Source: Phoronis australis (lineage: Eukaryota > Animalia > Phoronida). Taken from it: a DNA stretch of 64,000 nt. Each line of letters begins with the position of its first letter. Within the stretch, counting starts at the first letter, position 1. The DNA lies in assembly GCA_002633005.1 (NCBI GenBank), contig NMRA01000112.1, positions 488,437 to 552,436 on the forward strand. The letters are read 5' to 3'. Below, piece by piece: positions 1 through 64,000 of the stretch. The notes below the pieces were generated by a model, which saw only the letters and a program-made list of their open reading frames with translations, did no database searches and was not told the DNA's origin. Both the position numbers and the translations under genes were made by a program.

Positions 1-182
1 TCCACCTACGCAAATCAAGAAACGTAGGACAAAACGGCAAATAGTCTTGCATATCGCAGTTTATCCGTCTACCAGTCCCGATGTTTGATATTGCTTTTTA
101 TTTAACTTGAAGCATTATAAATAAATCGAAAATAAACATATTCGCATTCAAACTCGCGGCATTGTTTTTGTTTTCCATTTAC

Positions 183-429
183 CTAACATGATAAAACGTC
201 TGAAGTTGTGCGGTCATTGTCTTCGGGATCCGCAGCTGTCTCTTCATCCAAAGCTACCGGGACAATTGCAGGCACTGGTTCGAACCTGTAGGGCCCGTTT
301 ATGTTGTCAAGAACACGCTTACGATGGTCGTTGTGCATATCGTCTGTGTCCGACGCTTCATCGTCACAAAAGATTTTCTAAAATTTCCTCGTCGCTGGAA
401 GACTCGTCGCTAAAGCTTTCGTAATCCAT
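183..429 (-). pseudogene. Frameshifted N-terminal relic of a KolX / P2RX7-C-terminal-like (ZCD/nanor-type) transposon accessory gene
   Basis: ATG at 429 reads MDYESFSDESSSDEEILENLL*. Removing one base in the A-run at 368-371 continues as DDEASDTDD...NGPYRFEPVPAIV...DRTTSDVLSC*. An acidic N-terminus plus a PYxFEP motif is typical of this family. The Cys-rich domain is not visible in the window. Confidence 0.45.
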
Positions 430-894
430 GTTGGTTTCTGCCTTGTGTGACTGAGGTTTACCAGCCGAGTTCATTCCTACAACACAGCTGTCTTCCGGAC
501 TCGACATCACAGCCGCTTATGTAACCGCCTAGTCTGTTTTCAGAATTGACTCGGCTGAAGTCGGAGAAGGTCATTACTGCTGGGCTTATCTAATTAATGA
601 CGCTGTGCGGACAGTAACTACCCCAAGTAACGGGACCCTGCAGTGCTATTCTTTGAGTTGAAAAGCAGTTGTTTTGGTGTGAAACTATGTCTTTAAAGTT
701 CACACAACAACGACAGAAGTTTAAAACTAGTGGAACGCAACTTTTTCGTTTATAATTTCCCTTTTCGATGCATTTATAGTAAGTCAGAAGTAGACTGGCA
801 CTGTTCTAGGTTTAATAAGTTTCGTTTTATTGTTCTGTTTGTGTACTTGCAGATAACACTTGATTGACATAACCCATGAGGTCAGGCTAGGTAT

Positions 895-1409
895 GATGTA
901 ATTTGTTTACAATAGAATGGCAGGGAACATTCTAGAAATTTTCTGTATGTTAGTGATTAATGAAGTCTGGAACATGTATATGTTTGTAGAATGATTGGGT
1001 AGATTCCGTAAAGTTCTAGAATGTGCTTGAAGTGTTGAAAAGTTCCAGAACATTGTAAGAGACACGAGTCAATTCAGTTAGAGTTGAAGTTGAATACAGT
1101 TGGATTTCAATGTGAGTTAAACTCAGCTGAACTTATCATTGAGTTGCAATGAAGAGAATCAGTAGTTACAGCGATAGTCAATTAAGAGCCAGCTCTAGAG
1201 ACAGCACGGGATTTTTGAATCAACGAGTGTAACAGTTGTTGAAAGTGTCTCTAAGTCCATCGCAAGTCAAGGCTTCGCCGTACTGGATGGAGTTTAGAAC
1301 AGACGTTTTGTTTGAGTAGGCTTGTGAACGTACACTGTACGGTCGAGATTAATAAAGATATTTACTAGAACCAGTCTTCAGTCCATCGTAGTAGCACATG
1401 TCGGTAACA
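895..1409 (+). mobile_element. Putative solo LTR (Gypsy/BEL-like)
   Basis: About 515 bp with TG...ACA ends (ends gtcggtaaca), repeated ttctagaa-type motifs, an agttg-rich segment and AATAAA at 1351, about 55 bp from the end. No clean TSD found, so the left boundary is uncertain. Confidence 0.4.
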
Positions 1410-3844
1410 ACCTGCTCTCACCCTTACATGGAGAAAAACGTAACATAGTAGTAGCAAACAACTTACATATATTCTTTGATGCTGACATTTTTGTTGGGCA
1501 ATAGACGTCATTGGTTTGTGACGCCTAAAATTCATGACGTACATTGAACGTATTAGCTGACACATAAATTTACTAGTAAGTTGATGACTTTCGAAAAGAT
1601 GTGATTTTGTATTTAACGTGGCTTGTCAACTGAATGTACCATACTATACTGATATCTATTAACAAAGTAACATCTGCAGCACGGAGACATTTATGTGATA
1701 AGTATTTCTACAAACATGGCACAACTGAGATGGAAAGCGGCTGCCATTGAATACTCAAAAGAACAGAAGCTGACGTTGAATCGAAGGAAATTGGAGGCTG
1801 GTTAGCTCTGCTATCTTGCGGAGGCATCCTCCTAAAGGCAGGGAAACATTACAAGCAAATCGATGGCTAAGTTCCGAGCATACTCACGAAGCACTTCTCT
1901 TTCACTCACGTGATTTTGCTTAGTCTTGTGCGATCTCGCTTTTCTTGCAAGAAACTTTGTACGTAAATTGCTCTCCTTACCATCCAACCTCAATTAGATT
2001 TTTTATTTCTTTGCCTAGTGACATATCGAACACAATTCCAGGCTTGATAGACCAGATTACTACCACATCAACTGATATTCATTCAGACGTCCATGAGATC
2101 TATTCAAACAGATAACTGCTTGACATTCAAAGTTGCAGTGGTTTGGTGAAATATGCCACTGCACAACTGATGACGAGAAAACTATCTTCACGCGATTTAA
2201 GTGTAGTTTTGTGTTGCAAATAATAAGAATTCTGGGGGTGTTGATAAGATCGCGTTTCCAGAAATCACATGTAGTGTTGTCACCCATGTTTGCACCAACT
2301 ATTTGCATGCCATTGGTTGTTACTCAAATTCGAAGTCTAATTAGGTAATCACACCTGATGCTTATATAGGAAAGCAAGCACTGTCGAAATGATAGTGAAG
2401 TACGCGAAATTGTTTATTGTGGCGTATATTCCTGGGTATTTATTTAGGGGTCGCGAGGTTTACTACTTGGATATATTGTGTACCGGACGCACCCTCTCCT
2501 CGTTTGTTCTCCATATGCATATTACAACGTTTTATTGCAAGAAAACCCTAGCGATTTTTAATCATTCTTTACGCGTATTTTCGCAACCAATGTTTTTGGG
2601 TCAAAGATTGTCGAATGTCACTCTGTCTGCGTGTTCCCGCCCTCTGATTGGTTTGATTGTCGTGACGGAACCACCCATGCTCACTACTATTCATTTTCTC
2701 TGGAACTAATGTGGTTCGAGATCTAACTGTTTAGGGAGGGGTATCTAATGCCAGGGTAATGCGTCATTGGACATCATCCCTGAGCCTTAGTGAAAACATG
2801 ACGGCCAAAATAAGTTTACGAGCCAAGTCGGCACCTGAAGGTCACCGACGAAACTTCCGGGAAAGAGGGAGGCCACTCATCCCTTAGTCTTGGTGAAAAT
2901 GAAAGTAAAATAAGATTTACGGTATTCGTGTACGAAAATAGAAGACAGTGCTTTTATGGAAAAGCTCGGAACAATTGTTGAAGTGTTGTCTGAGATAAAT
3001 TGTCGAAATTCTTTTTAATTTTGCATTTGAAGCTATAAGCAAAGTGTCCTGCGGTTTGAGCATAAAGATTTAAAGGCCCGATGTACGCGATTAAGCTATT
3101 TTAAGATGAGTTTAAAAACTTATCATCTTTCAACCCGCAAAGAAATTTTGTTGTGTCAAGATTTTTACATGCGTGAAACCCTTGTAACGAAATATTGCCT
3201 TCAGTGAAAATTCAAGGAAAACATTGAAGACGGTATGCCATCGCACCTGTACGCCACAACAAACCTTATTTTCTGAGGCTTAAATGCATGTTTCAAAGGA
3301 TATACAGCACGATCAGACTACATCACAACACCGCTCACGCACTCATCATGAACGCAGCTCAACGGCTTGTAGTTCACTATCAATCGCAGAAACGGCACAG
3401 CAGCCACAAAACACGGCTTACGTACTCGAATAGCCCTGCTTCCGGATGGCACTTGTATGTGCGACTCACGGACTCTTTATTGAGTCATGCACGTGACTGG
3501 TAGTTCTGAAAGTTAGTAAGTTGTGTTTTGAGGTGCGTACGAAGCCGTGTTTTATTAGTGATGGACCGTGTTTGTGAGTCTGTGAACTAGGTTTACAGGT
3601 ATTAGAAGCACACCGGTGAATGCACGAGCCGTGTTGTTGGAGGTAACCAGATGATTGTGGGTAAACTCATCCGATTCACTGTCCACAGATTGATGGAATC
3701 AAGCACAAAAGTAAAAGCATGCACAAGTAAGTCACCTGAGCCCCTTTTATTAAGAGTCAAGCGTTCTGTTGTAGCTAAGTCGATGCGCGTACTGTAGGAA
3801 TGTTACTGCAAACATGACGCCATGTTTTTTGTTGAAGTCCGATA

Positions 3845-4158
3845 ATACCATTACTACTTGAACCTGGTCTGCTGAACTGTATTTGTCTAGATTCCTACTA
3901 AATTCTGTGAGACGTCTCATCTCCTTCAATTGGATGATATTAACGACTAGTGGTGAGATCTCGTTTGTCTGATGACATTGTCAATACTCTCGTTCCATGC
4001 AGACGACAATTTACATCTGCCGCCACCTAGCTTGAGCGGAGCCCCCCCCCCCCCACTATTAGACAACATCATCTCATAGAAGAAGACGAGAGGTCTCAGA
4101 GGATTTAGGAATCTAGGTTAATACAGTCCAACAAACCAGGTTCATGTTGTAATAGTAA
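3845..4158. mobile_element. Degenerate MITE-like inverted repeat
   Basis: Arm 3845-3955 (ccattactacttgaacctggtctgctgaactgtatt...ctagattcct) is an imperfect reverse complement of 4053-4158 (aggaatctag...aatacagtccaacaaaccaggttcatgttgtaatag). Confidence 0.7.
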
Positions 4159-4401
4159 AAATTTCCTGGAGGAATCAAAACTTACATTTTAGTCCGAAAG
4201 TATTCTGAGCTGGTATTTTTTCATATTTAAACTTAACACCTGCCATCTCGAACCAGTTTAATGCTGGAACCCTTTGCAAAATCAAAATTCAAGTTACGAC
4301 CGTCTTAGCTAAGGCCGGAATCACGATCTTTGTTAAAACGGCTCCCAGGTTCATTCTTATAACAGTGTCTAGGGAACCTATTCAAATGGGTTTCACAAGA
4401 T

Positions 4402-4407
4402 TTTATT
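4402..4407 (-). terminator. Candidate polyadenylation signal of the peptide-precursor gene
   Basis: First AATAAA I found on the minus strand downstream of the stop codon at 5085 (about 680 nt of 3'UTR). Confidence 0.3.
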
Positions 4408-5084
4408 CCGCTGTCATTCCATTACAACACGGATAAAGGGTCTTAAATGCAATCTCTGGACATCCCCACTGCAGGGATATTGAGCTCATACGAAGTACTG
4501 TCAAGAGAAAAATCATCACGATCACTTGGAAGGAAATGTTCACGTAGGCATAGCTCTGTTTTGGTCAGCGCTCCAACTGTCCTCTGTTTTCGTTTCGTCT
4601 GCAAATTCTTCACAACAGAACAGGGAATTGTTTAACAAGTGCAGTTTCAACAAAATATCTAATATTTGCATTCTGCTACTTTTAGCCTTGATGTGTGGTA
4701 GTTTTGTCAAGAGAGGAGTTCATTAAATCGTGCAAAACTCGACGCGGCTAATAAAACATGGCTTGATCTAAGTTGTAATTGGTGCCTTGTGCCAGACCGC
4801 CTCACACCAAACCTTCCATTCTCCTGCCTGGACAAGCAAACAACAGAGAGAAACAGACGATGAAACGAAAGTGCAAGTCATGATCAGTTCATTTTTTTGT
4901 CAAGCGTTGCCAGACAACTCCAGTTTGAGTTTTTCGCCATCATCAAATAAATGTGTTTGAACTGTCCTTGTTCTTTCAGTGTTCAATTGTCTCAGTGTAC
5001 ATGTCTTCAACGAGAAGAGGCGAAAATTCTCTCGGGCTACTTCTAAAACTGGTGAGCAGTTATCACTTCCGAAATACGTCTGGT

Positions 5085-5247
5085 TTACTGTGTCGTTGAA
5101 TAAGTTTCAACTAGTTCATCTAACTGTTTCATCAAGCGTTCGTGCTGTTCGTTGTCCACTTCCGTTTTCAAATAGGAAAGAATGTCCGCCATGTCTGCCA
5201 ACACTTTGTCGTCATCAGACATTTCTTCTGTTGATCTTTTGTCGGTC
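5085..5247 (-). CDS. Peptide precursor, terminal coding exon 7 (KR site plus acidic C-terminal spacer)
   Basis: Acceptor catttacactccag|g, phase 2; reads (K)TDKRSTEEMSDDDKVLADMADILSYLKTEVDNEQHERLMKQLDELVETYSTTQ*. Confidence 0.85.
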
Positions 5248-5341
5248 CTGGAGTGTAAATGAATGAAATGTGCAGACAAATAATAATTTAGTATTCGGAA
5301 ATGATCGGTAAAACAAGGGATGACTATATTAAAATAAAATT

Positions 5342-6279
5342 TCAGGACATGGTGTAATCGTAATACTGACCGAGGTCAATTCGGTAGGAGAAATAACACG
5401 GGCCTCCCACACTACCATGTACGCAGATGACTTACTTGTTTCGATTATTTCTAAACATTCCTGAGCCAATGCCAAGGGAAGCAAGGCGTTGTCTACGGCT
5501 AGTTTCTGACGGTATGACGTATGACGGCAGAAACGAGGCCACGCGCTTGACTGGCGAGAGAATGTCACTGGAAATTAAATACAATGATGGAAAACACGTT
5601 AGTGACCTGGTCAACTGTTCCAATTTGAAACTATTTTAAACTAACATAGTGACAGAATTCCGGACAGCTTTGAATTCTAGCCATGTCCAACACGAACGTA
5701 CATGACATTGGCAAACAGTACAGTTTGTTTTGTAAATAGTATTGGCCATTTTTAAAGCCTAACTTCAACGGAATTTTGTTATTTTAGATGTATTGGGCTA
5801 ACAAAATAGTCCTAGCAAAGCCTTAGTAAAATAAGAAAACGAGAGTTCAATCACGCAAATGTAAGCCTGTCAAATGATAAGTGAAGCTGCCTTTTCGTGT
5901 CATGTTGCGTCAGCGCGAAATCCCAGCACACACAACAAAAGGTTGTATATTGAATAGGGGTCTGAATAGAACACCATTGCGTGTGCGGGTGCTATTCGCC
6001 GCTGTTTGAATTAAAGGGTGATTCTCGCGGTGATGTAGACAAAAGCAAGCCAATGCGCCTAACAGTTCGTTACATATTTGGCAATTTATGACACTAGTGG
6101 GCCCAGAGCGATGGTCTTAACATAGTGTAGGAACCAAATTTACAGGTGTTACCGTTGAATATAGGCTTTAAAACTGCCATGAATTGGCTTCTGAGCATGT
6201 TAGTGTTCCGCCTGGTAAGACAATTAAGTATTCACTTTGAGGTGGTCAGTGCTACCGGGTAGCGTCATGCTTAATATTG
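5342..6279 (+). repeat. Near-identical duplicate of 7129-8071 across an assembly gap (probable second haplotype)
   Basis: Colinear with scattered SNPs and one 5-bp indel; both copies abut the N-run 6280-7128. Confidence 0.9.
5436..5567 (-). CDS. Peptide precursor, coding exon 6, duplicate copy (peptide 3)
   Basis: Identical to 7223-7354 except one synonymous change (Gly ggc/gga, 5471 vs 7258); both splice sites intact. Confidence 0.75.
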
Positions 6280-7222
6280 NNNNNNNNNNNNNNNNNNNNN
6301 NNNNNNNNNNNNNNNNNNNNNNNNNNNNNNNNNNNNNNNNNNNNNNNNNNNNNNNNNNNNNNNNNNNNNNNNNNNNNNNNNNNNNNNNNNNNNNNNNNNN
6401 NNNNNNNNNNNNNNNNNNNNNNNNNNNNNNNNNNNNNNNNNNNNNNNNNNNNNNNNNNNNNNNNNNNNNNNNNNNNNNNNNNNNNNNNNNNNNNNNNNNN
6501 NNNNNNNNNNNNNNNNNNNNNNNNNNNNNNNNNNNNNNNNNNNNNNNNNNNNNNNNNNNNNNNNNNNNNNNNNNNNNNNNNNNNNNNNNNNNNNNNNNNN
6601 NNNNNNNNNNNNNNNNNNNNNNNNNNNNNNNNNNNNNNNNNNNNNNNNNNNNNNNNNNNNNNNNNNNNNNNNNNNNNNNNNNNNNNNNNNNNNNNNNNNN
6701 NNNNNNNNNNNNNNNNNNNNNNNNNNNNNNNNNNNNNNNNNNNNNNNNNNNNNNNNNNNNNNNNNNNNNNNNNNNNNNNNNNNNNNNNNNNNNNNNNNNN
6801 NNNNNNNNNNNNNNNNNNNNNNNNNNNNNNNNNNNNNNNNNNNNNNNNNNNNNNNNNNNNNNNNNNNNNNNNNNNNNNNNNNNNNNNNNNNNNNNNNNNN
6901 NNNNNNNNNNNNNNNNNNNNNNNNNNNNNNNNNNNNNNNNNNNNNNNNNNNNNNNNNNNNNNNNNNNNNNNNNNNNNNNNNNNNNNNNNNNNNNNNNNNN
7001 NNNNNNNNNNNNNNNNNNNNNNNNNNNNNNNNNNNNNNNNNNNNNNNNNNNNNNNNNNNNNNNNNNNNNNNNNNNNNNNNNNNNNNNNNNNNNNNNNNNN
7101 NNNNNNNNNNNNNNNNNNNNNNNNNNNNTCAGGACATGGTGTAATCGTAATACTGACCGAGGTCAATTCGGTAGGAGAAATAACACGGGCCTCCCACACT
7201 ACCATGTACGCAGATGACTTAC

Positions 7223-7354
7223 TTGTTTCGATTATTTCTAAACATTCCTGAGCCAATTCCAAGGGAAGCAAGGCGTTGTCTACGGCTAGTTTCTGACGGT
7301 ATGACGTATGACGGCAGAAACGAGGCCACGCGCTTGACTGGCGAGAGAATGTCA
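7223..7354 (-). CDS. Peptide precursor, coding exon 6 (peptide 3)
   Basis: tttaatttccag|t ... aa|gtaagt, 132 nt, phase 2-2; (S)DILSPVKRVASFLPSYVIPSETSRRQRLASLGIGSGMFRNNRN(K). Confidence 0.85.
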
Positions 7355-8741
7355 CTGGAAATTAAATACAATGATGGAAAACACGTTAGTGACATGGTCA
7401 ACTGTTCCAATTTGAAACTGTTTTACACTAGCATAGTGACAGAATTCCGGACAGCTTTGAATTCTAGCCATGTCCAACACGAACATACATGACATTGGCA
7501 AACAGTACAGTTTGTTTTGTAAATAGTATTGGCCATTTTTAAAGCCTAACTTTAACGGAATTTTGTTATTTTAGATGTATTGGGCTAACAAAATAGTCCT
7601 AGCAAAGCCTTAGTAAAATAAGAAAACGAGAGTTCAATCAGGCAAATGTAAGCCTGTCAAATGATAAGTGAAGATGCCTTTTCGTGTCATTTTGAGTCAG
7701 CGCGAAATCCCAGCACACACAACAAAAGGTTGTATATTGAATAGTGGTCTGAATAGAACACCATTGCGTGTGCGGGTGCTATTCGCCGTTATTTGAATTA
7801 AAGGGTGATTCTCGCGGCGATGTAGACAAAAGCAAGCCAATGCGCCTTAAATTACAGTTCGTTACATATTTGGCAATTTATGGCACTAGTGGGCCCAGAG
7901 CGATGGTCTTAACATACTGTAGGAACCAAATTTACAGGTGTTACCGTTGAATATAGGCTTTAAAACTGCCATGAATTGGCTTCTGAGCATGTTAGTGTTC
8001 CGCCTGGTAAGACAATTAAGTATTCACTTTCAGGTGGTCAGTGCTACCGGGTAGCGTCATGCTTAATATTGTCGAAAGCATTAATAAGCTTAATGAATTA
8101 AAGTGCAGGGGGCATATTGTTCTTTGAAAATCGTCCTTTCCAGTCTAGTCAACAGATGACGTGTAGCGGTATCCATAAAGAAACCATGTTATAGGGTTTG
8201 AAGATTCAGCCAACAGGCACCGTAACGTGTTCTTCCCTGGTTTAGGGGTGAATACTACCCTGCTTTCTGCCCATGTTTTGAGGATGCAAACTAGTCGAAG
8301 ACTGGCTTGTAAATGGCTGTACATGCATAAAATGATGACACCTCAGCCTCATGCAGCGTTATATGTTTAGATGACGTCTAGTCCCAGGGACTCCCATTGC
8401 TAAAGTCAACTTCACAAAGTATGGTGTGGCTTTGCCTTGCAACACTACTATGGCTCACACTCCACGCGGGATTACGTCACTTCAGAACTTTACGAGAAAG
8501 TTGCACGCTATTAGGATAGTGCTTCACCATTGGCACCTCCAGTCTGTTTTCTCGGGAGTGGGAGTGGATTGACCTCAAGTTAGAGCGCTTCTTTGCTGAC
8601 AGACGTTCCTCCAGGAATTATGCTTAGCTTTACGCGTAGTGGACTTTAACAAACAATAACCAAGATGATGATATGCATCCCAAGAACGACTATATGTAGA
8701 TAATCAAATAATTTGCCGATACAAACTTGTTGCAACCATAC

Positions 8742-8834
8742 CTGGTGGTTCTTTTTCCCGGATATCCAGATGACCCTATTCCAAGGGATGTCATGCCAAC
8801 TCGCTGACCGGACGGAAGACTGTAGTAAGGAAAT
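8742..8834 (-). CDS. Peptide precursor, coding exon 5 (peptide 2, predicted Pro-amide)
   Basis: cctcctttttccag|a ... ag|gtatgg, 93 nt, phase 2-2; (G)FPYYSLPSGQRVGMTSLGIGSSGYPGKRTT(S). Confidence 0.88.
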
Positions 8835-9049
8835 CTGGAAAAAGGAGGTCTTGGTGAATTTAACTGCGCTTCTCGAAGGACGAAATAGCGGAAATAAATG
8901 ACACGGACTTATTGGTTTTATTGGTACATACTGTACACATTACGTATCAAAAGTTATCAATGCTTATTCAACGAAAGCAATTATTTGTTGTTTTGTAACG
9001 TGATGTGATATTACCAAACATGGCCAAATTGCTACCGACTATCACTTAC

Positions 9050-9175
9050 CCTGCAGTGCGTTTGCCGGCACGGAATGACATGGGAATTGCGCGAGTGCCA
9101 GCGAGGCCAAGAGAGGCGAAACCCCGACTTCTAGCACCAGATGGCAGTATGTAAAATGGAAGCGAAAACGTCTTT
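9050..9175 (-). CDS. Peptide precursor, coding exon 4 (peptide 1, predicted amidated)
   Basis: tgtactcattgcag|a ... gg|gtaagt, 126 nt, phase 2-2; KTFSLPFYILPSGARSRGFASLGLAGTRAIPMSFRAGKRTA(G). Confidence 0.88.
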
Positions 9176-9618
9176 CTGCAATGAGTACAATGACAACGTG
9201 TAATAGGTGGTGTCCATAAAACTTACGCATGTTTTAAAATGATTACCGATGACTGTCATTCATTAGCATTAATATTTTGGGGTAAAGATGCTAATTGTAA
9301 CCATGTCTTCACATATGTTAAGATAACCAAACAAAATGTACAAATCTGCCACGAACTAGGCGGCGAACAGCGAGGGATATTTGATGTCTTTGCTTATGTT
9401 CGCTCCGGCAAACAGCACACTTCTGTTAGTTATAACTGGATTGTGATGGCAGATCACGTGATGCGTTGAGCAGCACAACTTGTCATCGAAAGACGGGTTG
9501 TTTACGTTTCATAAATTCACTTAAACAGACTTTTCGATGTCGTTAACTTGACGCAATGTTTCGTGACAGGTAAAACTAAATGAACAACGTCAAACAGGCA
9601 GAAAACAATGCCACTCAC

Positions 9619-9729
9619 GTCATTGATAACCTGATGTATTTGAAATAGAATTCGCTGATTGTGGCTGCTGTTGACGGCGGTGATGATGGTTGTCCATAGG
9701 AGAATACATGACTTGCAAAGAGATTACCT
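9619..9729 (-). CDS. Peptide precursor, coding exon 3
   Basis: tgttttcgtacattag|a ... ac|gtgagt, 111 nt, open only in phase 2; GNLFASHVFSYGQPSSPPSTAATISEFYFKYIRLSM(T). Confidence 0.75.
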
Positions 9730-9823
9730 CTAATGTACGAAAACAAACAGCTTAAAGATGAGAGGTGCGCCTTAAAATTGTGAAAAAAGGGGAAAAACAT
9801 GGTGCTTAATGATGCCAACTTAC

Positions 9824-9913
9824 GGTTTTCCCGTGTCTGTGAAATGTTCTTTTTCTTCTTTAAAGCCCTTGCCGTCCTCTGTGAGTTTGTCTGTGTTAGC
9901 ATCGTTAATATTT
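9824..9913 (-). CDS. Peptide precursor, coding exon 2 (charged propeptide)
   Basis: ctgttttgcaatttcag|a ... cc|gtaagt, 90 nt, phase 2-2; NINDANTDKLTEDGKGFKEEKEHFTDTGK(P). Confidence 0.78.
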
Positions 9914-12900
9914 CTGAAATTGCAAAACAGGATAGATAACTCACTCTACGAAATCAGTTTAATGAATAATAGTTAAACAGACTCTCAGACACAATCAATT
10001 TTGATGCCATAGGATGTCTGCCTTGTTGATATCTGGCCAGATTTTAATTTGTGCAGCTGCTGAAATATTGAAATAAAATCAAATTGACGGATTTTACATA
10101 AGTGCGTTTCGGTTCATCGTAGTCAAAAGCGACGCAGTGTGAATTTGAACACAAACCAGTGTAGTCAAATTTTTTTTCCAATTGATTATTTCCTCAGGGC
10201 GTCACTTTTTTCGAAAGAAACTGAAATGAACATGGGGTGATGATTTTTTTTTATTTTATGAGAGTGTACGTAAATGGCAGCCAATGCTAATTGAAACCAA
10301 ACGTGAATTCGTAATATTGTGTAAAAAAACACAGGGCTATGGTTTACGAAGTATATGAATATTTAAACAAGAGCATTTCGTGAATTATTGAATTTTTCGT
10401 CTTTGGGTTGGTGAGGCTCGTGCTGTGTTCTAAATTGGCAAGAAAAAAGAAAAAAAGAATTATAAGATATCGACTCAGATGTTAAAGCCAACCACTTTCC
10501 AATGTCTTTATAATATGATAAACCACTAAACACAAACCCCGGCAGAAGTGATAAGACAAGAATACAAACGCATAAAAATCATCAAATCGAGTAACGTTAT
10601 TGATTTAATTGTTTGTTACGATCGCTAGTTTTATCGTTGAACAACCACATAGAAATCTATTAATCATAATATTTCCCGCGGAAATCCCAGATTAACCAGA
10701 TAACCTGCCGGTAATTAATCTACGAGAAATGTTCTATTGTTTCAAAACTGTCATAAGTATTCTTTTATCAGCTATGTATAACCGAGTAAGCAAATTCCCA
10801 GAAGCTTGACCAAGCCAATAGGCACTTGACGATTTTAACGGTCCTTGACTGTGATTACAGAATTAATGTTTCGATCGGAAATCGTGTAAACCGCACAGAT
10901 GTGATCTGGTTCAGATGGGCTGAGTAATTATGCCAATATTTGATCAAATTTAAAGTACCAAATGTCACTGATAACAACAGTGTATGTTTTATAAAGATAT
11001 CTTCTGGTGTAATATATGACAAACTTTAAATATCTTTTATCAAAAAATATTTTGTAAATTATTTTCACACACTACAAAAAAAATAATTATCACCAAAGCC
11101 TAGACGTCTTAAAAATGAAGATGTAACGTAACGATTCGAGTTTAAAAGTTGCTCTTTTTACAACGGTGTCATACCACGTGTTTCTATTGGCGAGAAATCA
11201 GAAAAAACTGCTTTAGTTCGGAATATTGTTTCTACCGGAGGAAGTTGGAGTTCAGTACTCTACGGTCACACTAGGGACGTCTTCAATTTTGTGAGTTTTT
11301 ACTCTAGCTAACCGGAAAACACAGTGAGAATTTCCGAGTTTGAAATAGAGGCACTGGTTCTGCATTACACACAGCGCCATTTTCGGCGCATGGAATGTTG
11401 TCGTTTGGAGGGTGGTGAATATTACGTTCATCAGACTAAAACAACGTATCCATGAACAAGTCACAGCCAGTTCAAACGCCGTTTTTAGGCTCACGGAGAC
11501 AACGCAACACAGAATTGACTATAGACATGCTGAAAATACCTAGTCTATGACTCCTTATCCCTGAACCTCCGTTTCTACGTTAACACCAACTCGACCGGTT
11601 TGTGAGCCTCAAATTCTGCAGCAAAGATCAAAGATTTCACCACGCAGTTGCCTCAGGCTGCTTATATTATCGTTCTTTAGATAATTAGACCCATCATAAA
11701 CACGCTGGGGGCGATGAATTTATTTTTTAATTTTTGGTTTTGGAAAGTTTTAAATAGCATATTTGAATAGTTTGTGAAAAGTACACGTGGTTTGCTGCTT
11801 GAAGTTTGAAAATCGGACAAGAATTGTGATTCTTACAACTAATGTTGTCAGTATCTTGCTTCTCATCATTATTTGGGCCAATTACTAAACCAGCAGACAG
11901 CAGTTGGATTTTGAGGCAACCCAAGTGTCATCGTACAGTTCTTGGCATTTCATCACATGCTAAGTCACTGCTGATTCATGAGCTCAATTCCGTTTAAAAA
12001 TAATGTTACATTAACACAGCTACACCTGTGGCCTTGACGTTCTATGATTCTCACCAGTTATGAGCACCATAGTCTTCTGTAGAACCATTTATTAGTCAGC
12101 GTATAGTCTATGACAGAAGTTCAGAAATGGTAATATTCTCGTGAGATGTTTTGTCGTTTTATTTCTATTGCAACAGGCAGGTACCTCGTCCAAAGGTTAG
12201 GAATGACTTCACTTCTAATCTAACTAAGGGACAATTAAACATTAATTTTAGCGATTCGCCCCTTATATAATAGGTTTTTCATTGTAAGCGGGTTCATAGT
12301 TGGTGTCTGTTTTAAAAAACAACACTTTCGAAAGCTGCCTGGTTTGTGCCACTCTCAGATAAGTGACAACAAAAGCCATTTGCTTGAGTTAACGCTGCTA
12401 AAACTCGACTTCCAACACAAAACAACTTTTGGTTTAGAACACTTTCTGTTATCGGGCAAGTTGAAGATGATTTCAGGATTTTGAATGAACTGGCATTTCG
12501 CTAGTACTTGAGATCAAGCTTTACAAGATGGCTTTAGAAGTTGGTTTGTCATGGCGAGTTATTTTATGCGTCGAGCATGTTCTCGCGGAATAACGAACTT
12601 CAGTTCTTTACGAATTCACAACTCCCTTCTCCTCTGAATAAGGACCAAATTGTGGTCAATTATAAAACGAAAAGTAGTTTGAAAGTTCGCTTGTTTGATG
12701 GAACTCGGTTTATAGCCGCTTTAACAGCTACATGTACTTCCGTCAATTATATTTTGTCATAAAAAGCGAACAATGTCTCTTTAAAAATGAATGTTTCTGT
12801 GCTGTCTGAATCTCTTATTTTAGTGGGAGACTAAACGGATCAAAGGCATGCGTGAGTGATCAGGTTTGGCAAATAAATGCAAATAGGCTAAAGGCACTGG

Positions 12901-13558
12901 TTGCGTGTTTCAATCACGACGGTTATAACAGATACCGAGTAGCAAAGCTCGTGCACTTTTTCATAGTTGAAATTAACCTTATCAATTATTATGCAGTCCC
13001 TGTAATTTAATAGTCAGATGATATGACAAACAATTCTTGACGACCTTTTGCTTTTGCAGCTTACTGTCGTCGTCATTAGGATTTTGATGTATTGAGGTAC
13101 AATTTAGTAAGTATTACTTCAATTATGTGGGCTCAAGTTGACAAGAAGCTCAATAACTTGCGTGCTTTCCATTTTGAAAGGAAAGACTGAACATCGGACG
13201 TAGGCTTCTTCATGTTCACCAGTTAGTCTGACATTCGTCATGTGCGCAGTACTAAAACATGAGACGTATGTCCAGTAGTGTACTCGCATCAAAAGTGCAG
13301 ACGAGGTGCGACACAAAATTAAATTCCCTACGAAACTGTACTCTTTGAGACTTACGGCCAGGTTTACTGAAATTGCTACTATCTGTAAACGTTACTGCTA
13401 TACAACTCTGCGAAAGGATGACTTTATCAACTGAAGATATCTACGTAGGCGCCACCTTTTCTTTGTCCACTTTCCAACCAAGTTGCACATGCCGCAACAA
13501 TAGCGGAGTTTCCCTGTAATACACTCACGAAAGTATAAAGTAGCAAAAAGTAACTTAC

Positions 13559-13629
13559 CTAATGGAGGCGCATTTTGCCAGTCCAATAATTCCTACACAG
13601 CAGACGATGAATGTTCGCGTGATGTCCAT
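13559..13629 (-). CDS. Peptide precursor, coding exon 1 (signal peptide)
   Basis: Exon 13640-13559 (ttttgtattttcag| ... ag|gtaagt). ATG at 13629 gives MDITRTFIVCCVGIIGLAKCASI, a hydrophobic core with a plausible A-K-C cleavage site. The phase-2 donor matches all downstream exons. Confidence 0.82.
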
Positions 13630-16600
13630 TTCCAACTACTCTGAAAATACAAAACCACAAAATTACGATAAATTTAGCAAACTTCAAAAGCACAATTACA
13701 AAAAAGAATTCTGCTACACGACCACAGAGCAAGGAGTAGATTCTAGAGTTTTTAATGAAATATTTTGCTACGGCGCTTGTAAAATTCACTGTTTCTCTGA
13801 AACTATAAAGGTAATATTATTTTACATTTCAAATCCAAAAGGATAATCTCAGTCTCACTGCCGGTTACACTGGCGCTTTCTTGCAAATGTGCCTGCCTTA
13901 CTATAGTTCACAACATTAATCACTGATTACTGTCTATCAAGAGCCTCATTAAGTATAACCTGGCTTGTGAAATCACTGCTCGCTTCAAGGATGTGTAAAT
14001 GTCAGTGTTTGTGACAATATTTGCCCAAGAATGTCAAAGTTTCCGAGTTTGTACAATAGAGATATATCAGAAAAACAAGTGTATATAATTGTTGGCGTCG
14101 AAACTGTTAGAAATTTTGCGTAGTACAGTCGCAGTTCGCCGACGGAGACGTGCACTTAAGTTATCTTACAGACGCGGAGGATGTTTGAAAGTCTCAGTTT
14201 TGCGGGGGAAATTCCACTTATTTACACGTATTGTAAATTAGTTTAAGTTTAGTGTTGATGCTATCCTGTTTGTTTATTTCCTTCGCTACAGTCATTCCAA
14301 TTGTTTCATGAGATTAGTTTTTTGCTTTGACATTTAAAGATTGCGTTTATTAATCGCCCAAAATCTACTTTTTTGTGGCACAGATCCTATTAAGGTGCGT
14401 CATATCATGCATAAAGTTGTTTCGGCGTGTTATTGTAGAGTTCAGAGTAAAATATCGCTGAAAGGTCCGAAAACATCCTGCAGGTAGGGATTGCTACGCG
14501 TGTCTGAGTTTTCGTTTGAATGTCTGTCTCGCATTAGCTAAGGCACGACACTTTTCTAAGAAGCCACGCGTGCATTCTGTAGACGAAATACCTCAAGAAA
14601 ATGTAAGATCCTGCAAGACTTCGCGAGATATCGTCATGTATTAAAAGCGAGCCATGTGATCACGCTAGTTTCTTTCGCGAAATGCATGCATCTACGAAAC
14701 TAAAACGTTAAATAGACCTAGTTTCTTAGCAGGCACTGTACTGGGTTTTGCCTGGCAGTGCACACGTCAAAGAATTTCATGCCTGACTGGCGAAAACTCT
14801 CTAACAGCATCGAAAGTTTTGAGTGGTTTCACATCAAAACCGCTCTGCTTGACAACAGAAACTTTTCCTCCGAAAGAGGTTGCGAAAAAAGGAAAATTGT
14901 CAGTTTCATGCAGCCCCAAACCACCGTTTTCCTGCCAATGCTTGACAAAAGCCAATCTATTGTTCTGAAAGAAAATTTTCTTCAGATTCTAAAAATGGAC
15001 TTTAAAACTATTATCGCCTGACTAGATTTTTTTTTGAAATTCTGTTTTGTATGAGCGCAACCTAAAATCGGTGCAAATTTCCCAGTTGCTACGGAGATAT
15101 ACAGCACAAGTATAGTTGGCGCCATTTTGAAGGAAGTGTATCTATAGCCGAACTAATGATTTTTTCTCATTTCCAATATGTTCCCTATTACAACCAAACC
15201 AGATTTTAAACCTAATGGTAATGCCTGCTTTAAATTTTCCGCCAAATCTGGCCTACCCCAAATACTTAATTTAACAAAACCCCTGCTGAATATGATAACG
15301 TGTCCCACGACATGTGACACTGCTTCAAAGATAATTAATTTATCATTGAAATGTTGACTTTACAGATTGTTTCTAAATAAATTTACTTGATTAGGTTATC
15401 AAATATTTTCTTAATTGTCTTAATTAATTTACAAGTTGTACCATTTCAAGCACTCGAAAGCCCACGTCAAATATGAATTTAAATTATGTTTAATATCGGA
15501 AATGTTACGCATTTAATCCGGAGAAGCCCATCTGTACACATATTGATCACAAAAATTAATACTTTATTAATATACTATAAACTGTGGAAATTACGGCATA
15601 CTAAGTCTATAAGAAATAAAGTTAATCTGTTTAAACTTCCTTAAAGACCAGGGAGGTACTTAGGTTAAGGCTGGGCAGTTTACACTCCTATGATCAACCC
15701 TTTTTGATCATTTTAGTGAAAACTGCGATTAAAAATCGATAACAACTCCGGAACCGCTTGCATAAGAATAAGTCTGATGACGTAAATAATGACATCACAC
15801 AATTGCACATGTATCACATTTCCCTTTTGTTGAATCATTGTTTGTTGCGTCAGACAACAAACAGCGCCACCCAGCTTACAATTGCTTTCATGAAGTCCAG
15901 GATTGCATTCCGAAGAGCAAGTTCTCTGCTAGAAAAATGACACCACACAAGTCTCCACGAAATATCGCCGCGCAGACCAGGGCCGAGTAGCACAAAGCTT
16001 CAAAAGTTATCCGCTGGATAAGTTTGATTGTTGCATGAGTCAGGTGCATTGTTCAAGAATAACAACGTGACGCGTGATAATACGACGTCATTGTTGCTTA
16101 ACGGCGTATAATTTTTATGTATCTGGGCCCAGGTCACCACTGTGAGTTACATGAGGTTTCAGTCGTCAACACGGTGTTGGCGTCAGGGGAAATTTAGACA
16201 CTGAATTGTTACCAATTTGAAAGGAAGACACCAGGGCATGGTCTATAGCGGCAGCTAAGAATTACCGTCGACCATTATTTATTGTTAACGTTATCACACA
16301 CAAAGATGGATATGTATTTTGATTTTTTACCAATCTGCCATTAATTTGCTCACGTAACCATGTTAGAAAAAAATCAGAAAAAAGAACGTCACTTGGTATC
16401 AATTACACAACCAAGTTTCGTTAATATAAATTTTCAACAGTTTTCTAAAGTAGCATTCCGTTGCAACTTTTGATTTTTTCATGAATATTATAAAAGCATC
16501 AATTTTGGTACTGCCTCATGCAAACGTCGACCAATTTAAACAATTCTTAAATGCGTTTTGGAGAATCGTGTATCTGAAAGTTTATGGTAAATTTAATAAG

Positions 16601-16684
16601 CCACTTCTGATATATGATGTTTCAAAATCAGCCAAACTCGGAAATTTTTCAAGGTCCTACATAATTTTAAAATTATTTACTTAC

Positions 16685-16778
16685 CAACGGATGAATCTAT
16701 TGATATATTCCACAAGTCGAGCTGGTCCAATTTTAATCAAACTATTATGTGAACGTCTTAGTCAATCTACCTTTTATG
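16685..16778 (-). promoter_or_regulatory. Candidate core promoter and non-coding first exon of the peptide-precursor gene
   Basis: CATAAAAG at 16778-16771, Inr-like TAGTT near 16743, then an ATG-free ~59-nt stretch ending in the strong donor ttg|gtaagt at 16685. The exon at 13640 has an acceptor and so needs an upstream exon. Confidence 0.4.
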
Positions 16779-18300
16779 CAGTTGCAACGCCACCGCGCGA
16801 TTGAACGTCACACACTTTAAGGAAATGCGCGTGCGCTTGACCGAGACGATTCAATATTGACTTTTTTCAAACGCCTTGTTACCGTTCCCATCAAGCGTGT
16901 AGTTCCGGTACTTGAAGTAACTCCAGGTTTCTTGTAGAGTCTTAATGACGCAGACGACCGTCTTTGACCGGAATAGAGGGTGTCGTCCTCTTGACTAAAC
17001 CAACCAATTGTTTAAATAAATGATAAGAAGTGTGAGACGTTGACCGTATGACGCAACGAGTAGCATTTTGTCGAATATTTATAACAGTAGTGTATCAATG
17101 ATACTTGGCTAAAGCGCAACGGTCTAGTAAACTAAGTATTTATATATCAGGGTATAATAAGTTTTACGGTTAAAAACGCACTTTTAGGATTATTTTTGGA
17201 TGAGGTAGAGGTTTTGAACTCATTAGCTTTGTCCAGAGCCATAAAACGACCAACTCTGTTATGTTTGAAATTTACAACAAATCACTGTTGTCTGCAGCTC
17301 ATACATTCGGTGAAATAAGGCTGGCACTTTTACCAGTGAATAAGCTTTAAATATTAAATGGGGTTTACAGGAACATTATCGTTTTTGCTCCCGAAAAACG
17401 CAATTTTGAGGTTATTGTTGAATGGAGTAGATTTCTTGATGTTATAAGCTTTGACCAGTGTCACAAAGCATCAAAATCGGTTGTGTCAGAATGAGTATTT
17501 GTTACGTATATGTAATTTGTAAGGAATCGCCACAAAATAGGTGTCTAATCTTTTGGTGCTATCGTGTTTACAAACGACTTTATCTAAAACATGCATCACC
17601 AGTTTATTTCTCTTATCTTTTATTCATTTTATTTACTGCTTAACATGTTTCATGTTTGTTGCCAATCACTTATACGTACTGTGAAAATATATACAGGATA
17701 TGAAATTATTTTAGTTTGTTAAAAGGGGCTGTGAACCTGACACCAAATTTTGACTTAAACCACTTACAAGTAGGAAACTGGTCTGAAATTGTTCTTTGAT
17801 AAAATTAAAGATGATTCCAGGGCTCCGACAGCGCAGCTTGTTATTGCTACAAGACTGTTGACTTCTCATGGCACGTCATTTTATGCGCCGCGCACGGTCT
17901 CAAGGAACAACGAATTCTTCATTCTTTGCCTGCCCACATACCACCTCCCATCTGAGTAAGGAACAAGTTGAGACCAATTTTGTAGCGGCAAGTCAAAAGT
18001 TAGCTTGTCGGACAGAACGCGGGACTATGTCCGGAAATATTTTACTTCAGAAGCTGAGTCAGGGTAGTTTTGTCCATGGTCGCCACTCATTTCAGACCAA
18101 TATTTGGGTTGATTTCCGTAGGCGCAAGAATCTCACTAGGCAAGCTGCTGCATTGTGTAAAACGACACGTCATAACTTTGTCTCCAAATTAAACAACTTC
18201 TTGGACGGGCCACACAAAGTGTAAATTGTTCGGTTCTATCAACATTGTTTTAATTACTCCATCTCAGCAACAAGCTGGTTCAATCAATGGAGGTACCACT

Positions 18301-18442
18301 CATGGGCGGCGTACCATAGGAGGATGGGGAGCTGTAGCCCCCATTTTTTCAGGACTGCACCGCTCATGGTCTATGGGTGGTGCACCACAGGGGGCTGGGG
18401 GTTATAGACCCCCCCACTTATTTCATTGCTGCAACGCCCATG
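18301..18442. mobile_element. 142-bp hAT-type MITE
   Basis: TIR catgggcg/cgcccatg flanked by a perfect 8-bp TSD gtaccact (18293-18300 and 18443-18450). Confidence 0.88.
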
Positions 18443-18688
18443 GTACCACTAAACTGCATTTTTACGTTACTGAAACCGGTCGGCATACGAACAAAATTTC
18501 ATTGTTCTTAATTCAGTATAACTTTTACACGGTAACCGGCCAAGCCATCTAATTGGTCTGTAAGCCGAAAGCTGTCATCGAGAGGCAACCAGATGTGAGT
18601 CACTTGCCGACATTGGCCAATGGTTGTCCAAAAGAAGAATGGAAGTGCTTAACTGCTAGATCATTTTGAATTAACGCACAAATATGCC

Positions 18689-18932
18689 TTAAAGTGGAAC
18701 TTGCACGCTAATTTCTTATCTCTGTGATTGCTTGGCCAATTTAGTTAGAAACACAACATATAGCAACGATTATGAAGTAGGTCGAAAATTGCCAAATGTT
18801 TTTAAGAACGAGTTTTGTGTCGAAGATGATCCGCCGTAAATCACACAACCGTATGCAGTAAGTATCGTAACGTGGTGTTGGGGAATAACACTGCATGATG
18901 CGGGATATGTGAGCCCCCTAGGCACGTCATTA
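18689..18932 (+). mobile_element. Terminal fragment of a dispersed DNA-transposon-like repeat (TTAA-flanked, Kolobok-like)
   Basis: Starts ttaa|agtggaacttgca; a diverged reverse-complement copy lies at 51744-51976. Confidence 0.6.
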
Positions 18933-19687
18933 GTCTAATGTCACCTACTTGCAGATTTTTTTGTTTTCACATTGACAAGTTGTCAGTGAATACCACTGCA
19001 CTTTGTTTTGCGTAGATGATGCTCAAATAGCATTGTCGTTTAGTTTCTGCTGTGCGTGTACATTAGCACAGTTAGGAACATGCAAACACACCTTTAATGC
19101 CCTCATCGTGTAGTCTTCGCAAATTTGATACCTGAGCATCAGGTGCACGTCTGGCGCTTTTTGGTTAACATGCACCTAACCATATTGTTCTCACAAGCTA
19201 TATTATATATTCTGGAAATCGCGAGACATTACTACTCCCTAAGGTTCAGATGTTTTGAAGGGGTTTAAGTGTTGAAGCTGTCTTTCTGAATATAAAAAGC
19301 TGGTCTAATTTTCTCTTGAAATCTGTGCATGGTGTGCGTAGTATGGTAAGGCTCTTGTTTTCAAATGTTACACGTATCGTCTGCACGCATTTTAAAATGC
19401 ACACAATGCACGGATTTCCAGAGAAATCTAGATCATGTTTTCAAAGCCATAAAGACAACTTTAAGAGAATGCTTGCCCCTTCCTCCATACCCCGTAACTT
19501 CAGGATTATGTCTCAGTACTCGTCTGGTAATATAACCGCTGGCAAGGAAATAGTTTTGGTGCATGCTAGTAAAGTCAGATTTAAAAGAACTGCACCTCGC
19601 CTTCCCTAACAAAAATGACCGAGGTCCCTAAAGCATAAATCCAGAACTTTGAAGCTTTATGATGTGTACATGTATAACAACTTTATC

Positions 19688-20125
19688 TTGCAAGTAGTTT
19701 ATACCGTTCAATCCGCCATCTTTTTATCACATCACGCGACCTAATGTATATAAGTCCGAAAAGTTTTCGGCCCCCGACAGGGACTCGAACCCAGGACTTT
19801 CTGCTAACCGTGCAGACGCTCTAGCCACTGAGCCATCGGGACCACTGGTCAGACACAGAAATCCAATCGGACTTAGTAGTGGGCATCTTGCACCATGATC
19901 TCCATTGTGTATGTAAATATCTTTTTCAGTGAGGCGTGGAATATGTTGCAAGTAGTTTGTCCCGTTCAGTCCGCCGTCTTTTTGATCACATCACGTGACC
20001 TAATGTATATAAGTCCGAAAATATTTCTGCTCCCGACCGGGACTCGAGCCCAGGACCTTCTGCTAACCGTGCAGACGTTCTAGTCACTGAGCCATCGGGA
20101 CCACTGGTCAGACACAGAAATCCAA
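19688..20125 (-). repeat. Tandem dimer (259-bp period) of a tRNA-derived repeat
   Basis: Units start at 19688 and about 19946; each contains a tRNA-like cloverleaf with A and B boxes on the minus strand. Confidence 0.85.
19771..19842 (-). pseudogene. tRNA-like sequence (pseudo-tRNA/SINE head; nominal anticodon GGT)
   Basis: gtcccga-tg-gctc-agtggcta-gagc-g-tctgc-acggtta-gcaga-aagtc-ctggg-ttcgagt-ccctg-tcggggg. A box TGGCTCAGTGG, B box GGTTCGAGTCC. Lacks U33 and has a 1:72 mismatch. A more degenerate copy lies at 20030-20101. Confidence 0.75.
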
Positions 20126-21436
20126 AGTTTGGCTAAGAACATTAACAAGAATGGAACAACCACCATCTACGTTCTGTAATTTATTTCATTTGAAAGACTT
20201 TACATCCGGGCTCTAAGCACCCATCATATTCGGAGTCTGACAAATGAATTTATAGACAGCCTCTATTTCAAGCCACGAAGTTGTACAAGGATAAGGAAAC
20301 CCATATGCATCCTAAGACGACTGCTGCAGGAAACCGCATGAAGGCCACAGAGGCTGAAACGGAAATGTACAATCTCGGTTACAAACTTGAAAAGAAATCA
20401 TGTTTTGTCCTACACGACTAGTTTGCTCTAATATCTATTCTGCAGTGACTCACCAACTCAATGCGGTTTTAGAAGGGTATCTTTTACAGGATATATGTCG
20501 ACATGTACACAAAAATATTCCTAAATATGAAGTACCAGAAAACGGATTCACACGGAACTTATGGTGCTCTTTCGTTCCAGCAATCCAAAGTTTGTTTGCT
20601 TGTTTTGCAGAGCATACAGATAGCAAACTGTCAACGAGTTGTGTGTACAACAAAGAAATTTAAAATTTTGGCTAAAAACACAAACCGCCTTTCGTACACA
20701 GCGCATATGTTGTACGTTGTGCTTGTTTTTTGGATCATTTGAAAGCTGAGATCTGTTTTTGTAAAGATTAAATAAATCCTTCGTTGTTTCCGTCATTTAG
20801 AATCTAATGTGATTTTACAACTTCAGTGCGTTGCAAAACTGCATGCTGGGCTTTCTGAACTAGGAAAAACACCGCCAATTCCTAGAAGACTATTTCCTGG
20901 TAACCTTCTTCATACCTGGAGCATGATTGTATTTGTATTGTGACACTCTGTTAGCTCTTTTCTAAGTTAAATTCATATGTCTACAGACATAATCAGGTCT
21001 GGTTTCACACTTATGCAAGAAGGGAATTATGGACCTACCCAGTGACGAATACTCGAGGCCTCCACAATATAAAATGTAGAGGCCCGACAATTTCACCTGC
21101 TCGCTAAATATTTCGACCTACTCCTCCTACTAGCCACAATAATTCCCACCGGAGTCATCAACCCTCCCCCCTCCCCGTTCACCACAATGTTCTTTCCACC
21201 CCAATCCAGGCCCTAAGCCGAGGCTAATTTAGCCCAACGGACGATCTGGGCCGGTAATAGTCGGATATACAGTGCCCGCTTTTTGAGAACTAGTTTTCTC
21301 CACTGAATAACGGGCATCAGTTGATTCTGACTATTGCTCCCGTGTATCTCCTGGCATCGTCAAATTTTGAAGATGCCTCCTCTTCAGTGCATTAAAGCGG
21401 GGTGGAAAAAACACTAATTTCCATTATTCAAAGTGG

Positions 21437-21686
21437 TTAAATTCCACTGAAACACAAGTCAAACTGTTCATCAAATATTTTTATGGTTTGTTCGTAGAAA
21501 ATTTGAATTTCCGTTGATGTCGAAGCATTTTTCCTTTAGCTTCAAATTTCGAAAAAGAGATCTGTCAACTGCTCTTCATTTCGTCGATTTTTCTCCCACA
21601 CGGCAAAGCACGTATCATTATTTGGTGTGGCAAGACATATACGTAGCACATTTCCCTAATATGGAAAATGTGACCTTTGACCTTTG
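21437..21686 (+). repeat. Dispersed repeat fragment
   Basis: Diverged direct copy at 32840-33115 (shared gatctgtcaact...ggcaagacat...gaaaatgtgacctttga). Confidence 0.7.
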
Positions 21687-21852
21687 ATTTCATTTCGATT
21701 TCAGGTAGCTGCCTGACTAACTCCTTTGAGCGCATACGCGCATTTATATTTATTAAGGGCGGAGAGTTTGAAAACGGTTAGGGATGAACGTTTACTTTAA
21801 ATTAGGTTTGTTTCAAAAAATTTTGAATAAAATTGTCGGATTCAGTATTTAA

Positions 21853-23675
21853 TACTGAATCCAACAATTTTATTCCAGAAATTCTTGCAATATTCAAAAT
21901 GAATAACTCTTACGTTGGTATCTTCAATAATTAGAGTCACCACGATCTCTTTAAAATTTAGCATTTTTATCAGTTTTTGCTTTCCATGCCTCTTTGTAAG
22001 TTGATATCGCATAGAGCCAAATGAACGCATGACTAATACTTCTTGTGACATAGTGTGTGAACCTTATGCATGACGAGTCAATCACAAGATTCAGTTATTG
22101 CACGGGACTAATACAGTATCTACTCCAGGCATACATACATGTAGAAACAGTGACCCAGCGTTCATAATTTGAATCACAAACTCCTCATATGGCGTCATTC
22201 TTCAAAACATTCACGTCGCTTCTGTATTCATCAACATTTATGTAAGTATAAAATAGTAAAACTAGTAAAACTAAAACGACGAGCGTCGGTACTAAAATAT
22301 TACTTAAAATATTCCCCACGTTTCGAGTGATGCGCTCTTTGTCAAGGGTGTGCTACAGACTGCTGAGTACATGTAGATGGATATAAAATGAAATGGCACA
22401 GGAGACCACATAGTGACATACAATAGGCAACGTGAACACAATGACAACAACGATGACATTATCATCAATAGAACGCGGTAGTTATGAGTAACCGTAACAA
22501 TGAAAACTACTCAATTTAAAGCTTGTCGACGACTAACGAAACATGTTTTTGTTCAAGTTTTTTTATATTATCTACTACATTTTACTAATACATGAACAAT
22601 AGTCTAGACACCCAAATGTCAAATCTCAAAACCTTCCGTTAATTAGTAAACTTATGAAAAGTAAAGATCAGGGTTTTGATACCGTGATTATTGAAAATAT
22701 CCTTACAAATATCAAGTGGCCGGCTGCAGTATGCACAATTACACAGTGAAGTAATTGTTTTTATCTGATCAGGCGTGCTTTCTGTAGACACGAAACTTTC
22801 ATCAAAACGCAAGGTCACTCAAGATTTCGCGAAGCACGTGATCGCATAAGCTTTCTTCGTGACATTCTACGAGACTCAGCCCAGACTGATCTGGAATCAT
22901 CACGGGTAAGAATCAACCGACGTGTTACGGGTAAGAATCAACCGACGTGTTGGGTTTGCTGACGCGAACATTGACGTAAAAATTTTTGTAAGCGAATCTT
23001 AATAGCTCACTTGCGAGTCTCCAGTTAGTTAATGTGACGTCACCGGAAGGAGGGAAAAACCCGCCATATTGTTCTTGTTTTGCCCCGAGTCTTTGCTACA
23101 CACGCGAAATCTTACTGGAGTTCTTATGGTGAATTTTACGCTTAAAACATTAACACGATTTCAGGGATGGTAGATGGATCATGGAATAAATGTGAATGGA
23201 CGAAGAAAGTTGCTATGGTGTGCGAAGCTGTGAACGGACTGAAATTGGAACTCGACCCGATCTGGACCTGAATGCCGCATATCCCCATGAAAAGTTACTC
23301 ATTTCAAAATACAGCAAATGAAATCAATTGAAACATTCATATCTGTACATGGAGTTATAATTAGCACATACCCTGACTCTAGATACAATTTTGTCTACAA
23401 ATAACTTGAACATATCCATGAAAACTTCGCGGTTCGCTCGAGTTTCTCTCACCGGGCGCCATTTTGAGGAAGTTAGGTGAAATCACGCCTGTTGACCAAC
23501 AAAAGTCCAAGGGACACACTGAATCTTACGAATTTCACTTGATATTTTCCCATGCTATTGTGCAAGTGTCACGCAAAAGGTCACGTGCTTCGCTCAGTCT
23601 CGGGCTAGCCTTTGCCCATACTCACCTGACTCAGTTGAAATACTTTGTGGTTATCGCGCGCGCGGTCCAAGTTAA
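21853..23675 (+). repeat. Duplicate of 23883-26338 (probable allelic haplotype assembled in tandem)
   Basis: Colinear, high identity with SNPs and small indels; the junction is the single N at 23882. Confidence 0.9.
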
Positions 23676-23881
23676 AGGAGAATGCCACCCGAGTTAATTA
23701 GTCTTTTTTGCCATCTAAAATCGGTCTATATCCACATCGCCTCGCATACAGTCAACCTTACCTTGCCAAAAGGTGTCGCGTTAACCTATGAGTTAGGTGA
23801 GAAACGACGCTAGCGACGTCATTGGTTCATATGCAGAGTGTATGCCGCTATGTTGCGGTGTATCGTTCCCGCTTGTATGAA
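23676..23881 (+). mobile_element. Left end of an insertion at TTAA (Kolobok-like), truncated by a contig break
   Basis: Copy 1 reads ggtccaagttaa|aggagaatgccacc; copy 2 reads ggtccaagttaa|cactaacc at the same site (26335-26338). Confidence 0.65.
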
Positions 23882-24348
23882 NTACTGAATCCGACAATTT
23901 TATTCCAGAAATTCTTGCAATATTCAAAATGAATAACTCTTACGTTGGTATTTTCAATAATTAGAGTCGCTACGATCTCTTTAAAATTTAGCATTTTTTA
24001 TCAGTTTTTGCTTTCCATGCCTCTTTGTAAGTTGATATCGCATAGAGCCACATGAACGCATGACTAATACTTCTTGTGATATAATGTGTGAACCTTATGC
24101 ATGAGGAGTCAATCACAAGATTCAGATATTGCACGGGACTAATACAGTATCTACTCCAGGAATACATACATGTAGAAACAGTGACCGAGCGTTCATAATT
24201 TGAATCACAAACTCCTCATATGGCGTAATTCTTCAANAAAAAAAAAAAAAAAAATCACGTCGCTTCTGTATTCATCAACATTTATGTAAGTATAGAATAG
24301 TAAAACTAAAACGACGAGCGTCGGTACTAAAATATTATTTAAAATATT

Positions 24349-24387
24349 CCCCACGTTTCGAGCGATGCGCTCTTTGTCAAGGGTGTG
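24349..24387 (-). ncRNA. Minimal type-I hammerhead-like motif (Penelope-type relic)
   Basis: Minus strand ccc-TTGACAA-a-gagcg-cat-cgctc-GAAAC-gt-gggg: U3:A8 variant core and a 5-bp helix II. The counterpart at 22314-22350 has a mismatch in helix II. Confidence 0.45.
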
Positions 24388-24920
24388 CTACAGACTGCTG
24401 AGTACATGTAGATGGATCAAAAATAAAATGGCACAGGATACCACATGGTGACATACAATAGGCAACGTGAACACACTGACAACAACGATGACATTATCAT
24501 CAAATAGAACACTGTAGTTATGAGTAACCGTAACAATGAAAACTACTCAATTTAAAGCTCGTCGACGACTAACGAAACATGCTTTGTTCAATTTTTTTAT
24601 ATTGTCTACTACATTTTACTAATACATGAACAATAGTCTAGACACCCAAATGTCAAAACTCAAAACCTTCTGTTAATTAGTAAACTTATGAAAAGTAAAC
24701 GATCAGTTTTTTGATACCGTGATTATTGAAAATATCCTTACAAATATCAAGTGGCCGGATGCAGTATGCACAATCACACAGTGAAGTAATTGTTTTTATC
24801 TGATCAGGCGTGCTTTCCGTAGACACGAAAATTTCATGAAAACGCAAGATCACTCAAGATTTCACGAAGCACGTGATCGCATAAGCTTTCTTCGCGACAT
24901 TCTACAAGACTCAGCCCAGG

Positions 24921-25512
24921 CTCGCTGGTTCCCTGCGTGCCGCTAGGTGGGGCGGTAGCCGCGCCAGCACGCAGGTATCACTTAAATTTCCTCTGTAAAT
25001 TTTTTTACACCGGCGTTTCTGATTGGCTAGTCGATTCGTCAACAGGCAGCCCTTTGCGCAAACAAACTGGCATATGGCTGATGGACTGAAGTGTAAATGT
25101 GGTCTGTTGTACAGACAAATCGGTGCTTAAAATTTATGTTCAGGAAATGTGAAGCCTAGAAATTGTGACTGAGCCTTTTCGGAATGCATCTTTCTACTGT
25201 CGATGACTTTTGTTTACGATAATGTCCTTATACACTATGAATAACACACCGGTTAAATCGGCCACATAATGTGTGAGTGTTTATTGTGCATGTATGTGTT
25301 TCAAGCACGCGGCTATTAAACATCACTGCAGAAACGAAATAGTTGCTGCGACGCCACATGACAAGGCTAAAAATCGTTCACAGTCCGCCATTTTTTCAAG
25401 GTGTTGTAAAGCTAACCAATGACTGCCAAGATTACATCGACCAATGCTAAAGCGCGTGCCACTGCGTGATACCTGCGTGCTGGCTGGGCTAAGCACGCAG
25501 GGAACCAGCGAG
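24921..25512. mobile_element. 592-bp non-autonomous DNA transposon with 20-bp TIR and 9-bp TSD
   Basis: TIR ctcgctggttccctgcgtgc/gcacgcagggaaccagcgag; TSD cagcccagg (24912-24920 and 25513-25521); the empty site is visible in the other copy near 22876-22885. Confidence 0.92.
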
Positions 25513-27536
25513 CAGCCCAGGCTGATCTGGAATCATCACGGTAAGAATCAACCGACGTGTTGTGTTTGCTGACGCGAACATTGACGTAAGAAGATCGTTA
25601 TTTCGTGACAAAGATTTTTGTAAGCGAATCGTAATAGCTCACTTGCGAGTTTCCAGTTAGTCAATGTGACGTCACCGGAAGAAGGGAAAACCCCGCCATA
25701 TTGTTCTTGTTTTGCCCCGAGTCTTTGCTACACACGCGAAATCTTACTGGAGTTCTTATGGTGAATTTTAGGCTTAAAACGTTAACACGATTTAAGGGAT
25801 GGTAGATGGATCATGGAATAACTGTGAATGGACGAAGAAAGTGTGAACTTGTTATGGTGTGCGAAGCAGTGAACGGACTGAAATTGGAACTCGACCCGGT
25901 CTGGGCCTGAATGTCGCAGGCATGCAGGGGCGTATATCCCCATAAAAAGTTACTCATTTCAAAATACAGCAAATGAAATCAATTGAAACATTCATATGTG
26001 CACATGGAGTTATAATTAGCACATACCCTGACTCTAGATACAATTTAGTCTACAAATAACTTGAACATATCCATGAAAACCTCGCGGTTCGCTCGAGTTT
26101 CTCTCACCGGGCGCCATTTTGAGGAAGTTACGTGAAATCATGCCTGTTGACGAACAAAAAGTCCAAGGGACACACTGAATCTCACGAATTTCACTTGATA
26201 TTTTCCCATGCTGTTGTGCAAGTGTCACGCAAAAGGTCACGCGCTTCGCTCAGTCTCGGGCTATAGCCTTTGCCCATATAATACTCACCTGACTCAGTTG
26301 AAATACTTTGTGGTTATCGCGCGCGCGGTCCAAGTTAACACTAACCAAAAAGTGGAGTTGGAATTCTTCGCCAAAGTCACCTGAATTCCCGTAGCTATGC
26401 TTCATCGAAGATATGTTTAGAAGCAGAAAGGATCACTGAAGAAAGTAAGCGCCTTTTTAGGTGATAATTTTATATGTAGAATGTATTTTTGACGAGGTGA
26501 AAACTTAATCAGTGAGCGGATTTCGCCTACCGCTCGTTTAAAATACACGGGACGAAATTAGTACAGAACGCGATGGAACGCGTTGTAGTGCGAATCTTAA
26601 TTTCATTTGCAATAACAGCAATGCTTGTTTGGCATTTTTCACACTAAAAGATTAAAAACTCGAAGTAAACAACAAAATACACTCTGCTACCGTATCGGGC
26701 AAATGGCTTTTGCCCCACATCCGGTGATGTCTCAGTTAAGTATTACATATTCTCGCGTTACAGTTATAAACTCGCCAAAGGACTATTGGAACCGTTCTGG
26801 GGGCTCTGTGAAGAAATGGGATGAAATTTTAAATAACTTACCAAAAATTATTTAAAATGATCTTTTAGGTCACCTGTAACTATTTCGAATATCAAAAACG
26901 ATTTTCTTTAATGGCGCATTAACACTTCGAAAGCAACATTATCGTTTACCCATCCCTTCGCTTGAATAGAAATGGTGTGCCAAAACGCCCTAACAACCAG
27001 ATGCCTCGGCGGCTAAGTGATTAACCCACCGTGTGACAAACAAAAATAATCATGAACTGTGAATTTTTCACAAGTCACGAAATCTTGTATAACTGAGTAA
27101 GGAACAATAGGAGCCATATTCTATATTTCAAATAATTTAAATTAATCAAAAGTTGACCTTTTGACAGAAAGCGAAGGTTTAGTTGCCCTTTATTGTAATG
27201 TATATTTTCTGAATGCAGAAAGAGTATTGAATTTAATAGTAGTCATGAAAACCAATTTCGTCTTTGGTTAGATCATTTGACTTTGTCTTTTTATGGAAAT
27301 TAAATAAAAAAATTTGTTTCGAAAAATTCTTACTTTCCAGATTATGTTATGTTTTTGTTTCATATGCTAAATTTAAAAAGGTAGACAGTTTTATTACAGC
27401 TTAATTTCATAGAACTGTAATGTGAAAACGAAACTCTTTAAAAAACACTCTTATCGTCTTTAAAACAATCCATAAACAATCGTTTCTGATTAAAATTTCA
27501 TGTCTTATAATTCATCTAGTTCGTGGTCGTACGAAC

Positions 27537-27719
27537 CTCCAGATTTAGCTGTAGTGCTATCCAGCCCACCGCTGATCTTTGCGTCACTCACAGGTGACGT
27601 ATAGCCTGATGTACCAGCGCTGGCGGTAACAACATTTGAAGGAGACACAGGAGTTGTAGTTGGGACGCTTGAGTCGTCAGTAGAGTTAGCGCTGATCGCC
27701 GTGTGAACCAGCATTGTAC
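27537..27719 (-). CDS. Ser/Thr-rich (mucin-like) secreted or membrane protein, coding exon 2
   Basis: tttgcaccacag|gt, phase 1; (G)TMLVHTAISANSTDDSSVPTTTPVSPSNVVTASAGTSGYTSPVSDAKISGGLDSTTAKSG. Possible donor g|gttcgt at 27537 (183 nt, symmetric), or read-through to the stop at 27505. Confidence 0.65.
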
Positions 27720-29234
27720 CTGTGGTGCAAACACATTTTATTACCCTGGGAAGCGTACCGCAGATTCGAGTATAGACCACGCAAGACTTCGCGAGAGACC
27801 ATATTGTTGATAGCAGTTCATAAATCATTCGCTAGGGTTGCGCCCCCGGTCACACGAAGCAGTATGGGTAGTAGTATTTTGGAGTTTACTGTGTGAATAG
27901 CGTACAGGAAGACGACAGGTTATTGAATAAGCTAAATCTATTCCATGTTCCTGGGGCGCAAACCATTATTTGAAATCGGGGTGTACCATTTAGCCCACAT
28001 AAAAATCAGTTGGAGGTCGGTTCGATAGTTCTAAAGGCCGATATTCCCGGAAATTGACGACTCTCCGGGTCGACAGTATTAACTCTTTTCACACCATAGT
28101 GAATTTATCGATTGGCAACGGATTGAAGCTTGGGATATCAGGATGCCAGCTTGCTAACTAATTGAAAACATAAAAAGATATATAACTACTCTTGGAGAAA
28201 AGGTGGTAATCACTGAAGTGTCAAAATTGTGAGTCCTTCTAAGACTTTTGAAACGTCATCAACATTAAAAAGCAACTTGTTTACGAAGGGATGCCTTTTT
28301 CCATCAGGCAGCGATTTTTCAGATAAAAAAGCATAGGGCTCTCGTTCGGATGGTTCCGCAATCAAACCAGTGTCGGTTTGAATTAAAATGGAAAACTAAA
28401 ACATAAAAGGCAAAAAAAAATCGGCTGACATTTTTTGGAAAATGAATATTCATGCAAACTCGAACAATTTCACTAGACTCTTTACAGTCATTTAATAAAC
28501 GATGTTCAGATTGTGGCACAGCGGGCATTTTCTATACCACAGTACACTGACTAAACGTATTACTGAAATCTGATGATCTTGGTTTTAATTTCCACGCTAG
28601 TGCGTCGGCAAGTGATAGTCAAAACCTAAAACCTGACTTGAATGTAACTGTCTATTTTGTTGCTCTAGTTATCCCAACCGGTCATACTCATACTAAGCCT
28701 ACTGGTGCGTTGCCGCGAAGCTGCTGCGAGCACCAAGCCTTTGCACAAATCAAAATGGTGGCAATCAACAAAGAGGTCTATTGCTTGCTAAGCAAGAAGC
28801 CCCTGTTTCGGCACTGCGATATTCTAGTGTCCATAAAACACAGCCCTGAGTCCACATTTTCATATATTCAACGTCGTCTAGATAGCAATGTGCTGATTTT
28901 GAGTGACAGTTTTGATGACATTACGAAAAGTCGACTTTGTTTTCTTCAAGTACGAATTCCCGGTTGGACACATTTTTAAAATATGAAAGATGGTGTGGAC
29001 CGTTTCCATAGCCTGGGTTTGCTTGCCAGTAATCACACGAATACCAATCCAGTACGTCATTATTGGTAACTTGCTCAGCAATCAACAATCCTGCTACAGT
29101 CACTTCTTTTGGTGTTTTATGCATCCTGGGCCAAAACAATGACAATACGATATCGACAGTTAATTTTTTTAAGATTAATAAATCTATGCCTTCTACACAC
29201 TTATTGGTTTGACACATATTTTACTCACGCTCAC

Positions 29235-29277
29235 CCAATACAAGTAGGAACCCTAGAGGAGGCGAAAAATCACGCAT
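29235..29277 (-). CDS. Ser/Thr-rich protein, coding exon 1 (first part of the signal peptide)
   Basis: ATG at 29277 gives MRDFSPPLGFLLVL g|gtgagc, phase 1. Joined to 27719 it gives the signal-like MRDFSPPLGFLLVLGTMLVHTAIS-ANST. Confidence 0.62.
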
Positions 29278-29374
29278 AGTTTAGATGTCCTCACCAATGA
29301 AGCGAAACCTGCGATTATACCAAGCAGCATCCAAATCAAAGAAATTATGATTCACGAATGTCACAAGACTCCGG

Positions 29375-29382
29375 TTTTTATA
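29375..29382 (-). promoter_or_regulatory. TATA box of the Ser/Thr-rich protein gene
   Basis: TATAAAAA on the minus strand about 100 bp upstream of the ATG at 29277. Confidence 0.55.
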
Positions 29383-29663
29383 CGCCTCGTGTCCTCTCCG
29401 TTTGGAATAGGAATGTAACAGGGTGACACAAAAGCAGTGTTAATGCAATATTTCTCCCTGATAAAGCTGAATTTGCCGCCTGTTTTAAGGCTGTTAATGT
29501 CGAATTCTTAGCCTAAGCGCTTTCGTATTTAAAACCATTACCGTGCTCATCCCGTCTTAAAATTATAATCAATTAGCCTGCAACTCAAGGCACAGGCAAT
29601 TTCGAACCCGCAATTTTAGAGTAGTGCATTTTTGAATTGCCCATGGTTTCGAAGTTCTTGTTA

Positions 29664-29875
29664 GTAACGGGACTAGAATCCTATCATTGTAAGGAGCATT
29701 ATTAGACCGATTTTATGATAGTAAAATTCTTAACTCAATTTTCGTTTTAAGCCAGTTAAGCAAAGCGAAATGTACCTTTAAGCTGGCTAAAAACGGAAAT
29801 CGAATTAGGCCTTTTACTCTCAAGAAATTGGTCTTTTGATATTCCTTATCGTGCTAGGACGCTATTTCCGTTATC
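29664..29875. repeat. Degenerate long inverted repeat
   Basis: Arms ~29664-29759 and ~29778-29875 (ttttcgttttaagccagttaa / ttaagctggctaaaaacggaaa) with an ~18-bp spacer bounded by TTAA. Confidence 0.65.
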
Positions 29876-30884
29876 AAATAGAACATCAGCGACTCAAGAA
29901 AACGCTTAAGGTTAGCCAAGCCTTAAATTGTGAATTCGAAAATGGCGCATGTACATGAACGCATTCTATAAGACTTGAGTGATAACGGAAATAGATTTTA
30001 TTCATGGTAAAGAACATCGCGTTATCGCTTTGATAAGAGTAAAAGTTTTCTTTCGATTTTCGTGTTTAAGCTACCTTGACAGGGCCAAACATAACTTTAA
30101 AATGCGCGCGCATCCTTACGCACCACGTCTGTCAACCCTTTTAGAAAAACTTATCAGAGTGTCATTCAATGATGACGTTTAAGATCTTGATCTGGAATGA
30201 CGTTGAGTTGACATCTTAAAGCATTCTGCTGTTTCTAACTTAAAGCTTCTACGAGTCCACGTTTCGTCCAAGAAGCAAAATTTCAATTTAAACCGACTAC
30301 GGTTACAAAATTGGTCTCAACTTGATCCTGACTGAGATGAGAAGCGAGGGGTTTGTAAAGATCTCCAATTATACTAAGGAACAGTTCTAGGCCATTTTCA
30401 TAACGGTAAGTGGTTTAGGTCCAATTTTGTTTTTGTGATGGAAGCAGGGTTTACTACCGCTTTAAATGCTTTCAACTGAAAACGGAAATTTTAAAAGAAC
30501 CGTCAATGGTGGTGTACTGTGAAAGCTTGCTTCGATGGACACTTTGACTGTTTGTGAAAGGATGATTTCCCATTATTTGTTAAACGTAGAATGTTCCCTA
30601 CTGTCAGTGATGCACAAACCACTGAGCCAAACATGTAACTATCTTTAAATTAAAATTTCTGTAATGCTCTTTCTGCCTCAATAAGTTACAAATTTCATAA
30701 AACGGATATCGACGGAAACAAAATTTATTCCCAAATGACGGTCTTTCACCAAGACATCACATTTTTCAGTCTCAATGGAATTTAAAACTATTTTTCATAA
30801 ATTCTGTATCAAAATGAATGACACAAAATTTTAATTTCGTCAATAAAGGGTTGATACAAATATGTAAATTTTGAATAAGCTTGA

Positions 30885-31143
30885 AAACGTTTTTAAGTCT
30901 GGTGTGCACGCCAACTGTTGGCCACATCACGTGACCTAACGAACAGAAGTCTGAAAATATTTCTGTCCCAACCGGGGCTCGAACCCTTTCTGCCAACCGT
31001 GCAGACACTCTAGTTCATTGCAAGGTTTCAAGAAGGTCCCGGGTTAGGAGTTCAGGTCGGGAGAGAAAAATTTTCAGAGTTATGTTCCTTAGGTGTTGTG
31101 ATGTGGCCAACAGGTGGAGTACAGGCCAGACTTTAAAATGTTT
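30885..31143. repeat. Inverted pair of fragments of the tRNA-derived repeat
   Basis: The left arm shares cacatcacgtgacctaa...ctcgaacc...aaccgtgcagac with 19688-20125; the right arm is its imperfect reverse complement (tgtgatgtggccaacag...ccagactttaaaatgttt). Confidence 0.75.
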
Positions 31144-32270
31144 GTAATACAAGGTAGATATTGAAAACGCAATATTTACAATGTACGTCTCTGTCCTTTT
31201 CGAAATGTTCCTACTTTATATTTTTCGATCGCTGAAACTCGCTTTGTGTTCTATGTTGGCAAAACCAAATGAAACAGTTGGCCACTTTTTGTTTTTGGGC
31301 AACCCTTTGATAGTGAGGTTGCTAAGAAATGGGAATATTTGGCTTCAAACTAAAACATGTATTTGAAAAGTGTTATCCTTTTAATGTTTTTTCCTCTCCC
31401 AGGGTGTTTTTTTAATTCCATTTCGTTCTATAGACAGATTAGATTTATCACAAACATTTAATTTCAAATCTCTTGTCTTAAGTCAGTTTGCCAATCGTAA
31501 TGCCGCTCAGGTATACAGTAAGTTATGGAATTCGATAGGTACATGTATTCCAAATTGTCTTGGATTGATCAGTTTACAAGTATACGATTAGATTTGGTTG
31601 ACGCTATGTCCTTTGAGTTGGCAAATATGAACAAAAGGCGAGAGGAGTGAAGGTATATTTACGATCAATTTGTGAAACGAGTGTAGATAACAACAAAATC
31701 CTATGGTAAATGGCCTCTGAAAGTAACTTCGGTAACATTACATGGAATGATTTAGGGGGGGGGGGGGCAGGATGCCCGGCNNNNNNNNNNNNNNNNNNNN
31801 NNNNNNNNNNNNNNNNNNNNNNNNNNNNNNNNNNNNNNNNNNNNNNNNNNNNNNNNNNNNNNNNNNNNNNNNNNNNNNNNNNNNNNNNNNNNNNNNNNNN
31901 NNNNNNNNNNNNNNNNNNNNNNNNNNNNNNNNNNNNNNNNNNNNNNNNNNNNNNNNNNNNNNNNNNNNNNNNNNNNNNNNNNNNNNNNNNNNNNNNNNNN
32001 NNNNNNNNNNNNNNNNNNNNNNNNNNNNNNNNNNNNNNNNNNNNNNNNNNNNNNNNNNNNNNNNNNNNNNNNNNNNNNNNNNNNNNNNNNNNNNNNNNNN
32101 NNNNNNNNNNNNNNNNNNNNNNNNNNNNNNNNNNNNNNNNNNNNNNNNNNNNNNNNNNNNNNNNNNNNNNNNNNNNNNNNNNNNNNNNNNNNNNNNNNNN
32201 NNNNNNNNNNNNNNNNNNNNNNNNNNNNNNNNNNNNNNNNNNNNNNNNNNNNNNNNNNNNNNNNNNNNNN

Positions 32271-32336
<66 letters not shown>
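32271..32336 (+). repeat. (CA)n microsatellite at a gap edge
   Basis: About 33 CA units directly after the N-run. Confidence 0.97.
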
Positions 32337-32342
<6 letters not shown>

Positions 32343-35300
32343 AAAATGGAGGTGGGGATTAAAACTGTGAACCCCACCTACATGTATATTTAGACAGTGC
32401 TCTCAAAAAACGTACTCATATATAGCCGGGAGCTTCCAAGAAAATTGTGTCCCCTTTTCGTTGGGCTTTATTTCAGAAACCACACTTCAGTTGTTGGTGT
32501 AATAATACAACAGGGTGGGGCGGCAAGAAACTCTAGCTAAGCGAGAATGTCCATAATTTCGTTTCCGGTTGAACGTTCAAAACAGAAACTCATGAGTCAA
32601 TGACTCTCTTCCAGTATCTTATTTCATTACAATAAACTAATTTGCACGAACGTCGCTGGGAATTAAGGACTTAAAAAATACAATTGTGGAGTTTTGTCCC
32701 TTTGTGATTGCGATTTTAAATAAAAAACACAACAAAATTTGCTATTTCAAAATTTTGGTCATAGCAAATAACTTCGAGAAGTTTATCCAAACCAACAATA
32801 ATCCTCAAAATGCGCGGGGCATCGAACGTGAAAACCAGATTAAATTCCATTCAAAGTGGATGTCTGCCTCTGACAACCCGAAGTCCAACTGTTCACCGCC
32901 AGGTGTGTTGTTCGTAAAGTTTTTTATTTCATTTGATGTTAAAGCATTTTTTTTTAGTTTTGAATTATAAATGAAAAAGCGATCTGTCAACTACTCGTCA
33001 CTTCGTCTATTCTTCTCCCACCCAGCAAAGCGCGTCTCCTTACTTGGTAAGGCAAGACATAGGTATAGCATATTTCCCTGATATTGAAAATGTGACCTTT
33101 GAAACTTTGACCTTTAAAGTAAATAAAACAATGGGGATTTCAAGCGCGCTCCTTCGATACAATATTCGTCATATTCCGTACGACGTACCACAGGCGTTCG
33201 GATTTCCAGATCACTCATAACCATATATAAGAAACATAAAGGTTGGACACTTTAACATTGCCAAGCCGAGGCTCCCAACTTCAACGGTCCAAAATCCAAA
33301 TAAAATCTGCGTGCACCTCCTTCATTCTGGTGTTGCATAAACCTTCGAAGCCTTATCTTTCCTAGATCCCATTAACTGTCTTCGTGAGTGGTGAATTGGC
33401 GATGGAATTGGCCAAAACCGTAATCTCAAAACTTTGAATTCAAGGACCTGAAATAGTAAACATGGCGGATTTCAGTTGTGCTTCAACTTGTACGCCTGTC
33501 GTGAAAACCTATATAATAATAATTCTAATCCCAAACTCAACTAACTGAGAATGTTAAAGTTAGTATTTTAATGATTATTCCACTGACGGCTCATTTTAGC
33601 CCTTAACTTAGAATTTTATTGCATAAACTGGCGTATCTTGTTTCTCATCTTGACATCACGCACTTTTTTGATTGAAGCACAACACACACTCGGCCAGGAA
33701 ACGCAGTCCGTGCAAGTATTACAATGCGCGTGGCCGACGAGTTAACTCAATGGTTTTGGCCAAAAGTAAAACCTTCATAAGAAATCACAGTACACAAAAA
33801 AACTTCGCATATCAATACAGTATCAGGATAATTTATATTTGACACAAATATGTGAGTAGTTACATTTATTTAGCAATAAAGTGCTCTCTGCTTCTCATGA
33901 TCAAGTAGTCAACGGATTGACGATGAAAGCCTTGCGAAATTAGACTTTCGGATTTAGCTCGGGAGCGTCCGTCAAAAACCCGGATGTGCGAAGACCGTCT
34001 GCCATGACATCACGGAATCACTTCCTTAATTTGTGATTTTGGCATTCTTTTGGCATTTTTGTCGCCAAATCACCACTCGAAGGCAATTTGAAGAGATCGA
34101 ATGAAAGAAAGTATTCTAAGAGTTGTCCGATGCTAGTTTCGTGGAGTTCCATTCACATTTGAGTAGAAAATTTTTAGGAAACAGATTTCGAGTGTCCAAT
34201 CTTTACGTTTATTATTGAGTGACGTCATTTGCGATCGAGTAACAGATAAACCCAAGCGCCTGTGCGACGTACTAATGTATATGATAACGCTACACCGAAA
34301 TAGAACTACGTATCGAATGAGCACGAGTTATACATATACAGAGAACTCTAGCCTTGGAATGGCAACTTCGATCTCGCGATGCTGAGGTTGCACCGCGCAT
34401 GCTTGGCATTTGTTTGCATTAGTTTGTTCCGGAGTTGAATATTCCTATGGAATTTACTTTCACTAAAACTTTTCGCAGGTCCGCCGTTTTCCAACTGAAT
34501 TGCATAAGAGCCATGTCATTAGAAAGCCCTCTGTTAGTTCTTGATGTTGCATGATTATACCAAAGCAAATGATGCATAATTTAATTCATAAATAATCATC
34601 ATTTCACATACCTGACAGGTTTAAATATATTTTTGATACAAAAATACGAAAAATGGGTGTTTTAGTAACTTCAAAAAGGAAATGAACCAGAGAGGTTATA
34701 TGAATGACTAATGCCGGAAACCTACAGAGAAATAATTTCAATGACTCGAAAGACTTCTACCCTATGAAGAAAAGGATTATAGAATATAGATCCCTCTCAG
34801 TTGCTGTGAAGAATTTAGTCAAGCATTCGTCCAAAATTATACATTTTAAATATTAATTTGACCTTCGGTGTCGTTTGGTTCAATTCTTCAGTAAATTCAG
34901 GATACAGTGACATTTACAAAAAATTCAGTAAACTAATTACTCGAACATTTACCGGGGCATCTGGGTCTATGCTAAAAAGGTGGTGAAATGTTCGCCGCAA
35001 CACAAAAACGTCCGGACAACGTATTTTATCGAACGAGAAACGTTACAACCAAAATCGCCGGACGTTGTTTTTTTTGTTATTTTTTAAGTTTAATAGGCAA
35101 TTACGGGTGCCTCGAAAACCCATGAAACGTCCCGGGATAGTCTTCCAAGAGCGGGATACGCTGTCAGCAACACTAAGTATTGGGTTTGATTTTTTACAAC
35201 AAGGTAAAACTATGATTTTCAGTTTTTAAGTTTATTTCACGGGTATAGGTAAAAATGATACCACACTTAGAGATAATATTCACTGCTAAGAAATCGAATT

Positions 35301-37329
35301 AATACAAATAGTACTTGGGCAACTGGTAAACATTGCACAAATGCACACACTTTGCTACGCAAATACGAGTACTTTTTGAAAGTTACGTTAGCACACCTGT
35401 TATAGGACCTCAGCTGAGTTGCAGAACAAACACTCAGAAAGCAAAAGTCACCGCCTTGTGCTTCATTCCCTGAAATACTGTTACATGATTTTAACACCCA
35501 AGAATGTCTCGTTGAAAAATTTCTAGCATGTACTTTCAAGATGTTCCATAGAAACAGGAATCCCACTCCCCCCGGTGTAAAGCTGATCATGAGATATCCG
35601 GGATGAGTCGAAACCAGATTACCGCACCCGTTTGGATGTAAATGGTTAAGTCTATAATTGGTTGGTGTAAGTTGGCCAATTGGTGAAAAAAGATTGGTTA
35701 AAATTTACGTTATTTTCTTAACATGTAATTTGATTTAGAGCAGTGCAAATTTTTACCAATGTGAACGTGATTACTTGAGTGAACTTGTCAAGTAGGCCTA
35801 CTCCAAGTTTCCGCATACGCGATCTTGAGATTCAGGAAGATTCCAAGTTCACGCAGGCAGCAGCGCTGCTTGCCGATACGCAAGGATTTCGTTAGGGGGC
35901 GACGTTTGTATCCGGTTAAACTTGGAGCGTGGTCCAGAAGTTTTACAGAATATTTATTGGAAATGTTCTTTATATTATATTTATTTCATTTATTTGCAAC
36001 AGGAAGACCTGTTCTGCGGGTTGATAGTAAGATCATAGCGAATTTTTGCGTCTAGGTTTTTATTACACTGCAGAAGTGACCGAAGTTACCGAGAGATAAA
36101 TCATTGTAACTTGTGTCGTCTGCCCAGTGAGTTAGTTCTACTAGTAGTGATCTTTTGCGATGGTTCGCCAATCTTTCGGGCTGGCCCAGACTGAATTTGA
36201 AAGATCTCGGCCAAAACTCTATGGATATACACATAGTGTACCTAATTATCGGACGGAACCTAAATATCGTACATTTCATAAACTCTTACTTGAAGCATAA
36301 TCTGAGAATTAAATGACACCAATTTTTGTTCCGTTGTAATGCATTCAATGTCCAGCACCGTCTCGTTTTTTACAGTGTTGCCTTGTTTTGATTTCACCGA
36401 GAGAGAGTGCAATTTAGACCCCCAAGTAGGCCTATAATGGACGATCACATAAATCGGTTATAAAAGTTGAAAATAAAATCTTTTGCCACAATGAAACCAT
36501 CTCGTTGAACTGACAGTATATATTGTCACTGTTCCATTTTTTCATTTGTTTTTAAACTCGAGTCAAACCCCGACCGCGCATGTGCGGGTGTCATATCAAG
36601 AAGCCAAAGAGATGCTAAAAGCTGCAGTGAGTTTGCACGTGCTTTAGTTGTCTGCACTAATTCATCGAAACGACTTGGCGCCGTCATCAGACTTCATGTT
36701 GTGAATAAATTTTGTTGCGAATGGAGCTGTGTTTTAGCAGCATATGTCAAAACACTCGAGCTGAAATTTGGCTACAACCTGCCCGCGGCCATTACTTGGT
36801 TAGTTAGTTTTCCGCAGTGTGGCGTATAGGGAAACACACGGTGTCTGATATTTAGGTTCTCCGAAGGTTTGCTAGTTGTGTTTTTTAAAGATCAGTCGGA
36901 ACATAAATGTGGCTTTCGATGACAAGATATAGTAACACAACAATTCCGTGAAGGTAAGCCTTTATTTCAGCAAAGAATTTACAACAGTCCGTAGTATTTT
37001 CAATTAAATATAATCCAAAATGTGCCAAAACGTCCAATAATTAGGTCACTTGACTGTATAAGGGAAAAACACTTGTGTTCACATTTTTACGAGAAATTGA
37101 ATTCTTAAACTCTTACATGTCATTGAAAAGGGCAAAAATGTAAATGCGCAAGTCATATTTCTTCAGGCACTAGCCCTTATCATCAAACCACTGACTTCAT
37201 GGACAATAAAATGTAATCAATCAAATAGATCTGTGGTTTTCTGTTCAGCCCAGACTGTCCGGTGTACCCAATTTAATGCCAAACTCCAGATGGTCTCTCG
37301 TGACAATTTAGTGTTATGACCTGGCCCGT

Positions 37330-37563
37330 GACATGACTTGCAAAAAATAGCATGGGAAGATATCACCAGGAATTTTTTAGATTTGTGTCGCTTGGACTTT
37401 TTGTCCACCAATAGGCACGATTTCACATAAATACCTCAAAATGGTACCCGGTTAGGAAAGCTCGAGTGAACCCAGACAGATTTTAAAGGATGTTCAAATT
37501 ATTTTCCAAGACTAAACTGTCTCCATAGTTTGTGTTAATTGTAACTCCATTTGTAAATATGAA
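37330..37563 (-). repeat. Dispersed repeat fragment
   Basis: Diverged reverse-complement copy of ~23335-23572 and ~25990-26230 (atagcatggga...cctcaaaatgg...ctcgag...taactccat). Confidence 0.7.
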
Positions 37564-38328
37564 GGTCGTTCAATTATTTCTCGGCCTCACCAAGAAAACA
37601 GGGTCTTAGGTTTAATTTTTTCACATAGTAAAATTTCATCTTTTATAAAAGTACTGCGTTCATGCTGAATTAGTACGGTCAAGAACTTATTGAACCCTCG
37701 TATGCGGGTTTCATTCGATTTTATTCACCGTATTGTAAGCTAAGTAAGTTTTTACTGGGGTCTACTATCGCCCCTGTATGCCTGTGTCATTCGCTTGCTT
37801 GGAATCCCTGCATCTCAAGATCACGTATCCGTGAATTTGGAATGCATACACAATGATGAAACTTGGAAATTCACTCAAATAATCACTTTCGTCCCTGTCC
37901 CAGTATTGTTTAGATGTGTGTATAGTTGACAATGGAACGACTGATCGAGTGCAACTCGCTCTACCTATCTAAGCGATGCAAAAAATGGTCGCCACGGTGT
38001 CAACTTGCTCCATGACCATGTCAGTCATGTTTACACGTCACACTTGTGCCCGATCAGCTGTTCAGTGTTAGTTGCTTTGTGACAGCTGTCTCTTATGTGA
38101 ATGCGGCTATTATATAATGTTCTTCATTAATTCTGCTGGGTCTGCAACATAACTGGACCAATTACCAAACCGCGTATGTAGGCAGAGTCCTATTTTGAGG
38201 TAATCCAAGTGTCATTGTACAATTCATGGAATGCATATGCTATTAAACTGGGAGATGCAAGGTTAATGATTTCAGTAACTGATTGCAGTGCCACCTGTTG
38301 TTGAAGTGCCTTCACATTTTTATTGCAG

Positions 38329-38456
38329 ATTTAAAACTGCACATCTACCAGAACAACGCAGAGTTCTTCCAACAGTTTGGGCTAGAGGATACCTCTTGGA
38401 CATTCAGTTCACCAGAAATATTGAATTGTTTGTTCCTGTATCCAAACGAAAACTTG
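38329..38456 (+). CDS. CATSPERB: CatSper auxiliary subunit beta, early coding exon
   Basis: tttttattgcag|at ... ttg|gtattg, phase 1-0; LKLHIYQNNAEFFQQFGLEDTSWTFSSPEILNCLFLYPNENL. Phase fits the next exon but similarity is weak. Confidence 0.6.
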
Positions 38457-39404
38457 GTATTGGATTTTTATTGTAAACAGAAGTTAAATGTTATTCTCAC
38501 AAGCATATTTTTCCTTATCAGTTTGAAGCCTGAATTCCGACCAAGAAGTTGAATGCTTGCAGCTATTTGTGTTAAGTGAAAAACTTTTGTGCCTATTCAT
38601 GCTGTGAATAATTCACTTGAGAACACTCATTTCTAAAGTTATGCAACAGTTTTCACCGCTGCTCCTTCAGCCTTGTTTTGAGTGGCTTGCACCTTAGGAT
38701 AAGAGTGTGGCGGTGCCAGAGTTGGACGCAGTTGTGATAACTGTAGTGTCCAGTGTGAGCAAAACCTAATAGTATTTAAGTGTAATTACTTAGCCATAAA
38801 TCGTAATATACATCTCTGCCTTCACACACTAGCGAATTTTCAAAATCCATAAACCAACAATTTTCGTTGAAAATAAACATTACAGTGGTATTCAGCTGCG
38901 AAAAACAACATTGTAACTATGGTTTTTGATTTTTATATATCGAATTTATTTATACGCTAAAAACTACATTCTATTTGGTTACAGAATGAAAGTAAACAAC
39001 CGTGCGTTTTGATATACTCAAAGGATTTACATACCATGTGGTTTATTCTTTTAGTATACAACTAAACTACATTACGACAAATAGAAACAATACACCTGCT
39101 TATCGCCCAGTCGTGTCAAACTTCTTTATTCGAGGACTACAACGTTAATTGAAAAATTGTGATATTTGGTAATCAGCTGGCAATGAATTATGGCTTGCTT
39201 CTAAGGCAATGGAAACTCCAAGCAATAGATGAGGTGGGTGCCACTGTTTTGACACTTGCAACTTAAAATTAAAAGCAGTGTGACAGGAAACAAAACAAAG
39301 TAGACTGGAGTATTAAAAATACAATGACAAAAGCAGTTATGAAACATTTAAAACCAACAATTGTTTGGGAAATGGTCCTTTGTCAGGTTGAACCTAAGTT
39401 ACCA

Positions 39405-41025
39405 TTTTTATGTGCCCACATATTGCCGTCATCTCTGTTCGGCGTCCGCAGCTGTTTCTCCTAAACCCTCACAGGATCTTGATGAGATTTGACAGATATG
39501 TTTCTATTAAGCTGACTACGGATGATGACAAATTTCAAACCTCTCCAAGTACGGGTATGCCCCCTAGTGGCAATTTTAGTTTTTACGCTCACCTCTGTAT
39601 CTTTGTAGGTACTCAATGTATTTTCAAATAATTTGGAATATAGGGATCTATTAGTGAGATGACACTATCCTTTTTTTCTGATGGAGTCAACGTAGTTTGC
39701 CCCACCTAGTGGCCATTTTTACTGTTTTCGGGTCTGTTTTTTGACGTCCACCCTTCTATTAACCAAACCGCTATTAGGATGATTGTGAAAATTGGCATGT
39801 ATGTTCTTACTATGAAAAGTATGGCTGACGATGATTTTCCGACGACTTCGACTACTGTGGCGCCTCCTAGTGGCAGTTTTGTTTTTTGCGCCCATGGCTT
39901 TATCTCCTAAACTGTTTGCAGGATCTTTATTAAATTAAGCAAGTGTATTTGTATGAGGTTGACAACGAACAATGACGGCTTTGGCAGGGATGGGACCACT
40001 GGTGCGCCCCCCCCCCCTCCCCCAGTGGCGATTTTAGTTTTTTACGTTTACCTCTGATCAGTATCTTTAAAGGTCCTCATCACATTTTCATAAAATTTGG
40101 GATATAGGCGTCTAGTAGTGAGATGACACTATCCTCCCATTTCCGGATGGATTCAAGGTTCTTTGCGCCACCTAGTGGCCATTTTTAGTGTTTTCGAGTC
40201 TGCTTCTTGGCGTCCACCCCGCTATCAACAAAACCGCTCTAAGGATGATTGTGAAAATTAGCATGTATGTTCTTACTATGAAGAGGATGGTTGACGATCA
40301 TTTTCCAATGGCTTTGACTACTGTGGCGCCTCTTAGTGGCAGTTTTGTTTTTTTTTTGCGCCCATGGCTGTATCTCCTAAACCGTATGCAGGATCTTTAC
40401 TAAATTTAGCAAGTGCATTTATATGATGTTGACAACGGACAATGATGATGTCTTTCACACAAATTTTTTCACCAGTGTGCCCCCTAGTGGCAGTTTTTTA
40501 CGTTTATTTAATGGCCATTTTTACTGTTTTTGAGTTTTTTGGCAACCAAACCATTCTAAGGCCAATTTTGAAAATTGCTGTATATATTCTCAGTGTGAAG
40601 AGGACAGTTGAGGATGATGATGTCGACTACTATGGCATCCAACATGTATATGAAATTCCATATCAAATGCACATTTGATATGGAAAAGTGGTGGTTTTGT
40701 TTCGTTTTGCGCCCATAGCTGTATCTCCTAAACCCACTGCCGGATCTTTATTAAATTTAGCTAATAATAGATGACGACTTTCAGGCGGACACTGTGCCCC
40801 CTAGGGGTAGTTTCATTTTTTCTGTTTTCTTTTGTTTCTCTGAAGTTCTTTTTCAGATTTTTATGAAATTTAGTTAATAGCTTCCTATTGAAGAAGCGAT
40901 GTCATTTTCCATTTGCAGTTGGATTGGACGTTTTGCACCATCTAGTGGTCATTTTTATGATACTAAAGAATAAACTACTCTAGAAGCACACCATTTGCGG
41001 TGCATTCATGGGCGTTGCTCTTGTT
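39405..41025 (+). mobile_element. Helentron-associated non-autonomous element (HINE/DINE-1-like), intronic
   Basis: Starts tttttatgtgcccaca, ends gcgttgctcttgtt, has internal tandem subrepeats; same family as 57668-58915. Confidence 0.75.
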
Positions 41026-41748
41026 AGTTTATTTTGTAATATCTAAAATGTCATCAAACTTGTATTTTCGACATTTCAAGCTGTGACTTTATGCAAATGT
41101 CATAGAAAACCAATTTCGGTATAATAACAACCACCACTCAGTGGTGAGAAAGGAATGCTTGCGATTTACCTTTCCATATACAAAGAGGGTGCTGAATAGG
41201 CATTATAAAAGTTGTCTGAGGGAAAAGGGGATCAGCAGTGACCAGAATAAGTGAGAAATTCTCTTGTATTTTAAAGACTACTAGCAAAACTGGGGAAAAC
41301 CAGGAGCATGTTGTCTTTTAGCTTGTTCTTAATATGAAACATGATTTTTACATGATTCTTATTTGGCTGGTAAAGTTTTGCAATAAAAAGATGTCTAACA
41401 TATTTGGTTTTAATGTGGTTTTTGATCTTTTGGTAATGATTTTCATATAATAATTCTTACCAGTTCAGCACATTCAGTTTCAATTGTCAAACACTGTATA
41501 AGAACTCACCATTATTTGACTAAATCTAGTTAGTATCATACTTTATGTTCCTCTAGTTCTTACTGTTAAGGCAATTCTAACCTCTATGGAAAGAGCCTGG
41601 TATTTATAGTAAAAATTCAAATTTTAAAATTTCTGTATCAAAATGATAGGAAATCTTGTACAAACTTGTCGAAAAACAGCCCAATTTTGTCTCTAACAAT
41701 TTGACGCTGTTACAGTAGAGTTACTGTAACACATTCCACATCATTTGA

Positions 41749-41918
41749 CACTTAGTTGGTGGTACACTTAGTTGGTGGTACACTTAGTTGGTGGTACACT
41801 TGGTGGTACACTTAGTTGGTGGTACACTTAGTTGGTGGTACACTTAGTTAGTGGTACACTTGGTGGTACACTTAGTTGGTGGTACACTTAGTTGGTGGTA
41901 AGCTTAGTTGGTGGTACA
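41749..41918 (+). repeat. 16-bp minisatellite (cacttagttggtggta), about 10 copies
   Basis: Direct inspection; two units are shortened. Confidence 0.95.
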
Positions 41919-42386
41919 AAGTGTCAAAATTGTGACCTGCACACTATGCTTCTGCATAAGTGTTTACTTTAAGTTTAGAATTTCCTTTCGTCAAATAAGT
42001 TCTTGTCGCATGGGTGTCAGGCAGTTGCTCAGACAACCTTTGCTGTATGGTTTTGCATTGGAGTCAGATCGTTAAGTGTGGAGAAGCCTTTAGACCCTGG
42101 AATAGACTAAAATAATTTAAGATGGTTGGAATTTTTACACACTTTATAGACACATTTCATTATTGATTTAGTAGAACCTTTTTGGTTATGAGTCAGATTT
42201 AGACATGTGGCTTCTGTTAAGTAACGACTTCTGTCTGAGATGTAAAACATGTTTGAAAATTTTTGTAATAATATTATTTAACCTTTGTTGGCTTATTTTT
42301 GTTATAATTGTACATGTTAAAAAGTTTGTAAAATTATGACTTTTCTCTGAAACATTTTGTCTTTACATTTCAACCTTATTTTTTAG

Positions 42387-42548
42387 ACATTTTCAGTGCA
42401 TATATATCCTGATGGTAACTCAACCTATGAGTTTGATGCAGCCATACGGCGACTGTTGACTAAAACTCTGTCAAGCCTGAGTCAGATGCCTCATATTCTC
42501 CTGCGCAACAGTACCATTGAGAAGGACATTACCTACAGTTATGACCCG
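42387..42548 (+). CDS. CATSPERB: CatSper subunit beta exon
   Basis: ttttttag|aca ... ccg|gtgagt, 162 nt, phase 0-0; ...RLLTKTLSSLSQMPHILLRNSTIEKDITYSYDP resembles recalled human AMLSVFTSGGLAPSLGIMNSTY. Confidence 0.88.
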
Positions 42549-43563
42549 GTGAGTGGTTAAAACATCATATTAATCACATCCATCGAACATTACAAAAGTC
42601 ATCTGGGGTTTACCTCTATTTGAGTTTCTTGATGTAAATTAGTATTGGTTTATAGATATCCTTTACTCTCTGTTTATTATATTTTAGTTATGTGGGCTGA
42701 GAGCGTATTGATGTGAAATACATATTATTTATGGGCAATTCCATTTCTGGCGGATGTACAATCAGAGAACATTTTGACCAGTTGTGAAAAAAGTTTTCAT
42801 CCCAGTAAAATAATTAATACAGCAATTGTTAGGTCTCATTAATAGATTTCAAAGCATGTATAAACTTTCTCCCTATCTTTTTATGTGACTGAGGAAATTG
42901 CCTTTAAGTGGATGTCACAAAAATTCTAAAGGTTTTGCATGCTAACAGGTATTCACATGAATTTGTACCATGACTTTAGAATCAGATGCAGTGTTGTTTT
43001 TACACGTAACAGTGACGAAATGCAGCAAAACATCACATGTGATCATATATGCACTGACTAAATTCTTTCGCCAAACTTGCTTTACAAACCATCCACCAGG
43101 TAAGACATACAATGTACGCATGACAAATGCAGTGTTCTCACCCACAGGCATTTTTTCTGTGCTCTGTCTAAGCAAATTGTACCATAACAAGTGAATTACA
43201 ACATTACTGTGAATCCACATATGAAAGCAGAAACCAGCAGGCAAATACAATAGCGTGGTAATAGAACTGCAGCTCAGTGATAGAGGCTTGACAATAGAAG
43301 CGCTGCAATGGGAGGTAACAACACCATAGGAGGCTGGTTACAGGAGCATAGCTATTTAGTATACCTTACTAGAATGTGACAGTTTCTGGGAAATTAACTT
43401 TTGCTTAACTAAGAACATTTAGTTAATGTGTCATTAAGCAAGTTGTTTGCAGGACAATTTATAGCTGGAATGAAGATAGTTTATGGTGATGAGTGTGGGC
43501 ATATGATTGCTTGGTGTGCTTGGGTATGCTTTTGAAGTACTATCTGCTTTTTTCCACTCACAG

Positions 43564-43636
43564 CTTATGGACAGAGACCATTGGAAGGTGATTGTTCCTT
43601 ACGATGAGATCATTCAACAAGATGGACGTTCACCAG
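43564..43636 (+). CDS. CATSPERB: CatSper subunit beta exon
   Basis: Phase 0-1; LMDRDHWKVIVPYDEIIQQDGRSP resembles human LFSDRILWLVDIPRENI. Confidence 0.9.
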
Positions 43637-44561
43637 GTGAGCCTTTCTCTAGGTGGCTCTAGTTGTTTTGTAGAAGGTTATCATCTTGCTGCATTTGCCT
43701 AGATCAGTATTAGATTGATCTCGTTTTTGACTAGTGTTGTTGTTAGCAAAGACTTTAGGCACAGAGACTAGCTCGAGTCTGATCTTGCTCCAGGAAATGT
43801 GGTCCCGCGAGACCACCGAAGGCTTTGCAGTTTTCAATGTGCCTTCATTTGGTAGTGTACTGTACTGTATATGCCATTAGTTATTTGCTGCTTGTATGAG
43901 CTGTTAACTGGGTATTTTGAGGTGTCTTAATTATATTTTGTAATTGAATCTTAATGTTTTGTAGGCCTGTATCAACAAGTCTGTTGATTTAGCTAACTGT
44001 GTAAAAAAATAAAGATTTCAACTCTGTAAAAGTATGTATTTTCTGAAAGTAGAAACCCTGTAGAATTTGATTTTTTGGTGTATGCCAATCTGCTATGAAT
44101 TTGGTCATTTGGATTGAAAAAAATTATCAAAAAGAAAGGTACATTCATAGCAAAACAGCGGCGTCACGAAAACAACCAAATTTTTTTAAATTTGCTAATA
44201 GTGTGAGGATGACGTCTCAAAACTGACATTAAAAGTTTTAATTCTAAATTATTTTGTTTTTAGTGCAAATTTTAATTTTTTTCTTAAAGTCATAAAAGTC
44301 CTATTTTTGTTATCCCTCATTCGAAAGTGGAACATTTTGAAAACAATTTCTAACAGCATTTTGGAAAACCGTGCATAAATGGTACTAGAAAATTTCATTT
44401 GAATCCGATCATCCATTTTTGAGACACGGTGTTATGAAGCTAATCGAATGTGGACATTTTGATGGGATCCTACGAAACTTTCAAGAGTTCACAATGCTTT
44501 CAGACTGGCTTGGATGGTAGTTGAACTTTGTTTCCAACTAGTATGCATATTTTATTTACAG

Positions 44562-44660
44562 CAATTTTCCCAACTGAAGAGTGGTCACTATCACTGATGA
44601 CGGGAGGGGCTCAGACCAACTTATTAGACAGCCAGGCTACACTCATAGATACGGACAGAA
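44562..44660 (+). CDS. CATSPERB: CatSper subunit beta exon
   Basis: Phase 1-1; AIFPTEEWSLSLMTGGAQTNLLDSQATLIDTDR resembles human EEWLVRITLHHGLNIYATEGTLLDVIR. Confidence 0.9.
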
Positions 44661-45239
44661 GTACGGCTTGGCATTATGTTTTACCTAAGACCGTATGCAT
44701 AATCGTTGCTAAGATGGCCTTTGGCATGTGATTGCGAACGCAACACAAGATTCCTTTTTAAATACGAAACATTGCAGATAAAGAACATTTGATATCAGTC
44801 TGTTTTTTGATGTAATGATTAGCTGAGTTTCTAAAATTAAAGCACTTTTAACATATGTTGCAGTGAAAATTGAGATGTAACATTCTTAGTAACGATTTGA
44901 CATACTACACTTCATAAGAGGGGATCCTGGTGGAGTAAAATTGGTCTTTTTTACATAAGTCGAACTACTTTTTGGAGACATGGACAGAGTAGATCCTGTG
45001 ATGTTTGTATATGCACATACAATTAGACCACAGGAAGCATTTTTATTCCACCACATAATAGTAGGAGCATTTTGTTGTCTTCTTGTCTGGGTGTGCTGCT
45101 TGACATCCCAAAAATGCCTGCATTTCGGTAAAACTTGGTACAGAGTTGTGTGATCATCATGCAGACAACAGTTGATTTTCGCATAATCTTGGCTGCAGTA
45201 ATAATAGTAATGGTAAAATGTATGTAGCAATTCGTACGG

Positions 45240-46751
45240 TTTACAAAAGTCTGTTGAACTGTATACGATTAAATGGCACTCTATACAGTGGTTGGTTGAC
45301 TGCTGAAAATCAAGTGTTCATCAGGGGGACATTTTATCACTGACACTCTTTGCCTTATATATGAATGACCTAGCTCTGGACAGTCATTAAAAAATTGGGT
45401 CAAGGTGTCAAATATGGCCCGAACAATATTTCAGTGGTTCTTTATGCCGACAATGTTGCACTTTTGTCTGAGAATGAAAATGACATGCAAGATATGTTGA
45501 AGGTTTTAAACAACTGGTGTAAAAAGTGGAGAATGGTTGTAAACATGGCAAAAACTAACGTCCATTTTCGAGCGAAGTCTATGCCTAGAAGCAATTTAGA
45601 ATTCATTTTAAACAATGTCATTAGTTATAAATCCTCATACAAATATTTAGGCTGTATTCTGGATCAACACTAGGCTTTGACTTCAAAGAAAATTTGAATA
45701 CATTATGTGAAGCTTCTGGGAAGATATGCTCAGCATTCCGTGTTAATAAGATTCTAGGATTAAAAACCTTTGAAACATTATTTAATTTGTATTTAAAACA
45801 CCAGTTGATTCGTATGTGGCACCATATCTGGATTACGTGTCATCTGTTTGGGGTTACAAAAATTTTGGTAGTGATGAAAATATTCAAATGCGTTTTTATC
45901 TAGGGGTCGACCGATTTAGAGCCACTCATGCTGTTAGTGGTGACATGGGGTGGGACTCGAACGGAAACAGAATTTGATTTAAATTGAATATGTTGCCTCT
46001 TTGGACCAAATTAGTGATCACAGGTGGTGATAGGTTACTGAAAAAGGTATTTCTCTGGGACTTCTCTGTTGGTAGAAATGGTTGGATAGATGGTATCAAT
46101 AATTTGTTAAATATAACTGGCATGCAATCCTGTTTTCAAAATTTGACTACTTGTAGTAGATGTTAGAAACAATCTATTTCAATCCTTGAAACATGTTTGG
46201 ACTGAGTCTGTTGTAACAAAACCCAAGTTAAGAACTTACATTTTATTTAAGCACGAGTTTTTACTGATAACCGTATGTGAAGCTTAACTTATCTCGCTCC
46301 GAGCGACCTCTTTTGGCTTAGTTAAGAGCAGGAAATCTCCCTGATTGCACTTGGAAACTGGTCGTTATGTAAACACTTCTGAAATGAAAGACTTTGTGTT
46401 GTGATTCTGATTCTGTGGAGGATGAGATACATTTTGTGTTTGACTGTTCTCTTTCCAACTCACGGAGATCTATTTAATAATGTTTCACTTCAAGTCCCGA
46501 ACTTAGCAGATTTCAGAAGATTATATACATTAAAACTGCTGTTTCAGTATTTCCCTAGGCAATTTGCCAAATATATCAAGTCTGCTTTTGAACTTAGAAA
46601 CCATGGCTTACATGGTACATCTAAGTTGTGTGGTTAAAGTGACTAATAAGCTCAACTGGGCTGGGTACTTATTTTTCTTCCGAATGTCATGCCTATAACT
46701 GTTTAAATTAATTGTACTTGTCACTATAATAAATAAATACAAATACATACA
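45240..46751 (+). mobile_element. 5'-truncated, decayed non-LTR retrotransposon (RT and C-terminal Zn-finger relic; CR1/L2- or RTE-X-like)
   Basis: Fragments QGDILSLTLFALYMNDL, LYADNVALL...WCKKWRMVVNMAKT, YKYLG, AVSGDMGW, LETGRY and CDSDSVEDEIHFVFDC, with stops and frameshifts; (aata)n/(taca)n tail at ~46728-46751. Confidence 0.9.
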
Positions 46752-47742
46752 GCACCCTCTGGCAGACATTTTGGTCTTGACAATTAGGGACTTTTCAGTT
46801 TATTTTTGGGAAAAGACCTTTCACATGATACCTAGTGGCCATTTTGGTGTCGACAAACATGGTTTTTAGTATTTTTGTGTGGAAGAGCATTTTCAATCTG
46901 AATGATATCTAGAAAAAACCTATTTACGGATTTAAGTGAAACTTTGACAGAGGTCGTGACATTAATACGATTCGATTTTCAGACAGATTTGACGACTGCA
47001 GCTGCTCAATGAAAATAGGTGTCTAAAAAGTCCTTTTTTCATTCAGTTGCTTTTTAGTCATGTCTGACACACTAAAGAGGATGATGGAATGACAAATGGC
47101 CATTCCACCTCCCTTAATAGTGACCCAGTCATTTTCACCACAACTTTAGCTAACCCATGCCAAATGATGTTGCATGGATTTCGAACCTATTGGTTTACTT
47201 GTGAGATCCATGTGATGGGTGTATGCGTGTTGCATGGATATCGCCTGGGACGCTACCATTGATTTTCTTTGTTGCGTTTTGTTGGATATAACAATACAGG
47301 TCTCACTGATATCTTACCTTGGGCACCCATAAGCTGGTTACTGATAAAGGCTTACCATTATCTGTAAGAAACAAAAAAATGAACCATAGGTATGCCTATC
47401 TGCTGATATCTATGTGATGAGCTTACACTAGACAAATTCCTACAATTTATGTCAACTGCTGAATTTACTTAATTTACGCAACCTTGTTTCATAAGCTGAA
47501 TGCTTGGTTGTATGCAGTTTTTTCAACTCTGTTTCTGAGAAAAAGTTTTGACATCCAGTGATTTGTTTTGTATCCTCAGGTTTGATTAACATGATTGCTG
47601 AACAGCTAGGGGAACTAAACTGTTATTTCACGATTTCTTTGTAATTTTTGGAACTGTCATGACCAAGTGGAACTTGTCTTGTTCAGGTCCCCTCTTTCTA
47701 TTACAGCCTGCTTGTCTTGAGGTTCCCCTCTGTGTATTCCAG

Positions 47743-47889
47743 CCTTTGTTCTCCTGTGGAATCTTGGCACACCTGTCTCCAGAGTGCCGCCAGATGTAAT
47801 GCGTAACCTCCGTGACATCATACTTCACCCCTACCCTTGTGCAGTCGATGTAGCTCTGTTGGGACTTGTCCATAACAGCAGTAACAAAG
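47743..47889 (+). CDS. CATSPERB: CatSper subunit beta exon
   Basis: Phase 1-1; FVLLWNLG...LRDIILHPYPCAVDVALLGLV resembles human ILQWTPG...KCPCANDVALLGFI. Confidence 0.93.
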
Positions 47890-47964
47890 GTATTTTCTAT
47901 GTGGGTTTACTTTAATCTTTTAAAATATACGTCTAGTTTCCATACACCATGAGAAAAGAGTTCA

Positions 47965-48180
47965 TTTTCCAATATAGCTACATGAATTTGCTGGAAGTCT
48001 GGCGAGTTTTGCAATCCTCGCCATTACGTGACATGCATGATTACTTGCTGCTTGACAGTTGATTAGATGTTGAATGACCCGGATCAAACTGCAGCCAATC
48101 TCGGCGTTCGACAGTCAAATCACGTAGTGGCACGATTGCGAACCTTACCAGACTTCCGGCGATTTTATGTAGCTATGTTG
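47965..48180. mobile_element. Intronic MITE-like inverted repeat relic
   Basis: caatatagctacatgaatttgctggaagtctgg...ccattacgtga pairs imperfectly with tcacgtagtgg...ccagacttccggcgattttatgtagctatgttg. Confidence 0.7.
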
Positions 48181-48668
48181 TACGGCATACACAATACTCC
48201 TTTCTTTTAACCATGTGCTGTATGCTAGAGGCATCTTCTGAAAGATCGAAATATACTATCATGATTTTACAAAATTTGTGATCCATCCCCCCTGTATCTA
48301 ATGTTGACTTAAAAACAAAGATGTGTGTTATGGCAGCAAGGTTAAGTGTAAGAATGCGGTTGTTCTCCCTGTCTGATTTTGCATGATGTGGCCATCAAGT
48401 AGTGTCAGAATTGTGAAATAATGGCGGAAGTGGAATTAATTGCTCACATGCGTGGCCATTATTGTAGGCACAATTATTCACTTCTGTTCAAGCTGATCAT
48501 TTGAATGTTGTTTTCTATTCTAAAACACTTAGTCCTCATTTGTCAGAATAATTCTTTATCGTCGCGGAATTTAAGCCTAGCTGTCAAAATATACAATCTT
48601 TTAATGACGCTACAGTTCACTACTCACCTGAGACCTGTATGGTGACTACTTAATACTTCTCTCTTCAG

Positions 48669-48773
48669 GTATTTACCTGGCTAGAACCTCTGTCCATTTC
48701 TGGGCACCATCTATCGAGTGGTTTGATCTGTCTTGCTCCTTGACTCAGTGCAACAATAACTGCCCTAAGGAAG
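48669..48773 (+). CDS. CATSPERB: CatSper subunit beta exon
   Basis: Phase 1-1; GIYLARTSVHFWAPSIEWFDLSCSL resembles human GVYIGITFGGFWHDYDTTWFNMT. Confidence 0.92.
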
Positions 48774-49640
48774 GTTTGTATAAACGGAACACTAAGTCTA
48801 ACAATTTCTATGTTGTGTTTGTTCCTACTTAAATACAGTATCTTGAATGTTTTCAATATAATTGTATTGTGTGTGCACATCAGATTTATTATAAATACAA
48901 TGTTTGCCCTGGAAAACTAGCTTCCTGGTGTCGTTATTCGATACATTCAGTGAGAGATTATGTCGCAGCACTCAGAGATCCTCTGGTACAGGGACGCTTG
49001 TTGTTACCATGGGGTCCAGAATGATTTTACCATCATTATGCACCTGCGTTGTGGGATGAGTATCTTGCCAGATTTCATTGATCGGCTAGTCTGGATACAG
49101 CCGTGTCATTTTCAGTTTGAAAGCAATAGCAAGGCGAGAAATGTGTACATAGTGGAGCTATCTCATTGTCTGCGGATAAGTTCACGTAATCTAGCAATTA
49201 TGTTGTAAACAGCACGCCTGACGCTAACCGATGTTTAAAAATACTATTTCCAAACAGAATTCAACAAATGTCGTGAATAAGTTAGATGACATTGTGTTTT
49301 GTATGAAATACTATCACCAAAAAACTTCTGAGAAAAATGGTTGACTTTCAGACTTTTAGACTTAAAAACTTTCACCTTCTGATTTCTTTTTGTAACTTCA
49401 GGCTCTGACCTGCTTACTACAATGGTATTGCTCATCTGACAAAAGGCTCGTTTGTCAAGTGATACTAGATCAGATTGTGATTTTGGAAATTTATTGGTTT
49501 TAACAGTCCAGGGGAATGGTTGGTAATGATTCTATACCTTACTCGGCATGCAGAGCTGCATTATGTGGATGCAAAACAATGGTGAATCAATTGTTGCAAG
49601 TAATTTTTGGCTTATGGAACAAGAACAGTGTATTCTATCC

Positions 49641-49822
49641 CATGTTAACCTCACTGACCAATCATGAATCAACATGCTAACCTCACTGACCAACCATGAA
49701 TCAACATGCTAACCTCACTGACCAATCATGAATCAACATGCTAACCTCACTGACCAATCATGAATCAACATGCTGACCTCACTGACCAATCATGAATCAA
49801 CATACTTACCTTACTGACCAAT
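49641..49822 (+). repeat. 32-bp minisatellite (ctaacctcactgaccaatcatgaatcaacatg), about 5.5 copies
   Basis: Direct inspection. Confidence 0.95.
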
Positions 49823-51743
49823 GGCTTCACTCTTCTTGACAAGATAGGCTAATTAGTTCTGACTATTAATCGCAAAACATTTGCCTTTCACTCAGACACA
49901 TGATTTTGCATATTCTGGTGTGAGCTTGCCTTTTTGTGAGTTTCACCTTATGCTATGAAATGAGTTAGCTATGCCAACAAGGTTTCTGAATCATTTCATG
50001 CTGATAAGATGTCGCTGTTTAGAATGTCTTCTAATTTCTGCGTGTTACTGTAGTGCCATCTTTTGCATATTGTGAAAGGTTCAGAATCTTGAATTGATTT
50101 AAATTATTTTGACGTGGAATTTCCCACACACCTTTGTCTTGTGTTTATTATCTTGACACATGGTCGTTACACTTGGAACAGTTGCTAAAAAGGGTGTCCT
50201 AGCATAAAGCACCATTCAAATAAAATGGCTACTGTGCATTTCCAAAAGAGCCCCCACTTTCGTAAATCCTTTTGCATGAAAGCATGGCACATATCAAAAA
50301 TTTGGTAAAAGATATCATTGTAAATATTTTTCAATTTTCAACCTTTAAAGTTTAATGTAAGGTCACCATTTTTATCACTTGTCAACAGGGTTGTCGCACT
50401 TCTTTCAGCTGTAACATACAAACTATCAACAAAGTAAAACCTTCCTCTTGTGTTGCAGGGAAAGTACAAATTTCCAAACAGGAGCTCCCACCACATTTTT
50501 GAAAGACCTCAGGGGGGGGGGGCTCTTGGTGAAGAACAATTATTCTAGGGCTTCATTCTGAAATCCCTAGTACTTTTCATTCTGTAGAATATTTAGTATT
50601 TTTTCCTCTCCCTGAAATTTGCAAATTTTCGTATTCATGTTCTGCTTGCTTAGCGCCTTCTCAAAATCAGTTGTCATGAATCTTCGTTTAAAGTGCCTGT
50701 GTCTTAGTTTGTGAATTATATGTCTGACAAGAATTTTTGGCTTCCAAAATGTGACAATATGCAATTCACATTCGAGCAATCCACTCTCAGGTTAAGTCAT
50801 AGTACCTTAGTTGCTATATGCAGTCATGATAATATCTGATGTACTTTTTACTGAATGAGATGCGAAATATTCCTTATGACTGATACACATAGTACTGTAA
50901 CTCAGGTGGCCATTTTCCAAATAATATTCACCGACATGAAATATTCATTGTCGCTAGGTTCTAGTAGCTCAGTGATGGTTACGTAGGGTTCTACATTTTT
51001 GTATGGATATAATGCAGTGGGTTATATTCCAACAGAGCATTCTGGACCCAGCTATTCAGAATCCACAGAGGGTAATAAAACAATAGTCTTCTCAGCCATG
51101 ATCATAAACACTTTGTTAAGCTGGAAGGACATCCATGATTTGCAAACATCCACAAAAGTCTATTCCACTATGCAGACTAGTTACCCTCTCCAAGCCCAAA
51201 ATGTTTTTTGACCATTGTACTGTCATCAAACTGCCACTGTTTTGTAGTCAAATTTTTAAGTGATTTACTAGTTCAAAAATGTCCACCATCTTAAAATGTC
51301 ATTGAATGAGAGAAGTAGTTGACTGTGGTTTTCCCAGTCATCTCGCATTATCTTGCACACCAGAATTAACTTGATGAGTGAAGTGAAAAACTCTTTTTTG
51401 CTCACACAACACTTGTTGTATCACTGTATAATATTTGGTAAAATCTCAACAACATCTAACAAAATCAGTTGCCAAAATTGCACTTTCCACCTTTTTCAAG
51501 GTCATCTTTCATTGTTCTAAGTGCTCGTGAGTTTTCAAAATTTGTGTGATGGTAGATATAAAAAGCTTCAACATGTCAGAGCATTAAAGATTCACTTTCA
51601 GGCTCCTAACTTATGCTAATGTACAGCAGGAACTATATGAAAATGCTATTTTAACATAATCTAAGCTAAACAAATTGCAGTGGTATTCATTAACAATTTG
51701 TAAATTAATGAAAACAAAAAATTACAAATAGGTGACTTTTGCG

Positions 51744-51976
51744 CTAATGATGTACCTCGTGGGTTCATTAGCCCGCATCATGCAGCACCCAATATCATGT
51801 CGCAATTCTAATTACTAGACATGGTTGAGTGATTTACGGCGAATAATTTTTGACATAAAACTTGTTCTTAAAAACATTTGGCAATTGTCAACACACTTCA
51901 TCACAATGTTGTATTTCTAACTAATTTGGCCTAGCAATTACAGAGATAAGGAGTTAGCCTGCAAGTTTTATTTTAA
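51744..51976 (-). mobile_element. Second copy of the TTAA-flanked repeat seen at 18689-18932
   Basis: Reverse-complement similarity (cccgcatcatgcag, ttcttaaaaacatttggcaatt, cagagataag). Confidence 0.6.
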
Positions 51977-52091
51977 TTTGTGAAATGTATCGTAATATGA
52001 AAAAATCAGATAATCAAATTTCAGCTGTTTGCCATATTGTATCGTAAATTGGTGGGATTTTACCTTATTCAGTAATGTTGCATCGTTGCAG

Positions 52092-52270
52092 GATGTGGTG
52101 ATCTGAAGCTGATTGACTATGTACTCACCAACTGGCATCTGTTGATTCTCACTGACAACGGACTGTTTGTTAGCAATAGCATGGCGCCAGTGTCGCAGTC
52201 GGAGCCTAGAACTCTTCAGTTTATGAAGATAACTAAATTTGCTGCACCGTCTATTGATTTGTCTGACGCC
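52092..52270 (+). CDS. CATSPERB: CatSper subunit beta exon
   Basis: Phase 1-0; DLKLIDYVLTNWHLLILTDNGLFVS resembles human DLSLVDMVLTNHFLVILTSLGLFVS. Confidence 0.95.
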
Positions 52271-53000
52271 GTAAGTTTCAACTCCATTTGTTCTTTGTTT
52301 GTACCTGATTACTGATGGCAAAGTTTTAGTGAAATACACATTCGGCTGCGCCATTGTTTACTGTCAATTTCAGGAAATGCAATTTTAGTACAAGACAAAA
52401 ATAACTATGACAAAATACCATTTCCCGTATTTCTGTGAACAGCAAAAATGACTGGAAATAACTATAAGAACGACAAAATTCTAAATGGCTTATCCACCTT
52501 CCTGTTATTTACCTTCAGTCATAAGGGACGTCTCAGTACTCTGACAATGAATTTTGTGGGAATATTTCTGAATTGCACTGTTACAGTACATGGTTTACAA
52601 AGTAATTTTGATTTCATTTATTTTGATTCCTGTGTGAAGCGGCACCCTCCTCTTGGAAATGGTATAAATTAATTAATTATGTTCTTGGCGTTTGCCTCTG
52701 AATCTTCTGAGTTCCTTGACAGATATTCATGTAATTTTCTTTCCTGAGTAGGTTACTATGGCATATACGACGACGAAATTTTCCCATTTTTGAGTGGGTT
52801 TAATGTATTCTGGCCTTGTTTGTGATACCAATAACACCCTTATAAGCATACCTGTTTATCGTGTACTTATGGGCACATTTTAATGCTGTGCGTTTCTATT
52901 TATTTGGTATCATTATCGTGGTCATCATTGTCGCCATCACCATCGTTATTATAAATAACATTGTTGTCTTCAAGTTGCCCTGTGTGTGCTATACTTCTAG

Positions 53001-53064
53001 GTTAGCACAGGTCTCCACCTTCACTACACACCAGTGTGTATCACCAGTATTGACCAGATCCTTG
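53001..53064 (+). CDS. CATSPERB: CatSper subunit beta exon
   Basis: Phase 0-1; VSTGLHLHYTPVCITSIDQIL resembles human VKGKLWYNERCF. Confidence 0.75.
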
Positions 53065-53329
53065 GTGAATTTTACATGACACACCTGTGGCTTTTTGTTC
53101 TACAAACTCAGTTAACTCTGTTTATTGTTTTGTTGAAAAATAAGAACAATGTGCAGTAGTTATTGTTGCGCAGCTGAAAGAATTCACCACTGTTGGTATT
53201 TCATTGTGAATTCTAGCCTATAAAGTGTTCTAATTTCAATACAAGCAAAATAAGGCTGATAAAATACGTGCACTTGACAAGTCAATTCTGCCAGTTGCAA
53301 AGTTTTGCTGACTGCTGTTCTGACTGAGA

Positions 53330-53975
53330 ATGATGGATAATAACCCACCATGACCCCTCATACCTGCATGCAGCTGTAATGACTAGCAGTCAAACCCACC
53401 AAAACCCCTCATACCAGCTGTAAGGACAGGCAGTCAAACCCATCACAACCCCTCATACCAGCTGTAGTGACTGGTAATGACCACCATGACTCCTCATATC
53501 AGCTGTAATGACTGGAAATGACCTAGTATGATTCCTCATACCTGGTGTTATGATGGGTTAAATGATCTGCCGTGACTTCTCATACCTGGTGTTATGGTGG
53601 GATAAGTGACCTAGTATGACCCCAGATACCAACTGTAAGGATGGTTAATGATCTACCATGATTTCTCATACCAGGTGTTAAATGGGGGGTATTGACCTAC
53701 CATGACCCACATATCAGCTGTAATGATGGGTTATGACTTATGATTTCTCTTACCTGTTGTAATAATGGGTTAAATGACCTGCTATGACGTCTCATACCTG
53801 GTGTAATTTTGGATAAATGACCTACCGTGACTCCTTATACCTGGTGTATTGACGGGTAATGACTTATCGTGACTCCTCATACCAGGTGCAGTGATGGTTA
53901 ATGACCTACCATCAGTCCACATATCAGCTGTAATAATGGGTAAAAGACTCACTGTGATCCCATATACCAGCTGTG
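53330..53975 (+). repeat. Degenerate ~40-bp minisatellite (atgactcctcatacc[agc/tgg]tgtaatga...)
   Basis: Recurrent ctcatacc...tgtaatga motif, about 15 diverged units. Confidence 0.85.
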
Positions 53976-54268
53976 ATCTCTTCTCACAATCTACTGATGC
54001 TGCCATAATGGTTCATTTTGTGCAGAGTAATTCTAAGAAACATAATGCACAGTGCACCAACCGATATGTTGTCAGCATCTTGATTATCAGTCATTGTACA
54101 CAATGGCTTATTGCCTTAGTATTGAGTTTATGATGTCACTACCGTTTGGTTGCTCAAAAGTTTTTTTTTTCAGTCAGTGGCACTTAGCAGACATTGTTTG
54201 ACCCGGTATGGACGCTAGCATTAACTTACTTGTAACAGATAATTATCAACTCCTTTTATTTCAAAAAT

Positions 54269-54408
54269 GAAATTTCTATTCCAGTACTTTTTGGGTCTGA
54301 CTGCAGCTTATGGAAATTTCTATTCCAGTACATTTTTGGGTCTGACTGCAGCTTATGGAAATTTCTATTCCAGTACCTTTTTGGGTCTGACTGCAGCTTA
54401 TGGAAATT
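54269..54408 (+). repeat. 44-45-bp tandem repeat, 3 copies
   Basis: gaaatttctattccagtac..tttttgggtctgactgcagcttatg repeated three times. Confidence 0.95.
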
Positions 54409-55206
54409 TGATGCAAAAATCAAGTAAAACAGGTGATTTTGTTGCCAAATCTTGTGATTTGTGAGGGAACATTCCCTCATTGTGCACACATAGGTAGTCA
54501 AAAGCTACATTTTGGCCTCCACTTGAAGCAATTCAAGCATCTCATATTGACTTAAATGTGGCCATGACCAAGGACCATCCCTGCACACATTGACCATTCA
54601 GTGAGCACCGAAAAGGGTGAATGAAGGCCATTTCCATTATCTCATAACAGTAAAGGTAGGGCTAGATCACGGCCAAGGAATATTCTCTGCACTCAGAGAC
54701 CACTCAGTGAGTTGAATGATGGATGACATATTTCCTCAGTCTGGTCATAAAATTGTTGGATCATGATCAGGGAATATTCTTTGCACTTTGTGACCTCCAC
54801 GAGGTCATCAAGTAGAGGATTATTTTCTGGGTTTGGAAAATCATTCATTGTGAGAAATTAAACATGAGATACTCTACAATATTTTTAAAATGCAAAGATT
54901 GCTTCTGACTGAAGCTTAGGTGGTGCTTTTAGATCGACGCCAGCCTTAACTCAGTTCACTTGTCACATATTATCACAAGCAAAACCAGTCACCAATTTAA
55001 AAAATACAAGATCCACGTTTGTCCGTAGCATGGATCATAAGGAGCTGACAACAATAAGAATTTGGGTTATAGAAGCAATCAAGAGTTGAATAGGTTTATT
55101 TTTAAAGGTTGTATTTGAATTATGAGGTTTTTAACAAATCCATGTGTTATAGGGGCCTTAACTGTTGGTTGGGATTTCTTGACATTTTCAGTGTTGTTAT
55201 TTTCAG

Positions 55207-55271
55207 TGGAACAAGTTGGACTGTCCTTCCTGCCCGTCAAAGTTACAAAAATATCTGGACGGTCTACGTGG
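55207..55271 (+). CDS. CATSPERB: CatSper subunit beta exon
   Basis: tttcag|tg ... tgg|gtaagt, phase 1-0; VEQVGLSFLPVKVTKISGRSTW resembles human VDYVTVTF. Confidence 0.82.
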
Positions 55272-55274
55272 GTA

Positions 55275-55675
55275 AGTGTAAGTATTATTCTTATATTATC
55301 GCAAGTGCTGTACCTTAAATACCTGTAGCAGACCCTTTACATGTAAGTAATGTATTGTCTGCATATTAAGTGCTGTACCTGCAGTACCTATAACAGATCT
55401 GTTACATGGTTAAGCATTTGTATTATCTGGATATTATCATGAGTGCTGTACCTGCAGTACCTATATCAGACTTGGTTAAGTGTCTGGATATTATCACAAT
55501 TGCTGCTCCTGCAGTACCTATAACAGACCTGTTACATTGGTAAGTATAACTATGTGTTATCTGGATATTGTCACAAGTGCTGTACCTGCAGTAGCTATAA
55601 CAGACCTGTTACACGCCTTGGTTAAACATATGTATTATCTGGATATTATCACAAGTGCTGTTCTTTACTTATAAC
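55275..55675 (+). repeat. Degenerate ~60-80-bp tandem repeat starting at the intron 5' end
   Basis: Recurrent tattatctggatattatcacaagtgctgtacctgcagtacctataacaga. Confidence 0.85.
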
Positions 55676-55903
55676 AATCCCTTTATCATCCCTCATTTAC
55701 TCCCAATCCTGGTTGTCCTGGTCAGTTTACACATTTTCATGGCATCTGCTTCTGGGTAGACTGATCCTTTTTGAGGTCATAAACATTAAGTATGAGCAGT
55801 TGGCACATAAAGTAGTTGAATAGTCCTTTGAGTGGCTGATGCATAGTTATGCAGAAACTCTTTAAGTGATGTGTGATTCCTTCATACAAGCATCTCTTCA
55901 CAG

Positions 55904-56044
55904 CAGGTTCTAACTTGTCATTCCGTTGGCCCATTTGACAAGTGGCACTGCTTCACTACCATGACACTACCAGACATTGTTTCTGTCAAGAGCCTAGTCT
56001 TCAATGAACATGTCAATGTTCTCATTTTCCTGGCACAGATGGCC
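55904..56044 (+). CDS. CATSPERB: CatSper subunit beta exon (CAGCAG tandem acceptor; alternative start 55907)
   Basis: Phase 0-0; QVLTCHSVGPFDKWHCF...VKSLVFNEHVNVLIFLAQMA resembles human CFYSQEPFLEWVPCL. Confidence 0.88.
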
Positions 56045-57316
56045 GTGAGTATAGCTTTTCCCTTTAGTTTTTTCTAGGGTGTTAATTTAATAAATTTCTT
56101 TGTAAAGCAGTGGCAAAGTGTTAACACGAAAAGTCTGTGAAAACCGAAATTCTTTTGGTTTGTCATTCTTGTTTTATTTATTGCCTGTCTGGTAAGCGGT
56201 TCCTGATTTTTTATCTCTCATATTGAAAATCATTGAAATCTTAATTTTGGTGTTCAGCTTTTGTCCATGTTCATAACTTCCATCTATATGATGAAATCAT
56301 CGGGGCTGCATTCCACAGGAACTTGCTAGACACTTGTAGTGAGAAACATTTGCTTTGACTTATGGAGGGGAAACTAAATTTCTGCCGTTATTCAACATTC
56401 TATCCTGGCTGACCAATCTCTTCTGAGTGGTAGCCATTTTGCTAGTGTCCCCCTAGCATGGACTCTCTCAAAACTAATGGTTCACTAAGTGTAATCTTGC
56501 TTTTTCTTGCAAGAAAGTTCGGTCTGTGAAAAGCCCCCAATATTTTTGATGATAATTTAGGGAGCAATAATCTAATTCTATCTGCCAAAAACTAAGTATT
56601 TCGGCCACTCATTGGAATTGAATGCGTTGATGTTCCCATTCTCTTCTTTAACCAGATTACAAAATATAGTCTAAGCTTGAGAAGAACGGACATGTTGTTA
56701 CTGCTTCAGACCAGGACCATATAAGTTGCTTGTTATGTTGGGTTAGTTTTAGACACACCAGTTGAAACAAAGGATTGTTGTCGTTTATGTGCATAATGTC
56801 ACGAAAGGTCTTTAGCCTTGCACTTCAACCACCATCATCTTTATTGCCGCTGCATAGTAATATTTTCCCACTAAGACATCAGCAAATCAGTGGGTCAGAA
56901 ATCCATCTTTCCTCTTGTTTTCAGAAGGTCTATTGTCATAGGCTTCTAGTATTTCACTTGGTTGTGCTCTACTGGAGTGTAGCTCATTAAAGGTTACTTT
57001 TACTCATGTACAAAACCTACTCAAATTTGTTTTTATCTTACTTTTGGTTTAGATCACTTACTGTTAACTGCTGCCACCTTGTGGCTTACCGAAGCTTACT
57101 GGTCTTGGTGGGAAGGTCTGAGCACAAAATTATCCGTTGGTCAGACCAGCTTATTAAACCAATAATAAAACCTTATCATTTATTTTCAAATCATCTAATT
57201 TGGGAAATGGAAATTTTGAGACCAATTTTATCTTCAGCAAATGGTTTCAAATATTCACTGCTTCTCATGTTTGACAGAGTTCATGTCAGCAACTGGAGAT
57301 TTCTTTGTCGTTTCAG

Positions 57317-57463
57317 ACTTCAGGAGTAAAAATTTACAGCCTGGCTCTCCAACAGGAGACTGGCGACTACATGCTGGTATCAGGTGGTGCTGCATTCTCT
57401 ACAGATCTTGATCAGCTGTACATCCACCCATTCACGTATACACTGTATGCCACTGGGCAGCAG
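57317..57463 (+). CDS. CATSPERB: CatSper subunit beta exon
   Basis: Phase 0-0; ...LYIHPFTYTLYATGQQ resembles human MVFHPRSHFLYAYGNQ. An alternative in-frame acceptor would start the exon at 57278. Confidence 0.92.
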
Positions 57464-57667
57464 GTAAGCACGTTTTGTGGTTTCCCATATCGTTAATTTG
57501 GCTGTCAATCTAAATCTTAATAAGGTTTTGTAGTATCTTATCAATACACTAGTCCCCATTTAACCAGATATCTACAAAACTTTAGATTGTAACACAGACT
57601 GTAAAAGTACATGCTTCTTGATCTGATATCAATCTGTCATTAATTGGGTCATGTGACCAGGGATGCC

Positions 57668-58915
57668 TTTTTATGCGCCCACATATTTATATGTGGACGC
57701 ATTATGCCATCATCTCCATCCGTCCGTCCGTCCAGGCGGCGTACGTCCGGCGTCTGCTGCTTTATCTCCAAAACCCTTTGACATACGTGCATGAAATTTG
57801 GCATGTATGTTTCACTCGTGAATGGGATGGCATGTGCGAACTTTCGGACGGATCCGACTACCGGTGTGCCCCCTAGTTGCAATTTTTGTTTTTTACGCTT
57901 ACCTTTGTATCTTCAAAAGTCCTGAACGGATTTTCATGAAATTTGGTATGTAGGCATCTATTAGTGAGATGACGCTATCCTCCTGTTTTCAGATGGATTC
58001 GACATAGTTTGCGCCACCTAGTGGCCATTTTTAGTGTTTTCGAGTCTGTTTTTGTGCGTCCACCCCTCTATCAACCAAACTGCTTAAAGGATGATTGTGA
58101 AAATTGGCATGTATATGCTTACTATTTAGAGGACGGTTGACGATGATTTTCCGACGATTTCGACTACTGTGGCGCCTCCTAATGGCAGTTTTGTTTTTTT
58201 TTCTCGCCTATGGCTGTATTCCTAAACCGTTCGCAGGATCTTTACGAAATTGTGTAAGTATATTTATATGATGTTAACAACGAAAGATGACGACTTTTGG
58301 ACGGATCCGACTACCGGTGTGGACGGTTGACGCTGAATTTCCCATTACGTTGATTACTATGGCGCCTCCTAGTGGCAGGGTTTTTTTGCGCCCATGGCTG
58401 TATCTCCCAAACCGTTTGCAGGAACTTTACTAAATTTAGCAAGTGTATTTATGTGATGTTGACAACGGACGATGACGACTTAAGGATGATTCTGACTACG
58501 GGTATGCCTCTAGTGGCAATTTTAGTATTTTACATTGACCTCTGTATTTTCATAGGTCTTCAGGTGTTGTGTTACTTCGTGACTATGAAGGAAAAGTTCC
58601 AAGTAGAAATTTGTTTCTGGTATTCTAATGCTGTGCTAATCTCGTGTGTTAACTTTGTAAATTTGTTTTTAATTCTATGGATCTGTGGTGCTTTAAGCAA
58701 CTGATGTATAGGATGTGCTTGTATTATGAAGATCACTCACATTTTGCCCCTAGCTTATTGAGGAGACAATGACCATGCCTTTCCATTTTGCAAAGTACAA
58801 CATACTACATATATGCCCTCTACTGGCCACTTTATGGTACCAATAAACAACCCTAGAAGGATACCGTATACGGTGCAATTGTGGGTGCATTTCAACGCTC
58901 TGCGTTGCTCTTGTT
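57668..58915 (+). mobile_element. Helentron-associated non-autonomous element (HINE/DINE-1-like), intronic
   Basis: T-rich start, 5' hairpin tgcgcccacata..tatgtggacgca, (tccg)n microsatellite at ~57719-57733, subterminal IR gtgggtgcat at 58881-58890, 3' stem-loop caacgc-tct-gcgttg, ends cttgtt. Confidence 0.85.
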
Positions 58916-59263
58916 AGTAAAAATTAACGAAAAGAAATTGCTAATAGGTGCATTCATAATAATTAAAGCAGTGGTATCAATAATGCCACCAAATTTCATT
59001 AGGTGATAAAAATTCTTCAGTTTGGACAGACTATGGCAGACAGATGAAATTTCATTTTGTCAAATTTCTCAACAAAGATAACTTTTCAGGCCAATTAACT
59101 TAATTGCTAGTAGCACTCTTTGTATAGTGCAGCTATTACCAAACAACATTTTTGTTTTCAGCATTTGCAACAATGTGGCAAGCCTCTAAACAACAGAGAT
59201 AAGTCAGCTTTTGGAATTATTTTTGTCCCAAATGATGGATAGTAACAGTTTTTTAAATTGTCA

Positions 59264-59499
59264 CATGATCTTATTCTCATTGTTTGTAACAGTTTTCTAA
59301 ACTATCATATGATCTCATTCTCATTGATTGTACAGTTTTCTAAACTATCATATGATCTCATTCTCATTGATTGTACAGTTTTCTAAACTATCATATGATC
59401 TCATTCTCATTGATTGTACAGTTTTCTAAACTATCATATGATCTCATTCTCATTGTTTGTAACAGTTTTCTAAACTATCATATGATCTCATTCTCATTG
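59264..59499 (+). repeat. 43-bp minisatellite, about 5.5 copies
   Basis: atgatctcattctcattgattgtacagttttctaaactatcat repeated. Confidence 0.95.
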
Positions 59500-60139
59500 A
59501 AATGTTTATATTACTTTTTAAGTCTTTCTAAAAAATCATAGTCACACATTTTTATATTTACTCACGCAGAAGTGGAACATTTTAACACAATTTATCCTTA
59601 CAGCGTTATGGAGAACATTGCAAAAGCATGCGAAGTGCGATGTTCATGAAAATGGAATAATTGCAATTTCTAAATTTTCGCCTGATTTAGTTGAAACTAG
59701 GTGCAATAGATAGAGAGATTGTGTGATAATAGTGATTTTGTTTTAGCATTGAATTTGCCAAAGTTATTTTCTAATTAGTCGTAATTAGCGCTAGAAACAT
59801 CACATTCCATAATGGAAGATATGTCATTTGTCTTGTGAAGCATTGCATTCTCCCATTGGACATTTTACTGAGTGTCCATGGTATATAGCATCAATGGGTA
59901 TATTTGTGACAGGGGATTTTCAAACTTTATGGAATTATGAATTTCATGAAAACTTTCAGTAGGTAAAGCTGAAAGTTGATTTTTAGCAAACAGTAATTAA
60001 ATTGATTTGAAACACAAAAAGTGTAATTAATTAGTGACAACCAATTTCATACATTGTGGAAGCTGGCTTTGTTAAAATAGTGTCACTGAGGAATTAAATT
60101 GTAGCAATTAGCGGAGCGGCTGAACGGGAGGCATGTTGG

Positions 60140-60440
60140 CTAATAATGTTCACCCTCAGAGATGAGACTGCAATGACTTATGTGCAGAAGTAAGTTTGCG
60201 AGTTGGACCATGAAGTGAGATGAGGGAGAGGTATTGAGGAGCATTGCTTGCGAGTTGGACCATGAACTTAAAGTGAGATGAGGGAGAGGTATTGAGTAGC
60301 ATTGCTTGCGAGTTGGACCATGAAGTGAGATGAGGGAGAGGTATTGAGGAGCATTGCCATAGGTGGTGTAGTAAACAAAGAGCAGTAGTTTAAAATTGAT
60401 ACGTTGTTTGACAGGCAACCAATGGAGATTGTTCATGATC
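60140..60440 (-). mobile_element. L2/CR1-type LINE ORF2 C-terminal fragment with an internal ~55-bp triplication
   Basis: LHWLPVKQRINFKLLLFVY...APQYLS motif; repeat unit ttgcgagttggaccatgaagtgagatgagggagaggtattgag at 60196-60358. Confidence 0.85.
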
Positions 60441-60530
60441 CCGATATTTAAAGTGGCAATATTTTGGTGGGAGACTTATGGTACATCATAATGCCAGTTG
60501 CTTGCCTCCGTACCTCCAATTCAATTTCAG

Positions 60531-60678
60531 GTTCATCTATCTCGTGACAATGGCAACAGTTTTGAACCAGTGTACACGCTGCCCCCTGGTGACTCAGTGA
60601 AGAAAGTATTCGTGTCCACCACCTGTGACATCATCTATATGCTGTCAGAAAGGGGCAAACTGTTGTTTGGCCGTGCAG
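60531..60678 (+). CDS. CATSPERB: CatSper subunit beta exon
   Basis: Phase 0-1; VHLSRDNGNSFEPV...VKKVFVS...SERGKLLFGRAG resembles human IWLSVDGGNTFQLI...IKKTFHS...SQRGKVYSTKAG. Confidence 0.95.
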
Positions 60679-61539
60679 GTAAAGTTTCAGCGTGTGCTGA
60701 AAATTTTGAAACCTAATTACTGATTCTTGATGTGTTACACAAAGCGAATCAGAGGTGATTTTTGCTACCTTTGCAAAATGTAATAATATGAAGTTGCTAG
60801 TAATTTGAAATCACTGGCAGTACTTATGATGCTATAGACCTAGAGATGATCTTTGTCGAATACTTCCATGATGCTCTAAAATAAGTCTGCCTTGAATTTC
60901 GAGTTCACATAAAAAGCATGGTTTTGAGGTGTATTTCCAAGTGTTCTTTGTATGACAGTACTTTCTTGACTTTGTGTAGATTTGTTTCCTTGGCTTGAAT
61001 ATTGTATTATAATAGTTTGATGTGTTTGCCAAGAATTAACTGCCGATCGCATAAATTTGTTTTTAGTAAACTGTAGAATTTTGAAATTTTAATCAGCTGT
61101 ACTCAAATATTTTAAAGAGTAATTTGTCTTTCAATTTTTGGAATTTCTTGAAAACATTTCGTCTGCAAGTGATTCAGAGTCGAATGGGTTGAAGCATTCA
61201 TTTGCTAAGTGTTCTTAACATTTTCTACGCTTGCAGATTCTGAAGAGCAATAGTGTGTAATAAAGAAACCTTTAGTTGAAAGTTCAGTTTTGTCATAAAA
61301 AGATAGGTGGGCATTGATGCACAATGGGAAATTTTTGTTATGTTTTCACAAGAACTTGTAGTGCCAAAAGCAACTGCTGAGAACTGGTTAAAGTTTAATG
61401 GGTAATAGACTCTTAGAAAGGTTGCAGATTTTGGGAACCAGTTTGAAGGCTGTTGTAATTGGCCATCACCGTTTATTGTGTCTTATCACCTTTTCTCAAC
61501 CTAAATTGAAGTAATGATCAGTGAAGTACACCTTTTCAG

Positions 61540-61691
61540 GTGTAAGCCGCCTTGTACAGGTAGATCCAAAGGTGGACCAAAGGCTTCCTGCAGAAATATA
61601 TATGACACATCGTCATCACTTTTACGTAGTGGGTGTTGATGACTCAGGTCAGATAGTTAGGTCACCTGTTGACACCCAAACTCTAATCAAG
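61540..61691 (+). CDS. CATSPERB: CatSper subunit beta exon (last one found in the window; the gene continues)
   Basis: ccttttcag|gt ... aag|gtaaat, phase 1-0; GVSRLVQVDPKVDQRLPAEIYMTHRHHFYVVGVDDSGQIVRSPVDTQTLIK. Confidence 0.85.
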
Positions 61692-64000
61692 GTAAATGTC
61701 TTGTTCAAGTGTCTCGGGATGATGTGCTTCATTACTACAATCCAAGAAGTTTTAAGGTTGTAGGACCCTGGGGAAATGTCTCATGCTGTGAACATTCCCA
61801 TTAAACAAGTCTTGATGTTGCAACCCCACTGATCAGGGAAAACTGTGGGGTTTGGCCGATTGAACTAGACCGTATTTATCCACCTTTGCTGCATTGCGCT
61901 CAGCTCACAATCAAAGGGATCCCACCTAGCTGCTCTATTCATCGAGTCACTAGCGAGGATAATTGGCTTCGCTCATGCGGATACAATCAGCTGATTACAA
62001 TCTAACTTAGATGACCGTACTTTTTATGAAGAGCATTTTACGTAGTTTTGAGTTTAATATTTGAAAAGAGGAGAGAAAAAAATGTTGGTACAACTTTGAA
62101 TTTTTCAAATCGGCCCAGAATAAGAGATTTAGTAACACAGCAACACTCAAGATTACTTTCATTCGGCGCGCACGAATACAAAAATATTGGACCTGTTATT
62201 TAGATTTTGGAACACATGCATTGCAATATTTAAAATACGTTAACTTTATTACAAGATGTAAAACGACGTTGTTCAATTTCATTGTCATCCGTCAAATCGA
62301 AAATTTCCGAGATGTGATCTGCGGCGTGCGCGTATGTATACAAAACACGGGATCGTTATGTTCATGAAGTACGAACATGAAGAAACTCTAACATGCCGTT
62401 ATTATTGACAGTTACACGATAAAACGAATTTGGACTTTGACGATAGTCTTGATACAGCGAGCTGGCTGACTATAGGTACCACTCCGTCAGGTCTTCGTTA
62501 GACCCAGAAATTTCACACAGCCTGGGTAGTTCACCTCGTCACCTCGTCCTCAACATGTAGATCGAGCCTAGGACTATTAATGTTTTACTCCACGGTAGAG
62601 CTAACGACCATCGCTCTGTTTTCACAAAATCTGTGAGTTAACCGGCACTCACCTTGTACGTTGCAACCGTTTAATTGAAAAACGACTAATAAATGCCATA
62701 TTCTTGCATAATCCTAATCCTTTTGTAACAAAAGTCTGTCGTCAATGACCCGCACGCGCTCTCACTCTCAGTACGTAGACGAACTTCAAAACAAACGTTA
62801 CGTGACAACAACATGTGTGTTCATCCAGAGATTTTTCTCATGTTGTGGGGTACGATGTAACGCATATTTGGACTTCATCGCAATTAATCTGGTCTCCACG
62901 TGAACTTAAAAATAATTATTGTAAAACATAAGGAAGATTTCAGGTAATTTGTTGAGTCGAAACTGTATTTTTATTCAAGTTTTCCTATCGACGATCGCGA
63001 TTCAGTGACGTATCAGTCGGCAAGTTTTCACCCTGGGATTTCAGCACAATTTTTTTGAAAAATGATCGCAATTTAACAACGGAAGTTCATAGCAATGCAC
63101 CACAATTTTGTAGAAAGATTGTCATAGGCTACAAATACGTCACAGAGCGTAAATTTGATAAATCCTAGCTTCCGATTTTACCCTTTTCGGAAACCTGGTT
63201 TCAACTGCCTTAGGCTACAATAAGCATCCCCTCCCTGTGAAATTAATTTCTCTAAGTGCCTGGTATACAGCTTTCCACCAAGGCTAGGTGATGCTCCGAC
63301 ATATTCTTTTGTTGCTTGTACGGATTGTTGCCAATTTTTTCTTGTTTCCATAGCATAATGATGACGAAAATGAAAACGTTGCATATTTGAATTTTAATGT
63401 TTGCATAATCCAGAAAACCAGAAGTTGGTAAACCAAATTTTTTAAAACATTTTCGGCAAAAGACTTAAGCAGAAGATGCCCTGACTCTTTCAAAATTGCC
63501 ATGAAGGTATTAACTATTCCATGCAGCATTATTTAACTGGTCTTGGCTATCATTTTGTGGCCTGGTCATCCATTCAGCCAAAAGTAGTTCCAGAGGTGGC
63601 TTATCAGCCAATTATTCACGCATGTTGACTCACAATAAAAGCCTGATAAGAGTGAAGGTGGATAAATGCTATGTTCCTAGTTTCTTGTGGTAGTGGATGT
63701 GTTCACCACATGTGAATTAGCCAAATTTTGGTATACCGTATCTCAGGAATGGTTTATCTTTATGAAACGTTCAGGTACTTACGATGCTTTATGCATTGTT
63801 CTACGTTAGCAAATTGTTGAATTGTTTTTAACTAGGGGAAAAAAAAACTGCAGGTGGTCTGATGTCATTTGCGGTGCATCAGACGTGCGCAGGCCTCATG
63901 GTTGGGCCCATTGCACAAAACACCTGAGCAAAGGCACGAGACCCCAATTATGGCTCCTCGTGAAGAAAGTTTTCAAGTCTGCCAGTCTCCTTTAGGAAAA

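What the first reader, a model, noticed from the sequence alone, without database searches (positions are those of the whole stretch)
5085..13629. Spliced gene for a candidate new neuropeptide/peptide-hormone precursor
Seen: seven minus-strand exons (13629-13559, 9913-9824, 9729-9619, 9175-9050, 8834-8742, 7354-7223, 5247-5085), all GT-AG and all joined in phase 2, give a 786-nt CDS (261 aa) that the ORF track does not recover as a unit. It has a signal-like N-terminus (MDITRTFIVCCVGIIGLAKC), a charged propeptide, three related peptides and an acidic tail. The peptides are P1 ...LPFYILPSGARSRGFASLGLAGTRAIPMSFRA-GKR, P2 KR-TAGFPYYSLPSGQRVGMTSLGIGSSGYP-GKR (28 aa) and P3 KR-VASFLPSYVIPSETSRRQRLASLGIGSGMFRNNRNKTD-KR (38 aa). 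Shared pattern: [LF]P-x-Y-x-[LI]PS-(R-rich)-[FML][AT]SLG[LI][AG]. Established: KR is the prohormone-convertase site and G-KR signals PAM amidation. Inference: a multi-peptide precursor that I cannot place in a described family.
Basis: partly seen in the sequence, partly recalled or inferred. Interest (0 to 1): 0.9.

Follow-up and report, generated by a model that had tools for sequence, protein, structure and literature searches.

The report
Unassigned three-peptide hormone precursor gene
This is a spliced, transcribed gene of an unidentified invertebrate animal, one exon shorter than first proposed, whose protein is likely secreted and predicted to be cut into three related signalling peptides that match no peptide family checked here.

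Summary
The gene is real. All seven proposed exons have AG/GT ends and join in phase 2. RNA from 4 runs in 2 studies confirms 4 of the 6 proposed junctions and adds a non-coding first exon. The three peptide exons are homologous (z 5.7-8.1 against shuffles); exon 3 is not. The layout is that of a prohormone: one hydrophobic N-terminal stretch, four KR sites, two of them G-KR, and an acidic tail. P1 has no N-terminal KR. No relative was found (profile against 1.84 billion proteins, Pfam, PDB, Atlas, four neuropeptide supplements), but an exon of the neighbouring CatSper-beta-like gene also found nothing, so the blank is weak. The nearest look-alike, by eye, is spiralian NKY, whose defining Trp core, Tyr-amide and single terminal peptide are not met. 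Secretion, cleavage, amidation, neural expression and receptor are inferred. Verdict: ordinary mechanism, unassigned peptide motif, organism unknown.

The parts
16685..16721 (-). Non-coding first exon (only its last 37 nt are seen; 5' end unknown)
   Evidence: Joint 13640-16685 in an X1 contig and 2 X2 reads; GT donor at 16684
13559..13640 (-). Exon with 11 nt of 5' UTR, ATG at 13629 and predicted signal peptide (aa 1-20, 13629-13570)
   Evidence: in-frame stop upstream; hydropathy peak 2.97, the only stretch above 1.5; cleavage site inferred from the recalled -3/-1 rule
9824..9913 (-). Exon 2, charged propeptide
   Evidence: Spliced on both sides
9619..9729 (-).
   Evidence: Skipped by the 9824-9175 joint; no likeness to the peptide exons; up to 0.7 such candidates expected in the 8.9 kb of introns scanned, 1 found
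9050..9175 (-). Exon 4: P1 (about 9174-9067, net +5), Gly, KR, start of P2
8742..8834 (-). Exon 5: body of P2 (28 aa, ends 8759, net +1), Gly, KR
7223..7354 (-). Exon 6: spacer, KR, body of P3 (38 aa, net +4, no amidation Gly)
5436..5567 (-). Second copy of exon 6 (one synonymous difference), inside a 943-bp block repeated across the N gap; likely the other allele assembled in tandem
   Evidence: 5342-6279 matches 7129-8071 at 97.5%; each run shows only one of the two letters (X1, X4 one; X2, X3 the other) and no exon 6-to-6 joint is listed
4402..5247 (-). Last exon: end of P3, KR, 49-aa acidic tail (net -10), stop at 5087-5085, 3' UTR to about the AATAAA at 4407
   Evidence: Joint and coverage; AATAAA; charge

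Best explanation
The gene is spliced into a 224-residue protein that is likely a neuropeptide or peptide-hormone precursor: a predicted signal peptide would send it into the secretory pathway, prohormone convertases would cut at four KR sites, and the amidating enzyme would cap P1 and P2, releasing three related peptides predicted to act on a G-protein-coupled receptor. Shown: the exon chain, expression, the KR/G-KR positions and the homology of the three peptide exons. Inferred: the three arose by duplication of a phase 2-2 exon; the shared core (P-x-Y-x-[LI]-P-S, then S-L-G-[LI]) and not the divergent C-termini is the receptor-binding part; the acidic pro-segment and tail are spacers or sorting elements. 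It cannot be assigned to a described family.
For: Splicing and expression in 2 studies, with all junction reads on the strand expected for a minus-strand RNA. One hydrophobic N-terminal stretch, no other membrane-like segment. KR at aa 92, 123, 134, 174, the first two preceded by Gly; no Cys after the signal peptide; acidic flanks. Peptide exons homologous, flanks not; exons 5 and 6 are also alike as DNA (z=6.4), 4/5 and 4/6 hardly (z 2.1, 1.6), so the protein motif is better kept than the DNA. The motif is kept while net charge ranges from +1 to +5, which suits a receptor ligand better than a membrane-active peptide (inference). KR cleavage and Gly amidation are established knowledge; PC2 and PAM roles are stated in PMC10508912 (passages).
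Against: No SignalP, mass spectrometry, tissue data or receptor. P1 has no dibasic site in front of it in the RNA-supported model; P3 is not amidated and holds an internal RR; the three C-termini differ, unlike most multi-copy amidated neuropeptides (recalled). No orthologue was found, so conservation of the cleavage sites is untested. The tissue of the runs is unknown.
Confidence: 0.68

Rival explanations
1. A highly diverged, triplicated relative of spiralian neuropeptide KY (NKY).
For: By eye against NKY-1 precursors in the supplement of PMC8557429: similar length (35-43 aa) and Gly/Ser/Pro-rich make-up; P1 starts with K-T, carries L-P-x3-R-x3-F-x-S in register and ends F-R-x-G-K-R; P3 shares P-x-E-T, R-L-x-S and I-G-S-G with one nemertean NKY. 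The two P1 motifs together occur in 1 of 200000 shuffles and once in the window's six frames.
Against: Those motifs were drawn after seeing both sequences, after about ten families had been looked at; the core motif misses P2 and P3. NKY's diagnostic C-terminal Tyr and FW[RQ]P[LM]G or WIWMP cores (PMC6425005) are absent; P1-P3 have no Trp. NKY is one peptide at the precursor's end, not three in the middle. The profile of P1-P3 found nothing among 1.84 billion proteins. Part of the P3 match lies in a region that varies among NKYs.
Confidence: 0.12
2. A precursor of host-defence (antimicrobial) or venom/mucus peptides: cationic peptides kept inactive by acidic pro-pieces.
For: P1 +5, P3 +4, flanked by acidic segments (-2, -10); amidation is common in such peptides (recalled).
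Against: P2 is only +1; hydrophobic moments are modest (0.36-0.60, lower than the tail's 0.77) and no Cys; a shared sequence motif is kept rather than charge; expression is low to moderate (about 2-20 reads deep in 1.6-1.8 Gb).
Confidence: 0.09
3. A diverged ligand precursor for class B1 (secretin/PACAP/glucagon/PTH-type) receptors.
For: One peptide per exon, grown by exon duplication, as described for the secretin family and the three-peptide amphioxus PACAP/GCG gene (PMC7251081, PMC9049855). Lengths of 28 and 38 aa. All-phase-2 introns in those vertebrate genes is my recollection; one search found no paper stating it. The acidic tail loosely resembles the helix of iPTH/QSGamide precursors by eye.
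Against: No likeness of P1-P3 to the three amphioxus PACAP/GCG peptides or to iPTH/QSGamide; Pro/Gly-rich rather than helical; no Pfam hormone family at E up to 10.
Confidence: 0.06
4. A secreted repeat protein that is not processed into signalling peptides.
For: Processing is not shown; P1 lacks an N-terminal KR.
Against: Two G-KR and two further KR sites bracket P2 and P3 exactly; no structural domain, no Cys.
Confidence: 0.05

Closest known systems
Neuropeptide KY (NKY-1) of nemerteans, brachiopods, phoronids, annelids and molluscs (PMC8557429 supplement; PMC6425005)
   Same: Long (35-43 aa) Cys-free, Gly/Ser/Pro-rich peptide; P1 begins with Lys and ends F-R-x-amide; loosely similar L-P...R...S core (by eye).
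   Different: No Trp core, no Tyr-amide; three copies in mid-precursor followed by an acidic tail, versus one peptide at the C-terminal end.
Secretin/PACAP/glucagon-type precursors, including amphioxus PACAP/GCG (PMC7251081, PMC9049855)
   Same: Gene plan: several related peptides on duplicated exons; three peptides of about 30 aa.
   Different: No sequence likeness; peptides not helical-looking; no Pfam match.
Unassigned, lineage-restricted neuropeptide precursors such as starfish Arnp21-Arnp25 (PMC4772807, section 3.4 part 2)
   Same: Signal peptide, dibasic sites, amidation glycines, no family assignment: the same status as this gene.
   Different: Shorter precursors (83-157 aa); four of the five have Cys pairs; none is described with three Cys-free related peptides. 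Their sequences were not compared (figures not held).

Membership tests
Neuropeptide/peptide-hormone precursor (general kind) | Spliced, expressed coding gene | tested here: met
Neuropeptide/peptide-hormone precursor (general kind) | N-terminal signal peptide | tested here: inconclusive
   Single hydrophobic stretch at aa 5-17; no SignalP available
Neuropeptide/peptide-hormone precursor (general kind) | Dibasic sites and amidation Gly bracketing peptides | tested here: met
   4 KR, 2 G-KR; met for P2 (both ends) and P3 (no amide); P1 only at its C-terminus
Neuropeptide/peptide-hormone precursor (general kind) | Mature peptides detected; neural/endocrine expression; receptor | not testable with these tools
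   Needs LC-MS/MS, in situ hybridisation, deorphanisation
NKY | N-terminal Lys | tested here: inconclusive
   P1 exon starts with Lys but the cut site is unknown
NKY | C-terminal Tyr-amide | tested here: not met
   P1 ends Ala-amide, P2 Pro-amide, P3 unamidated
NKY | FW[RQ]P[LM]G or WIWMP core | tested here: not met
   No Trp in P1-P3
NKY | Single peptide at the precursor's C-terminal end | tested here: not met
   Three internal peptides plus tail versus the NKY precursors seen
NKY | Significant profile match or shared intron positions | not testable with these tools
   No NKY profile or gene model was available as a stored sequence
Secretin/PACAP/glucagon | Peptides on duplicated exons | tested here: met
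Secretin/PACAP/glucagon | Sequence motif of the family or of amphioxus PACAP/GCG | tested here: not met
   By eye; Pfam blank
iPTH/QSGamide (PXXXamide) | N-terminal S-D start with helix; Pro at -4 | tested here: not met
   Pro at -6 in P1 and -1 in P2; no such helix in P1-P3
Calcitonin/DH31 | C-terminal Pro-amide (recalled) | tested here: met
   P2 only
Calcitonin/DH31 | N-terminal Cys ring (recalled) or Pfam family match | tested here: not met
   0 Cys in P1-P3; Pfam blank
Kisspeptin (echinoderm/vertebrate KPP1) | Two coding exons with a phase 1 intron | tested here: not met
   Six coding exons, all phase 2 versus PMC9400282
PrRP / NPY-NPF | RF/RY-amide; phase 1 intron in the peptide (PrRP) or intron in the C-terminal Arg codon (NPY/NPF) | tested here: not met

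The most novel reading that the evidence does not exclude
The gene is a triplicated, Trp-less relative of NKY in a non-spiralian animal (the neighbouring CatSper-beta-like gene fits a deuterostome or cnidarian as well as a brachiopod). That would push NKY, described as lophotrochozoan-specific and without a settled receptor, back to the bilaterian ancestor and give a route to its receptor.
Probability: 0.08. Interest if true: 0.8.

Novelty: new member of a known kind. Interest (0 to 1): 0.5.

Why it matters
It supplies an RNA-corrected gene model and three synthesisable candidate ligands with an unassigned motif, ready for peptidomics and receptor screens. Many invertebrate peptide GPCRs lack known ligands (hemichordate kisspeptin-type receptors, PMC9400282; the NKY receptor question, PMC8557429 and 10.1101/712687). 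It is also a clean case of peptide copy number grown by symmetric exon duplication. The mechanism is conventional, and unassigned precursors are common, so the value depends on finding orthologues and a receptor.

Tried and rejected
No whole genome is held, so no paralogue or receptor search. Word-based protein searches: exon 4 (16 candidates, 0 at E<=10), last exon (6 candidates, 0), CatSper-beta-like exon as a control and for the clade (21 candidates, 0). Profile of the three peptide exons against 1.84 billion representatives: 0 at E<=0.001. PDB: best hit a 15-residue match to a lectin, CrataBL (E 0.0087), taken as chance. Pfam: 291 ORFs plus 4 exon translations at E<=0.05 and 7 exon translations at E<=10: no hormone family; weak hits on the tail (Sec6, Mre11_C_bact) are below cut-off. 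Atlas: no usable hit for P1; only generic beta-propeller clusters for the neighbour exon. Metagenome scans: tail, 0 of 409 stretches; one search was given an ORF in the wrong frame over exon 4 and says nothing. Papers: six peptide strings, 0 papers. Short motifs in supplements of PMC8557429, PMC9793003, PMC10508912 and PMC5627052: no matching precursor; a stretch of an ophiuroid precursor propeptide seen beside a hit looks faintly like P3 and was rejected (low complexity; I take it for kisspeptin from its ending, and the gene plan differs). Earlier findings: nothing by place, relatives or sequence; the 8 of 37 word hits shown concern other loci. Exon 3 as a decayed fourth repeat: it holds Y-x-x-P-S but scores at chance level (p 0.26-0.98). 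Likenesses to neuropeptide S, neuropeptide B/W, QRFP, galanin and catestatin came from memory, were not tested and are not used. The run listing held no holder on record as RNA; evidence comes from the lays. No structure or complex was predicted.
Full report
Observation. The seven exons are at the stated coordinates, each with AG before and GT after, all joined in phase 2, giving 786 nt and an open 261-aa frame. An in-frame stop 9 nt upstream fixes the ATG at 13629. The three peptide-bearing exons are homologous as proteins: Smith-Waterman z-scores 8.1 (exons 4/5), 7.2 (5/6) and 5.7 (4/6) against 5000 shuffles; the remaining 12 of 15 pairs are at chance level. Their alignment has 10 invariant columns.

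RNA. One 2015 run held as contigs (X1, guessed RNA) and three 2026 raw RNA runs of a second study (X2-X4, 18-19% of each read) were laid on 7132-22000 and 3900-6279. Junctions, as X1 contig plus X2/X3/X4 reads: 16685 to 13640 (2/0/0), 13559 to 9913 (12/3/5), 9824 to 9175 (6/0/2), 9050 to 8834 (2/2/0), 8742 to 7354 (2/1/1), exon 6 to 5247 (12/3/0). All junction reads have the first mate on +, which in most stranded libraries means a minus-strand RNA. The two that touch exon 3 are not listed; exon 2 joins exon 4. Coverage of the bin holding exons 2 and 3 is explained by exon 2 alone. A stop-free phase 2-2 candidate like exon 3 is expected up to 0.7 times in the introns scanned and was found once. 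Seven weaker joints were not shown, so rare inclusion remains possible. The supported model is 675 nt, 224 aa. The 3' UTR is covered to about the AATAAA at 4407. Three X3 reads use a later donor at 5371, which would end the protein at a stop just after exon 6.

Assembly. 5342-6279 repeats 7129-8071 at 97.5% across an 849-nt N gap, so exon 6 appears twice with one synonymous difference. X1 and X4 show only one letter there, X2 and X3 only the other, and no 6-to-6 joint is listed. I infer two alleles assembled in tandem.

Anatomy. The only hydrophobic stretch is at aa 5-17; a cut after Cys20 follows from the recalled -3/-1 rule. Then a 34-aa charged segment, P1 (36 aa if it starts at Lys55, net +5) ending Gly-KR, P2 (28 aa, +1) ending Gly-KR, a 9-aa spacer, KR, P3 (38 aa, +4) ending KR without Gly, and a 49-aa tail of net -10. 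There is no dibasic site before P1, and P3 holds an internal RR. No Cys follows the signal peptide.

Organism. Not identified. Three colinear weak Pfam hits to CATSPERB_2nd on the + strand at 47721, 52076 and 60492 (E 0.001, 0.00014, 0.0097, all under the cut-off), one also weakly to CatSper-beta in PDB (E 0.27; the third exon gave no such hit), suggest a CatSper-beta gene in a CpG-poor zone (o/e 0.3-0.6 against about 1.0 elsewhere). PMC6660944 (passages) lists CatSper in tunicates, amphioxus, echinoderms, brachiopods, cnidarians and ctenophores, and not in molluscs. With mosaic CpG depletion this points to a marine invertebrate of one of those groups or their relatives (inference).

Search for relatives. 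None was found: protein collections; Pfam; PDB; Atlas; metagenomes; paper text; supplements. The precursor itself was not found although it is expressed, and the CatSper-beta-like exon also found nothing. These collections probably lack this species and its close relatives, so the blank argues against close similarity to well-sampled families but does not prove novelty.

Mechanism. Most likely a prohormone: secretion, cleavage at KR, amidation of P1 and P2, action on a GPCR (0.68). The gene chain and motif are shown; the processing steps follow from established convertase and PAM specificity; receptor type and role are inferred. The kept core with variable charge and variable C-termini suggests an internal recognition motif.

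Comparison. It works like any multi-peptide prohormone, and its one-peptide-per-exon plan resembles the secretin/glucagon genes (PMC7251081 and PMC9049855, passages), but the sequences differ from amphioxus PACAP/GCG (supplement passage) and iPTH/QSGamide (PMC7224569 passages; PMC8557429 supplement part 26). The closest likeness by eye is to NKY-1. A post-hoc motif pair is rare in shuffles (1 of 200000 for P1) but misses P2 and P3, and three defining NKY features fail (PMC6425005 passages). Kisspeptin, PrRP and NPY/NPF gene plans fail too (PMC9400282 and PMC7314547 passages). It is therefore filed under no family.

Papers seen. Passages only: PMC7314547, PMC10508912, PMC9049855, PMC7251081, PMC8557429, PMC7224569, PMC6188537, 10.1101/712687, PMC6425005, PMC13551398, PMC6660944, PMC9400282, PMC5627052. 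PMC4772807: abstract, outline and section 3.4 part 2. Supplements: motif searches in PMC8557429 (1 file; parts 26 and 27 read), PMC9793003 (7 files; main text not read), PMC10508912, PMC9049855, PMC5627052. All other papers: search listings only. Figures were not available.

Verdict. A real, expressed gene with a corrected model; very probably a peptide precursor; family unassigned; mechanism ordinary. New member of a known kind, interest 0.5. The boldest reading left open, an NKY relative outside Spiralia, has probability about 0.08.

Noticed in passing
window 8124-9115 and 4700-4860: Reads of the opposite orientation (first mate on -, so probably a + strand RNA) cover these stretches 9-27 deep in X2 and X3 and are absent in X4; they overlap exons 4-5 and the 3' UTR. 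Possibly an antisense transcript.
   Followed up: no
window 47721-47912, 52076-52312, 60492-60713 (+): Three colinear weak hits to CATSPERB_2nd: probably exons of a CatSper-beta gene within a CpG-depleted block at about 40-60 kb.
   Followed up: partly
window 5342-6279 / 7129-8071; also 21845-24922 and 22930-26338: Near-identical blocks beside N positions; the first behaves as two alleles assembled in tandem, the others (90-93%) were not examined.
   Followed up: partly
window 5371: Minor alternative donor (3 reads in X3) that keeps an in-frame stop right after exon 6 and would remove the last KR and the tail.
   Followed up: no
window 27505-27720 (-): Ser/Thr-rich open frame after an AG, ending in an acidic C-terminus, with AATAAA downstream; weak Mucin hit (E 0.013). 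Possibly the last exon of another gene.
   Followed up: no
window 45374-45670 (+): Reverse transcriptase fragment (RVT_1, E 4e-11), probably a decayed retroelement.
   Followed up: no
window 19769-19842 (-): tRNA-Thr call inside a locally repeated, highly covered element; possibly a tRNA-derived SINE.
   Followed up: no
window 5088-5234 (-): The acidic tail looks like two amphipathic helices (moment 0.77) and loosely resembles helical parts of iPTH/QSGamide precursors by eye; not significant by any test run.
   Followed up: partly
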